A stretch of DNA of 59,724 bases from Myxococcota bacterium (GTDB lineage Bacteria; Myxococcota; JACRCW01): positions 1-59,724 of the forward strand of contig JBFMGU010000028.1 of the NCBI GenBank assembly GCA_040752415.1, in the 5' to 3' direction. Positions 1 to 59,724 of this stretch are shown here, piece after piece. Both the position numbers and the translations under genes were made by a program. Below the pieces are notes generated by a model. It did no database searches and was not told the origin of the DNA. It saw only the letters and a program-made list of their open reading frames with translations. The first letter of the stretch is position 1, and each line of letters starts with the position of its first letter.

Positions 1-605
1 GCGGAGGGCGCAGCGCCCATGCCGGGACCCGCGGGGCGGGCGCCAGGCTTGGCGGGGGCCAGCACCATGAACATGTTCCGGCCTTCCATGCGCGGGAACG
101 ACTCCACCATGGCAATGTCCTTCAGCGTCTCGACGACGCGCTCCAGGACGCTGCGGCCGATTTCCGGGTGCGTGATCTCACGACCGCGGAACATGATGGT
201 GATCTTGGCCTTGTTCCCCTCGCCCAGGAAGCGGCGGACGTGGTCCATCTTGAAGTCAAAGTCATGCTCGTCCGTCTTGGGACGCAGCTTCACTTCCTTG
301 ACCTCGATCACCTTCTGGTTCTTCTTGGCAAGTCCGGCCTTCTTCTTCTGGTCGTACTTGTACTTCCCGTAGTCCATGATCTTGCACACGGGAGGCCGGG
401 ACATGGGGCTGACCTCGACGAGGTCCAGGCCCTCCTCCATGGCGCGCTTCAGCGCCTCCTCCGTGGGCATCACGCCGAGCTTGTTGCCGTCCGCGCCAAT
501 GACGAAGACTTCCTTGACGCGAATGCGGCGGTTGACGCGGAGCTCGGTCTGGCGCCGGGTATCAGGCTTGGCGCCACCTTTGTCTGGGGGATTGTTCAGT
601 CCGAT
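1..605 (-). CDS. infC: Translation initiation factor IF-3 (Dsg-like), runs off window start; probable non-canonical ATC start
   Basis: Minus-strand translation (absent from ORF track, no stop in window): RVNRRIRVKEVFVIGADGNKLGVM...GLDLVEVSPMSRPPVCKIMDYGKYKYDQKKK, typical IF3. GGAGGG at 618-613 lies 7 nt before ATC at 605; an in-frame ATG at 620 overlaps the SD and has no SD of its own. Confidence 0.93.
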   Translation of the reverse strand, partial: MGLNNPPDKGGAKPDTRRQTELRVNRRIRVKEVFVIGADGNKLGVMPTEEALKRAMEEGLDLVEVSPMSRPPVCKIMDYGKYKYDQKKKAGLAKKNQKVIEVKEVKLRPKTDEHDFDFKMDHVRRFLGEGNKAKITIMFRGREITHPEIGRSVLERVVETLKDIAMVESFPRMEGRNMFMVLAPAKPGARPAGPGMGAAPS

Positions 606-760
606 GGTCGTACCCTCCATGAAAGGCTGTCGACGCACATCCCGGCGGCGACAGCAGGACTCGGGAAAAACGGGTCAGGCCCTATGGCACACGGCACCAC
701 GGGGCGCAAGCTGCACCTGGCCCGGTCCGTGACCGGTGCGGATGGCCGGAATGCGGGAGC

Positions 761-1435
761 TCAAGCGCCAGCAACCCAGGCCGTGAACTGGACGACGGCC
801 TTGTGGGCAGGGCTGAAGACGTAGGCCAGGATCCCGCCGCCGAACATCACCAGGCCGAACAGGGCCAGGTACCCGTAGCGGCCGTAGGCCTCGTACGTAT
901 CGCGGTGGCGGGTGGGAAGCAGCCAGCGCACCACCCAGCTGCCATCCAGGGGCGGGACGGGCAGGATGTTGAACACGGCCAGGCCCACGTTCATGTAGAC
1001 GCCGTTCTGGAGCATCTTGAAGACGGGGGCGGACAGCTCGGCGAAGCGCAGGGACAGTCCCAGGGCCACCGCGAGGACCAGCGCCATGAGGAGGTTGGAG
1101 AGCGGCCCGGCCACGGCCACCAACGCGCTGCCCGCGGCCATGGTGACGCGCTTGCCCCGGAAGGTCCGGGTGAAGTTCACGGGGTTGGTGGGCACGGGCT
1201 TGGCCCAACCGATGATGGGCACCGGGGAGGCGGCGTTCAGGGCGGGGATGAGCAGCGTGCCCACCGGGTCAATGTGCGCCGTGGGATCCAGGGTGAGGCG
1301 GCCCTGGCGCGACGCGGTGTCATCCCCCAGCCAATAGGCGACCGCGGCGTGGGCGCATTCATGGACCGTGAGGAACAGGACCATGAACGCCACGCTGTTC
1401 ACGAGCTGGAAGATGGTGTGGTTGTCGAGCTGCAT
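761..1435 (-). CDS. Site-2 protease (peptidase M50) family intramembrane metalloprotease
   Basis: HECAH (HExxH), GRLTLDP, VAVAGPLSNL and FNILPVPPLDG motifs; several hydrophobic helices. Confidence 0.92.
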   Translation of the reverse strand: MQLDNHTIFQLVNSVAFMVLFLTVHECAHAAVAYWLGDDTASRQGRLTLDPTAHIDPVGTLLIPALNAASPVPIIGWAKPVPTNPVNFTRTFRGKRVTMAAGSALVAVAGPLSNLLMALVLAVALGLSLRFAELSAPVFKMLQNGVYMNVGLAVFNILPVPPLDGSWVVRWLLPTRHRDTYEAYGRYGYLALFGLVMFGGGILAYVFSPAHKAVVQFTAWVAGA

Positions 1436-1438
1436 GGG

Positions 1439-3385
1439 TCAGCGCACCGCCTCAGGAACCCCGGTGGCCTCGAACGACTCGAAGAACCGGGCGGCCAGCG
1501 CCGTGGCCGTGGGGTTCCGGTAGACCGCAAAGTGATCATCGTTGGGGAATTGCGCCAACACCGCGGTGGCCGTGCGTCCCTCGCTCAGCGAGAGGTTGTG
1601 CCGCACCGGGGAAGGCAGCGCGGAGAGCTGGCGCAGCTGCAGCGCCTCCACCGGTGCCCCCTCCGGCAGGATCAGCGGGATGGCGGCCGCCGCGGCAAGC
1701 GGGCCGTGGGTGCGTGGCGGCGTGTGCTTGTCCTGCAGCCCGCTGAAGATCAGCACGTTGGGAGCCTTGCGACCCGGCACGAAGTAGCGACGCGCGGCGT
1801 TGAGAGGCTCCAGCGGGTCCGCCAGCATCTGCATCACGGCGAGTGCGGGGTGGTACTCGTCCAGCGGTTCCTCGTCGGGGAGGGAGAGCAGCAGGCGGAC
1901 CGCGTTGGCAATCACCAGCGGCTCCGTCTTCTCCAGCAGGCTCTCCGCGAAGCCGCCGCCCGTACCGCTCAGCACCGCCACGTCGAGATCCGTCTCCACG
2001 CCGGTCATCAGCGCGCCGGTGATGCCGCCCTGGCTGTGGCCAAAGAAGAGGTGCTTGTCGACGTCAAACGTGATCTCCTCGCCATCCGCGGCCACGTTGG
2101 CGGGCACGGAGAGCGCGGAGATGGAGTGCATCAGCGCCATGGATTCCAGGGCACTCTGCCGCCAGTTGTCGACGCCAGCGCGCGGGTTCAGGAAGTTGAA
2201 CGTCAGGATCTCCTCCTGCCCCGACTGGTACCCCTCACGCGTCTCATGCAGCGGCTGGCTGATGCCAATGGCCGCGAACCCGTCGATGGCGAGCCAGTTG
2301 GCCTCGTCGCCGGCGCCGTCGCCCACCATGCTGCGGAAGTTGCCGCCGGTGCCGTGCGCAATGACAACGAGCGGGTAGCCCCCCGGCGGCGGAGGATCCC
2401 GCGGGACGCTCAGCGAGAACCGCACGCGCTCGGTCCGCTGCACGCGGGGGACGCCGTTCTCGTCGAGCTCGAAGCCGCCGGTGGCGCCGTCGTACGTGGT
2501 GAACGGGGGCGTGCCCTTCTGGAACTGCGGCAACTCGATGAACCCCTCATACAGGCGGTACCAGCGGTGGGAGTCGTGGTCGGCCGGGCGCGTCCACCCG
2601 TCGACGAAGTACGGCGCCTGCGCAATCACCGCCGCGCGGGCCCGGTCAAGCTCGGGGAGCGGGTCGGAGGTGGTGAACACCGTGGCGTGGGCAATGTTGG
2701 AGAGCGCCAGCCCCACCGACGACGCGTTCTCGCGCAGCGGAGCAAACGCGGCATGCGCATGGGTCAGACGTGAATCCGAGGGCGTCTCGTTCTTCAGCAG
2801 CACTTCCAGGTCCGCGCTGGGTGCCAGCCGCCCGCCGTTCTTCGCCTTCTGCGCGCTGGTGACGACGAGCGCGTAGGTGGTGGCCGGCCGCAGCGGGAAG
2901 CCGAGCACCGGCAGCACCATCAGCGTGTTGGGCGGGAGGAACTGCGTCTCCTGCTCCTGCAGCTTCAGGCGGATGGGGATGCGCGCGCCCTTCTCCGGAG
3001 AGTCCGGGTCGACGTCGACGAGCTGCACCGGGGCGTCCTGCGCCAGCGTCTCGGCCGGCGTGACGAGGGAGCCGAGCGGACCGGTGAACGACAGGTAGAT
3101 GGTCCCGTTGAGTCCCCACCCGCGACCCTTCTCCGCCTCACCCCGGTACTGGTCCAGCGTGCTGGCACCGGTGGGGTTGGGGAAGCTGCGCATGTCACGC
3201 CGTCCGTCGGGGAGCGTGTCGAGGTCGCAGGGCCAGGGGATGTCCAGGAACGGACGGTTCACCGGGTTGGCTGCGACGGAGAACGCCGCGCGCGCCTCGA
3301 CGGGAGGAAGCGTGTTGCTCCCCGTGCACGCCGTGCCGACGAGGAGGAGCCACAACAACGGAAGTCGTGAAGGTGCCTTGCCCAT
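1439..3385 (-). CDS. Exported lipoprotein, alpha/beta hydrolase fold (lipase/esterase-like)
   Basis: Lipobox-like LVGTAC, oxyanion-like AHGTGG, nucleophile elbow GHSQG, GLQDKHTP and C-terminal DDHF. Confidence 0.75.
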   Translation of the reverse strand: MGKAPSRLPLLWLLLVGTACTGSNTLPPVEARAAFSVAANPVNRPFLDIPWPCDLDTLPDGRRDMRSFPNPTGASTLDQYRGEAEKGRGWGLNGTIYLSFTGPLGSLVTPAETLAQDAPVQLVDVDPDSPEKGARIPIRLKLQEQETQFLPPNTLMVLPVLGFPLRPATTYALVVTSAQKAKNGGRLAPSADLEVLLKNETPSDSRLTHAHAAFAPLRENASSVGLALSNIAHATVFTTSDPLPELDRARAAVIAQAPYFVDGWTRPADHDSHRWYRLYEGFIELPQFQKGTPPFTTYDGATGGFELDENGVPRVQRTERVRFSLSVPRDPPPPGGYPLVVIAHGTGGNFRSMVGDGAGDEANWLAIDGFAAIGISQPLHETREGYQSGQEEILTFNFLNPRAGVDNWRQSALESMALMHSISALSVPANVAADGEEITFDVDKHLFFGHSQGGITGALMTGVETDLDVAVLSGTGGGFAESLLEKTEPLVIANAVRLLLSLPDEEPLDEYHPALAVMQMLADPLEPLNAARRYFVPGRKAPNVLIFSGLQDKHTPPRTHGPLAAAAAIPLILPEGAPVEALQLRQLSALPSPVRHNLSLSEGRTATAVLAQFPNDDHFAVYRNPTATALAARFFESFEATGVPEAVR

Positions 3386-3782
3386 GGCGGAAACGTCCCG
3401 GTCTCAGGAGTCGCCACAGGTAACGCGCCCCCACCACCGAGGCAATCCTTGCACCCTCCCCGCCCGGCTTTCAGGCCGCGGTGGCCCGGGTGCGCTCCCC
3501 GTGGGGGCCCGAGCTCGGGAACACAGCCCCAGTCATGGTGCCACATGACGTCGGCGGCCCTGCTCAAGGTGTCGCCGGGGCGGCACGTGGATGTTGCCGG
3601 TCATCAGCGCGGCCACTCGCATCTCGTCATCTCCAGGAAATGGTCGGACGGTCCAGGGGCAGTGCGCGTGCCAGAGCGGGGACGCAACCCGCGTGATGAT
3701 CCGACGCGAATCGTGCGCAGCACCGACGGGCGGGCGCATGGTTTGCGTTGAGTTTCTCGTCGGAGATGGCATCCGCCGCACA

Positions 3783-3798
3783 GGGCACGTCCCTTGCT
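3783..3798 (+). promoter_or_regulatory. Putative sigma-54 (-24/-12) promoter of the fdh operon
   Basis: GGGCACGTCCCTTGCT = GG-N10-GC, close to consensus TGGCACG-N4-TTGCW; about 26 nt before ATG 3824, which has a GGAGGG SD. Confidence 0.7.
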
Positions 3799-3823
3799 CC
3801 GCCCGGACGTCCGAGGAGGGCGC

Positions 3824-5245
3824 ATGCGGATCCTGGAATGGTCGCGTCGACGGAGCGGAGGGCCGGTTCAGCGCCACGTGCTGCAGGAGCTGCGCGAGGG
3901 GAAAACCGCGGAACAGGTGGAGCAGGAGCACGGGCTCCCCAGGGCCTGGGTTGACGGGCTGACGAGCTTCTACGACCTGCTTCACGGCGAGCGTGAGCGC
4001 GCGTGCACGGGGACCTCGTGCTCATTCCCCGACGGGTGCAAGAGCAACCGGAAGAGCGAGCTGGAAGGCGTCCATTGCCTGGGCCAGTGCTACGCGCCCC
4101 CCGCCACGACGCTGCGCGCGCCCCCGCCGATTCCCCGTCGCTCCATGCTTCAGCCGCCGGTGGTCTTGCGGAACATCCTGGGCGGAGAGGACGCGCGCGG
4201 TGAGTACGTCCTCCCCGACGGAGAAACGATTCTCGGCGCCGTGGAAGCCTCCGGTCTGCGCGGTCGAGGCGGTGCCGCGTTCCCCACCGCGGCGAAGTGG
4301 AAGGCCGCCCGCGACACTCCCGCGCCGGACCGCTACGTGGTGGCCAATGGCGACGAGGGCGACCCGGGTTCCTTTGTCGACCGGTTGCTGTTGGAGGAGG
4401 CGCCCCACGCCGTGCTGGCCGGGATGAAGGCGTGTGCGCGCGCGATTGGTGCACGGAAGGGAATCGTCTTCATCCGCGGTGAGTATCCCGACGCGCACCG
4501 GACGATGCGGAAGGCGATTGACGAAGCGCGTGACCTGGGCCTGCTGGGACAGGAGTTTGACGTCGAGCTGTTCTGTTGCGCGGGGTCCTATGTGGCTGGT
4601 GAGGAGACTGCGCTGCTCCGCGCCATCGAGGGACTGCGCTCCGAGCCCGCGGTGAAGCCGCCCTACCCTGCGCAATGTGGTCTCCAGGGCCTGCCGACGG
4701 TGGTGCAGAACGTGGAGACGCTGGCCGTGATCCCGTGGGTGGTGCGCCATCGTCGTCGTGGTGATGCCAAGGCGTTGAGCGTGGCGGGCGCGGTGGGGAA
4801 GCCCGGCGTCGTCGAGATCCGGCTGGGTACAACGCTGCGCACGGTGCTGGAGGAGGCCTGCGACGGACCGCGACACGGGGCGCGTTGGAAGATGGCGCTG
4901 GTGGGCGGACCGCTGGGGCGCGTGGTTCCGGTCAGCGGATTTGACGTGCCGCTCTCCTACGACGGACTCCCCGGCATGGGCCACGGTGGCATCGTGGTGC
5001 TCGACGACACCGTGACCGCGCGTGAGCTGGCGGAGCACCTGTTCACGTTCGCCCGACGGGAATCCTGTGGGAACTGCACGCCCTGCCGCGTGGGCACGTC
5101 CCGCCTGCACACCATCACCGATCGCCCGGCGCTGGAACGGCTGATGACGACGCTGGAGGCCGGGAGCCTGTGTGGCTTTGGCCAGGGCGTTCCCCGTCCC
5201 ATCCGCGACCTGCTGCAGCATTTCCCGGGGGAGATGTTCCCATGA
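3824..5245 (+). CDS. NAD-linked formate dehydrogenase diaphorase subunit (short NuoE-like [2Fe-2S] domain fused to NuoF/FdsB-like FMN/NADH domain)
   Basis: N-terminal TSFY...CTGTSC...CLGQC (NuoE-type); SGLRGRGGAAFP, NGDEGDPGSFVDR, YVAGEETAL, ESCGNCTPC...LCGFG (NuoF). Start moved to ATG 3824 after the SD. Confidence 0.88.
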   Translation: MRILEWSRRRSGGPVQRHVLQELREGKTAEQVEQEHGLPRAWVDGLTSFYDLLHGERERACTGTSCSFPDGCKSNRKSELEGVHCLGQCYAPPATTLRAPPPIPRRSMLQPPVVLRNILGGEDARGEYVLPDGETILGAVEASGLRGRGGAAFPTAAKWKAARDTPAPDRYVVANGDEGDPGSFVDRLLLEEAPHAVLAGMKACARAIGARKGIVFIRGEYPDAHRTMRKAIDEARDLGLLGQEFDVELFCCAGSYVAGEETALLRAIEGLRSEPAVKPPYPAQCGLQGLPTVVQNVETLAVIPWVVRHRRRGDAKALSVAGAVGKPGVVEIRLGTTLRTVLEEACDGPRHGARWKMALVGGPLGRVVPVSGFDVPLSYDGLPGMGHGGIVVLDDTVTARELAEHLFTFARRESCGNCTPCRVGTSRLHTITDRPALERLMTTLEAGSLCGFGQGVPRPIRDLLQHFPGEMFP

Positions 5246-7860
5246 TCACGGTCAATGGTCGTCCCGTTCCGTCGGGTGGCACCTTGCTGGACGCGTGCAA
5301 GCATGCCGGTGCGCACGTCCCCACCTTCTGCTCCGACGAGAAGCTCCCCGCGGGTGGTCACTGTCGCGCGTGCATGGTGGACGTGGGTGGACGCCTGATG
5401 CCCGCGTGCACCACGCCCTGCCGCGACGGTATGGAGATCCTCACGGAGACGGAGACCGTCCGGCAGTACCGTCGTGACCTGGGCGAGCTGATGGTGGCCG
5501 AGTCCAACCCGCGCGGCGCCGTGAAAGCGGAGCTGGAGAAGTGGGGCGTCACCGGGGAGCGCTACGGGCGCGCGAAACCGTCCGGTATCCACGACGAGAG
5601 CGCGCCCTACCTGCGCCTGGACACCGACGCGTGCATCCGCTGCCACCTGTGCGTGCGCGCGTGCTCCGACATCCAGGGCCAGTTCGTGTACTCGATGCAG
5701 GGTCGCGGCGCGGGTGCGCACCTGGGCTGGGGCAATGTGCCGTTCAACGAGACCGACTGCGTCTCCTGCGGCGCATGCGTTGCCTCCTGCCCCACCGAGG
5801 CCATCACCGACGTGGATCACCTGCGCCAGGCCGCCGACCCGCTGCGCACCGTGCAGACCACGTGCGCGTACTGCGGCGTGGGTTGCCAGATGACCGTGCA
5901 TGCGCGGGGGAACAACGTCGTGGACATCCAGGGCGCGCCCTCCCCCGTCAACGCGGGCCACCTGTGCGTGAAGGGCCGTTACGCCCACGGATTCGCGCGA
6001 CATCGCGACCGACTCACCACGCCGCTCATCCGTCGTGACGGCAGGCTCGTGCCGGCAACGTGGTCGGAGGCCATCAGCTACGTGGCCAGTCGCATGAACG
6101 CGCTGAAGGGGCACGTGGGCGGGCTCTCGTCGTCGCGGTGCACCAATGAGGAGAACTACCTGCTGCAGAAGTGGCTCCGCGCGGTGTACGCCACCAACAA
6201 CGTGGATTGCTGCGCGCGCGTGTGTCACGCCCCCAGCGCCGCGGGCATGCGCGTGGCACTGGGTACCGGCGCGGCCACCAACTCGCTCGCCGACATCGAG
6301 CTGGCGGACCTGCTCATGGTCTCGGGCTCCAACACCACGGAAGCCCATCCCGTCACCGGCGCGCGCATCAAGCAGGCGGTGTTGCGGGGCGCCAAGCTTC
6401 TCGTCGTGGACCCGCGCCGGACGGAGCTGGCGGAGCTGGCCGACGTGCACCTGCAGACGCGCCCCGGCACCAACGTCCCGTTGCTCAACAGCATGGCGTG
6501 CGCGCTCGTCGAGGCGGGCCTGGTGAACCGGGAGTTCATCCACGCGCGCACCGACGGCTGGGAGGCCTACGAGAAGTTCATCCGCCAGTGGCGACCTGAA
6601 TCCGCCGAGGCCATCACCGGCGTCCCCGCCACGCTGGTCCGACGAGCCGCCGAGCTGTACGGGCGCGCGCGCCATCCCATGCAGGTCCACGGCCTGGGCA
6701 TGACCGAGCACTACCAGGGCGCGGAAGGCGTGATGCTGTTGTGCAACCTCGCGCTTCTCGTCGGGGCCATCGGTCGACCGGGCGTGGGCGTCAATCCGCT
6801 GCGCGGTCAGAACAACGTGCAGGGCGCCGCGGACATGGGATGCCAGCCGGACCTCCTGACGGGCTACCAGAACCCGAATGATCCGCAGGTGCGGGAGCGG
6901 TTCGAGCGCGTGTGGGCACGTCCCATTCCGACGACAAAGGGCCTCACCATTCCGCGCATGTACGAGGCCATCCGTCGCGGCGAGCTGCGCGGGCTGTACA
7001 TCTTTGGCGAGGACGTGGTGCAGACGGATCCGCACGCGGGTCTTGTCGCGGAGACGCTGAAGCAGCTGGATCTCCTCGTGGTGCAAGAGATCTTCCTGTC
7101 CGAGACGGCGAAGCTGGCGCACGTGGTCCTGCCGGGTGCGTCGTTCCTGGAGAAGGACGGCACGTTCACCAACGGAGAGCGGCGCGTCCAACGTGTGCGC
7201 CAGATCCTCGACCCACCCGGTGACGCACGCCCGGACTGGCGCATCCTCTGCGACCTCATGGCGGCCACCGGCTACGCGCAACCCTTCCGGCATCCGTCGG
7301 AGATCATGGACGAGATTGCGCTGGTGAATCCCGCGTTCCGCGGCATCAGCCACGCGCGCCTGGAGCGCAACGGCCTGCAGTGGCCCGTCCCCTCCATGGA
7401 CCATCCCGGCACGCCCACCCTCCACGCCACCACGTTCCCCATCGGCAAGGGACGGCTGTCATGCGTGGAGTACCTGCCGTCTCCGTCGCTGAAGGACGCG
7501 GGCGACAAGCTGATGCTCATCACCGGCCGCACGCTGGCGCATTACAACAGCGGGTCCATGACGCGTCGCACGGACAACGTGCGCATCCGCGAAGCGGATC
7601 TGCTGGAGATCAACGACGAGGACGCCGCGCGGCTGGGCGTGGACGACGGCGCGCAGGTGCGGGTCCACAACGAGAACGGCGAGGCGATTGCCACCGCGTG
7701 CGTCACCGACCGCGTGCAGCCGGGCACGCTGTTCATGACGTTCCACTTCCCGGAGAGCGGCGCCAACTGCGTTACCACCGACGTGGTGGACCGGCTCTGC
7801 GACTGCCCGGAGTACAAGCTCACACCGGTCACGGTGGAGCCGCTCCGCGACGGACGGTGA
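5242..7860 (+). CDS. fdhF: Molybdopterin formate dehydrogenase alpha subunit (FdhF/FdsA type, Cys active site)
   Basis: N-terminal [2Fe-2S] (HCRACMV...PAC), CIRCHLCVRAC, CVSCGACVASC, CAYCGVGC, active-site CARVCHAPS, PLRGQNNVQGAADMG, EKDGTFTNGERRVQ, PEYK; ATGA overlap with upstream stop. Confidence 0.93.
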   Translation: MITVNGRPVPSGGTLLDACKHAGAHVPTFCSDEKLPAGGHCRACMVDVGGRLMPACTTPCRDGMEILTETETVRQYRRDLGELMVAESNPRGAVKAELEKWGVTGERYGRAKPSGIHDESAPYLRLDTDACIRCHLCVRACSDIQGQFVYSMQGRGAGAHLGWGNVPFNETDCVSCGACVASCPTEAITDVDHLRQAADPLRTVQTTCAYCGVGCQMTVHARGNNVVDIQGAPSPVNAGHLCVKGRYAHGFARHRDRLTTPLIRRDGRLVPATWSEAISYVASRMNALKGHVGGLSSSRCTNEENYLLQKWLRAVYATNNVDCCARVCHAPSAAGMRVALGTGAATNSLADIELADLLMVSGSNTTEAHPVTGARIKQAVLRGAKLLVVDPRRTELAELADVHLQTRPGTNVPLLNSMACALVEAGLVNREFIHARTDGWEAYEKFIRQWRPESAEAITGVPATLVRRAAELYGRARHPMQVHGLGMTEHYQGAEGVMLLCNLALLVGAIGRPGVGVNPLRGQNNVQGAADMGCQPDLLTGYQNPNDPQVRERFERVWARPIPTTKGLTIPRMYEAIRRGELRGLYIFGEDVVQTDPHAGLVAETLKQLDLLVVQEIFLSETAKLAHVVLPGASFLEKDGTFTNGERRVQRVRQILDPPGDARPDWRILCDLMAATGYAQPFRHPSEIMDEIALVNPAFRGISHARLERNGLQWPVPSMDHPGTPTLHATTFPIGKGRLSCVEYLPSPSLKDAGDKLMLITGRTLAHYNSGSMTRRTDNVRIREADLLEINDEDAARLGVDDGAQVRVHNENGEAIATACVTDRVQPGTLFMTFHFPESGANCVTTDVVDRLCDCPEYKLTPVTVEPLRDGR

Positions 7861-7863
7861 AGC

Positions 7864-8694
7864 GTGGACGCGTTGCTTCCCCCGGAGATCGCCGAGAAGG
7901 CGGAGCAGGTGGGCGTCAAGAAGGCTTCGCTCCCGCTCTCCGTGATGTTCGTCCTCGCCGTCCTGGCGGGCGCGTTCATTGCCATGGGCGGAGTGTTCTC
8001 CTCCGTCGTCAGTGCGGGTGCAGACGCGGTCCCGTACGGCATCACACGCATGCTCAGCGGGCTGGTGTTCTCACTCGGGCTCATCATGGTCGTCGTGGGC
8101 GGCGCGGAGCTGTTCACCGGCAACAACCTCATGGTCATGGCGTGGGCCAATGGAAAGCTCTCCACGACGCAGGTGTTGCGAAACTGGCTCGTGGTCTACG
8201 TCGGCAACTTCGCCGGTGCGTTGGCCACGGCGCTGCTCTGGTTCCACTCGGGAAGCTACCAGGCAGGGAAAGGCGCCGTGGGAGCCAGCATCCTCAGCGC
8301 CGCCAACACACGCCTGGGCTACGACTTCATGCAGGCCGTCTGCCTGGGAATCCTCTGCAACGCACTCGTGTGCATGGCGGTGTGGCTCAGCATGAGCGCG
8401 CGCTCCACGACGGACCGCATCCTGTCGGTGGTTCCGCCCGTGGCCGCGTTCGTTGCCGCGGGGTTCGAGCACTGCGTGGCCAACATGTTCTCCGTGCCCG
8501 CCGCGATCCTTGTGCGCGAAGGCGCAAATGATGCGTTCTGGTCGACGCTGGGCCGCACGCCCGCGGACTACCCGCGGCTCACCTGGGACACCTTCCTGAC
8601 CACCAATCTCCTCCCCGTCACTCTCGGAAACATTTGCGGTGGCGCCCTCCTGGTCGGGGCTGTGTATTGGTTCGTCTACCTGCGACGTCGGTGA
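7864..8694 (+). CDS. focA: Formate/nitrite transporter (FocA/FdhC family)
   Basis: GAELFTGN, LRNWLVVYVGNFAGA, GILCNALVCMAVW, FVAAGFEHCVANM, NLLPVTLGNICGG. Confidence 0.92.
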   Translation: MDALLPPEIAEKAEQVGVKKASLPLSVMFVLAVLAGAFIAMGGVFSSVVSAGADAVPYGITRMLSGLVFSLGLIMVVVGGAELFTGNNLMVMAWANGKLSTTQVLRNWLVVYVGNFAGALATALLWFHSGSYQAGKGAVGASILSAANTRLGYDFMQAVCLGILCNALVCMAVWLSMSARSTTDRILSVVPPVAAFVAAGFEHCVANMFSVPAAILVREGANDAFWSTLGRTPADYPRLTWDTFLTTNLLPVTLGNICGGALLVGAVYWFVYLRRR

Positions 8695-8711
8695 TTGGCG
8701 CAACGGTTGCA
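8695..8711 (+). promoter_or_regulatory. Putative sigma-54 (-24/-12) promoter of nifJ
   Basis: TTGGCGCAACGGTTGCA (GG-N10-GC) in the focA-nifJ gap, upstream of SD GGAGG 8731-8735 and GTG 8740. Confidence 0.65.
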
Positions 8712-8739
8712 AGCTTTCCTCGGGAACTCCGGAGGTCGC

Positions 8740-12339
<3,600 letters not shown>

Positions 12340-12354
12340 CGTCGTCACCGGACG

Positions 12355-12370
12355 CGGCCTCTTCCTTGCA
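12355..12370 (+). promoter_or_regulatory. Putative sigma-54 (-24/-12) promoter of ppsA
   Basis: CGGCCTCTTCCTTGCA (GG-N10-GC, TTGCA intact, weaker -24 box) in the nifJ-ppsA gap. Confidence 0.45.
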
Positions 12371-12411
12371 ATACGCCTTCCTCACAGTCCCCGACGACGG
12401 GAGGCGTGCAC

Positions 12412-14832
12412 ATGGGCGGTCATCACAACAAGAAGGGCGAGCTGGTCCTGTGGTTCGAGCAGGTGGGCATGCAGGACGTGCCTCGCGTGGGCGGCAAGAA
12501 CGCTTCACTCGGTGAGATGTACCGTCAGCTCACGCCGCGCGGCGTGAAGGTGCCCAACGGCTTCGCCGTCACCGCGGCCGGGTACCGGAAGTTCCTGGCG
12601 CATGGTGGCCTCGAGAAGCGGATGTCCGAGCTCCTCAGCGGGCTGGATACGCGCAACCTCGCGGAGCTGCAGCGACGAGGTCGCGAGCTGCGGCAGCTGA
12701 TCCTGGCCGCGTCCTTTCCCAGGGACCTTTCCGAGGGGATCACCACCGCGTACGAGAAGCTGAGCGAGAGCGTGCCGGGCGGCGTCGACGTGGCCGTGCG
12801 CAGCAGTGCCACCGCGGAGGATCTCCCGGACGCGAGCTTTGCCGGACAGCAGGAGACCTTCCTCAACGTGCACGGTCCTGCCGCGCTGCTGGATGCGTGT
12901 CGACGTTGTTTTGCCTCCCTCTTCACCGACCGCGCCATCAGCTACCGCGCGGACAAGGGCTTTGCGCACGAGAAGATCGCGCTCTCCGTGGGTGTGCAGC
13001 GCATGGTCCGCTCCGACCTGGCCACCGCGGGCGTGATGTTCTCCCTGGACACGGAGTCCGGCTTCAAGGACGTGGTCCTCATCAACGCGGCCTACGGACT
13101 GGGCGAGAACGTGGTCCAGGGCAGCGTCAATCCCGACGAGTACCACGTGTTCAAGCCCACCCTGCTGAAGGGGTTCCGCCCCATCATCGGCAAGGCGCTG
13201 GGCAGCAAGGAGTTCAAGGTGGTCTACGACGTGGGCGGCACGCGCATGGTGAAGAACGTGCCCGTCCCGCCGGAGGACCGCACGCGCTACGCGCTCTCCG
13301 ACGACGACATCCTCACCCTCGCCCGCTGGGCCTGCATCATCGAAGAGCACTACTCACGACTGCGCGGTCAGCCCACGCCCATGGACTTGGAGTGGGCCAA
13401 GGACGGGCGCACCGGGGAGCTGTTCGTCGTCCAGGCGCGGCCGGAGACGGTGCAGTCGCGCAAGCGGACCAGCCAGATGGAGACCTACGCGCTGAAGGAG
13501 CGGGGGCCGGTTCTCGTCGAGGGACGCGCGGTGGGTGAGCGCATTGGCGCCGGCCGCGTCAGCGTGATCCACAGCGCGCAGCAGATCGCGCAGTTCCGTG
13601 ACGGCGACATCCTGGTCACCGACAAGACCGACCCGGACTGGGAACCGATCATGAAACGCGCCGCCGCCATCGTCACCAACCGCGGCGGGCGGACCTGTCA
13701 CGCGGCCATTGTGAGTCGGGAGCTGGGCCTGCCGGCCATTGTGGGAACGGAGCGCGGAACGGACGTGGTCAAGCACGGGATGACCATCACCGTGAGCTGT
13801 GCCGAGGGAGACACCGGCCGCGTGTACCAGGGCAAGCTGGCCTACGACGTCAACCGCGTGGATCTCACCAGCCTGTCCCGCCCGCGCACGAAGATCATGA
13901 TGAACGTGGCCAATCCCGCGGAGGCGCTGCGCCTGGCGGCCATCCCCAATGACGGCGTGGGCCTGGCGCGCGAGGAGTTCATCATCAACACGTTCATCCG
14001 CATCCACCCGCTGGCGCTGCTCAACTACGAGCGCATCACGGACCCCGCGGTGAAAGCGGAGATCGACCGGCTGACGCGGGGAGAGCCGGACAAGCCGCGC
14101 TACTTCGTCGACCGGCTGGCGCAGGGCGTGGCCATGCTGGCCGCCGCGTTCCACCCCAACGACGTCATTGTCCGCCTCAGCGACTTCAAGACCAACGAGT
14201 ACGCGAACCTCATTGGCGGCCGCCCGTACGAGCCCGTGGAGGAGAATCCCATGCTCGGGTTCCGCGGCGCGTCCCGCTATTACAACGAGCGCTACCGGGA
14301 GGGCTTCGCGCTGGAGTGTCGCGCGCTGAAGAAGGTGCGGGACGAGATGGGGCTGACCAATCTCAAGGTGATGGTGCCGTTCTGTCGCACGGTGGAGGAG
14401 GGTCGACGCGTGCTGCAGGAGATGGAGCGCCACGGACTGAAGCGCGGCGTCAACGGGCTGGAGGTCTACGTGATGTGCGAGATCCCCAGCAACGTGATCC
14501 TGGCCGAGGAGTTCGCGGAGATCTTCGACGGGTTCTCCATTGGCTCCAATGACCTCACGCAGCTCACGCTCGGCGTGGACCGTGACTCGGAGATCGTGGC
14601 GCCGCTGTTTGATGAGCGGAACCCGGCGGTGAAGAAGCTCATCTCGCAGGTGATCCGCGTGGCGCGGGCGCGCGGCCGGAAGATTGGCATCTGCGGCCAG
14701 GCCCCCAGCGACTACCCCGAGTTCGCGCGGTTCCTCGTCGAGGAGGGCATTGACAGCATCTCGCTGAATCCCGACGCGGTCCTGCGCACCACGTTGGCGG
14801 TGGTGGCGCTGGAGAAGGAGCTGGGTCGCTGA
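12412..14832 (+). CDS. ppsA: Phosphoenolpyruvate synthase (pyruvate,water dikinase)
   Basis: VGGKNASLGEM, VAVRSSATAEDLPDASFAGQQETFLNV, GGRTCHAAIVSRELG (phospho-His), EENPMLGFRGASRY, FSIGSNDLTQL, GICGQAPSD. Confidence 0.96.
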   Translation: MGGHHNKKGELVLWFEQVGMQDVPRVGGKNASLGEMYRQLTPRGVKVPNGFAVTAAGYRKFLAHGGLEKRMSELLSGLDTRNLAELQRRGRELRQLILAASFPRDLSEGITTAYEKLSESVPGGVDVAVRSSATAEDLPDASFAGQQETFLNVHGPAALLDACRRCFASLFTDRAISYRADKGFAHEKIALSVGVQRMVRSDLATAGVMFSLDTESGFKDVVLINAAYGLGENVVQGSVNPDEYHVFKPTLLKGFRPIIGKALGSKEFKVVYDVGGTRMVKNVPVPPEDRTRYALSDDDILTLARWACIIEEHYSRLRGQPTPMDLEWAKDGRTGELFVVQARPETVQSRKRTSQMETYALKERGPVLVEGRAVGERIGAGRVSVIHSAQQIAQFRDGDILVTDKTDPDWEPIMKRAAAIVTNRGGRTCHAAIVSRELGLPAIVGTERGTDVVKHGMTITVSCAEGDTGRVYQGKLAYDVNRVDLTSLSRPRTKIMMNVANPAEALRLAAIPNDGVGLAREEFIINTFIRIHPLALLNYERITDPAVKAEIDRLTRGEPDKPRYFVDRLAQGVAMLAAAFHPNDVIVRLSDFKTNEYANLIGGRPYEPVEENPMLGFRGASRYYNERYREGFALECRALKKVRDEMGLTNLKVMVPFCRTVEEGRRVLQEMERHGLKRGVNGLEVYVMCEIPSNVILAEEFAEIFDGFSIGSNDLTQLTLGVDRDSEIVAPLFDERNPAVKKLISQVIRVARARGRKIGICGQAPSDYPEFARFLVEEGIDSISLNPDAVLRTTLAVVALEKELGR

Positions 14833-14843
14833 GGGAAAAAGCG

Positions 14844-14916
14844 GGAGCCACGCCGGGACGCCCGCCGAGGGCCCCCCATTCCGCCCCCACAGCGCCCACG
14901 CACCCGGCGTGGCTCC
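14844..14916. repeat. 14-bp perfect inverted repeat with 45-nt spacer downstream of ppsA
   Basis: GGAGCCACGCCGGG (14844-14857) and CCCGGCGTGGCTCC (14903-14916). Confidence 0.7.
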
Positions 14917-15033
14917 GACGACCTGCAATTGCATGACGGGAAGACCGAGCCCCGGAACGCGCCCCCCGGCGGTGCTCCTGAGCTCAAGCGAAGGTTAACG
15001 ACGGGATATCGGACCCGCAGTGCGCCCTGGCTC

Positions 15034-15070
15034 AAGAAACAACAAAGCCCCCGATTTCTCGGAGGCTTTG
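15034..15070 (-). terminator. Intrinsic terminator downstream of tRNA-Val
   Basis: Minus strand CAAAGCCTCCGA-GAAA-TCGGGGGCTTTG followed by T-rich TTGTTTCTT. Confidence 0.75.
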
Positions 15071-15073
15071 GCA

Positions 15074-15145
15074 TGGGCGCAGCAGGATTTGAACCTACGA
15101 CTCCCACCGTGTGAAGGTGGTACTCTACCGCTGAGTTATGCGCCC
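15074..15145 (-). tRNA. tRNA-Val(CAC), CCA not encoded
   Basis: GGGCGCATAACTCAGCGGTAGAGTACCACCTTCACACGGTGGGAGTCGTAGGTTCAAATCCTGCTGCGCCCA folds as a cloverleaf; anticodon stem CCACC/GGTGG with CAC; T-loop GTTCAAATC. Confidence 0.96.
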
Positions 15146-15219
15146 GTGCGGGTTTCAACGGCGGGGGAGGCTTCTAGGGCTTGAGGCTTCCCGGATCAAG
15201 TGCAAACTGCATCTCCGGA

Positions 15220-16224
15220 TCACTTTTCCAGCGCGGCCCCTCCCGTCGCCAGGAAGCGCCCCAGCACGGGCCAGACCACGTCCGGCGCGTGACGCCCAAT
15301 GAGCACGTCCAGGTGCCCAAAGCGGTGACGGTGCTCCCGGCGCCCGAACACCATGAAGCGCTTGAGCGTGGACCCGGCGCGGTCGTGGAGCGGTCTCACG
15401 TCACGCGGGGGCGCCAGGCCGTCATGGTCCGCGGCCACCACCAGCAGCGGGGCTCGCAGCGCCTCCACGCGCTCCATGACGTGGACGGCGCCGCACCGGG
15501 ACCCATGCGTGGCACCCAGCTGGAACAGGTCCGCCAGGACGTGATTGCCCTCATTGGAGAACGTGTGCCGGAGCGCCCAGGCCAACAGCTTCCCTTCCAT
15601 GGAGCGCGGCGCCCAGACGGGCATCAACATGGGGAAACGCGGGTGGTCCAGCACCCCTCGCATGGCATGCAGCATCAGGCCCACGCTGCGCGTCATCAGT
15701 GGCACGCGCGCCGCGCTGGCCAGCCCCGCGTAGCGACGGAGCCCCCACGCAATGGGCCCGTTCATACGCGCCAGGCGCTGGAAGAACGCCATGGGCGGGC
15801 ACACCACGCAGACCGCGGAGAGCAGCTGCGCCGCGTGATGGGGCAATGACGCCGCCACCAGGCCGCCCATGGAGTGCCCCAGCATGCGCATGGGGCCGCG
15901 CGGTCGTTCCGTCCGGATGGCGTGAAGCATGGCGGGGACGTCGTGGTTGACGTAGTCCGCGAACGCGTGCGGATGGTGACGACGTGCCGCGGGTGAATCC
16001 CCGTGCCCGCGCAGGTCCCCGGCGTAGACGGCCATGCCCTGGCGGGCCAGGTGCTCCGTCAGGGAGCGGCCCGGCGCATCAAAGGTGTGGTGGTTCTGCG
16101 CGAAACCGTGCAGGAGGAGCAGGGAAGGCGCGTCGTCGGGCAGGTGCTGGGGATGGACCGCGAGGACGTGGAGCTTGAGCCCATCATGCGTGCGTGCATG
16201 CAGTGCGCGCCGCGTGAGCCTCAT
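15220..16224 (-). CDS. Alpha/beta hydrolase (Ser nucleophile)
   Basis: LLHGFAQN, DLRGHG, GHSMGG, ADHDGLAP, FGHLDVLIG. Confidence 0.85.
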   Translation of the reverse strand: MRLTRRALHARTHDGLKLHVLAVHPQHLPDDAPSLLLLHGFAQNHHTFDAPGRSLTEHLARQGMAVYAGDLRGHGDSPAARRHHPHAFADYVNHDVPAMLHAIRTERPRGPMRMLGHSMGGLVAASLPHHAAQLLSAVCVVCPPMAFFQRLARMNGPIAWGLRRYAGLASAARVPLMTRSVGLMLHAMRGVLDHPRFPMLMPVWAPRSMEGKLLAWALRHTFSNEGNHVLADLFQLGATHGSRCGAVHVMERVEALRAPLLVVAADHDGLAPPRDVRPLHDRAGSTLKRFMVFGRREHRHRFGHLDVLIGRHAPDVVWPVLGRFLATGGAALEK

Positions 16225-16230
16225 GACGCC

Positions 16231-18051
16231 TCACACCAACACGCCACCCGCGCCGGAGCCCGTCTGCACCAGGCGCTGGTTGCTCTTCTGGCGCTGGGCG
16301 GACAGCTCACTCACCAGCTCCAGCACCTGCGGGTGGGTCATGATGATCTCGTTGAACTGCTTGCGCGGCAGGCGCAGCACGATGCACTTGTTGATGGCCT
16401 CGATGCTGGCGCTCACCGGCGCGCGTGTCAGCAGGGACATCTCGCCAAACACGTCGCCTTCCTTGAGCTGCGCCAGCTCGATGGCACCGCTGCCGCCGTT
16501 CTTCTTCACGCTGCAGCGGCCGCTGAGCACCAGGTAGAGCCCGTCGCCCTTCTGGCCCTCGGTCAGGATCATCTCTCCCGGCGCCACCTCACGGCTCTTG
16601 AACTGCTCGATGAGGTTCTTGCGCTGGTTCTTGTCGAACGGCGCGAAGATGGGGCTCATGTTGAGCAGGTTGGAGAGCAGGCGCTGCTTGTAGAAACGCA
16701 GCATGACCTGCGCCACCGACGGGTAGTCCCTGATCACCGCGTCCAGGGTGGCGCGGGAGATCTCGAACAATTCTCCGTCGGAGGAGGCCACCACGCTGGC
16801 GGCGCGCGGGGCCTCCGAGAGCAGCGCCATCTCGCCAAAGAACGCACCGTCGCTGAGCGTGGCCAGCTGGGTGGGGGTGCCGTTGATGACCTTCTCCACC
16901 TTCACCGACCCGCTGGCGATGATGAAGAAGCTGTCACCCCTGGCGCCCTCCTGGATGATGACGTCACCGGTCATCATGGTGCGGATTTCCATGCGCTCCA
17001 TGAGGTCGATGAAGGCGTTCTTGGAGAGCTCACTGAAGAGCGGGATGGGCGGCAGCTTGTCCAGGTCCACCTTGGCGGGTGCCGCGGTCTCGTCGACGAG
17101 CAGCTCGCCAAAGTCCGTCTCCGCGCCGCCGGTGGCGTCCACCTCGATCTCGGCCGCGTTGGCGTCGATGGCGGGCATCTCCATCTCTTCCAGGCTGGGC
17201 GGCCCCAACGCGGGCACCACCACCACCGGCTCCGGCTCCGCCACCGGCGCACCCCACGACGACGCTGGCCCGGTGGGCGGCGCCAACGGCTGCCCCACCA
17301 CGGCGGGCGGCGGCTCCGGCGTTCCCACCAGCGCACCCGCCACCACGGGCACTTCCTCCACGTCGAGCTCGATCTCCGCCGCCCCCGACGCACGCGCTGG
17401 AGCCGGTGCGGCGGCGGGCCTGGCGGGAGGAGGCTGGAAGTCCAACTCAATGGCGCCGTCGTCGGGCTTGGCGGCAACGGGCGCGGGCGCCGGGCGCGGC
17501 GGAGGAGGAGCCACGGGCGCGGGCGCGGGAGCCGCGGCGGGAGCAGCACCGGTGCCGGTGGGCATGCGTGCGGGCGCGGCGCCTGCCCCCGTGCCTTGGC
17601 GGAGCGGGAGCTGTTGCGCGGGAATGCCGCGGATCATCGACGCGGAGAGCTTCTGTCCCGGCGCTGGCCGCTGCGCGATCACCGTCGACATCGCGGCGGG
17701 CAGCTCGGCGGTATTGAAGTCTCCGCGCTTCTTTCCGTAGAGCTCGGCCAGCGTCCGCTGCGTCTCGGTGTGATTGGGGTCCAGCTGCAGGATGAGCTTG
17801 GAGACCGCAATGGCCTTCAGCAGCAGCCCGTCGGCGGCAAAGGCACCGGCCACGCCTTGATAGGCCTCAATGGCCTTCTCCTTGTTGCCAACCTTGGCCC
17901 ACAGGTCGCCAATGCGCTGACGCGTGGCCAGGTCGCCCGGGTCCAGCTTCTGGACGTTGAGGAGCTCCTCGAGGGCTTCCTTGACCCGGCCCTTGGCAAG
18001 CTGTCGCGCAGCCTCGTCCTTGTGCTTGCGCAGCTTGTCGGCGTTGCTCAT
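16231..18051 (-). CDS. Cyclic-nucleotide-binding protein: N-terminal TPR, Pro/Ala-rich linker, two cNMP domains, no HTH
   Basis: GAFFGEMALLSEAPRAASV and GDVFGEMSLLTRAPVSASI; TPR-like helices at N-terminus; start ATG 18051 after GGGAGA. Confidence 0.85.
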   Translation of the reverse strand: MSNADKLRKHKDEAARQLAKGRVKEALEELLNVQKLDPGDLATRQRIGDLWAKVGNKEKAIEAYQGVAGAFAADGLLLKAIAVSKLILQLDPNHTETQRTLAELYGKKRGDFNTAELPAAMSTVIAQRPAPGQKLSASMIRGIPAQQLPLRQGTGAGAAPARMPTGTGAAPAAAPAPAPVAPPPPRPAPAPVAAKPDDGAIELDFQPPPARPAAAPAPARASGAAEIELDVEEVPVVAGALVGTPEPPPAVVGQPLAPPTGPASSWGAPVAEPEPVVVVPALGPPSLEEMEMPAIDANAAEIEVDATGGAETDFGELLVDETAAPAKVDLDKLPPIPLFSELSKNAFIDLMERMEIRTMMTGDVIIQEGARGDSFFIIASGSVKVEKVINGTPTQLATLSDGAFFGEMALLSEAPRAASVVASSDGELFEISRATLDAVIRDYPSVAQVMLRFYKQRLLSNLLNMSPIFAPFDKNQRKNLIEQFKSREVAPGEMILTEGQKGDGLYLVLSGRCSVKKNGGSGAIELAQLKEGDVFGEMSLLTRAPVSASIEAINKCIVLRLPRKQFNEIIMTHPQVLELVSELSAQRQKSNQRLVQTGSGAGGVLV

Positions 18052-18213
18052 GGCGTGTCTCCCAAAAGGCGTGGCGCCAACCCCGGGCATTTTTCCCGTG
18101 GCCGGCGCCGCCGGACTGTACTGCACCCACCCCGTTGACTGCGCTTTTCCGGCCGGGCCCCCCATACCGGTGCCGCCCCTCATGCGCAGGAGCGGGCACC
18201 GGTTTCCGGCAGG

Positions 18214-19488
18214 TCACTTCACGTCGCGACGTCCCTGGCCGAGGTAGATCTGGCGCGGCCGGGCAATCTTCTGGTCCTGGTCCAGCAGCATCTCCTGCCA
18301 CTGCGCCAGCCAGCCGCTCATGCGCGGGATGGCGAACAGCACCGGGAACATGTCCACCGGGAACTTGAGCGCCTGGTAGATGAGGCCCGAGTAGAAGTCG
18401 ACGTTGGGGTACAGCTTCCGCTTGACGAAGTACTCGTCCTGCAGCGCGATGCGCTCCAGCTCCAGCGCCATGTCCAGCTTGGGGTTGCGGCCCGTCTTGG
18501 CGAAGACCTTGTCCGCCATCTGCTTGATGATCTTCGCGCGCGGGTCGTAGTTCTTGTACACGCGGTGGCCGAAGCCCATCAGCCGCTTCTCACCCTTGCC
18601 CTCCTTCACCTCCTTGATGAAGGCCGGCACGTTGTTGATGCTGCCAATCTCGTCGAGCATGCGCAGCACCGCCTCATTGGCGCCGCCGTGCAGCGGGCCG
18701 TAGAGCGCCGCCGCCGCGCCCGCCGCCGCGCTGTACGGGTCCACCTGGCTGGAGCCAATGGAGCGCATGGCGGAGGTGCTGCAGTTCTGCTCGTGGTCGG
18801 CGTGGAGGATGAAGAGCACGTCCATGGCGCGCTCGATGTCGGGGTCCGGCTTGTAACGGAGCTCCGCCATCTTGAACATCATGGACAGGAAGTTGCCGGT
18901 GTAGCTGAGGTCGTTGTCCGGCATCACGTACGGGAGGCCAAAGCGGTGGCGGTAGGCCAGCGCCGCCAGCGTGGGCACCTTGGCAATCAGGCGCGTGATG
19001 GTGAGCTTGCGCTCCTCCTCGTCGTAGACGTTCTTGGCCGTGGGGTAGAACGTGGACAGCGCGCCCAGGCTGCTGATGAGCACGCCCATGGGATGCGCGT
19101 CGTACTGGAAGCCGTCAATGAACTTCTTGATGTTCTCGTGGACGAAGGTGTGGTTGGTGATCCGCTGCGTCCACTCCGCGCTCTGCTCCTTGGAGGGCAG
19201 CTCGCCGTGGATGAGCAGGTAGGCCACGTCCAGGTGCGTGCACTTCTCCGCGAGCTGCTCAATGGGATAGCCGCGGTACAACAGGATGCCCTTGTCACCG
19301 TCAATGAACGTGATCCGGCTCTTGCACGAGGCCGTGTTCATGTAGGCCGGGTCGTAGGTCATGAGACCAAAGTCGTCGTCCTTGGCCTTGATCTGGCGCA
19401 GGTCCGTGGCCTTGATGGTCTCGTTCTCGATGGGAATCGTGTATTGCTTGCCGGTGCGGTTGTCGGTGATGGTGAGCGTATCAGCCAT
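18214..19488 (-). CDS. gltA: Citrate synthase (type II-like)
   Basis: TYDPAYMNTASCKSRITFIDGDKGILLYRGYPIEQL, HADHEQNCST, GPLHGGANE, MGFGHRVYKNYDPRA, YPNVDFYSG. Confidence 0.96.
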   Translation of the reverse strand: MADTLTITDNRTGKQYTIPIENETIKATDLRQIKAKDDDFGLMTYDPAYMNTASCKSRITFIDGDKGILLYRGYPIEQLAEKCTHLDVAYLLIHGELPSKEQSAEWTQRITNHTFVHENIKKFIDGFQYDAHPMGVLISSLGALSTFYPTAKNVYDEEERKLTITRLIAKVPTLAALAYRHRFGLPYVMPDNDLSYTGNFLSMMFKMAELRYKPDPDIERAMDVLFILHADHEQNCSTSAMRSIGSSQVDPYSAAAGAAAALYGPLHGGANEAVLRMLDEIGSINNVPAFIKEVKEGKGEKRLMGFGHRVYKNYDPRAKIIKQMADKVFAKTGRNPKLDMALELERIALQDEYFVKRKLYPNVDFYSGLIYQALKFPVDMFPVLFAIPRMSGWLAQWQEMLLDQDQKIARPRQIYLGQGRRDVK

Positions 19489-19606
19489 GGGCATCTCCGG
19501 TGGGGGCGGCCGAAGTCAGAATGCGGCATAGGCACCACGGACAGGTGCCCGCCGTCAACCGCCCCACGTACCTTCTCCGCAACTTTCCCACCCCCCTCCC
19601 CGCTCC

Positions 19607-21520
19607 ATGACCCTGGTCACCCTCTCGGACGTCCACCTCTCCTTCGGCGCGCAGGAAGTGCTGAAGGGCGCCACCCTCGAGATCGTGGCCGGGGACCGCC
19701 TGGGGCTGGTGGGCCCCAATGGGGCGGGGAAGACGTCGCTGCTCAGGCTCATCACCGGGGATCACGTCCCGGATCACGGCGAAGTGGTGCGTGCCCGCGG
19801 CATGACGTTGCGGCTGTTGCGGCAGGAGCGGCAGTTCGGTGGCGTCGGAGAACAGGGCCTCACGGTGATGGACGCCGCGCTGCACGCCCGCGCCGACCTG
19901 CTGGCGCTGGAGCAGAACCTCCACGCACTGGAGCAGCGGGTGGCGGCGAATCCGTCGGATGCGGAGGCGCTCACGGAGCTGGGCGTGGTGCGCGACCGCT
20001 ACGAGACCGGCGGCGGCTACCGGTTCCGCTCCGAGGTGGAGTCGGTGCTGCTGGGTCTGGGGATTCCCCGCACCAAGTGGTCGCAGCGGGCGGGCGCGCT
20101 CTCCGGCGGTGAGGCGGGTCGGCTGGAGCTGGCCACCCTGATGCTGGCGCTGCCGGATCTGCTCCTCCTCGACGAGCCCACCAATCACCTGGACATGGCC
20201 GCGGTGGAGTTCCTGGAGGACTGGCTCAAGGGCTTTCCCGGCGCCGTCCTCCTCGTCAGCCATGACCGCAGCTTCCTCGACAACACGGTCCGCAACATCG
20301 TGGAGGTCCGCGGCGGGCGGCTGGAGCGTTACACCGGTGGGTACAGCGCGTACGCCGTCGAGCGGGAGCTGCGCGAGGCCCGGCGTCTCAAGGAGTTCAC
20401 CGCGCAGCAGGAGTTCATCGCCAAGACGGAAGCGTGGATCCAGAAGAACATCGCCAGCGCCACGAGCAGCCGGCAGGCCAAGTCACGTCGGAAGATGCTG
20501 GAGCGGCTGGAGCTGGTGGATGCGCCGGAGCTGCTGAGGCGCCCTCCCCGACTGATGTTCCCCGAGGGGATGCGCAGCGGTGAGGAGGTGCTGATGGCCA
20601 AGGGCCTGACGCACGGCTTTGGCGACCGCACCCTGTTCCACGACGTCAACCTCACCCTGAGACGCGGCGACAAGATCGGCGTGGCGGGGCCCAATGGATC
20701 CGGGAAGAGCACGTTGGCGCGCATCCTGGCCGGACGCATCACGCCGCGGGAAGGCACGGTGACGCTGGGACGCAAGGTCCAGCCGCTGTACTACGACCAG
20801 GCGCAAGCCGATCTCCCTCGCAGCGGGACGCCGTTCAGCCTCGTGCGGGAAGCGCACCAGACGGCCACCAATGAGCACCTGCGCGGACACCTGGGCCGCT
20901 TCGGCTTCTCGGGGAGCGAGGCGGACAAGGACGTGGCCGCGCTCAGCGGTGGAGAACGCGCACGCCTCGCGCTCGCCGTGGAGACGCTGCGCCCGGCCAA
21001 CTTCCTCATCCTCGACGAGCCCACCAACCACCTGGACATGGACACGCGCGAGGTGCTGGAGGAGGGGCTGGACCAGTTCGAGGGCACCGTTCTCGTCGTC
21101 AGCCATGACCGCTACCTGCTGGATGCCATCACCTCGCGCACGATCATCGTCGAGGATGGGCGCGTGCTCGACGAGCTGGGGTCCTACGGCGAGGTCCGGG
21201 AACGGCTGAGGGCGCAGGCTGCCGCCACGACGGGGACGGCGAAAGCTGACGGCACGACGACGTTGGAGACGGCGGCGCAGGCGCACAAGCGCATGGAGAA
21301 GGAACGGCGTGCGTTGGAGCGGGACCTGGCGCGCGTGGAGGAGCGGATTGCCAAGGTGGAGACGGAGATGGGCGCGCGTGACGTCATTCTCTCCGACCCC
21401 ACCACGCACTGGCAGACGCTGGCCAACGCACAGACCGAGCGCGCGGCGCTGGCCAAGGAGCTGGAGCAGCTCATGGTCGACTGGGAACGGTTGAGCACCG
21501 CGCTTCACAACGGCGCATGA
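19607..21520 (+). CDS. ABC-F family ATP-binding protein (Uup/YheS-like)
   Basis: Two ABC domains (GPNGAGKT, GPNGSGKS; LSGGE; LDEPTNHLD twice), no TM domain, C-terminal coiled coil. Confidence 0.92.
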   Translation: MTLVTLSDVHLSFGAQEVLKGATLEIVAGDRLGLVGPNGAGKTSLLRLITGDHVPDHGEVVRARGMTLRLLRQERQFGGVGEQGLTVMDAALHARADLLALEQNLHALEQRVAANPSDAEALTELGVVRDRYETGGGYRFRSEVESVLLGLGIPRTKWSQRAGALSGGEAGRLELATLMLALPDLLLLDEPTNHLDMAAVEFLEDWLKGFPGAVLLVSHDRSFLDNTVRNIVEVRGGRLERYTGGYSAYAVERELREARRLKEFTAQQEFIAKTEAWIQKNIASATSSRQAKSRRKMLERLELVDAPELLRRPPRLMFPEGMRSGEEVLMAKGLTHGFGDRTLFHDVNLTLRRGDKIGVAGPNGSGKSTLARILAGRITPREGTVTLGRKVQPLYYDQAQADLPRSGTPFSLVREAHQTATNEHLRGHLGRFGFSGSEADKDVAALSGGERARLALAVETLRPANFLILDEPTNHLDMDTREVLEEGLDQFEGTVLVVSHDRYLLDAITSRTIIVEDGRVLDELGSYGEVRERLRAQAAATTGTAKADGTTTLETAAQAHKRMEKERRALERDLARVEERIAKVETEMGARDVILSDPTTHWQTLANAQTERAALAKELEQLMVDWERLSTALHNGA

Positions 21521-21530
21521 GGAGGACGGG

Positions 21531-22529
21531 ATGCGGATCCTGGTGACGGGGGCATCACGCGGCGCGGGCCGGTCCATGGCGGAGGAGCTGGCCGCACGGG
21601 GACATGAGGTGCGCGCCCTGGTGCGTCGCCCCGACGACATCACCCGGCTCTCCACGCAATGGAGCGACCAGGAACGCCTCACCCCCGTCCTGGGCGACGT
21701 CACCGAGCGCGCCAGCCTGGACGCCGCCATGGACGGATGCGAGGCGCTCATCCACGCCGCCGCCGCGGTGGGCGAGGAGGACGGGGACCGCGCGTTGTTC
21801 CACCGTGTCAACGTCGAGGGGACGGGGAACGTGTGGCGGGCGGCGGGACGTGCACGCGTGAGGTCCGCGGTGATGATCTCCAGCGTGGCCATCTACGGGC
21901 GCCCCAACGTCCCCGAGGTCAGCGAGGACGCGCCGCGCGCGAAGCTGGAGGTGGCCTATGAGCAAACCAAGGCCGCCGCCGAGAACGTGGCCCTGGAGCT
22001 GGGGCGACTGTTCAACATCCGCACCGCCGTCCTCCGTCCCAGCGTCATCTACGGTCCGTACGACGAGCAGTTCGTCCCGCGCCTGGTGCGCTCACTGCGG
22101 TCACACTCGTTCATCTACGTGGGCGACCCGGATCGGCCCATCAACCTCTGCGCCGTGGAACACCTCACGTGGTGCGCGTTCGCCGCCCTGCAGACTCCCG
22201 CCGCGGCGGGTGAGGCGTTCAACGTGGTGGACGGCGTTCTTCCGTCGTGGCGGCAGACGGTGGAGCTCATCTGCCACGAGGCCGGCTTCAAGGTGCCCAC
22301 GCGCGTGGTGGACCCGCAGACCGCGCTCAGGCTCGGCACCGCCGTCGACAAGGTGCGCAAGCTGGGGCTGCCCCTGCCACTTCCGGCCGTCACCCGCTTC
22401 ACCGCGCGCGTGGCGGGGACCTCGTGCGTCTACCGCATAGACAAGGCGCGCAGGATCCTGGGCTACCGACCCGTGCACACGTTCATGGAGCGCGGTCCCG
22501 CATTGGTGCGCGCCTACCTGAGCGCGTGA
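21531..22529 (+). CDS. NAD-dependent epimerase/dehydratase (extended SDR)
   Basis: ILVTGASRGAG, NVEGT, ISSVAIYG, YEQTK (YxxxK), LRPSVIYGP. Confidence 0.88.
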   Translation: MRILVTGASRGAGRSMAEELAARGHEVRALVRRPDDITRLSTQWSDQERLTPVLGDVTERASLDAAMDGCEALIHAAAAVGEEDGDRALFHRVNVEGTGNVWRAAGRARVRSAVMISSVAIYGRPNVPEVSEDAPRAKLEVAYEQTKAAAENVALELGRLFNIRTAVLRPSVIYGPYDEQFVPRLVRSLRSHSFIYVGDPDRPINLCAVEHLTWCAFAALQTPAAAGEAFNVVDGVLPSWRQTVELICHEAGFKVPTRVVDPQTALRLGTAVDKVRKLGLPLPLPAVTRFTARVAGTSCVYRIDKARRILGYRPVHTFMERGPALVRAYLSA

Positions 22530-22545
22530 GCTATCTTCCCGCCCC

Positions 22546-24078
22546 ATGAAACGGTCCGGTTGGGCGCTGTGCCTGGCACTCGCATGCGGTTGCACCGGGA
22601 GCGGGCGGGAGCGGGGAGAGAGCACCAGCAGCACGTCGGGCGGGCCGGTGGGCACGTCGTCGAGCAGCAGCGCGTCGTCGTCAAGCAGCAGCGCTTCGTC
22701 CTCGTCGTCCGCGTCCAGCAGCACGTCGTCCTCGACGTCGTCGTCCTCCTCTTCGAGCGGCGTCACGTCCGGCTCGTCCAGCAGTTCCAGCTCATCCACC
22801 TCGTCGTCGTCCTCCTCGTCCTCCTCGGGCGGGCAGTGGAGCGACCCGGTGTTGCTGGCGCTGGACCAGGCCGGCCCCGCGGTCTCCCCTCGCCTCGCGG
22901 GCTCCGCTGACGGCAGCGCGCTGCTCGCGTGGTTGCAGCTTGGGGACACCGTCACGCGCACTGTGGCCTCCCGCCGTGACGCCGACGGGACCTGGAGCAG
23001 CCCCATCGCCATCGACAACGACACGAACACCACGGCCAGCAACGTGCGCGTGGCCATGGATGCCGTGGGTCGCGCGGTGGTGGCCTGGTCCCGCGGTGAC
23101 GACGGAGTGTTCACCCAGTACGTCCCGGGCTTCGGGTGGGCGCTTCCCGTGCTGGCGGAGTCGGAGAACCAGCAGGTCCTGATGCGCTCCGCCGTCGTGA
23201 ATGCGTCCGGGGTGGGCTTTCTGGGTTGGCTCCGACAAGGTGCCTCCGGCTACGACGGATGGGCCGCGCGGTTCAGCTTCCTGGACGGAGTGTCGACGCC
23301 GCAGGCCTTCCCCTCCTCGCTGGGAGCCAATGAGCAATCCACGTCCCCGCATCTTGCCGTGAACGCCGCGGGCGAGGGACTTGCGCTGTGGCTCCAATTC
23401 GGCGCGGACCTGCAGGGACCCGCCACCGCGCACGGCGCGCGTTTCGGGAATGGCGCGTGGGCGCCGGGCCAGCAGCTCACCGCGGACAGGAACCTCAACC
23501 TCGTGGCGTTTGACGTCGTCATGGATGATGCCGGGAATGGTATGGCAGCGTGGATCAAGGCGGACGAGGGCGTGTTCACCTCGCGGTACGGCACCGGTCC
23601 GGGCTGGGGTCTCCCTCAACGCGTGAGCGCAGAAGGTCCCGCGGAAACGCTGCGCATGCGGGTCGACAACGTGGGCGTGATCACGCTGGTGTGGATGAGC
23701 CTGGTGGACGCCCAGACCGGTTATGACACCGACATCTGGACAGCACAGACGGCGCCCGGCGCGTCCTGGTCGACGCCGGAGTTGGTGGGCACCATCCCGG
23801 TGGTGTTCCACGAGGAGAGCGTGGCGCTGGCGGTTGCTCCGTCGGGAGACGTGCTGCTGGTTGCCGCCGCGCGTCCCACCGAGGGCCCCGAGCCCGACAC
23901 CATCCGCGCGTGGCGACGTCCCGTCGGGGCTGCCTGGGAGACACCGCGCATCCTCAGCAACGCAGCAGGTTACTCCGTCACCCGCCCGGACGTGGCATTC
24001 GCCGGCAGCACCGCGATCGTCGCGTGGGAACAGGATGGGGCCGAAGGTTCTGTCGTTGCCGTCAGCACGTTGGAGTGA
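22546..24078 (+). CDS. Putative lipoprotein with long Ser-rich linker and repeated beta-propeller-like blades
   Basis: LALACGC lipobox-like; about 70-aa poly-Ser; recurring W-x-x-P...LAV/VxM-x-x-x-G-x-A-x-x-x-W units. Confidence 0.7.
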   Translation: MKRSGWALCLALACGCTGSGRERGESTSSTSGGPVGTSSSSSASSSSSSASSSSSASSSTSSSTSSSSSSSGVTSGSSSSSSSSTSSSSSSSSSGGQWSDPVLLALDQAGPAVSPRLAGSADGSALLAWLQLGDTVTRTVASRRDADGTWSSPIAIDNDTNTTASNVRVAMDAVGRAVVAWSRGDDGVFTQYVPGFGWALPVLAESENQQVLMRSAVVNASGVGFLGWLRQGASGYDGWAARFSFLDGVSTPQAFPSSLGANEQSTSPHLAVNAAGEGLALWLQFGADLQGPATAHGARFGNGAWAPGQQLTADRNLNLVAFDVVMDDAGNGMAAWIKADEGVFTSRYGTGPGWGLPQRVSAEGPAETLRMRVDNVGVITLVWMSLVDAQTGYDTDIWTAQTAPGASWSTPELVGTIPVVFHEESVALAVAPSGDVLLVAAARPTEGPEPDTIRAWRRPVGAAWETPRILSNAAGYSVTRPDVAFAGSTAIVAWEQDGAEGSVVAVSTLE

Positions 24079-24084
24079 TCCGGA

Positions 24085-24857
24085 TCAGAACGCGCCTTCG
24101 CTCTCGGTGCGCTTGAGCACGTGGGTGACCGTGGCCTTGGTGTAGTCGCGGTTCATCCGGGCAATGTTCGTCACGCTGATGTTCTTGGGACACGCGGCCT
24201 CGCACTCGCCGGTGAGCGTGCAGTGGCCAAAGCCCTCGGCGTCATGCTGCGCGATCATGTTCTGCACGCGGTCCATGCGCTCCGGCTGGCCCTGCGGGAG
24301 GATGCCCAGGTGCACCACCTTGGCCGCCGTGAACAACGACGCCGACGCATTGGGACACGCCGCCACGCACGCGCCGCAGCCAATGCAGGCCGCCGCGTCC
24401 ATGGCAATCTCCTGCGCCCACTTGGGCACGGGGATGACGTTGCCGTCGGGGGCGCTGCCGGTGGGGACGCTGACAAAGCCGCCCGCGGCGATGATGCGGT
24501 CAAACGCGGAACGGTCCACCGCCAGGTCGCGGACGACGGGGAACGCCTTGGCGCGCCACGGTTCCAGGTACAGCTCGTCGCCGTCCTTGAAGGAGCGCAT
24601 GTGGAGCTGGCACACCGTGGTCCCGTCGTCGGGGCCGTGGGCAATGCCGTTGATCATGAAGCCGCACATGCCGCAGATGCCCTCGCGGCAGTCGTGGTCA
24701 AAGGCGACGGGCGCCTCGCCCTTGGCAATGAGCTTCTCGTTGAGGCTGTCCAACATCTCCAGGAAGGAGGAGTTGGGGCTGACGTCGTCCAGCTCGTAGC
24801 GGACGAACTTTCCAGCCTCGTTCCGGTTGCGCTGCCGCCAGACGTGAAGGGTCAGTT

Positions 24858-24861
<4 letters not shown>
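24085..24861 (-). CDS. sdhB: Succinate dehydrogenase/fumarate reductase iron-sulfur subunit
   Basis: [42 protein letters not shown]. Confidence 0.95.
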
Positions 24862-26771
<1,910 letters not shown>

Positions 26772-26785
26772 GGACGGCACGCCTC

Positions 26786-27445
26786 TCAGGCCTTGATCAG
26801 GCCGGTCAGCACGGACACGGGGATGGAGATGTTCCCGACGACAATGGCCAGCGCAATCAGCTTGCCCAGCCGGCGGAAGGCCAGGTTGTACTTCTGGTGG
26901 TTGATGCCCAGGGAGGAGAGGAAGCTCCAGCTCCCGTGCCAGAGGTGCATGCCCAGCGCCACCATGCAGAGGATGTAGAACGCGCTGACGTACCAGACCT
27001 GGAACCCGCTCACGACGTTGGCGTACACGTCCGTCTTGTTGAAGTTGGGATGCGCGTTGCCCCAGGTGAAGTGCGCCAGGTGGTAGAGGATGAAGAACAC
27101 CAGGAAGGCGGCGCTGAAGTGCATGGTGCGGCTGGCCAGGGAGGACTGGATGTTGCCGGGCCTCTGGTACTTCACCGGCCGCGCGTCCGCCCGACGGGAA
27201 TAGAGCTGGATGGCGCAGATGGCGTGGAGGAGCACGGCCAGCAGCAGCACCACGCGGGTGCCCCACAACAGCGGCGGCGTGGCTTTGAGTGCGGCGGCGT
27301 AGGCATTGAGCGCGTCGCGCCCCGCGTACACCAGCAGGTTGCCGGACATGTGCACGAAGGTGAAGCCAAGACCAATGATTCCGGTGATGGCCATCAGCGC
27401 CTTCTTGCCGACGGAAGAGTTCCAGTACTTCAACGCCCAATTCAT
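26786..27445 (-). CDS. sdhC: Succinate dehydrogenase cytochrome b subunit (single 5-TM anchor)
   Basis: [36 protein letters not shown] heme-ligand His residues; first gene of sdhCAB. Confidence 0.92.
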
Positions 27446-27584
27446 CAGGTCTGCTCCGGGAGGGACGTCGGTTGGCGTGCGCGCTCTTAGTGGCGATCCG
27501 CCTTCTGATCAAGACCCAGTTTCACGGCGTGCCGGCTGACCCGTTGACGTCAGGCCCGCGGGCCGGTCGCATGCGCTGCGACGT

Positions 27585-27612
27585 TGATGCGTGATGCGTG
27601 ATGCGTTATGCG
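27585..27612 (+). repeat. Four tandem heptamers (TGATGCG x3 + TTATGCG), probable vapBC operator
   Basis: TGATGCG TGATGCG TGATGCG TTATGCG ending 21 nt before the vapB ATG. Confidence 0.75.
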
Positions 27613-27633
27613 TGGTGGAGGGGTGGAGGCGCC

Positions 27634-27861
27634 ATGAGGACCACGCTGGTCATTGATGACGACGTGCTGGCCGCCGCGCGCGCCCTGGCGGAGCAGCGTC
27701 AGGAGAGCATTGGCAAGGTCATCTCGGACCTGGCGCGACAGGCGCTGACGCCGCGGAGCGCGCCCCGGACCCGCAACGGCGTGCCCCTGTTTCCGCTGCG
27801 TCCCGACGCCACGCCCGTGACCATGGAGCTGGTGAACCGCCTCCGGGATGAGCAGCCCTGA
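27634..27861 (+). CDS. vapB: VapB-type antitoxin (RHH/CopG-like)
   Basis: MRTTLVIDDDVLAAARALA...SIGKVISDLARQAL...RNGVPLFP; GGAGG SD; TGATG coupling to PIN gene. Confidence 0.88.
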   Translation: MRTTLVIDDDVLAAARALAEQRQESIGKVISDLARQALTPRSAPRTRNGVPLFPLRPDATPVTMELVNRLRDEQP

Positions 27862-28301
27862 TGCGGTACCTGCTGGACGTGAACGTGCTCTTGGCGCTGA
27901 TGGACCCCGCGCACGTGATGCATGGCGCGGCGCACGCGTGGTTCGAGAAGAGCGGGAGCCGGAGCTGGGCAACCTGTCCGTTGACGCAGAACGGCGTGGT
28001 CAGGATTGCGGGTCAGCCGTCGTACCCGAATTCTCCCGGCGCGCCTTCGGTGGTTGCGGACCTGCTGGAGCGGTTCACCTCGCACGCCCGGCACGAGCTC
28101 TGGCATGACGACGTCAGCATCCTGGAGACGCGCGTGTTCAACCGCGGCGCGCTGGGCTCACCCGCGCAGCTCACCGACGTCTACCTGCTGGGCCTGGCCA
28201 TGCGACACAACGGGAAGCTCGCCACGTTCGACCGGCGCATCCCGACGGGAGCGGTGCGCGACGGAGCGGCCCATCTCACCGTGATCCCCGCGACGTCCTA
28301 G
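27861..28301 (+). CDS. vapC: VapC PIN-domain ribonuclease toxin
   Basis: YLLDVNVLLAL...H...AHAWF, CPLTQNG, QLTDVYLLGLA, LATFDRRI. Confidence 0.9.
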   Translation: MRYLLDVNVLLALMDPAHVMHGAAHAWFEKSGSRSWATCPLTQNGVVRIAGQPSYPNSPGAPSVVADLLERFTSHARHELWHDDVSILETRVFNRGALGSPAQLTDVYLLGLAMRHNGKLATFDRRIPTGAVRDGAAHLTVIPATS

Positions 28302-28740
28302 CGCGTCTCACGCTCCTCTTTGCGGAACGGCGCCGCGACGGCCTCGTCGGAGGCCCCGGTTCTTGCCCGCGCGCCCGTCCCTCGCGAACGACCACCACTC
28401 CCCCGGCGTCGAGTTCCGCGTCCGTTCGGCCGGCTGAAGCGAGTTCCAGATCGAGGCGAAGGTGCTCTCGAAGAGAACGCATCCGTTCAACCCAGCACAC
28501 GCGGATAATGGCCTGCTCATGTGACGGCAGCACGTCGTAGTCGCGGCGGCCTTGCAGCGCCTCAGCCACGTTGACGAGCGACGTTTCCGGGCTCCGTTCC
28601 AGCTCCCGTCCGATTCGCGCCCAATGGGCTACTTGCTGCGCGACCGTCCGCCCGTTGCTGGCCGCGGCCAGACGCGCGAGGGCGACGAGCTCGTTGTCGA
28701 CCCGTACGGACTGCCGGCACCTGGTAGCGGAATCGCGCAC
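28276..28740 (-). CDS. ParD-like antitoxin family protein (orphan); start uncertain
   Basis: 3' part of ORF 28276..31230: QSVRVDNELVALARLAAASNGRTVAQQVAHWARIGRELE, matching the ParD-like pattern RS/TVxxQIxHWARIG; GTG 28740 preceded by TACAAT-GGGAG. Confidence 0.65.
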   Translation of the reverse strand: MRDSATRCRQSVRVDNELVALARLAAASNGRTVAQQVAHWARIGRELERSPETSLVNVAEALQGRRDYDVLPSHEQAIIRVCWVERMRSLREHLRLDLELASAGRTDAELDAGGVVVVREGRARGQEPGPPTRPSRRRSAKRSVRRARTSRGSR

Positions 28741-28902
28741 CAACTCCCATTGTAGCAGGTCACTCGCGACGGGATGGACGCCCGTCAATCCCGGTTTCAC
28801 AGGCCCCAACCGCACGCTTCCGCCCACGCCTGGCGACGTCCGCCACAAGACTGTCACGGAGTCCATGCCTGCCGACCCCTTTTGGAGTAGGTTGCGCCCC
28901 CC

Positions 28903-30813
28903 ATGCCGAGCCTTCGTTACAGCCCCAAGAGCGGCAGCCCCGTTGCGTGGAACCTGTTCAAGAGCATTTCCACCGTGGGCTCGTCCCCCGACGCGGACAT
29001 CAGCCTGGGTTTTGACCCCTCGGTCACAACCCTGCATGCGCAGATCCACAAGGAAGGGGACCGGTTTGCCATCCTGTCGTCGGACCGGACGGCGGATGTC
29101 GTCGTGAACGGCAAGAAGATCAAGCGCCATGAGCTCAAGGACGGGGACACCCTGCGCCTGGGCGGCACGGAGCTGGTCTACCGGGATGAGGACGCCCACG
29201 ACGAGGAAGAAGTCGACCGCTCCCCCCCGCCCGTCAAGACGGTGACCACCACGGTGCCCACCCCGCGCGCCACGGCAAGGCCGGCCACGCAGGGCACGGA
29301 GCTGGCGGCGTACCGTCGGCTGCACGCGTTCAGCCAGAAGCTCATGGAGGCGCCCAAGGTCCCGGAACAGCTGGACCTCCTCCTCGACGAGGCCATCCAG
29401 GTCACCGCCGCGGACAAGGGCTTCATTGTGCTGATGGAGGACGGGAGCCCGCAGGTGGTGGCCGCGCGCAACATGGATGGCGCCACCATTGCCAACGGCG
29501 TGCAGCAGCTGTCCGACAGCATCATCAAGCGCGTGGTGGAGACCAAGAGGCCACTCATTGTCAGCGACGCGCTCCACGACGAGAACTTCAACGCCGCGGA
29601 GAGCGTCCTCTCGCTGAAGCTGTGCTCCGTCATCTGCGCGCCGCTCATGTACAAGGGCGAGCTGTTTGGCCTGCTCTACCTGGGCAACGACCGCATCGCC
29701 TCGCTGTTCGACGAGCGGAGCCTGGAGCTGCTCACCGTGTTCGCCAGCCACGCCGCGCTGGTGGTGAAGAACGCGCAGAACCTCCATGAGCTGAAGACGC
29801 AGAACCAGGTGTTGCGGGAGCGGCTGGAGAGCCAGAAGTACGGCGACGTCGTGGGCGGCTGCGACGGGATGCGTGAGGTCTTCAAGAAGATCGACAAGGT
29901 GGCGGGCACGGACATCAGCGTGCTCATCACCGGCGAGACGGGCACCGGCAAGGAGCTCATTGCGCGGGAGATCCACCGGCGGAGCCACCGGGCCAAGGGT
30001 CCGCTCGTCGTCATCAACTGCGGCGCCATTCCGGAGAACCTGCTGGAGAGCGAGCTGTTCGGTCACGTGCGCGGCGCGTTCACCGGCGCAGTGGCCACCC
30101 GCGTGGGCAAGTTCCAGGCAGCCGACAAGGGCACGCTCTTCCTCGACGAAATTGGCGAGATGCCGGTGGCGCTGCAGGTGAAGATCCTGCGGGCGTTGCA
30201 GGAGCGTGTCGTCGTGAAGGTGGGCGACAGCCGGCCGGAGACGGTGGACATCCGCATCATTGCCGCCACCAACCGCCGCCTGGACGAGGAGATCAAGGCC
30301 GGTCGGTTCCGCGAGGACCTGTACTACCGGCTCAACGTGGTGCAGCTGCACCTGCCCCCGCTGCGCGAGCGTGGCGACGATCTCATCGTCATCGCCAAGT
30401 ACCTGCTGCAGAAGTACGCCAAGGAGACGGGCAGCAAGGTGAAGGGCTTCAGCACGGAGTGCATTGCGGCCATGCGCAAGTCTGCGTGGCCGGGCAACAT
30501 CCGGCAGCTGGAGAACCGCATCAAGCGTGCCGTCGTCCTCGCCGAGAAGAGCACGTTGACGCCGGAGGACATGGACCTGCGCCCGGAGGACATGCAGCCG
30601 CTGTTGGCGCTGCAGGACGCCAAGGACCAGTTCGAGCGGCGGTACATCAACGAGGCGCTGGGGCGGAACGGCGGCAACCGGACGCAGACGGCGCGGGACC
30701 TGGGGGTGGATCCCCGCACCATCTTCCGCCACCTGGAGCGGGAGCGTGCGGAGCGCCTGGCGCGCGGGGAGCCGGCGGGCGAAGAACTCGTCCCCGCGGA
30801 CGACGAGAAGTAG
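28903..30813 (+). CDS. Sigma-54-dependent enhancer-binding protein, FHA-GAF-AAA+-Fis HTH
   Basis: N-terminal FHA-like ([10 protein letters not shown]...HAQI...VVVNG...[10 protein letters not shown]), GAF (SVICAPL...GLLYL), [62 protein letters not shown]. Confidence 0.93.
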
Positions 30814-30924
30814 GCTGCATCCCGACCTGCAGCACGGCACGGCTGTCAGGGTGTGAACGCCGGGTGGGTGAGGCGCCACAAAGGCAAGTGCCCGGATTTC
30901 CTTGGGAAGCGGGGCTAGGGGCGA

Positions 30925-31482
30925 ATGGCACCGGCGTTGCTTGGGACCCTGGTGATGTGCGCGCTGGCGCTGATGGCGTGCATCCCGGAGTACTACGCCG
31001 TGGAGCAGGACAACACGAACCACCCGGTGGTGATCGACAAGACCGCCGTTGTGCCTCAAGTGCCGTGGGAGACCGACGGCCACGTTGTCTGGGACCCCGC
31101 GCAGCAATCCACGTACGAGTTCCAGCTCCGGTCCATTGAGGACGCCGACGCCAGTGACACGTTGTACGCGACCTGGTTTGTTGCGTTTGACCAGAACGTC
31201 TCCGGCCTGAACTCCTACTCCGACTTTCACGAAATCCCGCCCCCAGCCGAAGGTCCGAGAAGGGACATCTACGTCCTGACGGCGTCGAAGTTGGCCGAGA
31301 TAGACCGTTTCCGGAACGCCGCGGTGGATGGGGGCGCTGTGGCTCGTCGTCGCTACCTGGTCACCGTGAAGGTTGCGGACCGTCAGCCCCAGATCTCACG
31401 GACGCTCGACACCTATCCGTCCGACGCCACCACGGATCAGGTTCACTGGACCCTTGAGGTTGCGAGCACGGGATCGCCATGA
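30925..31482 (+). CDS. Hypothetical lipoprotein
   Basis: Hydrophobic N-terminus with LMAC lipobox-like motif; ATGA overlap with the next gene. Confidence 0.65.
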   Translation: MAPALLGTLVMCALALMACIPEYYAVEQDNTNHPVVIDKTAVVPQVPWETDGHVVWDPAQQSTYEFQLRSIEDADASDTLYATWFVAFDQNVSGLNSYSDFHEIPPPAEGPRRDIYVLTASKLAEIDRFRNAAVDGGAVARRRYLVTVKVADRQPQISRTLDTYPSDATTDQVHWTLEVASTGSP

Positions 31483-33092
31483 AGATGCCTCGCGCCCTCG
31501 TCACATTGGTGGTGCTGGGAACGCTGGCAAGCGCGTGTCCCGACGACACCCTGCTTCGTGAGGGCGCCCCCTGCCAGGCCGACGAGGAATGCGGTGGTCC
31601 CCTGCTTTGCCTCCTGGGCACCTGCGTCGACCCACGCGCGCGTGACCTCGGCAAGGTGGACCTGCAGGTGTCTCCGCTCGAGGACAGCGGACTCAAGACC
31701 CAAGCGTTTCCCGGCAAGGACACCCGACGTTCAGAGCGTGAGGACATCGTCCTGAGACAGACCGTTCATGCCACCGTGGAGGTCTGCTTTGACTGCTCCA
31801 CGACGGAACGCGGCACCGTCCCAGGGGACCTCACGCTTGCCGGCCTGGAGCGCATCAAGGGGCACCGGGACTTCGAGACCGTCGTCGTGGGGCCGGATGG
31901 GATGGCCACCGCGAGCCTCCTGGACCTCACGCCCTATGACCCCGTCCTCTTCCCCACCGACCCGGACCTCCCGCTCCTGCGTGGTCGCCAGGTGGTGCCC
32001 AGTCAGCAGCTGATCGCCGCCGTGGTACAGGTGGAAGTTCCCAGCCCGCACGAGGTGTACATGCTGACCGGTCGCGTGGTGCTGGACGGCTACACCGGTG
32101 AGCCGCGCGGCGTGGACGGAATGAAGGTGTGGCTCATGGAAGGTGAGCTGCGCGCCACACGTGATGTGCTCACCTCCGACGGCGGCAATTTCCGTCTCAA
32201 GGTCCTCAAGAGCCAGGCCAGCGGACTGACGTTGCACATTGCGCCGGCCAATGCCTCGGACCCCTACCCTGCCATCACCGTTTCCGACGTCAACCTCGAC
32301 GAGGACCGCGACATGGGCGACGTCACGCTGGGCCCCTTGGACCCCGCGGTGCTGGTGCAAGGAACAGTGCGTGGGCCCAATGCGCTGGGCATTGAAGGCG
32401 CGGTGGTTCGTTTCACCGGGCCAGCGGGCAAGGGGATCCTGGAGGCTTCCGTCGTCAGTGGGGCGGGTGGAGCGTATGAAATCTCGCTGCCTCCGGGGAC
32501 CTACCAGCGTGCCGTGGTTCCGCCGCAAGGCGCGGGCGCGGCACTGAAGCAGGAAGCCGGTTTCAAGGTGGACCCCGACCCTTCTCGTCGGAGCGACCCC
32601 AACGTCACCCTCGATATTGCGTTCAATCTCTGCGGCACCATCCGCGCGCATGATGGCTCAGCCATTGGGAATGCGTCGGTGCGTGCGTTCCGCGTGGGCA
32701 ACAGCGGCGCGGCACCGGGTCCAGCCTCCGACGTCACCGTGGACGTCAAGGCGCGCACCAACGGCGACGGCCGTTACTGCATGGCGCTGGACCCAGGTCA
32801 GTACCTCGTCACCGGCACGCCTCCCGAGGGCGTCCGTCATCCCGCCCGCACCGACCTCGTCGACATGGGCTCCGCGGAGCTGGTCCACGACTTCGCCCTG
32901 CCCCCCGCGGCGCTGCTGGTGGGCACGGTGAAAGCGCCGGATGGGACGCCGTTGAAGCTGGCGCGGGTGAAGGCCTTCAGCCCGGTGTTGACCACGCGCC
33001 AGGGCGCCTTGGACCTGGGCGAGACCTTCACCAACGACGACGGGACGTTCACCCTGGTCGTGCCCGATCTTGCTGGCGTGGGCGCGCGCTGA
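31479..33092 (+). CDS. Lipoprotein with Cys-rich N-terminus and repeated carboxypeptidase-regulatory-like beta-sandwich domains
   Basis: LASAC lipobox; CQADEECGGPLLCLLGTC; repeated GTV/GxV...TxxDGxF/Y...L(P/D)PGxY units. Confidence 0.75.
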   Translation: MKMPRALVTLVVLGTLASACPDDTLLREGAPCQADEECGGPLLCLLGTCVDPRARDLGKVDLQVSPLEDSGLKTQAFPGKDTRRSEREDIVLRQTVHATVEVCFDCSTTERGTVPGDLTLAGLERIKGHRDFETVVVGPDGMATASLLDLTPYDPVLFPTDPDLPLLRGRQVVPSQQLIAAVVQVEVPSPHEVYMLTGRVVLDGYTGEPRGVDGMKVWLMEGELRATRDVLTSDGGNFRLKVLKSQASGLTLHIAPANASDPYPAITVSDVNLDEDRDMGDVTLGPLDPAVLVQGTVRGPNALGIEGAVVRFTGPAGKGILEASVVSGAGGAYEISLPPGTYQRAVVPPQGAGAALKQEAGFKVDPDPSRRSDPNVTLDIAFNLCGTIRAHDGSAIGNASVRAFRVGNSGAAPGPASDVTVDVKARTNGDGRYCMALDPGQYLVTGTPPEGVRHPARTDLVDMGSAELVHDFALPPAALLVGTVKAPDGTPLKLARVKAFSPVLTTRQGALDLGETFTNDDGTFTLVVPDLAGVGAR

Positions 33093-33136
33093 CTGTGTTG
33101 TCCAAGGTCAGCGTCGTCGCCAACCGCCTCGAGCGG

Positions 33137-33550
33137 TCAGCCCGCTCCTTCACCCTGCTCGCACGCCGGCGGCGCGGAAACCACGTCAGCCGTGTTCACC
33201 GTCGTGAGCAGCTCCGGGAGCGCGGAGGAGAACTCTCCCTGCGTCATCACGCGGTGGCAGCCCGCCTCCTTGGCGCTGCGGATCAGCTCCACCGACGTAT
33301 GCCGGCAATAGCCAACAATCTCGACGTGCTTGAGCGTGGGGTCCTGCGCAATCGCCTTCACCGCGTTGGGGCCGCCCAGCGTGGGATTCGCCAGGTCCAG
33401 CAGGACCCGACGTGCACCGGTCCGTTTCACTTCCTCCACCAACGGCGCGGTCTTCTTGGCCTTCTGGATGGCCACGCCCAGCTGCTTGGCGGCGGCGTCA
33501 ACCTTGCTCCCAAAGAACATGTCCCCAATGGCAACCAGGATGTCGCTCAC
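33137..33550 (-). CDS. Stand-alone atypical receiver (CheY-like) domain protein
   Basis: ILVAIGD...VLLDL...GPNAVKAI...IVGY...AKEAGCHRVM receiver pattern; conserved Lys absent. Confidence 0.65.
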   Translation of the reverse strand: MSDILVAIGDMFFGSKVDAAAKQLGVAIQKAKKTAPLVEEVKRTGARRVLLDLANPTLGGPNAVKAIAQDPTLKHVEIVGYCRHTSVELIRSAKEAGCHRVMTQGEFSSALPELLTTVNTADVVSAPPACEQGEGAG

Positions 33551-34158
33551 GGTGCACCTCCAGACGATGAAACAGAACCCCCCGACGTGATGACGGATTC
33601 CCTCCCCTCCAGCACGGCCAGCTCAGCCTTGGACTGGTCAATGGCTTCCAGAATGACCACGGCCTTCTTGAGCGTCTCGCGTTTCTCCGCGAGCTGACGC
33701 GCCAGGATGGCCAGCTGGCCCGCGTCGGGGGGCAGCGTGGTGAGCGCGTCCAGGTTGTACTCCTTCCACTTCTGGTTCATGGCCACGTACGTGCTGTACG
33801 CCTGCTGACTCAGCGCCGAGAGCGGCACTGGCTTCCCCTGCAATTCCTTCACGCGACGCTGCGCCTCCTCCTCACCCAAGCGGGTGCGCGCCGCCTTCAA
33901 CCGCTCATTGATGGCCATGGCCTCGTCCCGCGCCGCCGGGAGTCGCTGCAGGATTCCCTCCGCGGCATTTCCCAGGGCCTGGATGACCGCCAGCTGGCTC
34001 ACCTCATCCACCGGGCGTTGCGACGTCGTGGGCGCGGGGCCCTCAGGCGCGGGGGTGGTCACGTCCGCGCGGGAGCACGGGCAATGGACAAACCCCGGAA
34101 TGAGGAGCAGGAGAGGCACCGCTCGGCGGAACACATTCACGGCGGGGGACGATACCAT
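33547..34158 (-). CDS. Hypothetical exported/lipoprotein, helical coiled-coil
   Basis: Signal-like N-terminus ending VHCPC; helical body; GTGA overlap with receiver gene. Confidence 0.6.
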   Translation of the reverse strand: MVSSPAVNVFRRAVPLLLLIPGFVHCPCSRADVTTPAPEGPAPTTSQRPVDEVSQLAVIQALGNAAEGILQRLPAARDEAMAINERLKAARTRLGEEEAQRRVKELQGKPVPLSALSQQAYSTYVAMNQKWKEYNLDALTTLPPDAGQLAILARQLAEKRETLKKAVVILEAIDQSKAELAVLEGRESVITSGGSVSSSGGAP

Positions 34159-34206
34159 GGTGCTGATCCCCCGGTGACCAGATGTGCAGTGGTCGGGAGA
34201 ACTCTC

Positions 34207-37200
34207 ATGAAGCTCCGTGGCATCTCGCGCAACCTCTTGGGAATCCTGGTGATTCTGGCCGTTGGCGCATGTGACAGCGGGGTGACGGAAGACCCGGGTG
34301 ACGCGGGAGACCAGGCCGCATCCAGCAGCGGTTTCATCCGACCGAACAACAGCAGCGGGGTGGTCAACTCCTCAACCGGGGGGAGCACCAGCGGCGGGTC
34401 GTCGTCCAATGGCGGGAGCAGCAGCGGGGTGGCCTCCAGCGGCGGCGGCAGCTCGTCGGACGGGGGCACGTCTTCCGGCGGGGGCTCCTCGGGATCCACG
34501 TCCTCGGGGGGCCCGGGAGAGCCGCTGGCGTGCAACAAGACCTGCTCCGCGCCCTCGGACTGCGCGGGGTTCGGCGCGTTGATGGACGCCGACAACTGGG
34601 AGTGCGCGCAGGGCCTGTGCGACTACCTGGGCTGCCTGACGGACGGCGAGTGCTCCTCCACGGTGGGCGCCGGCTACGTCTGCGGTGACGACGGCGCGTG
34701 CGTGAAGACCTGCACCACGGTCACCGAGTGCGCCTCCTCCGCCGGTCAGCTGTTTGGCGAGGACAACTGGTCCTGCGAGTCCAACACCTGCCGCTACCTG
34801 GGCTGCAACTCCGACGACGAGTGCGCCGCCGACAATGGCGCCAACTACGTGTGTCGCGCGGGAGCGTGCGTGCGGAGCTGCACCGGTGCCTCCGACTGCG
34901 CCTTCGACGGAACCCAGGCCAACGACGCCGACAACTGGGCCTGCACGGGCGGCCTGTGCGAGTACCTGGGGTGCAACACCACCTCGGAGTGCCAGGCGGA
35001 CCTGGGAAATGCGTACGTGTGCGGGGAGAACGGCGGTGGGGCCAGCTCGTCGTCCTCATCGGGCGGCGGCGGGTCCTCCTCGTCGGGCGGAGGGAACGGC
35101 TCCAGCAGCAGTGGCAACCCGGGGTCCTCCAGCGGTGGGCCGGGCTCGTCGTCGAGCAGCGGCGGGGGCGGCAGCTCCTCCTCGGGTGACCCGAACTGCC
35201 AGTTTCCGGCCGGCGACTCCGACGCGGACAACATCCCGAACGACGTGGAAGCCTGCGCGGACCCCGATGGCGACAACGTTCCCGCCTACCTGGACGACGA
35301 CGCCGACGGCGACGGCCTCCTGGACATCAACGAGCTCCTTACCGACAGCGACGGCGACGGTCAGCTCAACAGCCTGGACTCCGACAGCGACAACGACGGC
35401 CTTGGCGACGGCGCCGAGGGGCCGCTGGGAACCAATCCCTACAATGCTGACTCCGACGGGGACGACCTGCTGGACGGCGACGAGGTGAACACCTACGGCA
35501 CCAATCCCGCGTCCCGGAACACCGACGGGGACGCGTATGATGACAACGTGGAGGTGGCGCTTGGCACCGACCCCACCACGGTCACCAACCCCGGCGACCC
35601 GGGCGCCCCGGAGTTCTTCTTCGTCCTGCCGGTGCGCGGGCTGGAGCAAAATGACGACCTCCCCTTCTCGACGAACCTGCGCCAGGCAGATGTGCACATC
35701 AACATCGACACCACGTTCAGCATGGACGGAGAAATCGTGAATCTCCGTCAGGCCCTGTCCAACACCATCATCCCGGGGATCAACGACCAGGTCGCGGACG
35801 TGGGCTTCGGCGTCAGCAAGTTCGAGGACTTCCCGATGGGCACCGACCCCATCGAATACACCGCGGACGGCATCACGCTTTTCGGCGGCTACGGTTCCGC
35901 CAACGAGCTGTTCCTCAACGCGTTCTTCAACGTCTACAACGGTTTCAACGCAGCGCAGGCCTACTCGGCGGGACTGGCGGCGGGCACCGGAAACGCCACG
36001 GATGACAAGCCGTTCGAGCTCATCCAGCGCATCACCACGAATGAGGTGTTGGCGCAGCAGGCTGTCGACGCGCTGGTGCTTGGACTCGGTGGCGACGGAC
36101 CGGAGAGCGGGTTCGAGTCCCTGCGCCAGATCGCCACGGGCTCAGGCATCACCTATCCGCGCGACCCGAGCGCGAAGGAGTTCCTTGAGTACTACGTGAA
36201 CAACAACGGGAACCTCCCGCCGGCCACGTACTTCAGCGACAACGAACGCACTGGCGTCGTCGCCCCGTTCGACGGCAACGCCGCCGGTGAGGGGACCATC
36301 GGCGGCGTGGGCTTCCGCTCCGGGTCGCTTCCCATCGTCTTGCACATCACGGACATCCTGAGCCACGAACAGCAGCACTATCTGGGTCGTGACGACAACG
36401 GGAACCCCATTCCCGAGCCCGCACAGGGTTTCCACGGCAACGTCTTCTGCGGTACCGGCGCTGGAAACCGCGACGCGGTCGGCTGCAGCCCCAGTCCCGC
36501 GTCGCAGTCGGAGACCGTGGCGGCCCTGCAGGGCATTCGCGCCCGCGTGATTGGCGTCGGAACCGTGGACCCGCAGCTTCCCCCGGAATTCGACCCGCGC
36601 CCCCAGCTTGAATCCATTGCGAACGCCACGGGCGCCGTGGTGCCCGCGTGCTCCTTCGACTTCGCCGCCGGTGGTCGGCCCGCAGGATGCGCCGTGGGAC
36701 AATGCTGCACCGGCATCAATGGCGCGGGCCGTGCGGCCAACGCAGGACAGTGTCCGCTTGTCTACGACTCCGCCGCGGATGGCAGCGGGCTTGCCGGAAC
36801 CATCGTCACTGGCGTCACCACCCTCGTGGACTTCTCCACCAACACCGTCACCGCGCGCGTCGTCGGTGAGCCGGCGGTGGACGCGTTCAACACCCCCGTG
36901 GACACCGCGTGTTTCATCAAGCGCGTGGTCCCCACCAGCGCCACCAACCCCTACCCCGGCTGCGCCCCGGACGCCGTGCCCGCGGACCTCTCCCCCGTCG
37001 ACGGCGTCAACGACTCCTTCACATCCGTCACCCCCGGCGCGACCATCGCGTTTGACGTGGTGGCGCAGAACCTGAACGCCGCCGGCACGGACCCCTGCGC
37101 GCGCGCCGACGTGGACCCGCTGATCTTCTCCGCCACCATCCAGGTCGTGGCCGACAACGTCACCGTCCTCGACGAGCAGCAGGTGGTCATCGTGGTTCCG

Positions 37201-37218
37201 CCGGGGGATGGCGCCTGA
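34207..37218 (+). CDS. Large lipoprotein adhesin, CglD/beta-integrin-like: Cys-rich repeats, TSP3-like Ca-binding repeats, VWA domain
   Basis: AVGAC lipobox; Ser/Gly linkers; 3 Cys-rich repeats; D-x-D-x-D-G-x-x-D repeats; DTTFSM MIDAS-like, GFGVSKFEDFP, DGPESGFESLRQ, GVGFRSGSLPIVLHITD; start ATG 34207 after GGGAGA. Confidence 0.82.
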   Translation: MKLRGISRNLLGILVILAVGACDSGVTEDPGDAGDQAASSSGFIRPNNSSGVVNSSTGGSTSGGSSSNGGSSSGVASSGGGSSSDGGTSSGGGSSGSTSSGGPGEPLACNKTCSAPSDCAGFGALMDADNWECAQGLCDYLGCLTDGECSSTVGAGYVCGDDGACVKTCTTVTECASSAGQLFGEDNWSCESNTCRYLGCNSDDECAADNGANYVCRAGACVRSCTGASDCAFDGTQANDADNWACTGGLCEYLGCNTTSECQADLGNAYVCGENGGGASSSSSSGGGGSSSSGGGNGSSSSGNPGSSSGGPGSSSSSGGGGSSSSGDPNCQFPAGDSDADNIPNDVEACADPDGDNVPAYLDDDADGDGLLDINELLTDSDGDGQLNSLDSDSDNDGLGDGAEGPLGTNPYNADSDGDDLLDGDEVNTYGTNPASRNTDGDAYDDNVEVALGTDPTTVTNPGDPGAPEFFFVLPVRGLEQNDDLPFSTNLRQADVHINIDTTFSMDGEIVNLRQALSNTIIPGINDQVADVGFGVSKFEDFPMGTDPIEYTADGITLFGGYGSANELFLNAFFNVYNGFNAAQAYSAGLAAGTGNATDDKPFELIQRITTNEVLAQQAVDALVLGLGGDGPESGFESLRQIATGSGITYPRDPSAKEFLEYYVNNNGNLPPATYFSDNERTGVVAPFDGNAAGEGTIGGVGFRSGSLPIVLHITDILSHEQQHYLGRDDNGNPIPEPAQGFHGNVFCGTGAGNRDAVGCSPSPASQSETVAALQGIRARVIGVGTVDPQLPPEFDPRPQLESIANATGAVVPACSFDFAAGGRPAGCAVGQCCTGINGAGRAANAGQCPLVYDSAADGSGLAGTIVTGVTTLVDFSTNTVTARVVGEPAVDAFNTPVDTACFIKRVVPTSATNPYPGCAPDAVPADLSPVDGVNDSFTSVTPGATIAFDVVAQNLNAAGTDPCARADVDPLIFSATIQVVADNVTVLDEQQVVIVVPPGDGA

Positions 37219-37928
37219 TGCACACCCGCTCGCTGTGGGGGGCTCCCGGCGGAATCGGCCTTGGCCACCCCGCTGATGACGTCACACGCAAGGACCTGCT
37301 GACGGCGGTGGAGCGGCTCGGCGTGGAGCTGGATGCCCTGCCCGTCCACCTCGCGTCCCTCGTCCAGGAGCTGCACAACGCGTACGGCGAAGTGGAACGC
37401 ATGCGGGAAGCCATGGGCCCGGACCGCATGGATGCCGACGAGAGACGCCAGGAGCTCCGTCGGGCCGCGGCCCTGGCCGGCGTGACCCTCCAGCGCGAGT
37501 ACGCCCACCTGGGCACGTGGTTCGCCCCGGCGGATCCGGAGGCGGAGTCGTTCCTTCCCGCGCAGCACATGAACCCGCGCGCCACGTCGCTGGAGAAACG
37601 CGTGGCCCGGCTGGATGCGCTGCGCCAGGCCTACCTGGACCACCCCCACCTCCCCGACGCCGAGACACGCGCGCAAAGGCTGAAGGACGCCTCGGTGCGA
37701 CTCTTCCGCGCGCAGATGGGCGCCATGGGTGCAGGCCAGGAGCCCGTCCCCCTCGCCGAGGCGCGACAGCTCTTTGACCGCACCTACGTCACCCTCCGCG
37801 ACAGCGTTCGCGCCCTGCGCGTGCTCCCCAATGACAAGTTGGTCCGTGTGTTCCCGGATCTGGATCCTGGTTGGCGTCAGGCGGACCTGGAGCGGACCGC
37901 CTCGCAGCCCGACGCGGTTGGGCCGTGA
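37218..37928 (+). CDS. Hypothetical helical protein
   Basis: TGATG coupling to the adhesin gene; GC3-biased codons; no recognisable motif. Confidence 0.6.
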   Translation: MHTRSLWGAPGGIGLGHPADDVTRKDLLTAVERLGVELDALPVHLASLVQELHNAYGEVERMREAMGPDRMDADERRQELRRAAALAGVTLQREYAHLGTWFAPADPEAESFLPAQHMNPRATSLEKRVARLDALRQAYLDHPHLPDAETRAQRLKDASVRLFRAQMGAMGAGQEPVPLAEARQLFDRTYVTLRDSVRALRVLPNDKLVRVFPDLDPGWRQADLERTASQPDAVGP

Positions 37929-37980
37929 TACGTGGCGCGGATCGGGCGGCGGTCGGTATAGGGCGGCGCGGAGGAAGCTC

Positions 37981-39681
37981 GTGCAGAGGCGTTGGCAACA
38001 GAGGCCGTTGGTGGGGGATCCGACGGCGTTGAGTCGGGAGCTGGGCATCCCGGCGCTGTTGGCCACTCACCTGTGCCTGCGGGGCCTGACGGATCCGGGC
38101 GAGGCGGAGCGCTTCCTGGATCCGCGCCTGGGCCACATGCTGGATCCCAAGCTCATGGCAGGGATGGACAAGGCGGTGGAGCGCCTGGTCCGCGCGGTGC
38201 GCAACAAGGAGCGCGTTGCCCTGTACGGGGACTACGACGTCGACGGCGTCACCAGCACCACCCTCATGACCCTGGTCCTGCGCCGCTTTGGCCTGGATCC
38301 CATCCAGCACATCCCCCACCGGATCCGCGACGGATACGGCCTCAATCACAACGCCGTACGCTTGCTGAAGGAGCGGGGCGCGTCGCTGATTGTGACGTTG
38401 GATTGCGGGGTCACCGCGGTGGAGGAGGTCAAGGCCGCGGTGGACCTGGGTGTCGACGTCATTGTCGTTGACCACCACACCGTCCCGGTGACGCTCCCGC
38501 CCGCGGTGGCCGTCCTCAACCCCCACCGCCCCGACTGCGCCTTCCCCTTCAAGCAGCTCTGCGCCGTGGGCGTGGCGTTCTACGTCTGCGTGGCCCTTCG
38601 CACCGCGCTGCGCGCCGCCGGCCTGGCCGGCCCGGACGGAGGCCCCGACCTGCGCGACTACCTGGACCTGGTGGCGCTGGGCACGGTGGCGGACCTGGTG
38701 CCGCTGCGCGGGGAGAACCGCATGCTCGTGGCGCACGGGCTCCGGATCCTGGCGCAGGCACGTCGACACGGGATTGCGGCGCTGCTGGACGTGAGCCGCA
38801 TTCGTCGGGAGGACGTGGATGCGGGCAGCGTGGCGTTCCAGCTGGGACCGCGCATCAACGCCGCGGGGCGACTCCAGGACGCCATGGTGGGCGTGCAATG
38901 TCTCCTCGCCGAGGACCGGCTCACCGCCGACCGGCTGGCGACGCAGCTGGACGCGGAGAATCGCGCTCGGCGGGCGGAGCAGCAGCGGGTCATCGACGAG
39001 GCCCTGACCCGCGTTGCCGACGAGCCCATCCACCACGACGCCCGCGCCCTGGTCCTCTACGACGAGGGCTGGCACCCCGGCGTGGTGGGCATTGCCGCGC
39101 AGAAGATGGTGGAGCAGTTCCACCGGCCCAGCGTGCTGATTGGGGCGGGGGGCATCGGGAGTGGTCGCAGCATCGAGGCGTTCCACCTGCACCAGGCGCT
39201 GGCCAAGACCGGTGAGCACCTGCGGGGCTTTGGCGGCCATGCCCACGCCGCCGGCCTGCGGATTGCAGCCCAAAATGTGGACGCCTTCCGGCGGGCGCTC
39301 TATCAACATGCCAGCGAAGTGTTGAAGCCGGAGGACCTGACGCCGGCCGCCCACCATGATGGCCCGCTCTCGGCGGAACATCTGACGGATGACACCGTGG
39401 ATACCCTGCAGCGTGCTGCGCCGTTTGGTCGAGGGAATGCCGAGCCGTGCTTCCTGCTGACGGGGCTGCCGGTGGCGCAGACGCGCGTGGTGGGCAAGGA
39501 CCATCTCCAGCTGGAGTTCACCCGCAACCTGCGCGGCATCGCCTTCCGCATGGCCGAGCGCGCCGAGGAGCTCCGCGGCCCGGTGGAGTTCCTGGCCACC
39601 CCCGAGCACAACACCTGGCGCGGCGTGCGTCGCTTGAATGTGCGGGTGCGAGACTTCCGGCCCGTCGGGGTGCCCGCATGA
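37981..39681 (+). CDS. recJ: Single-stranded-DNA exonuclease RecJ
   Basis: YGDYDVDG, DGYGL, TLDCG, VDHH, ALGTVADLVPL, GPRINAAGR, WHPGVVGI, GGHAHAAG, APFGRGN; start GTG 37981 after GGAGG. Confidence 0.95.
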   Translation: MQRRWQQRPLVGDPTALSRELGIPALLATHLCLRGLTDPGEAERFLDPRLGHMLDPKLMAGMDKAVERLVRAVRNKERVALYGDYDVDGVTSTTLMTLVLRRFGLDPIQHIPHRIRDGYGLNHNAVRLLKERGASLIVTLDCGVTAVEEVKAAVDLGVDVIVVDHHTVPVTLPPAVAVLNPHRPDCAFPFKQLCAVGVAFYVCVALRTALRAAGLAGPDGGPDLRDYLDLVALGTVADLVPLRGENRMLVAHGLRILAQARRHGIAALLDVSRIRREDVDAGSVAFQLGPRINAAGRLQDAMVGVQCLLAEDRLTADRLATQLDAENRARRAEQQRVIDEALTRVADEPIHHDARALVLYDEGWHPGVVGIAAQKMVEQFHRPSVLIGAGGIGSGRSIEAFHLHQALAKTGEHLRGFGGHAHAAGLRIAAQNVDAFRRALYQHASEVLKPEDLTPAAHHDGPLSAEHLTDDTVDTLQRAAPFGRGNAEPCFLLTGLPVAQTRVVGKDHLQLEFTRNLRGIAFRMAERAEELRGPVEFLATPEHNTWRGVRRLNVRVRDFRPVGVPA

Positions 39682-40430
39682 ACCTGCGCCCCGCATTGCC
39701 CCTGCTGGTGGCCCTGGCGTTTGCAGCGCCGGTGGTGGCGCCCGCGCAGGAAGGCGGCGAGGAAGACGTCACCCCGGAGGACCCCAAGGCATTTGCCAAG
39801 ACGCCAGAAGGACTTTGGGAGCAGGTCGACAACTTCTACTTGAACAAGCAGTGGATTCAGACCTGCGCTCGCCTGGACCGCCTGCGTGAGCTGGGCGAGA
39901 GCCTCAAGAAGAAGAAGCAGAAGGCCGGCTACGCCTACATCCGCTGCGCGGCCATCCACATGAAGCTCAAGAATCTCAACGCGGTGGACAACGCCCTGGA
40001 GCTCTCCAAGGAGCTCATTGGCGACCACCCCGACCGTCGTCCCGTGGAGGCCGAGCTGCACCGCCTGCTGGCCCGCACCTCGCTGGAGAAGAAGGACCTT
40101 TCCCAGGCCCTGGCCCACTTCGAGATTGCCGCGGCCAAGCACGCCGACGAGCGCAAGGAGACCGACGCCTCCCTGCTGCTCAGCAAGTACGCCTCCGCCC
40201 GCTACGACGAGGGCAACGCCAAGGAAGCCCAGGAAGCCGTCAACGCGGCGCTGATGTACTACCCGGAGAACCGCGACGCGCTGAAGCTCAAGGACGCCAT
40301 GGCCAATCGCGGCAAGGCCGTCTACTTCATTGGCGGAATCGGTCTGCTCGTGGTGGTGCTGGCGGTGGTGGTCCTGGCCCGACGTCGTCCCCAGGCCAGC
40401 TACGACCCGTACGACCCCTACGCGACCTGA
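39678..40430 (+). CDS. Exported TPR-like protein with C-terminal membrane anchor
   Basis: Signal peptide MNLRPALPLLVALAFAAP, TPR-like helices, C-terminal TM helix followed by RRR; ATGA overlap with recJ. Confidence 0.7.
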   Translation: MNLRPALPLLVALAFAAPVVAPAQEGGEEDVTPEDPKAFAKTPEGLWEQVDNFYLNKQWIQTCARLDRLRELGESLKKKKQKAGYAYIRCAAIHMKLKNLNAVDNALELSKELIGDHPDRRPVEAELHRLLARTSLEKKDLSQALAHFEIAAAKHADERKETDASLLLSKYASARYDEGNAKEAQEAVNAALMYYPENRDALKLKDAMANRGKAVYFIGGIGLLVVVLAVVVLARRRPQASYDPYDPYAT

Positions 40431-40751
40431 AGAGCACCTTCGCGGCGCCGCGAATCCTTGCGCGGGCGCAGGTGTTCGCGACGACGCCTGAACCCTTGCT
40501 TGACCACCACCGTGAGCCGCTCGACCCTCGCGCTCAGCAAGGTCAGCTGTCTCGTGGCGTCGCGCTGCGCACGTTCCAGATCCTCGAAGCGGGAGTCCCA
40601 TCCCCCAAACCTGCACCACAAACTGAAGCGGTTGCGCGCTCGCGTTCACGTCTCACCCGGAAACCACAACGCGCGCCGCCGTCGTCTGTTGACACCCCAT
40701 GACGCAGGGCGTTAACCGTGAACGCAACCCACTGACTTCGAGGGAAGACGC

Positions 40752-41189
40752 ATGGCAGCCAGCCCGGGAAATCCGTCGGACAAGACGCCTCCTGAGGCGG
40801 ACGCTGACGCCACGCAGGACGCCAAGACCGCGGAGGTCCTCAAGGAGGCCTGGCAGGCCACCCTCGGGGCGTTGGGGAGCGCGGAGGAGGAGACGCACGC
40901 GCTGCTGGGTCGCCTGGTGGGGCTGGGGAAGCTCAACCGCGAGGACGGCGCGCGCATGTTCAATGACGTCCTCAAGCTGGTGGAGACCCGGCGCAATGAG
41001 CTGGAGGACCGCGTCAACAAGAGCGTCCTGGGCGCCATGAAGCGGCTCACCATCCCCACGCGCGAGGAGCTCAGCGAGGTGGCGCAGAAGCTGGCCGAGC
41101 TGGAGCGTCGCGTGGAAGCGCTGGACGACGCCACGCCCCCGCCCCCCAAGGAGCTCCGCGCTCCCAGGAAGCGCGCCAAGGCCCGTTGA
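40752..41189 (+). CDS. Phasin-family (PhaF/PhaI-like) granule-associated protein
   Basis: AWQATLGALGSAEEE...LVGLGKL...LTIPTREELSEVAQKLAELERRVE, basic tail. Confidence 0.72.
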   Translation: MAASPGNPSDKTPPEADADATQDAKTAEVLKEAWQATLGALGSAEEETHALLGRLVGLGKLNREDGARMFNDVLKLVETRRNELEDRVNKSVLGAMKRLTIPTREELSEVAQKLAELERRVEALDDATPPPPKELRAPRKRAKAR

Positions 41190-41962
41190 TGCTGGTGGAC
41201 GCGCACTGTCACGTCGACGACCCCAAGTTCGACGGTGACCGCCCGGAGATGCTCCGCCGCGCCCGGGAAGCCGGGGTCACCCACTTCGTCACCGTGGGTT
41301 GTGAGCCCGCCACCTTGGACCGCGCGCAATCCCTGGCGCACGTGCACTCCGACGTGTGGTGCACCGTGGGCATCCACCCCCACAACGCCGCGGAGGTCAC
41401 CAACGACTTCCTGGACGCCCTGGAGCCCCGCTACGCCGACCCGCGCGTGGTGGCCGTGGGGGAATGCGGCCTGGACTTCTATTACGACAACTCCCCGCGT
41501 GAACGGCAGAAGGAGGTCTTCGCGCGACAGGTGGCCCTCGCCCGTCGGGTGCGTAAACCGCTGATGATCCACGTGCGGGACGCGTACGAAGAGCTCTACG
41601 ACATCCTCGTCGCCGAGAAAGCGCGCGAGGTGGGCGGTATCATCCACTGCTTCACCGGCACGTGGGCGTGGGGGAAGAAGGCGCTGGACCTGGGCTTCGA
41701 CCTCTCCATTCCCGGCGTGGTGACCTTTGCCAAGCCCGGTGAGCTGCCCGACGTGGTCCGCGAAGCCCCACTGGACCGGCTGCTCACCGAGACCGACAGC
41801 CCCTACCTGGCGCCCGTGCCCCACCGCGGAAAGCGTAATGAGCCCGCGTTCGTGGCGTGCGTGGCGGATCACATGGCGGAGCTGCGGGGAATGCCAGCGG
41901 CGGAGCTGCGCCACCAGACGGCTCTCAACGCCATCCGGCGGCTGGGGCTTCAGGCGGGCTGA
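41189..41962 (+). CDS. tatD: TatD family deoxyribonuclease
   Basis: [43 protein letters not shown]. Confidence 0.94.
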
Positions 41963-42339
41963 GGCGTGTTGGAGCTGCCTCCCGGCTCAGAAGAGGTGGC
42001 CGGGGCGGCGGGGGGTGGGGTGGAGTCGCGGTCGTCGTCGGTGTCCGGCTGCAGCGGGGCGGTGCTGTGGTCCACCCGCTCCCGGAGCTCCTTGCCCACC
42101 TTGAAGAACGGGACGCGCTTGGCCGGCACGTCAATGGGCTCGCCGCTGCGCGGGTTCCGGCCCTTGTACGCCCCGTACTTCTTGGTGACGAAGCTGCCAA
42201 ACCCCCGGACCTCAATGCGGTCATCCCGCTTGAGCGCGTCCACGAGCATGTCGAAGACGAGGTCCACCACCTGCTCCGCCTTCTTGCGTGGCAGCTTCCT
42301 CTTCTCCGCAATCACGTCCACCAGCTTGCTCTTGTTCAT
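41950..42339 (-). CDS. ihfB: HU/IHF family DNA-binding protein (IHF-beta-like) with acidic/Pro-rich tail
   Basis: MNKSKLV...[10 protein letters not shown]...GRNPRSGE...[14 protein letters not shown]. Confidence 0.85.
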
Positions 42340-42558
42340 CCCGACCCCGTCGCGCCCCTGACCCCAGCGCGGGACGCCCACGCTCTGGTCCAGACCGCCT
42401 GTTGTGAATGCTTGGTGAGCGGAGAAGCCCCCGTCAAGCCTGCCGCCGTCCCCCCAACGGGTTATGGCGCGCTTGCCTCGCCCATGCCGGGCGTGTCATG
42501 GCGCCTCCCCTTTTGCCTGAGCTCCAGGCTTCCCTGTCACGAGAAGAAGGACCCCGCT

Positions 42559-44385
42559 GTGCCCCGTCGTTCCGATATCCGAAACATCGCCATCGTTGCC
42601 CACGTTGACCACGGCAAGACCACCCTGGTGGACGCCATGCTCCGCCAGAGCGGCATCTTCCGAGCCCATGAGCAGGTTGGCGAGCGCGTGATGGACTCGC
42701 TGGCGCTCGAGCGTGAGCGCGGCATCACCATCATGGCCAAGAACACGGGCGTCTTCTACAAGGACACGCGCATCAACATCATCGACACGCCGGGCCACGC
42801 CGATTTTGGCGGTGAGGTCGAGCGCACGCTGATGATGGTGGACGGCATCCTCCTCCTCGTCGACGCCGCGGAAGGTCCGCTCCCCCAGACGCGCTTCATC
42901 CTGCAGAAGGCCATGGGCCTGCACCTGCCGGTTGTCGTCGTCATCAACAAGATCGACCGCGCCGACGCGCGCCCCGCCGAGGTCCTGGACGAGGTGTACA
43001 GCCTGTTCATCAACCTGGGCGCCTCCGACGAGCTCATTGAGTTCCCGGTGGTCTACTGCGTCTCCCGCGAGGGCACCGCCACGATGGACCTCAAGGTCCC
43101 GGGCAAGGACCTGCAGCCGCTGTTCGAGACCATCATGAAGCACCTGCCGGGGCCGGAAGCCGACGTGGACGCGCCCCTGCAGCTCCGCGTCAACCACCTG
43201 GACTACAACGACTACGTGGGCCGCCTGGCCATTGGTCGTGTGCACAACGGGCGCGTGAAGCCCAACACGCCGGTCATCCTGTGCGGCCGTGACGGCACCA
43301 CCACCAACGCCAAGCTCACCCACGTCTACACCTACGTGGGCCTCAAGCGCACCGACGCCGACGAGGCCAAGGCCGGCGACATCGTCTGCGTGGCAGGCGT
43401 GGAAGACCTCTCCATTGGCGACACCATCTGCAACGTGGACCAGCCCAAGCCGCTCCCGCGCATCGCCGTGGACGAGCCCACGCTGGCCATGATGTTTGGC
43501 GTCAATGACGGGCCCTTCGCCGGCAAGGACGGGAAGTATGTGACGTCGCGCCAGCTGCGTGAGCGCCTGATGCGGGAGGCACGCAACAACGTGTCCATCC
43601 GCGTGCTGGAGACGGAGCTGCCCGACCGGTTCAAAGTGGTGGGTCGTGGGGAGCTGCAGCTGGCGATTGTCATCGAGACGATGCGTCGGGAGGGGTATGA
43701 GCTGACGGTGTCCCGTCCCGAGGTGGTCATCAAGGAGATCGACGGGCACCAGCATGAGCCGGTGGAGCTCGTCAGCCTGGACATCCCGGACACGGCCATG
43801 GGCGCGGTCACCGAGGCGCTGGGCCCCCGCAAGGGCCAGATGCTGAAGATGGATCCGCCCGCGGGTGGTCGGGTGCGGTTGGAGTACCGGGTGCCCACGC
43901 GCGGTCTCATTGGCTTCCGTGGTCAGTTCCTGACCCTGACCCGCGGCCTGGGCATCATGAACGCCATCTTTGACGGGTGGCAGCCCTACCAGGGCGAGAT
44001 TCCTGGCCGAATGAGCGGCGCGCTGGTGGCCGACCGCGTGGGCGTGACGACGCCATACGCGATCTATCACCTGCAACCTCGTGGCGTGATCTTCATCGCC
44101 CCCGGCACCGACGTGTACGAGGGCATGATCGTGGGTGAGCACAACCGCGAGAACGACCTGGACGTGAACGTGGTCCGCGAGAAGAAGCTGACCAACATCC
44201 GCGCGGCCGGTCGCGACGAGAACATCATCCTGGTTCCTCCGCGGGTGCTCTCCCTGGAGCAGGCGCTGGGCTTCATTGACAGCGACGAGCTCGTGGAGGT
44301 CACGCCCAAGAACATGCGGCTGCGCAAGAAGATCCTGGCCGCCAACAAGCGCCCCCGTCCGTCCAAGAAGGAAGACGAGGAGTGA
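42559..44385 (+). CDS. typA: Translational GTPase TypA/BipA
   Basis: [71 protein letters not shown]; start GTG 42559. Confidence 0.96.
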
Positions 44386-44424
44386 GCCCTGGCGCCCCTG
44401 CCCTCACGGCGTCATCATGAGGGC

Positions 44425-44628
44425 ATGAGGGCGCAGCCCTGGACGTCCGCGGCACCGATGGCCCTGGAATACCGGGGCGCTCCGCGTTTCCGCATTCCAT
44501 GGCGCAAGCCCGTGGTGACGGCGTTGCTCGTGGTGGCGGCGCTGATCCTGGCGCTCCGTTCTCCCGCTCCGGCCTCCAACATGTCCGTGGGGTCCCAGGG
44601 CGGCCCGCCGCAGCACAGCGGGAGCTAG
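44425..44628 (+). CDS. Small putative membrane peptide (alternative start ATG 44458)
   Basis: Basic stretch then hydrophobic VVTALLVVAALILAL; fills the gap after typA. Confidence 0.35.
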   Translation: MRAQPWTSAAPMALEYRGAPRFRIPWRKPVVTALLVVAALILALRSPAPASNMSVGSQGGPPQHSGS

Positions 44629-44651
44629 GACCCGCGAGGTCACCTTGTGCT

Positions 44652-44817
44652 GAGTGAAAGCGGTACTTCATACCGCAGTCCGAAAGTGCCGGCCTTCACA
44701 GGGGACGCGCTGCCGGCACAAGTCCCTTCCGACGACGTCGCGGCGTGCGGAACCACGAACCATCAGGAAACGGCGTCCCGCACTTTCGGACTGCGGTATG
44801 AAGTACCGCTTTCACTC
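44652..44817. repeat. 166-bp element with perfect 38-bp terminal inverted repeats (MITE/REPIN-like)
   Basis: GAGTGAAAGCGGTACTTCATACCGCAGTCCGAAAGTGC (44652-44689) is the exact reverse complement of 44780-44817; each arm holds the hairpin GCGGTA-CTTCA-TACCGC. Confidence 0.9.
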
Positions 44818-44844
44818 GGAGGGGCCGTCAACGCCCACCCAGCG

Positions 44845-46302
44845 TCACGCCTGCTTGAGGCCCTTGATGCGCCAGGGGCCGCTCAGCTCGTCGGCGTTGG
44901 TGGGCACCGGAACGCGGCTGATGATCTGGCGGATCTTCTTGGTCATCGGGTCGCGGGGAATCTCGTCCGCCTCGGTGAACTCCACCTCGACGGTATTCCC
45001 CAGCCCGTGCTGCGCCAGGTAGCGCGCGAAGTTGTCCTTCAACGCCCGCAACACCGACTCCGCGTCCACCTGCGACTCCCGCGTGAACGTCACGCGCAAC
45101 TGGTTCTGCTGCTCATGCACCAGCTGGTACTGCTTGAGCCCCTCCACCTCGAGGAACAACGCCTCGAACGGGATGGGCGTGTGCGCGTGGAAGCGGTTGT
45201 CCTCGCCGCGGAGGTAGAACGTGTCGTCGGTGCGGCCCAGCACCTTCACCGTCTTGAACGGGAACCCGCACGGACACGGCTCGCTGTTGATGACCACCTG
45301 GTCGCCAATCTCGTAGCGGATGATGGGCTGCGCGTAGGCCATCAGGTTCGTGATGTAGACCTTGGTCCCCGGCCGCCCCTCGGGGACCGGGTAGCCCGCC
45401 GCGTCCACGCTCTCCAGGATGCACACGTCCTCGTTGACGTGCAGCCTCCCTTCCCGGCACTGCGTGGCAATACACACGCACTCCGTGGTGCCATACGTCT
45501 CCGAGACGTACGCGCGCGGAAACGCGGTGAGCAGCGTGGTGCGCGCCATGGCCGTGACCGGCTCACTCCCCAGGCTGATGACCTCCGGCGCAATCTCCAG
45601 CCGCCCCTGCAGCTTCTCGTGCGCGAGCGCCTCAAGGAACGTGGGGTAGCCATGCAGGTAGTGCGGCTGGAAACGGTTCAGCTCCTCGCAGAGTTGGGCC
45701 ATGGGCGTGAGGATGCTGAACGCGTGGCGGTCCATCATCATCCGCGCCAGCAGCGGCGGCCTGAGGCCAAGCAGGTAGGTCACGTAGTGCCCGCCCGTCG
45801 CCGTCACAAACGCCATCTTGTACCGACGCCACGGACCAAACCGCAGCACCTCGAACGGATTGGCCAGCTTGTGCCGGAGGATCCGCGCGAACAGCGTGCC
45901 GCGCAGGTACTCGAACGCCTTGGTCTCGGTCAGGAAGTAGCCCACGCGCCCCGTGGTCCCGCTGGTCATGGCCAGCAGGAGGTCCTTCCCCAGCGCCTGA
46001 CCCACCGCGGTCTTGTCGCGACCGAAGGCCTGCACCTGCTGGAAGTTCACCGCGCGGTTCGCCACCGTGTCGTCAAAGCGCTCCATCAGGAACTGCTTGT
46101 CCACGGGGGGCAGGTCGGTGAGCTCGAAGTTCCGGGGGTCAATGCCCGCGTACAGGTTGCGGTACATGGGCACGCGCTCGGCGGCGTGGGCCACCAGGCG
46201 GGCCAGTCGCGCGTGTTGCAGTCGCGTGATGCCCTGGCGACTCAGGGTGCGCTCCCGCCAGAGGGCGGCGGCACATGCAAGGAGGAACCTGGTCGCGGAC
46301 AT
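44845..46302 (-). CDS. Phenylacetate-CoA ligase / coenzyme F390 synthetase-like adenylate-forming enzyme
   Basis: AMTSGTTG, ETYGTTE, ITNL...PIIRYEIGD, CPCG, LGRTDD; start ATG 46302 tentative. Confidence 0.85.
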   Translation of the reverse strand: MSATRFLLACAAALWRERTLSRQGITRLQHARLARLVAHAAERVPMYRNLYAGIDPRNFELTDLPPVDKQFLMERFDDTVANRAVNFQQVQAFGRDKTAVGQALGKDLLLAMTSGTTGRVGYFLTETKAFEYLRGTLFARILRHKLANPFEVLRFGPWRRYKMAFVTATGGHYVTYLLGLRPPLLARMMMDRHAFSILTPMAQLCEELNRFQPHYLHGYPTFLEALAHEKLQGRLEIAPEVISLGSEPVTAMARTTLLTAFPRAYVSETYGTTECVCIATQCREGRLHVNEDVCILESVDAAGYPVPEGRPGTKVYITNLMAYAQPIIRYEIGDQVVINSEPCPCGFPFKTVKVLGRTDDTFYLRGEDNRFHAHTPIPFEALFLEVEGLKQYQLVHEQQNQLRVTFTRESQVDAESVLRALKDNFARYLAQHGLGNTVEVEFTEADEIPRDPMTKKIRQIISRVPVPTNADELSGPWRIKGLKQA

Positions 46303-46457
46303 TTCGGCTTGCGGCGGCGCATCGTTACCACGGTCACGCCAAAGCCAACCAGAAACCTTTCTCGCCCGGGCGTGGGTCAACTGGCGGCTTGACGGGGGTC
46401 AAGGCCCCTGGGGAGGATGCGCGCTTCTCGCCCACGGGGCGGAGGGACGGGAGCACC

Positions 46458-47753
46458 ATGAGCAGCGCCGAGACCAGGTCCAAGCACAAGCAGCACATGT
46501 TCCCGGCGGTGGCCAACTACTACGAGGAGCCCCTGGTCCTCCGGGAAGGCAAGGGCCGCTACGTCAAGGACGCCGACGGTCGCGAGTACCTGGACTTCTT
46601 TGCCGGCATCCTCACCACCAGCGTGGGCCACGCGCACCCCACGGTGAACGCCGCCATCCACGCCCAGGTGGACAAGCTCCTGCACACCAGCACCCTCTAT
46701 CCCACCGAGCCCATGGTGGAGTTCGCCGAGGCGCTGCTGAAGAAGATGCCCAAGCACCTCACCAAGGCCTTCTTCACCGCCTCCGGCACCGAGGCCGACG
46801 AGACCGCCGCCATGATGGCCATGGTCTCCACCGGCCGCAGCGAGCTGATTGCGTTGCGTCACGGCTACAGCGGTCGCAGCGCGTTGGCGCAGTCCCTGAT
46901 GGGGCATGCCAACTACCGCGCGCTCCCCACGCAGATTGCCGGCATCAAGCACGCCATGACGCCGTACTGCTACCGGTGTCCCATGGGCCTCAGCTACCCC
47001 AGCTGCGAGGTGAAGTGCGCCCAGGACCTCGAGGAGCTCATCCGCACGACGACGACGGGCCAGATTGCCGGCATGCTGGCGGAGCCCATCCAGGGCGTGG
47101 GTGGCTTCATCACGCCGCCCAAGGAGTACTTCCAGACCGCGATTGCCATCATCCGCAAGTACGGCGGCGTCTTCATTGCCGACGAGGTCCAGACCGGCTT
47201 CGGTCGCACCGGCGGCAAGATGTGGGGCTTTGAGCAGTACGGCATCGAGCCCGACATCGTCTCCATGGCCAAGGGTATTGCCAACGGGATGCCGCTCGCC
47301 GCCACCGTCACCACCGACGCCATTGCGGCAACGCTGAAGCACGGCTCCATCAGCACCTTTGGCGGCAACCCGGTCTCCTGCGCCGCGGCCACCGCCGTCA
47401 TCACCGTCATCGACAACGAGCAGCTGTGCGACAACGCCGAGGCGCGCGGGAAGGAGCTGCGCGGCGGCCTGCTGGAGCTGAAGAACAAGTACGCCATCAT
47501 TGGCGACGTGCGCGGCATGGGTCTCATGCAGGCGCTGGAGCTGGTGGTGGACGAGCCCAAGCGCGACCGCACGCCCAACCCGCAGGCCACGGTGCGTCTC
47601 TTCGAGGAGACCAGGAAGCGCGGCCTGCTCATTGGCAAGGGCGGTCTGTACGGCAACACGGTGCGGATTGCCCCGCCGTTGAATGTCACCGCCGGTGAAG
47701 TGGCGGATGCGCTCCGCAAGTTGGATGAGAGCTTTGCGGCTCTGTCCAAGTGA
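46458..47753 (+). CDS. Class-III PLP aminotransferase (beta-alanine/AGXT2-like; PydD-like by context)
   Basis: YLDFFAGI...GHAHP, SGTEA, AEPIQGVGG, IADEVQTGFGRTG, MAKGIANG, TFGGNP, DVRGMGLM. Confidence 0.9.
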   Translation: MSSAETRSKHKQHMFPAVANYYEEPLVLREGKGRYVKDADGREYLDFFAGILTTSVGHAHPTVNAAIHAQVDKLLHTSTLYPTEPMVEFAEALLKKMPKHLTKAFFTASGTEADETAAMMAMVSTGRSELIALRHGYSGRSALAQSLMGHANYRALPTQIAGIKHAMTPYCYRCPMGLSYPSCEVKCAQDLEELIRTTTTGQIAGMLAEPIQGVGGFITPPKEYFQTAIAIIRKYGGVFIADEVQTGFGRTGGKMWGFEQYGIEPDIVSMAKGIANGMPLAATVTTDAIAATLKHGSISTFGGNPVSCAAATAVITVIDNEQLCDNAEARGKELRGGLLELKNKYAIIGDVRGMGLMQALELVVDEPKRDRTPNPQATVRLFEETRKRGLLIGKGGLYGNTVRIAPPLNVTAGEVADALRKLDESFAALSK

Positions 47754-48109
47754 GACTCCAGGTCATGAGGCTCCAGGTCGTTCACGCTTTGGTGATGGTG
47801 TCTGCGCTGCTCGCGTTGTCGGCGGGCTGCGGTATCCGCAATCTCGGGGAGACCTGCTTCCCCAGCCCGGAATCCATCTACGGACCGGACCGCTTCAGCG
47901 CTGAGAAGCCGCCCACGGGCGAGGACATTCCGTGCGCGCCGGGCCGTTGCCACCCAGACCTGAAGGTCTGCGTGGAATGCCTGGACGACAACGACTGCGC
48001 GCGCAAGGACATCTTTGACCGGCCCATCTGCAACGACCCCATCCCGGTGAATGAGGGTGGCGACGGCCTTCCCTTCTGCACCTACGAGCCCCGCAAACTC
48101 CCACAGTGA
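47750..48109 (+). CDS. Small Cys-rich lipoprotein
   Basis: LSAGC lipobox; CAPGRCHPDLKVCVECLDDNDC; overlaps the aminotransferase stop (alternative start ATG 47765). Confidence 0.65.
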   Translation: MRLQVMRLQVVHALVMVSALLALSAGCGIRNLGETCFPSPESIYGPDRFSAEKPPTGEDIPCAPGRCHPDLKVCVECLDDNDCARKDIFDRPICNDPIPVNEGGDGLPFCTYEPRKLPQ

Positions 48110-48148
48110 CATCCCACCCTCTCTGCCTGCACCAGGGGGAATGACGAC

Positions 48149-49504
48149 GTGACCACCACCGAAAACTACGCGAAGCTTCCCGCCGGCCGTCCCGAGGAGT
48201 CGCTCCCGGACCATCACCCCAGCTACTCGCGCGCGGACGCCGTGGTGGAAGCACGCCGGTGCCTCTACTGCTACGAGGCCCCGTGTCAGGACGCGTGCCC
48301 GACGGAAATCGACATCCCCACCTTCATCCGCAAGATCGCCACCGGCAACCTCCGCGGCGCGGCCAAGACCATCCTGGCCTCCAACGTGAACGCGCTGTCC
48401 TGCGCACGCGTTTGCCCCGTGGAGGTCCTCTGCGCGGGCTCCTGCGTCTACAACCACCTCGACGGCGGGCAGCCTCCCATTGCCATCGGTCGCCTGCAGC
48501 AGCACGCGCTGGAGCACGCGTACACGCAGGGCACGGTGCACACGCTGCTGGGCCCCAAGGACCCGCCCACGGGTCGGAAGATTGCGTTGGTGGGCGCGGG
48601 TCCCGCGTCATTGGCGGCGGCGGCGGAGCTGACCCTGCGGGGTCACTCCTGCGTCATCTTCGAGGGGCGCGACTTCCCGGGCGGTCTCAACACCACCGGC
48701 GTGGCGCCGTACAAGATGAAGGCCTCGGAAGCACTGCGCGAAGTGCAGATGGTGCTGGACCTGGGCGTGGAGCTGCGCACGAACACCATGGTGGGTCGTG
48801 ACGTCACGCCGGAGGAGCTGCTGGACCAGTATGACGCCGTCTTCCTGGGCGTGGGCCTTGGCCCCGACGGTGCCGTGGGCGCCGACGGCGAGGACCTGCC
48901 CGGCGTGCACGGCGCGGTGGCCCTCATTGAGCGGCTGAAGACGGAGCCCGGCCCCGTGACCGAGGGCGTGGCGCACGCCGTGGTCATTGGCGGCGGCAAC
49001 ACGGCCATCGACATTGCGCGGGAGCTCAAGTTCCTGCGCGTGCCGGAGGTGACCATGGTCTACCGTCGTGGCGAGCCGGCCATGAGCGCCTATGAGCATG
49101 AGCAGGAGGCCGCCAAGCACGAGGGCGTGCGCTTCCTGCATTGGCACCAGCCCGTGGTCTTCCGCGGCACCGACCGCGTGCGCTCCGTGCAGCTCGCCCG
49201 CACCAAGGAGGGCGCGAATGGGCGCCTGGAGGTGACCGAGCAGCTCGTCGAGATTCCCTGCGACCTGGTGGCGCTGGCCGTGGGTCAGGGCAAGCTCAAG
49301 GAGCTGTGCGAGAGCTTCCCGGGCGTGCAGTTCACGGGCGGTCGTGTCGTGGTGGATTCCCAGACCGGGCGCACCGGCAACCCGCGCGTCTTCGCCGGTG
49401 GCGACGTGGCCAACGGCGGCAAGGAGGTGGTCAACGCCACCGCCGAGGGCAAGCTGGCCGCCAAGGCCATCCACCAGATGCTGTCCAACGGTCACGCTGC
49501 GTGA
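48149..49504 (+). CDS. preT: NAD-dependent dihydropyrimidine dehydrogenase subunit PreT (GltD-like)
   Basis: EARRCLYCYEAPCQDACP, CARVCPVEVLC, VGAGPA, IGGGNTAID, FAGGD; upstream of preA. Confidence 0.88.
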   Translation: MTTTENYAKLPAGRPEESLPDHHPSYSRADAVVEARRCLYCYEAPCQDACPTEIDIPTFIRKIATGNLRGAAKTILASNVNALSCARVCPVEVLCAGSCVYNHLDGGQPPIAIGRLQQHALEHAYTQGTVHTLLGPKDPPTGRKIALVGAGPASLAAAAELTLRGHSCVIFEGRDFPGGLNTTGVAPYKMKASEALREVQMVLDLGVELRTNTMVGRDVTPEELLDQYDAVFLGVGLGPDGAVGADGEDLPGVHGAVALIERLKTEPGPVTEGVAHAVVIGGGNTAIDIARELKFLRVPEVTMVYRRGEPAMSAYEHEQEAAKHEGVRFLHWHQPVVFRGTDRVRSVQLARTKEGANGRLEVTEQLVEIPCDLVALAVGQGKLKELCESFPGVQFTGGRVVVDSQTGRTGNPRVFAGGDVANGGKEVVNATAEGKLAAKAIHQMLSNGHAA

Positions 49505-49839
49505 TGAGCCCCGCCACCACGCCCGACGACGAGGACGAGGTTGCCAGCCCATCTGCGGGCCGGCGCGCGTTCCGCCTGGGCCTGGTGGCCATGTACGTCA
49601 CGTTCTGCATTGCCTTGATTGCGTTCAACCAGATCTATCCGTCGCAAGGCAGCCTGCAGATCCTGACGTACCTGTTCGCGGTCTACATGGCCGCGCGCGC
49701 GCTGGCGCAGTGGCTGACCTACCGGAGGGAGACGCGCCCTCCCCGCTATTCCAAGAGCTACATCCGCGCCGACGACCTCTTCCCACCACAGAACAAGTCC
49801 GACACCGACGAGAAACCCAACGGGAGTCCCCATGGCTGA
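49504..49839 (+). CDS. Small two-TM membrane protein between preT and preA
   Basis: MSPATTPDDEDE...two hydrophobic helices (LGLVAMYVTFCIALIAF; ILTYLFAVYMAARALAQW); TGATG overlap with preT and 8-nt overlap with preA. Confidence 0.7.
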   Translation: MSPATTPDDEDEVASPSAGRRAFRLGLVAMYVTFCIALIAFNQIYPSQGSLQILTYLFAVYMAARALAQWLTYRRETRPPRYSKSYIRADDLFPPQNKSDTDEKPNGSPHG

Positions 49840-51196
49840 CCTCTCGATCAACTGCGCAGGCATCAAGAGCCCCAACCCGTTCTGGCTGGCCTCCGCCCCG
49901 CCCACCAACACCGGAGACCAGGTGATGCGCGCGTTTGACGCCGGCTGGGGTGGCGCGGTGTGGAAGACGCTGGGCGAGCCGATTGTGAACGTGACCAGCC
50001 GCTTTGGTGGCCTGGACATCAACGGTCAGCGCCTGGCGGGCCTCAACAACATCGAGCTGATCACCGACCGTCCCCTGGAGGTGAACCTCAAGGAGATTGC
50101 GGAGGTGAAGCGGCGCTATCCCAAGCACGCCGTGATCGTCTCGTTGATGTTCGAGACCAAGGACGAGTGGCGCGACATCATCAAGCGCTCCGAGGACACC
50201 GGCTGCGACGGACTGGAGCTCAACTTCGGCTGCCCGCACGGCATGTGTGAGCGCGGCATGGGCAGCGCGGTAGGCCAGGAGCCGCGTGTCCTCGAGGAGA
50301 TCACCGGCTGGGTGAAGGAGTTCGCCAAGACGCCGGTGCTGGTGAAGCTCACGCCCAACATCACGGACATCCGCCTGCCGGGTCGGGCGGCGGCGCGCGC
50401 GGGCGCGGATGGCATCAGCCTCATCAACACCATCAAGAGCCTCATTGGCGTGGACCTGGACAAGCTGGTGCCGTTCCCCGTCGTGGGGAACAGGAGCACC
50501 AACGGCGGCTACTGCGGTCCGGCGGTGAAACCCATTGCGCTGCACATGGTGGCGCAGCTGGCGCAGGACCCCGCGGTGCGCAAGCCCATCAGCGGCATTG
50601 GCGGCATCAGCAACTGGCGCGACGCCGCGGAGTTCATGGCCCTGGGCGCCACCAGTGTGCAGGTGTGCACGGCGGTGATGCACTACGGGTTCCGCATCGT
50701 GGAGGACATGATCGAGGGGCTGGACGCCTACCTCGACGAGAAGGGCCTCAAGAGCGCCATGGACCTGGTGGGCATGGCCGTCCCCGCGTTCAGCGACTGG
50801 GGCAACCTGGACATGAACCACAAGGTGATGGCCAAGATCGACCCGATGAAGTGCATCGGTTGCGACCTGTGCCACATCGCCTGTCGCGACGGCAGCCACG
50901 ACTGCATCCACTTCCACGACCAGGGCAGCCCCGCGCTGGAGGACGTCAAGGCGGTCATTGCCAAGCGGGAGGGCGCGCCGCCGGCGCATCGCATTCCTTA
51001 CGTCGCTGCGCACGAGTGCACGGGGTGCAATCTGTGCAGCCTGGTGTGCCCGGTGGAGGGCTGCATCACCATGGTCGACGTCACGCCGAACAAGAGCCCG
51101 GAGAGCTGGAACGAGCGCATGGAGCGCCTGGGCAACCACCAGGACGCCGTGGCGTTCACCAAGAACTACCAGGGCTGGCACCGCAGCGGTCACTGA
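49832..51196 (+). CDS. preA: NAD-dependent dihydropyrimidine dehydrogenase subunit PreA
   Basis: NPFWLASAPPT, GWGGAVWKT, NNIELI, ELNFGCPHGMCERGMG, KLTPNITDI, GGYCGPAVKP, CIGCDLCHIAC, CTGCNLCSLVCP. Confidence 0.94.
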   Translation: MADLSINCAGIKSPNPFWLASAPPTNTGDQVMRAFDAGWGGAVWKTLGEPIVNVTSRFGGLDINGQRLAGLNNIELITDRPLEVNLKEIAEVKRRYPKHAVIVSLMFETKDEWRDIIKRSEDTGCDGLELNFGCPHGMCERGMGSAVGQEPRVLEEITGWVKEFAKTPVLVKLTPNITDIRLPGRAAARAGADGISLINTIKSLIGVDLDKLVPFPVVGNRSTNGGYCGPAVKPIALHMVAQLAQDPAVRKPISGIGGISNWRDAAEFMALGATSVQVCTAVMHYGFRIVEDMIEGLDAYLDEKGLKSAMDLVGMAVPAFSDWGNLDMNHKVMAKIDPMKCIGCDLCHIACRDGSHDCIHFHDQGSPALEDVKAVIAKREGAPPAHRIPYVAAHECTGCNLCSLVCPVEGCITMVDVTPNKSPESWNERMERLGNHQDAVAFTKNYQGWHRSGH

Positions 51197-53043
51197 GCCG
51201 GCGGCCTCGCCCTTCCCTTCCGCTCCGCGGCCATCCTCCCAATCCCGCGCGAGCACGCCCCCATCCCCAGCAAACACAACCACGCCGGCCAGCGGAGCCC
51301 CAGCGGGCCTCGCTCCGTGGCGACGTCAACCCACGGTCCCAGCCGTGCCGCGTCCACGCCGGTGCGGACCTCCGGGAACTTGGGATACGCCGCACCCTCG
51401 CGCGCATGCGTGAACACCACGCGCTGCACCGGCTCCGCGAATTCGACCCGCACCCATTGCCCCTGACGCTGCGTGCCGCCGAGCCACGCCGTCGTGAGAT
51501 TGGCGTCCCACATGGCTTCCGGGCGCATGCCTTCCTTGGTGGCCACGTTGACCGGCTTCACCTCCGCGCCCTGCGACGTCACGCCCTGCACCTCCGCGAC
51601 TTCCCAGTTGTCGCGCAGGGCCTGGGCCTTGAGGCGCACCTCGACGACGCGCTCGCCCTCGCGAGCGGAGACCACGAGCGGGCCGCGCGGGCTGGTGCTG
51701 AGCCACATCCAGTTGACGTCGTCAGGGAAGAGCGTGGCGTTGATGAGACTGCGCGGGAGTGCGGAGAACTGCGGGGTGTAGACGTCCAGGTAGTCGTTGA
51801 AGGGCTTGTCGCGGATCCAGAACTGCTGGTCGTAGGAGAACATGAAGAACGTGCCCACGAATGACGCCGCCACCGAGCCCATGGTCGTCACCGTGAAGGC
51901 CACGCGTACCGCCGTGGAACGCAACCGCCCGCGCTGGAACTCGACGAGCAGCGGCCCGATCCCGAGCATCCACAGCCCGATGAACGGCGTCATGAGCCGC
52001 GGGCCGTAACAGGTGCCGCCATGCCAGCTCCACCACTTGCTGTAGACCAGCATGGGCACCAGCGCGCCCAACGCGAGCCACGGGGCGGCGCCGAGCCAGC
52101 GGTGTCTGAGCGCGTAGAGGGCCCAGAGGCCAAGCAGGCTCAAAGGCGCGTAGAACGCCAGGCCGCGCCCCGCGCTCATCACGAGCCCGTAGAATCCGAC
52201 GAGGAACGGCGCGGAGAACCCAGGGCGACCGTCAAAGACGTCATTGGGAATGGTGGTGTCGTGGTAGCCGGTGCTGAAGGGGCTGCCGAACTTGAGGAAG
52301 TTGGTGAGCAACCAGAGCCCCACCAGCGCCGTGCCCGCTCCCACCGCGACCATGGCCGCACGCTTGTCGACGGAGAAACGCTTCCCCGGCTTCAGCGCCG
52401 TCATCCCGGCCAGCACGGGGAGCAGCACCAGGACCACGCTGTTGTTGCCCAGCGCGCCCAGCAGCGAGAGCCAGGTGAAGACCAGGGAACGTCGACGACC
52501 ACGCGTGCGGTAGGCCAACGCGGCGGCGAAAGCGCACAGCACGAACAGCGCGGTGAAGGGCTCGCTGTAGAGCCGCTTGGTGTACGGCCAGACCGGGTTG
52601 GCCAGCGCAAAGATCGACGCCGCCACGACGGACGGCCCCATCCCCACGCCCACCGCCCACAACGCGCGCTGGAACGGCACCACGCAGGCCACGCCGGCGA
52701 GGACGGAGGGGAGCATGAGCCATGCGTCGTCACCGCCGGGGATGGCGCGTTTGAGGAGCACGCCAGGGACGAGCAGCACGCTGGTCAGCGGGGGGTACTT
52801 GGTGTGTCTCCCATCGGCGCCGCGCAGGGTGCCGTGGTCGATCAGGCGCTCGGCGGCCTGGACGCGTTCGCGCTCGTCGGGGGCGCCCCAGCGGTTGCCC
52901 AGGGTGAGCACCTGCAGACACAGCGAGAGCAAGAGCACGAGCACACGCGCGCGGTAGCGCTCCACCGGGAGGCCACCGTCGAGCTCACGGGGATCCGGTG
53001 GGGCGGGCGCTGCCGGGGGGACGGGCGCCTCGGTCCCGGTCAC
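51190..53043 (-). CDS. Polytopic membrane protein, GT-C glycosyltransferase-like, with C-terminal discoidin/F5-8-like domain
   Basis: Acidic first loop (APDERE), TKYPP, YSEP, WWSWHGGTCYGPRL, many TM helices; WDANLTTAW...QWVRVEF. Confidence 0.65.
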   Translation of the reverse strand: MTGTEAPVPPAAPAPPDPRELDGGLPVERYRARVLVLLLSLCLQVLTLGNRWGAPDERERVQAAERLIDHGTLRGADGRHTKYPPLTSVLLVPGVLLKRAIPGGDDAWLMLPSVLAGVACVVPFQRALWAVGVGMGPSVVAASIFALANPVWPYTKRLYSEPFTALFVLCAFAAALAYRTRGRRRSLVFTWLSLLGALGNNSVVLVLLPVLAGMTALKPGKRFSVDKRAAMVAVGAGTALVGLWLLTNFLKFGSPFSTGYHDTTIPNDVFDGRPGFSAPFLVGFYGLVMSAGRGLAFYAPLSLLGLWALYALRHRWLGAAPWLALGALVPMLVYSKWWSWHGGTCYGPRLMTPFIGLWMLGIGPLLVEFQRGRLRSTAVRVAFTVTTMGSVAASFVGTFFMFSYDQQFWIRDKPFNDYLDVYTPQFSALPRSLINATLFPDDVNWMWLSTSPRGPLVVSAREGERVVEVRLKAQALRDNWEVAEVQGVTSQGAEVKPVNVATKEGMRPEAMWDANLTTAWLGGTQRQGQWVRVEFAEPVQRVVFTHAREGAAYPKFPEVRTGVDAARLGPWVDVATERGPLGLRWPAWLCLLGMGACSRGIGRMAAERKGRARPPAQ

Positions 53044-53621
53044 GGGCCGCGGGCCTCCGCGGGTCGTCGGGGATGCCAGAGCGGCTCGGGGACGCCCGCG
53101 CGCCGGTTGGCCACGCGCGACAAGGTGAACAACAGGTCACTGAGCCGGTTCACGTAGGTCAGCACGATGGTGGGCAGCGGACTCTCACGGTGCAGCGTCA
53201 CCAGCGAGCGCTCCGCCCGACGCACCGCCGTCCGCGCCACGTGCAACGCCGCCGCCTGCGACGTTCCCCCCGGCAGCACGAACGTGGTCAACGGCGTCAG
53301 CTCCGTGTCCATGCGGTCGATGATGTGCTCCAGCTCGGCCACGCGCGCGTCGTCGACGGGGAGGCTCATGCGCTTGTGCAGCGTGGCCTCCTTCTGCGGC
53401 GGCGTGGCGACGACGGCACCGAGGTCGAACAGGTCCACCTGGATGGCGCGCAGGATGGCGGCAAGCTCCGGGTCGTTCCCCAACGAGATGGCCAGGCCCA
53501 CGGCGGAATTGGCCTCATCCAGCTCACCGTAGGCGCTCACGCGCAGGTCATCCTTGAGGACGCGGGGACCGCCGAAAAGGCCGGTCTCACCTGCGTCGCC
53601 GGTGCGCGTGTAGATCTTCAT
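53040..53621 (-). CDS. pduO: ATP:cob(I)alamin adenosyltransferase (PduO type)
   Basis: MKIYTRTGDAGETGL, AYGELDEANS, FVLPGG, HVARTAVRRAER, YVNRLSDLLF. Confidence 0.94.
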   Translation of the reverse strand: MKIYTRTGDAGETGLFGGPRVLKDDLRVSAYGELDEANSAVGLAISLGNDPELAAILRAIQVDLFDLGAVVATPPQKEATLHKRMSLPVDDARVAELEHIIDRMDTELTPLTTFVLPGGTSQAAALHVARTAVRRAERSLVTLHRESPLPTIVLTYVNRLSDLLFTLSRVANRRAGVPEPLWHPRRPAEARGP

Positions 53622-53633
53622 GCGGGAGGGCTC

Positions 53634-54926
53634 CTACTTCTGCTCGCGCGTAACGGTCATGCGCGTGGCGGCGGGCTTGTCGGAGGTGCGCGCGTCCAGC
53701 TCCTCCAGCGGCGGCGCGAACGACGCGGCAAACAGCGCCCCACCCAGCCCCAACGCCGCCAGGCTGAGCAGCGCGAACACTCCCGCGACGACGAGGTCAC
53801 CGCCCATGGCGGGTCCCACGTGCTGCTCCTCCTTGGCCGCGTACCGCCACCCCAGCCCGCAGACGTTGAGGATGTTGGTGTTGGGCATGGGCGGGCTTGT
53901 GGTGGCCGAAGACACGAAGTTGGCCTCACACGTCTGCGGCGACATCACCGCCATCGGGCCCGCAAAGGCCACGTCAGCGAAGAAGAGGCTCCCGACGAGC
54001 AGCGGCGGCAGGAAGCCCAGCGCCACCACCGGGCCCAGCCAGGTGGGGACGCGGAGCGGCGAGGACTTCTTGTCCGGCGTGGCCACGCGACCGTCGTCGG
54101 TGATGTAGGGCTGCGGCTGGTTGCTGGAGGTGCTCACCAGCGAGGTCCCCGGCGGAGGAATCTGGAGGACCATGATTTCCTCGAAGCGGATGTCCAGCAC
54201 CTCGGTCATCACGGGCTTGCCGCCGCGGGTGACCTCCAGGTTGTGCTTGCCCACGCGCAACGGCACCCGCAACGAGGTGGTCCCCGACGACACCGACTGC
54301 CGCTGGCCATCCACGGTGACCTCGGCGGTGGGCTCATAGGCATTGAGCACCAGCGTGCCCACGTGTTTCTCCGGCGTGGCCAGGCGGACCACCACCTCAC
54401 GCAGCTCCAGCTCACGCTGGCGGGAATTGGCGGAGAGCAGACCCGAGACGCGGCCCAGCTCACGCACCGCTTCCACGTCGACGAGGCGCAGCTCCAGCCC
54501 GGTCTCGGTACCCACGGTGCGCAGCGTGCCGGCCAACACCCGACCGGCCTGAAGCTTCCGCCCCGCATCCGCCAGGCAGCGGTTCTGGTTGGCGCATTCC
54601 GGACCGGCCTCCTGGCGCGCAGCGTCGACGTCACTGTTGCTGACCAGGCGCGGACCCAGCGCGGTCTCCAGCTGGACGCGCAGCGTGTTGCCGACCTCGT
54701 TGGCCAGCTCCGGGGGCGTGCCCTCAACGGCCAGCGGCCACCACACCACACGCTCGGCAACGGTGGGCTCACCGGACGCCACCGGGGGCGGAGCGGCCTG
54801 CGGCGCGGGTGCGGCGTCCGCGGGTGCAGGTGTGGGGGCTGGTTGGGCAGCCGCGGGGATGATGCAGGCCAGCCACAGCAGCCCGGTTGTCACGCCAGTG
54901 CGAATCCTCGTCGTCATGCGCCCCAC
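53634..54926 (-). CDS. Exported protein with PEGA-like domain and C-terminal TM helices
   Basis: Signal peptide, Pro/Ala linker, CANQNRCLA helical domain, AEVTVDG...VGKHNLEV, hydrophobic C-terminal helices; GTG 54926 after GGAGG (alternative ATG 54917). Confidence 0.65.
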   Translation of the reverse strand: MGRMTTRIRTGVTTGLLWLACIIPAAAQPAPTPAPADAAPAPQAAPPPVASGEPTVAERVVWWPLAVEGTPPELANEVGNTLRVQLETALGPRLVSNSDVDAARQEAGPECANQNRCLADAGRKLQAGRVLAGTLRTVGTETGLELRLVDVEAVRELGRVSGLLSANSRQRELELREVVVRLATPEKHVGTLVLNAYEPTAEVTVDGQRQSVSSGTTSLRVPLRVGKHNLEVTRGGKPVMTEVLDIRFEEIMVLQIPPPGTSLVSTSSNQPQPYITDDGRVATPDKKSSPLRVPTWLGPVVALGFLPPLLVGSLFFADVAFAGPMAVMSPQTCEANFVSSATTSPPMPNTNILNVCGLGWRYAAKEEQHVGPAMGGDLVVAGVFALLSLAALGLGGALFAASFAPPLEELDARTSDKPAATRMTVTREQK

Positions 54927-54963
54927 GTTGGCCTCCCGTGCGGTCACGGTACCACACGCACGC

Positions 54964-56670
54964 TCAGACCATCGAGACGCGACGCGGATACAGCGGGAAC
55001 TTGCGCGTGAGCGCGTGGACCTTCGCGCGGATGGCGCCGAGCGCGGCGTCGTCGTCACGGGCCTTGATGGCGGCCAGGCACAGCTCACCAATGAGCTCCA
55101 TCTCCTTCTCACCCATGCCGCGGGAGGTGACCGCCGGCGTCCCGAAGCGCACACCGCTGGTGACGGCGGGTTTCTGGGTGTCGAAGGGGATCATGTTCTT
55201 GTTCACGGTGATGCCGGCCTTGCCCAGCGCGTTCTCACACTCCTTGCCGTTGCTGTTGAACGGGCGCACGTCGAGGAGCATGAGGTGGTTGTCCGTGCCA
55301 CCGCTGACCAGCTTGCCGCCGCCCTGCGTGAGCACCCGCGCCAACGCCTGCGCGTTCTTCACAATCTGCCGCTGGTAGTCCTTGAACGCAGGCTGCAGCG
55401 CCTCCTGGAAGCACACCGCCTTGGCGGCAATGACGTGCATCAGCGGGCCACCCTGCGTGCCCGGGAACACGCGGCTGTCCACCACCTTCTGCTCGGAGGC
55501 CTTGCACAGGATCATGCCGCCACGCGGGCCGCGCAGCGTCTTGTGCGTGGTGGTGGTGACGAACTCCGCGTGCGGGACGGGATTGGGATGGATCCCCGCC
55601 GCCACCAGGCCGGCAATGTGCGCCATGTCCACGAACAGCTTGGCGCCCACGCCGCGGGCAATGGACGCGAAGCGCTCGAAGTCGATGGTGCGCGGGTACG
55701 CGCTGGCGCCGGCGAGGATCAGCTTGGGCCGGTGCTCCTCGGCGAGCTTCTGGAGGTGGTCGTAGTCAATCCGGTGGTCCTCCTCGCGCACGCCGTAGGG
55801 GATGATCTTGTAGAGCCGGCCGCTGAAGTTCACGGCGGATCCGTGGGTCAGGTGCCCGCCGTGATCCAGGTTCATGGCCAGGACCTTGTCGCCCGGATCC
55901 ACCGCGGCCATGTACACGGCGAGATTGGCCGAAGCGCCGGAGTGCGGCTGCACGTTCGCGTGATCGGATCCGAAGAGCTGCTTGGCGCGGTCGATGGCGA
56001 GTTGCTCGATGACGTCGTGGAACTCGCAGCCGCCGTAGTAGCGCTTGCCGGGATAGCCCTCCGCGTACTTGTTGGTGAGCGGGCTGCCCATGGCCTCCAG
56101 CACCGCCTCGGAGACAAAGTTCTCGCTGGCAATGAGCTCCAGCCCCTCCGCCTGGCGCCGCGTCTCCTTGCCGATGAGGTCGAAGATCTGCGGGTCGGTC
56201 CCGTGCAGCGGGCTGCCATTGGCTGACTGTGCCTGCGCGTCAAAGGCGCCAATCTTCTGCACGCGCGTCTCGTGACGCCCGCCCTCGAAGGAGGTCTTCA
56301 GGAACGCGTCCACGATGTCGGCGGCGACGCCGGAGCCCACCACGCGCTCCCCCAGGCAGAGCACGTTGGCGTTGTTGTGCGCCCGGGCCATGCGCGCCTG
56401 CCACTCCAGCGTGCAGTTGGCGGCGCGGATGCCAGGCAGCTTGTTGGCGGTGATGGCCACGCCGGTGCCGCTGCCGCAGACCAGGATGCCCAGGTCGGCC
56501 TGACCGCCGGTGACGGCGCTGGCGACGGCGGGGACCACGTCCGGGTAGTCCACCTTGGCTTCACCGGTGGGGCCCACGTCCGCGACGGGGATGTTGCGCT
56601 CCTGCAGGAGCTTGAGGACTTCCGACTTGAGCCGCTGACCGGCGTGATCCGCTGCGATGACCAGTTTCAT
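54964..56670 (-). CDS. glyA: Fused ribose-5-phosphate isomerase B + serine hydroxymethyltransferase (RpiB-GlyA)
   Basis: N-term [29 protein letters not shown] (RpiB); in frame with [57 protein letters not shown] (SHMT). Confidence 0.94.
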
Positions 56671-56704
56671 GGCCGCAGCGGCCTAGCACACTCTGGCGCC
56701 GTGT

Positions 56705-57427
56705 TCAGGCCTCTTTGCAGAGCGAGAGGAGGTCGCGCAGGCCGTCCCGCAGCTCCTCCAACAGGCGGGCGTCGGCCTTCCCCAGGGCCAGCGTGAGCTG
56801 CTGGGTGCTCTGGGGCGTGAGCGAGGGAAGCACGCTGGCCGCGCTGCGGGCCCGGGCCGCGTCCGGCACCTCCGAGGGCGCCACCGCGGCGGGCACCACC
56901 GACGGGGCGTCCGGTGCCAATGGGACCACGGACTCCGCGGCGGTGGGCGGTGAGGTGGGCGGCAGCGACGTCTGGCGACCGGTCCCGCGCGTGTCCTCCT
57001 GCTCCTTCAGCACCTTGCGCGCGCCGGCAATGGTGAAGCCGCGCTCATAGAGCAGGTGGCGGATGTCAATGAGCTGTTCCACTTCTCGTCGACGATACAG
57101 GCGCTGACCGCTCCGGCTCTTCTGCGGGCGGACCTGCGGGAACTCCGTCTCCCAGTAGCGCAGCACGTACGGCTTCACGCCCAGCAGCGTGGCCACCTCG
57201 CCAATGCGGAAGTAGCGACGGTCCGGCAGCTGCGCGGCGCTCTTGACCGGGACCTCCACGGCGCCCGGGACCTGCGAAGGCGGCCGGGACCGACGCGCGG
57301 CGGTGGGACCCGCGGTGCCGCCAGACTCCGCCCCTGCCTGGGCCCGCGCGGACTCCTCCCATCCCGGGTCCGAGGCCACGGCCACGCCACCTGGAGAGAC
57401 GGCACCGGTCTGACGCGGGGCGGTCAT
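56705..57427 (-). CDS. MerR-family HTH regulator of the type found downstream of ihfA
   Basis: YFRIGEVA...[11 protein letters not shown]...KSRSGQRLY...[14 protein letters not shown]; low-complexity extensions. Confidence 0.88.
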
Positions 57428-57485
57428 GAACTGCGCCTCCACAGAGCTCAATGGGATGGGGGTCAGGAGGAAGGGGTCTAGGGGT

Positions 57486-57761
57486 TCAGCCGTTCAACGC
57501 GTTCTTGAGGACCTGGCTGGGCTTGAAAGTCAGCACGCGGCGCGCGGAAATCTCAATCTCCTCGCCCGTCTGCGGATTGCGCCCAATGCGCGGCTTCTTC
57601 TCGCGCACCACGAAGTTGCCAAATCCGGAAATCTTGATCTTGTGGCCCTGTTCCAGCGTTTCCTTGATGGTGTCGAACACCAGCTCCACGATCTCCGCGG
57701 AATCACGCTTGGAGAACCCGATCTTCTCGTAGACCGCCTCGATGATTTCTGCCTTGGTCAT
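57486..57761 (-). CDS. ihfA: Integration host factor subunit alpha
   Basis: MTKAEII...KISGFGNF...[27 protein letters not shown]. Confidence 0.94.
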
Positions 57762-57827
57762 TGTGGAGCGCCTCGCTGGTTCTCTGTTGGGCCGGGCGCG
57801 AAAGATGTTGCCCACCACGGTTCACTG

Positions 57828-58772
57828 TCAAGGCTTCTGCCGCGCTCGCGCGTTGCGTTGAAGGCGCTTGACGCCGGCGCGCGCCAAGGGGGTGCCGGTG
57901 AGCTCCGGCAAGGACGCAACCGTCGCGCGGGAGTCAAGCGCTGAAGTGGGGATGAAGGCCAACTCCGCGCGCGACGCGAGCTGGGGGTTGAGCACACCAC
58001 GGGAACCCCAGGGGCAGACCTCCTGGCAGATGTCGCAGCCGAAGACCCAGTCGTGGAGCGGGGGTGCGTGAGGCGGGAGCTCGTCGTCAAAGCACTCCAC
58101 GTTGAAGGCGGTGATGCAGCGGCGCGCATCCAGCGTCCGCGCCTCCGTCAGCGCACCGGTGGGACACGCGTCCAGGCAGCGCGTGCACGTGCCGCAGTGG
58201 TCCGCGGTGAACGGCGCGTCGGGGGCGAGCTCCAGCGTGGTGATGAGGGAGCCGAGCAGCGTGTACGTGCCGTGCGTGCGGGAGAGCAGCATGGCGTTCT
58301 TCCCAATCCAGCCCAGCCCCGCGGCGCGCGCCCAGGAACGCTCCAGCACGGCGCCGGTGTCGGCGGCAACGTAGGCGTCGGTGCCGGGGTACTCGGCGCG
58401 CAGGCGGCCGCGGAGGCTGCGCAGTCGCTTGATGAACGGGTTGTGATAGTCGCGACGGGCGGCGTAGCGCGCGACCTTGAGGTGCGGCTCCGCGGGTGGC
58501 TCCGGGCGTGGCTCCAGGTAGCCCATCATGACCACGACGACGCTGCGGGCGCCGGGGAGGAGGACGCGCGGGTCGCAGCGCTCGGGCACGCGCTCGGAGA
58601 GGTACGGGATGGGGTCCATGCGGCCCTCGGCCAGGGCGCGACGGAAGTGGTGTGCGTCGGGGGCGAGGTCGGCGCGGGCGATTCCCACGTCGTCAAAGCC
58701 GAGGGCGCGCGCCTGGGATTTCACCCACGCGGCGGCGGTGACGGGGTCAGGTTGCGTTGCCGGGTCCGCCAT
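57828..58772 (-). CDS. queG: Epoxyqueuosine reductase
   Basis: ARYAARRDYH, DTGAVLER, AGLGWIGKN, CGTCTRCLDACPT, DARRCI, FGCDICQEVCPW. Confidence 0.93.
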   Translation of the reverse strand: MADPATQPDPVTAAAWVKSQARALGFDDVGIARADLAPDAHHFRRALAEGRMDPIPYLSERVPERCDPRVLLPGARSVVVVMMGYLEPRPEPPAEPHLKVARYAARRDYHNPFIKRLRSLRGRLRAEYPGTDAYVAADTGAVLERSWARAAGLGWIGKNAMLLSRTHGTYTLLGSLITTLELAPDAPFTADHCGTCTRCLDACPTGALTEARTLDARRCITAFNVECFDDELPPHAPPLHDWVFGCDICQEVCPWGSRGVLNPQLASRAELAFIPTSALDSRATVASLPELTGTPLARAGVKRLQRNARARQKP

Positions 58773-59475
58773 TGGCCCACTGGGCTTCCAGGATGGACAG
58801 CGCTGCGGCCGCTGCCCGCTGGGTGGCCTCCTTCTTGTTGCGACCTTCACTCGATGTAATCACCTTGTCCTGCACCAGCAGCTCGACGACAAACCGGTCC
58901 TCCCGGCCATCCCCGCGGTCCGCGGCGATGCGGTAGCTGGGCACCTGCTTGAGGTGACGCTGGACCAGCTCCTGGAGCTCCGTCTTGTAGTCGCGACGAC
59001 CGGGGCGGTCCCCGGCGGCGGAGAGCGCGTCCTCGAACCAGCGGCCCACCGCGGCGTCGGCGGCGGAGAGGCCACCGTCCAGGAAGATGGCGCCCAGGAT
59101 GGCCTCCACGGCGTCGGCGAGGATGCGCGGCTTCTGGCGGCCACCGGTCTTCTCCTCGCCCGCGCCCAGGCGCAGCGCGTTGGCCACGCCGAGGCGGACC
59201 GCGGTCTCGGCGAGCATGGCCTCGTTCACGATGGCGTTGCGCATCTTGCTCAGCACGCCCTCACCGGCGGCGGGATGCGCGCGGAGGAGGCGGTCGCGGA
59301 TGATAAGCTCCAGCACGGCGTCACCCAGGAACTCCAGGCGCTGGTTGTGACGCGGGGCCTCCCGGGGGTTCTCGAACGCGTAGGAGGGATGGGTCAGCGC
59401 TTCTGCGAGGAGGACGGGGTCCTTGAACTGGTGCCCCAGCGCGGCAACCAGGGCGACGACGCTGCCGCTGGACAT
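58747..59475 (-). CDS. rnc: Ribonuclease III (start could extend to GTG 59526)
   Basis: ALTHPS, NQRLEFLGDAVL, ILADAVEAILGAIFLD, dsRBD DYKTELQE...GRNKKEATQRAA. Confidence 0.94.
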   Translation of the reverse strand: MSSGSVVALVAALGHQFKDPVLLAEALTHPSYAFENPREAPRHNQRLEFLGDAVLELIIRDRLLRAHPAAGEGVLSKMRNAIVNEAMLAETAVRLGVANALRLGAGEEKTGGRQKPRILADAVEAILGAIFLDGGLSAADAAVGRWFEDALSAAGDRPGRRDYKTELQELVQRHLKQVPSYRIAADRGDGREDRFVVELLVQDKVITSSEGRNKKEATQRAAAAALSILEAQWANGGPGNAT

Positions 59476-59551
59476 CCCGCTGGCGGCCGAAGGCCGGGGG
59501 TTGAGCTTGGGGGGAGGCGGAGCCACGTCGAGAGGGTCTACCACGCGTGGC

Positions 59552-59591
59552 GGGTGTCTGAAACGTGGACAGGGTGTCTGAAAAACGGACA
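59552..59591. promoter_or_regulatory. Two tandem 20-bp repeats, each an imperfect palindrome TGTC-N9-GACA
   Basis: GGGTGTCTGAAACGTGGACA then GGGTGTCTGAAAAACGGACA, upstream of rnc. Confidence 0.65.
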
Positions 59592-59724
59592 GCGCGGCCG
59601 CAGGGGCACGTGCGACGGGTGGTGGCGGGTCGTCCCCCCCCACCCGGCCGCCTGCCCGGCTTCACTGGTTTCTCGTCGTGGCGGCCGACCTCCCCCACGG
59701 TGTGGGGAGGCGTAGATGTGCCGC

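Follow-up and report, generated by a model that had tools for sequence, protein, structure and literature searches.

Gene content and layout of the run

Five plus-strand genes, fdsB, fdsA, focA, a pyruvate:ferredoxin/flavodoxin oxidoreductase (PFOR) gene and ppsA, lie in a closely packed run within the window, by which we mean the whole 59,724-nt stretch of DNA that was analysed (Table 1). Their place, shared orientation and identities had been proposed in a sequence-only reading, as had the tight packing, and both are borne out: Pfam and NCBIfam matches uphold the identities, and the successive junctions measure −4, +3, +45 and +72 nt, with a ribosome site ahead of each gene. The span singled out in that reading (3783–14832) begins at a sigma-54-like motif and ends at the ppsA stop codon. 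A scan of positions 2800–16500 gave five terminator-like hits against 5.2 expected, with no convincing intrinsic terminator within the run and no hit there with a good T tract. This layout suggests that the run would be one co-transcribed, operon-like unit. The hairpin downstream is the terminator of the tRNA-Val gene and, by acting in both directions, may also halt the ppsA transcript.

Table 1. Features of the gene run and its boundaries
Feature	Position	Strand	Start	Basis or description
Candidate sigma-54 (−24/−12) promoter, GGGCACGTCCCTTGCT	3783..3798	+		Motif match
fdsB, formate dehydrogenase (FDH) beta subunit	3824..5245	+	ATG, preceded by GAGGAGG	Short NuoE-like 2Fe-2S domain fused to NuoF-like FMN/NAD(H) module
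fdsA, FDH alpha subunit	5242..7860	+	ATG, overlapping fdsB stop as ATGA	Catalytic Mo/W bis-MGD, NuoG-like Fe-S N-terminus; Cys type, not Sec
focA, pentameric FNT-family formate channel	7864..8694	+	GTG, 3 nt past fdsA stop	TIGR04060 and solved-chain alignment
PFOR, NifJ-type, homodimeric	8740..12339	+	GTG, preceded by GGAGG	TIGR02176 and Pfam
ppsA, PEP synthase (pyruvate, water dikinase)	12412..14832	+	ATG, preceded by GGGAGG	TIGR01418, NF005057, Pfam
GC-rich hairpin	15043..15070	.		12 pairs and T-rich tail on minus strand (terminator scan); downstream boundary
tRNA-Val(CAC)	15074..15145	−		tRNA call; convergent to ppsA

The host is an uncultured soil-type bacterium with an assembly that is 96.8% complete. 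The label 'myxobacterium', given to it initially, holds at the level of the phylum but not below it, where the class is sparsely sampled; the comparison set includes one other genome of the family, and the class adds two more.

The alpha subunit, FdsA, scores 771.5 bits against TIGR01591 (cut-off 666.25), and its open frame contains no TGA codon. It aligns over its full length with its best solved relatives, 9wxb_B (E 5.9e-222) and 6tg9_A (E 2.8e-218), the latter from the NAD+-dependent FdsABG(D) of Rhodobacter capsulatus (PDB 6tg9/6tga), and the alignment with 9wxb_B conserves ARVCHAPS (Cys-His) and NPLRGQNNVQG (Arg). FdsB contains Complex1_51K, SLBB and NADH_4Fe-4S domains, with no C-terminal or extra ferredoxin domain found by Pfam, and its residues 134–470 match HydB, NuoF and FdsB chains, including 6tg9_B and 7e5z_B (tungsten FDH). 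A true NuoF was considered for FdsB and rejected, because the score of 282.8 bits falls under the NuoF cut-off of 558.65. The four cysteines of its NuoE-like motif (C61, C66, C85 and C89) are invariant in all 12 aligned homologues, and PF01257 is found in longer ones. In this the host enzyme resembles the two-subunit tungsten FDH (PDB 7e5z/7vw6), in which a NuoE-like part is fused to the beta chain (7e5z_B); its own NuoE-like domain is shorter than in known FDHs (6tg9, 7e5z), and is therefore missed by Pfam. Unlike R. capsulatus, the host has no separate FdsG gene, and neither fdsC nor fdsD adjoins fdsBA, FdhD being encoded on another contig. On these sequence grounds, we assign the FDH to the two-subunit, NAD-type Mo/W enzymes of the non-bifurcating FdsA/FdsB kind.

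FocA passes its model, TIGR04060, only marginally (294.3 bits, cut-off 290.1), but it can be aligned along its whole length with the solved FocA structures 3q7k, 3kcu and 3kly, and it retains the pore Thr of ELFTG and His of GFEHCVANMF. It is the only copy in the genome, and its nearest named relatives are from Chloroflexota (about 63–69% identity). PFOR, also a single copy, scores 1639.9 bits against TIGR02176 (cut-off 911.35), has a complete set of Pfam domains (POR_N, PFOR_II, POR, EKR, 2x4Fe-4S and TPP_enzyme_C), and finds its best solved match in 6cin_A (1290 bits). PpsA scores 1195.4 bits against TIGR01418 (cut-off 739.75) and 1212.6 bits against NF005057, and its PPDK_N, PEP-utilizers mobile and PEP-utilizers_C domains were all found; it is the sole full-length copy, a second one on contig C477 matching as two pieces with the middle domain missing.

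The candidate promoter agrees at 11 of the 12 specified positions with the sigma-54 consensus TGGCACG-N4-TTGCW; its GG-to-GC distance is 10 nt and it ends 26 nt upstream of the fdsB ATG. The window contains a single copy of the exact core, GGCACG-N4-TTGC, and sites agreeing at 11 positions or more number only 92 in the 22.0 Mb of strand sequence of the host genome, which also encodes rpoN. Furthermore, 11/12 motifs lie upstream of ppsA in genome G130 (locus L239) and of ppsA-PFOR in G052 (L330), and a 10/12 motif lies upstream of fdsA in G008. A sigma-54 promoter, together with some enhancer-binding protein, probably switches on the unit; against this, the evidence is a motif match, and no enhancer-binding protein gene adjoins the run, the nearest being 15 kb off.

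Recurrence of the gene links

A search of 118 PFOR loci, of 80 FocA loci from metagenomes and of 401 genomes sampled from the phylum gave no second case of the exact five-gene set. Nor did a literature search find a paper on it, and the initial reading did not know it as a described operon either. As a conserved operon the set does not stand, since the synteny search shows recurrence of sub-links only. The run arranges known enzymes in a new way, and joins two links that do recur, FocA-FDH-PpsA and PFOR with PpsA or PPDK.

For the first link, a FocA at least 47% identical to that of the host occurs in five of 400 other sampled phylum genomes, three of them from one genus, and all five also encode FdsA and PpsA. 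In each of the four with enough contig, ppsA is less than 8 kb from focA-fdsA, far above chance for genomes of 6–8 Mb, although at three of these loci the link is loose (2–7 kb, with unrelated genes between). In G130, for example, ppsA is divergent from focA-fdsB-fdsA (identities to the host: fdsA 61%, fdsB 53%, ppsA 55%). Near other FdsA loci of the phylum, ppsA was absent at 19 of 20, and the twentieth has a distant ppsA only (40% identity).

For the second link, NifJ-type PFOR is ordinary in the phylum (152 of 401 sampled genomes), and none of the five other FocA-FDH-PpsA genomes has one at E <= 1e-200. The order is ppsA then PFOR in G052, PPDK then PFOR in G039 (L038), and PFOR then PPDK at L067. 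The G052 pair lies beside another low-potential donor system, parallel to that of the host: a NiFe hydrogenase that includes NAD-binding and Fe-S subunits, together with hyp genes and an Nfn-like pair. Among the metagenome contigs, L151 holds PFOR, PPDK, FocA and a Sec-type FDH alpha subunit inside 10.4 kb, and in L185 focA lies 48 nt downstream of PFOR. Across the 80 metagenome FocA loci, FDH alpha was the commonest partner among those screened (seven loci, against six with PflB).

Formate as a possible fuel for carbon assimilation

The absence of pflB, noted at first for the window, extends to the whole assembly, in which PF02901 has no match and two PflB queries from metagenome loci gave no tblastn hit. 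Among the genes proposed for a genome check, Acs, the Mo/W cofactor genes FdhD and MoeA and an Rnf-like RnfC-G-D cluster were found, the last on a different contig amid multihaem cytochromes; neither acetate kinase nor Pta was found. The genome also encodes PDH E1, so that PFOR would not be needed for pyruvate oxidation. RuBisCO was not found in it, which argues against formate feeding a Calvin cycle.

The reading we favour, with a probability of about 0.45, is that the cell takes up formate and oxidises it to gain NADH and CO2, and that PFOR and PpsA take acetyl-CoA or pyruvate to PEP. Formate would enter through FocA and be converted by FdsBA to CO2 and NADH, the latter feeding respiration and also yielding reduced ferredoxin through the Rnf-like complex, which could furnish it to judge from gene presence. 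PFOR would join the C2 and C3 pools, most likely as a pyruvate synthase (acetyl-CoA, CO2 and reduced ferredoxin to pyruvate), and PpsA would then commit pyruvate, at the cost of ATP, to PEP and gluconeogenesis. Of the two directions originally put forward, this one fits better, because the FDH appears non-bifurcating, an Rnf-like cluster, Acs and PDH are encoded, and Geobacter offers a parallel; the fermentative one is weaker, because Pta, acetate kinase and NiFe hydrogenase were not found in the genome and PpsA would be left without a role.

Parts of this scheme have precedents. A Lost City Chloroflexi genome carries focA beside an NAD-type FDH, directly adjoining an alpha subunit with NuoG/HoxF/HoxE-like partners, and this was interpreted as formate uptake and oxidation (PMC7117926). 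There the FDH is of the Sec type and its diaphorase subunits are separate, whereas the host has a Cys-type enzyme of two subunits, and the passages on the cluster mention neither PFOR nor PEP synthase (PMC7117926). As in the enterobacterial focA-pflB operon, the host FocA stands directly beside an enzyme converting pyruvate to acetyl-CoA, but its partner is PFOR and not glycyl-radical PflB. PFOR yields CO2 and not formate, and therefore the cargo of FocA would come from outside or from CO2 reduction; import is the more likely, because no PFL-like gene was detected that could provide formate internally.

In Geobacter sulfurreducens the same reactions have been proposed, with an inorganic-type donor, a homodimeric PFOR that forms pyruvate from acetyl-CoA and CO2, and PpsA/PPDK leading to PEP (PMC2233667, PMC7894505). 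According to these reports, Por is the sole sufficient source of pyruvate from acetate (PMC2233667), acetate is needed as carbon source when formate or H2 is the donor (PMC7894505), and PDH, which the host encodes too, does not replace Por. The Geobacter genes are scattered (GSU0097, GSU0803, GSU0777-80), whereas those of the host lie in one run; its FDH is described as periplasmic and membrane-bound, so that no FocA is needed, whereas that of the host would be cytoplasmic and NAD-linked. Similarly, the rnf2 operon of the Solemya velum symbiont places PFOR between rnfB and rnfC, combining a low-potential electron module and PFOR in one gene run and posing the same question of whether pyruvate is built or burned; the module there is Rnf, but in the host it is FocA and FDH, with Rnf-like genes on another contig (PMC4287430).

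Several observations count against the favoured reading. FDH, FocA and PFOR are all reversible, and sequence does not encode direction. The genome has two isocitrate lyase loci, by which acetyl-CoA can also reach C4 and C3 compounds, and PFOR is therefore dispensable for assimilating acetate in the presence of oxygen. PFOR lies outside the conserved FocA-FDH-PpsA core, and the full set was seen only once. Finally, the operon contains no ferredoxin or flavodoxin gene, and the Rnf-like cluster, lying elsewhere among multihaem cytochromes, may serve another purpose.

Other readings of the run

It is rather unlikely, but best placed among the alternatives, that the run is a low-oxygen catabolic unit in which FdsBA burns formate and PFOR burns pyruvate, replacing PDH at high NADH or low oxygen; reduced ferredoxin would pass to NAD+ through the Rnf-like complex, which could run this way too, with a gain in ion gradient. 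PpsA would draw part of the pyruvate formed from alanine, serine or lactate to gluconeogenesis, and E. coli does require PpsA for growth on pyruvate or lactate. The wide distribution of NifJ-type PFOR in a phylum with many respiring organisms suits such a unit, as do the TRAP organic-acid transporter gene beside focA and the universal stress protein (Usp) gene directly after fdsA in G008, and the Usp and alternative ATP synthase genes close to the G052 pair, surroundings that are characteristic of stress or low-oxygen islands. However, with PDH E1 present a further oxidative route would have to be specially justified, and adding a further reductant-yielding step to formate oxidation has no obvious benefit; the adjacency of PFOR to PpsA or PPDK fits a hand-over to the dikinase better than competition for substrate.

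Less likely again is that four independent functions merely share one promoter, for example under a sigma-54 programme for starvation or development, or that rearrangement brought them together, PFOR having come to lie between focA-FDH and ppsA in a neighbourhood that is older. The unique gene order and the variable spacing of ppsA in relatives are consistent with this, and PFOR appears native to the family, being the sister of the one in G001, a genome of the same family that has no close fdsA, focA or ppsA and whose PFOR locus shares no flanking gene with that of the host. However, frames that overlap or nearly abut rarely persist unless the genes are co-expressed, the pairings turn up again in separate lineages, even with the analogous PPDK in place of PpsA, and the proximity of ppsA to focA in every evaluable genome exceeds chance.

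Least likely is fermentative disposal of reductant, the PFL-free equivalent of focA-pflB, in which PFOR splits pyruvate, electrons pass through ferredoxin, Rnf and NADH to CO2, and FdsBA makes formate that FocA exports: FocA is present though PFL was not found, it adjoins PFOR here and in L185 and accompanies it in L151, FdsABG-type enzymes reduce CO2 slowly in vitro, and a beta subunit with extra ferredoxin domains, as found at other FocA loci such as L168, could bring electrons from NADH and ferredoxin together on CO2, but the host FdsB has no such domains, CO2 reduction by NADH is uphill by ~20 kJ/mol under standard conditions and therefore workable only at micromolar formate, and an ATP-spending, gluconeogenic PpsA has no place. 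In addition, neither acetate kinase, Pta and NiFe hydrogenase nor a match to the ADP-forming acetyl-CoA synthetase of L183 was found in the genome, and therefore any ATP gain from acetyl-CoA rests on the CoA-transferase route matched on contig C139.

In summary, formate import and oxidation coupled to PEP formation remains the reading we prefer. It rests on inference as to whether the five genes share a transcript, which way FDH and PFOR work, where the reduced ferredoxin comes from and under what oxygen regime the unit operates. The full chain, with PFOR working reductively, falls somewhat short of an even chance; the broader claim, slightly better than even, is that the run would let this bacterium use formate as fuel alongside a route from C2 and C3 compounds to PEP, whichever way PFOR runs.

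The gene run and its candidate promoter

The sequence-only reading had placed five genes, for a two-subunit NAD-linked formate dehydrogenase (FDH), a formate channel, a NifJ-type pyruvate:ferredoxin/flavodoxin oxidoreductase (PFOR) and PpsA, between 3783 and 14832, and all five were confirmed there, on the plus strand, by their Pfam and NCBIfam identities and by a reading of the junctions, from which the gene starts were refined. The ATG of fdsB is preceded by GAGGAGG, and the fdsB stop overlaps the fdsA ATG (ATGA), with fdsA translationally coupled to the upstream gene. Similarly close junctions follow: focA starts with a GTG 3 nt past the fdsA stop, PFOR with a GTG preceded by GGAGG after a 45 nt gap, and ppsA with an ATG preceded by GGGAGG after a gap of 72 nt. 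No convincing terminator was found within the run, and the sole strong hairpin on its 3' side (15043-15070) is the terminator of a tRNA-Val gene.

Features of the five-gene run and its downstream boundary
Feature	Position	Strand	Basis or remark
fdsB	3824-5245	+	Complex1_51K, SLBB, NADH_4Fe-4S; under NuoF cut-off
fdsA	5242-7860	+	TIGR01591, 771.5 bits (cut-off 666.25)
focA	7864-8694	+	TIGR04060, 294.3 bits (cut-off 290.1)
PFOR	8740-12339	+	TIGR02176, 1639.9 bits (cut-off 911.35)
ppsA	12412-14832	+	TIGR01418, 1195.4 bits (cut-off 739.75)
tRNA-Val(CAC)	15074-15145	-	Convergent on ppsA; bounds run downstream

The genes flanking the run are unrelated housekeeping genes. Upstream lie infC, an M50 peptidase gene and a gene for a 648-residue protein without a family; downstream are genes for an alpha/beta hydrolase, a TPR/cNMP-binding protein, citrate synthase, an ABC-F protein and succinate dehydrogenase. 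The window, which is one entire contig (C201) of an 11.0 Mb assembly in 520 contigs (96.8% complete, 4.3% contaminated), has a G+C content of 65-70% along its full length. We regard the run as a genuine operon of densely packed genes, unique so far in its make-up although its enzymes are ordinary.

Three other loci in the window were recorded. At 27598-28301 (+), adjoining the succinate dehydrogenase genes, an 87-residue ORF stop-overlaps a 146-residue PIN-domain gene, a pair that is likely to be a VapBC-type toxin-antitoxin. A 568-residue frame at 54964-56670 (-) holds an RpiB/LacAB domain (residues 4-140) and then a complete serine hydroxymethyltransferase (156-529); it represents a fusion, or else two genes sharing a stop-free frame. 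Finally, a GltD-like gene (Fer4_20 and Pyr_redox_2) adjoins a DHO_dh and 4Fe-4S gene at 48149-51196 (+), and the pair looks like a PreT/PreA-type NAD-dependent dihydropyrimidine dehydrogenase.

No sigma-70 promoter was found in 2800-16500 (0.9 expected), and the region upstream of fdsB contains weak inverted repeats only. A candidate sigma-54-dependent promoter of the run, GGGCACGTCCCTTGCT (3783-3798), stops 26 nt short of the fdsB ATG, with a GG-GC spacing of 10 nt and 11 of the 12 specified positions of the sigma-54 consensus. In the window the exact core is found a single time, and cores with one mismatch allowed (12 against 11.4 expected) are no more frequent than chance. Across both strands of the genome (22.0 Mb), 92 sites score at least 11/12, or 0.0042 per kb of strand, a rate that gives a chance of about 0.002 for such a site on the correct strand of the 440-nt upstream region. 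The genome encodes rpoN (contig C476). No enhancer-binding protein gene adjoins the run, and the nearest in the window (FHA-GAF-AAA-HTH) is at 28903-30813; directly past it lies the sole other sigma-54-like site of at least 11/12 in the window, TGGCACCGGCGTTGCT (30926-30941, +; 11/12). This second site sits at the start of an ORF without a family (30925-31482), and a CarboxypepD_reg-domain gene is next.

The encoded proteins

FdsA contains the Molybdopterin, Molydop_binding and Molybdop_Fe4S4 domains, passes the TIGR01591 cut-off and has a NuoG-like N-terminus (Fer2_4 and two 4Fe-4S domains, residues 26-213). It aligns over its full length with solved NAD-dependent FDH alpha chains (9wxb_B, E 5.9e-222; 6tg9_A, E 2.8e-218), and its ...ARVCHAPS... 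and ...NPLRGQNNVQG... stretches have their counterparts in the 9wxb_B alignment; these motifs hold the metal-ligand position (Cys or Sec) with the His after it, and the conserved Arg. Because the frame holds no TGA, FdsA is a Cys and not a Sec enzyme. In FdsB, residues 134-470 match NuoF, HydB and FdsB chains, and the first 133 residues gave no Pfam match when searched alone. An alignment settled the Cys motif of this protein, with C61, C66, C85 and C89 invariant in 12/12 homologues, and the records of longer FdsB homologues list the NuoE-like family PF01257; taken together, the motif and the longer homologues indicate that FdsB is a NuoE-like/NuoF-like fusion. No gene for a separate NuoE-like gamma subunit (FdsG) or for FdsD was found in or beside the run. 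Thus, in contrast to the FdsABG(D) complex, the NuoE-like Cys motif is fused to the FdsB N-terminus instead of forming its own gamma subunit. We predict that FdsBA is a formate:NAD+ oxidoreductase.

An electron-bifurcating FDH was considered and rejected. Bifurcating (HydABC/HylABC-like) beta subunits typically bear extra C-terminal 2x[4Fe-4S] ferredoxin domains, whereas FdsB terminates directly after its NADH_4Fe-4S domain; the beta subunit of one metagenome contig (L168) does bear Fer4 domains (residues 544-594). In three same-phylum genomes (G027, G083 and G008; loci L241, L242 and L243), a full-length FdsA-type alpha gene adjoins focA with no NuoF-like beta gene nearby, so the electron acceptor there may differ from NAD+.

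The pass of FocA against its TIGR04060 model is marginal. Residues 2-274 align with the solved structures 3q7k, 3kcu and 3kly (E about 1e-77), its ...ELFTG... and ...GFEHCVANMF... matching ...DLFTS... and ...GFEHSIANMF..., so that the pore Thr and His (Thr91 and His209 in E. coli numbering) are kept. No relative above 69% identity was found in a collection of 5.8 billion proteins, and the close matches that carry names are from Chloroflexota. The textbook focA-pflB pairing does not apply here: no PflB partner was found and PFOR adjoins focA instead. PFOR is of the single-chain NifJ type with a complete Pfam domain set, covers positions 2-1166 of the 1167 in TIGR02176, and has 6cin_A as its best solved match (1290 bits). 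Its alignment to 1b0p_A stops at residue 1177 of 1231, with about 13 query residues beyond, and it therefore lacks the C-terminal extension that protects the PFOR of Desulfovibrio africanus against oxygen. In PpsA, the ATP-grasp N-terminal, phospho-His mobile and PEP/pyruvate C-terminal domains were all found by Pfam.

Recurrence of the gene links and origin of the run

The five-gene set was found whole in no other locus; what recurs are two of its links, FocA-FDH-PpsA and PFOR-PpsA/PPDK, in the second of which the analogous dikinase PPDK may stand for PpsA. Samples of the phylum (401 genomes, including the one studied here) contain FdsA-type FDH in 58 genomes, PpsA in 51, NifJ-type PFOR in 152 and an FNT protein (E <= 1e-20) in 22. 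Both PFOR and the FdsA type of FDH occur commonly across the phylum, and their presence alone is unremarkable. FocA of at least 47% identity is found in five further genomes, three of one genus (G068, G027 and G083) together with G130 and G008. All five have FdsA and PpsA, none has NifJ-type PFOR, and in all four whose contigs are long enough the distance from ppsA to focA-fdsA is under 8 kb. In G130, ppsA is divergent to focA-fdsB-fdsA with a few hundred bases between (identity to the window genes: fdsA 61%, fdsB 53%, ppsA 55%); in G008 it lies 2.3 kb past fdsA, and 6-7 kb with unrelated genes separate it from focA-fdsA in G027 and G083. Two other genomes (G015 and G045) have a distant FNT gene within 3 kb of a Sec-type fdsA. 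By comparison, a further 20 FdsA loci, taken with about 9 kb of flank on each side, contained FocA in 0, PFOR in 0 and ppsA in 1 (distant, 40% identity).

Loci were also screened starting from PFOR and from PpsA. The PFOR loci of 10 relatives, with roughly 7-8 kb of flank on each side as far as the contigs reached, had no fdsA, fdsB, focA or ppsA; the best 80 genome-contig PFOR loci (up to 10 kb either side, identity no higher than 62%) had no fdsA, focA or ppsA and a NuoF-like gene in one; and a further 28 phylum loci had no partner gene within 1.5 kb on either side. A PPDK query on the first 90 PFOR loci found PPDK directly beside PFOR in two (L038, from G039, and L067). Among 29 PpsA loci (1.5 kb either side), PFOR was present in one, G052, where it follows ppsA after about 45 nt. 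This pair, on contig C22 of a 10-Mb genome of this phylum (L330:9081-15061, L331), stands behind a sigma-54-like motif. Around it lie an operon for an alternative ATP synthase, genes for a Usp protein and a cNMP-binding protein, an Nfn-like pair, and a NiFe hydrogenase that has NAD-binding and Fe-S subunits, together with hyp genes (hypDEF).

We also collected 80 metagenome FocA loci, of which only 38 had at least 3 kb on one side. The neighbours of FocA were FDH alpha (7/80), PflB (6/80), ADP-forming acetyl-CoA synthetase (5/80), NifJ-type PFOR (2/80; L151 and L185), distant 2-oxoacid oxidoreductases (2/80), PPDK (2/80) and formate-THF ligase (2/80). On one contig, L151 (3-10368), PFOR and PPDK share a strand, while the opposite strand carries FocA and an NAD-type FDH alpha of the Sec type, with an in-frame stop at 8629-8631, all within 10.4 kb; it thus holds the four functions of the window, with PPDK replacing PpsA. 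A related contig, L155, carries PPDK, acetyl-CoA transferase, FocA, FdsB and FdsA.

Sigma-54-like sites were also seen at loci of the relatives: in G130 (L239), TGGCACGCCGTTCGCT precedes ppsA by about 50 nt; the others are TGGAACGAGATTTGCT 28 nt before ppsA-PFOR in G052 (L330) and a 10/12 site preceding fdsA in G008 (L243). What is new here is the merging of two recurring links into one unit, together with the FocA-FDH-PpsA neighbourhood in several Myxococcota genera and the sigma-54-type motifs common to PpsA-containing units. The supporting lineages amount to four genera, the window's own included, and kin among them are not independent.

In a FastTree phylogeny of 79 PFORs, the window protein is placed as sister to the PFOR of G001, the one other genome available from its family (SH-like support 90), and other same-phylum proteins group with records titled Anaeromyxobacteraceae and Polyangia. 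The tree supports a Myxococcota placement and suggests that PFOR descended vertically. At the thresholds used, G001 has no FocA or PpsA and its best fdsA match (33%) is not close; no flanks common to the two PFOR loci were found. A recent foreign origin of the run was rejected: there is no compositional sign of one (GC3 of the five genes is 0.82-0.90, similar to neighbours), PFOR groups with the same-family genome, and the closest FdsB homologues are labelled Polyangia, Myxococcota or Deltaproteobacteria. Only FocA is nearer to Chloroflexota-labelled proteins, which is weak evidence for a foreign source. The run therefore appears to have arisen by a joining, specific to this lineage, between a neighbourhood of focA-FDH(-ppsA) type and a native PFOR.

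Proposed mode of action and alternatives

The absence of pflB, first noted for the window, extends to the whole assembly (96.8% complete), in which PF02901 and tblastn with two PflB queries gave no matches. Acetate kinase, Pta, NiFe hydrogenase and RuBisCO were likewise not found, and a query from locus L183 for ADP-forming acetyl-CoA synthetase had no match; as the assembly is incomplete, not found does not mean absent. Formate feeding the Calvin cycle was rejected, as RuBisCO was not found. Among the accessory functions that had been suggested for checking, an Rnf-like cluster, Acs (the ackA-pta alternative being the one not found) and the cofactor genes MoeA and FdhD were recovered. The PDH E1 component AceE (over its cut-off), two isocitrate lyase loci, formate-THF ligase, two PPDKs and one acetyl-CoA hydrolase/transferase are also encoded.

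The most likely mode of action, in which we infer every direction, is formate oxidation together with the formation of PEP from small acids. FocA would import formate and FdsBA would oxidise it, because the FDH is of a formate-oxidising kind, no internal formate source was found, and the reduction of CO2 by NADH runs uphill at standard conditions. PpsA is the committed, ATP-spending gluconeogenic step, and the repeated PpsA-FocA-FDH and PpsA/PPDK-PFOR linkages suggest a unit that takes energy from an external reductant and PEP from small acids. A study of a Chloroflexi MAG likewise interprets a focA adjoining an NAD-type FDH as formate uptake (PMC7117926). Reduced ferredoxin could be supplied by an Rnf-like complex. 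An RnfC/RnfG/RnfD-like cluster is present on contig C334 and not beside PFOR, a difference from rnf2-type runs, in which PFOR is embedded in the rnf operon, as described for the Solemya velum symbiont (PMC4287430). In the C334 cluster (L213:2410-12261), RnfC-like, FMN_bind (RnfG-like) and RnfD genes are flanked by two large genes for multihaem cytochromes c of 747 and 1148 residues, an unusual neighbourhood that might tie ferredoxin/NADH to extracellular or periplasmic electron transfer.

As PDH is available for pyruvate oxidation, what PFOR would add is its reversibility. By analogy, the favoured reading would match the physiology of Por in Geobacter sulfurreducens, for which two studies describe Por as the only route to enough pyruvate from acetate (PMC2233667) and acetate as a required carbon source for growth on formate or H2 (PMC7894505). 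Three observations count against it: isocitrate lyase gives an alternative route, PFOR is outside the conserved core, and a ferredoxin gene is missing from the run.

Several alternatives have to be weighed against formate oxidation with PEP formation. Both substrates, formate and pyruvate, might simply be burned, a reading against which the presence of PDH counts. Of the two directions in the sequence-only reading, import with acetyl-CoA carboxylation to PEP is the one we favour, and fermentation of pyruvate with formate made as an electron sink is kept as a rival, against which stands the uphill reduction of CO2. The five genes might also have no metabolic coupling at all; the full set occurs once, but its sub-links recur.

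A more speculative scheme, which we consider improbable, has FDH and PFOR acting jointly as a PFL-independent 'reverse pyruvate formate-lyase' (formate + acetyl-CoA + ATP -> PEP). Formate, at a potential of about -430 mV, would pass its electrons through the FdsA Fe-S chain to PFOR at low potential, bypassing NADH, by way of a shared ferredoxin or by contacting directly the ferredoxin domain built into PFOR; the freshly released CO2 would be fixed onto acetyl-CoA and formate carbon assimilated. We know of no earlier description of formate assimilation by such a route. If it were true, the hydrogenase and Nfn-like pair beside ppsA-PFOR in G052 would be an H2-driven version.

The function given here to the run is predicted. 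No published description of an fdsBA-focA-PFOR-ppsA operon, a gene set that the earlier reading did not know as a described operon either, or of such physiology in Myxococcota was found in literature searches. A compact, wholly cytoplasmic set of channel, NAD-linked FDH, PFOR and PpsA could be transferred to a host for formate-driven C2-to-C3 carboxylation, which is relevant to formate-based bioproduction. Furthermore, the joint travel of FocA, FDH and PpsA and the sigma-54-type motifs at PpsA-containing units point to an unrecognised regulator, which can be checked in cultured relatives. Geobacter and sulfate reducers are documented to live on formate and acetate; if formate oxidation with PEP formation is the true mode of action, a large-genome, mostly respiratory member of the Myxococcota could, in soil niches low in oxygen, live on formate combined with small acids such as acetate.
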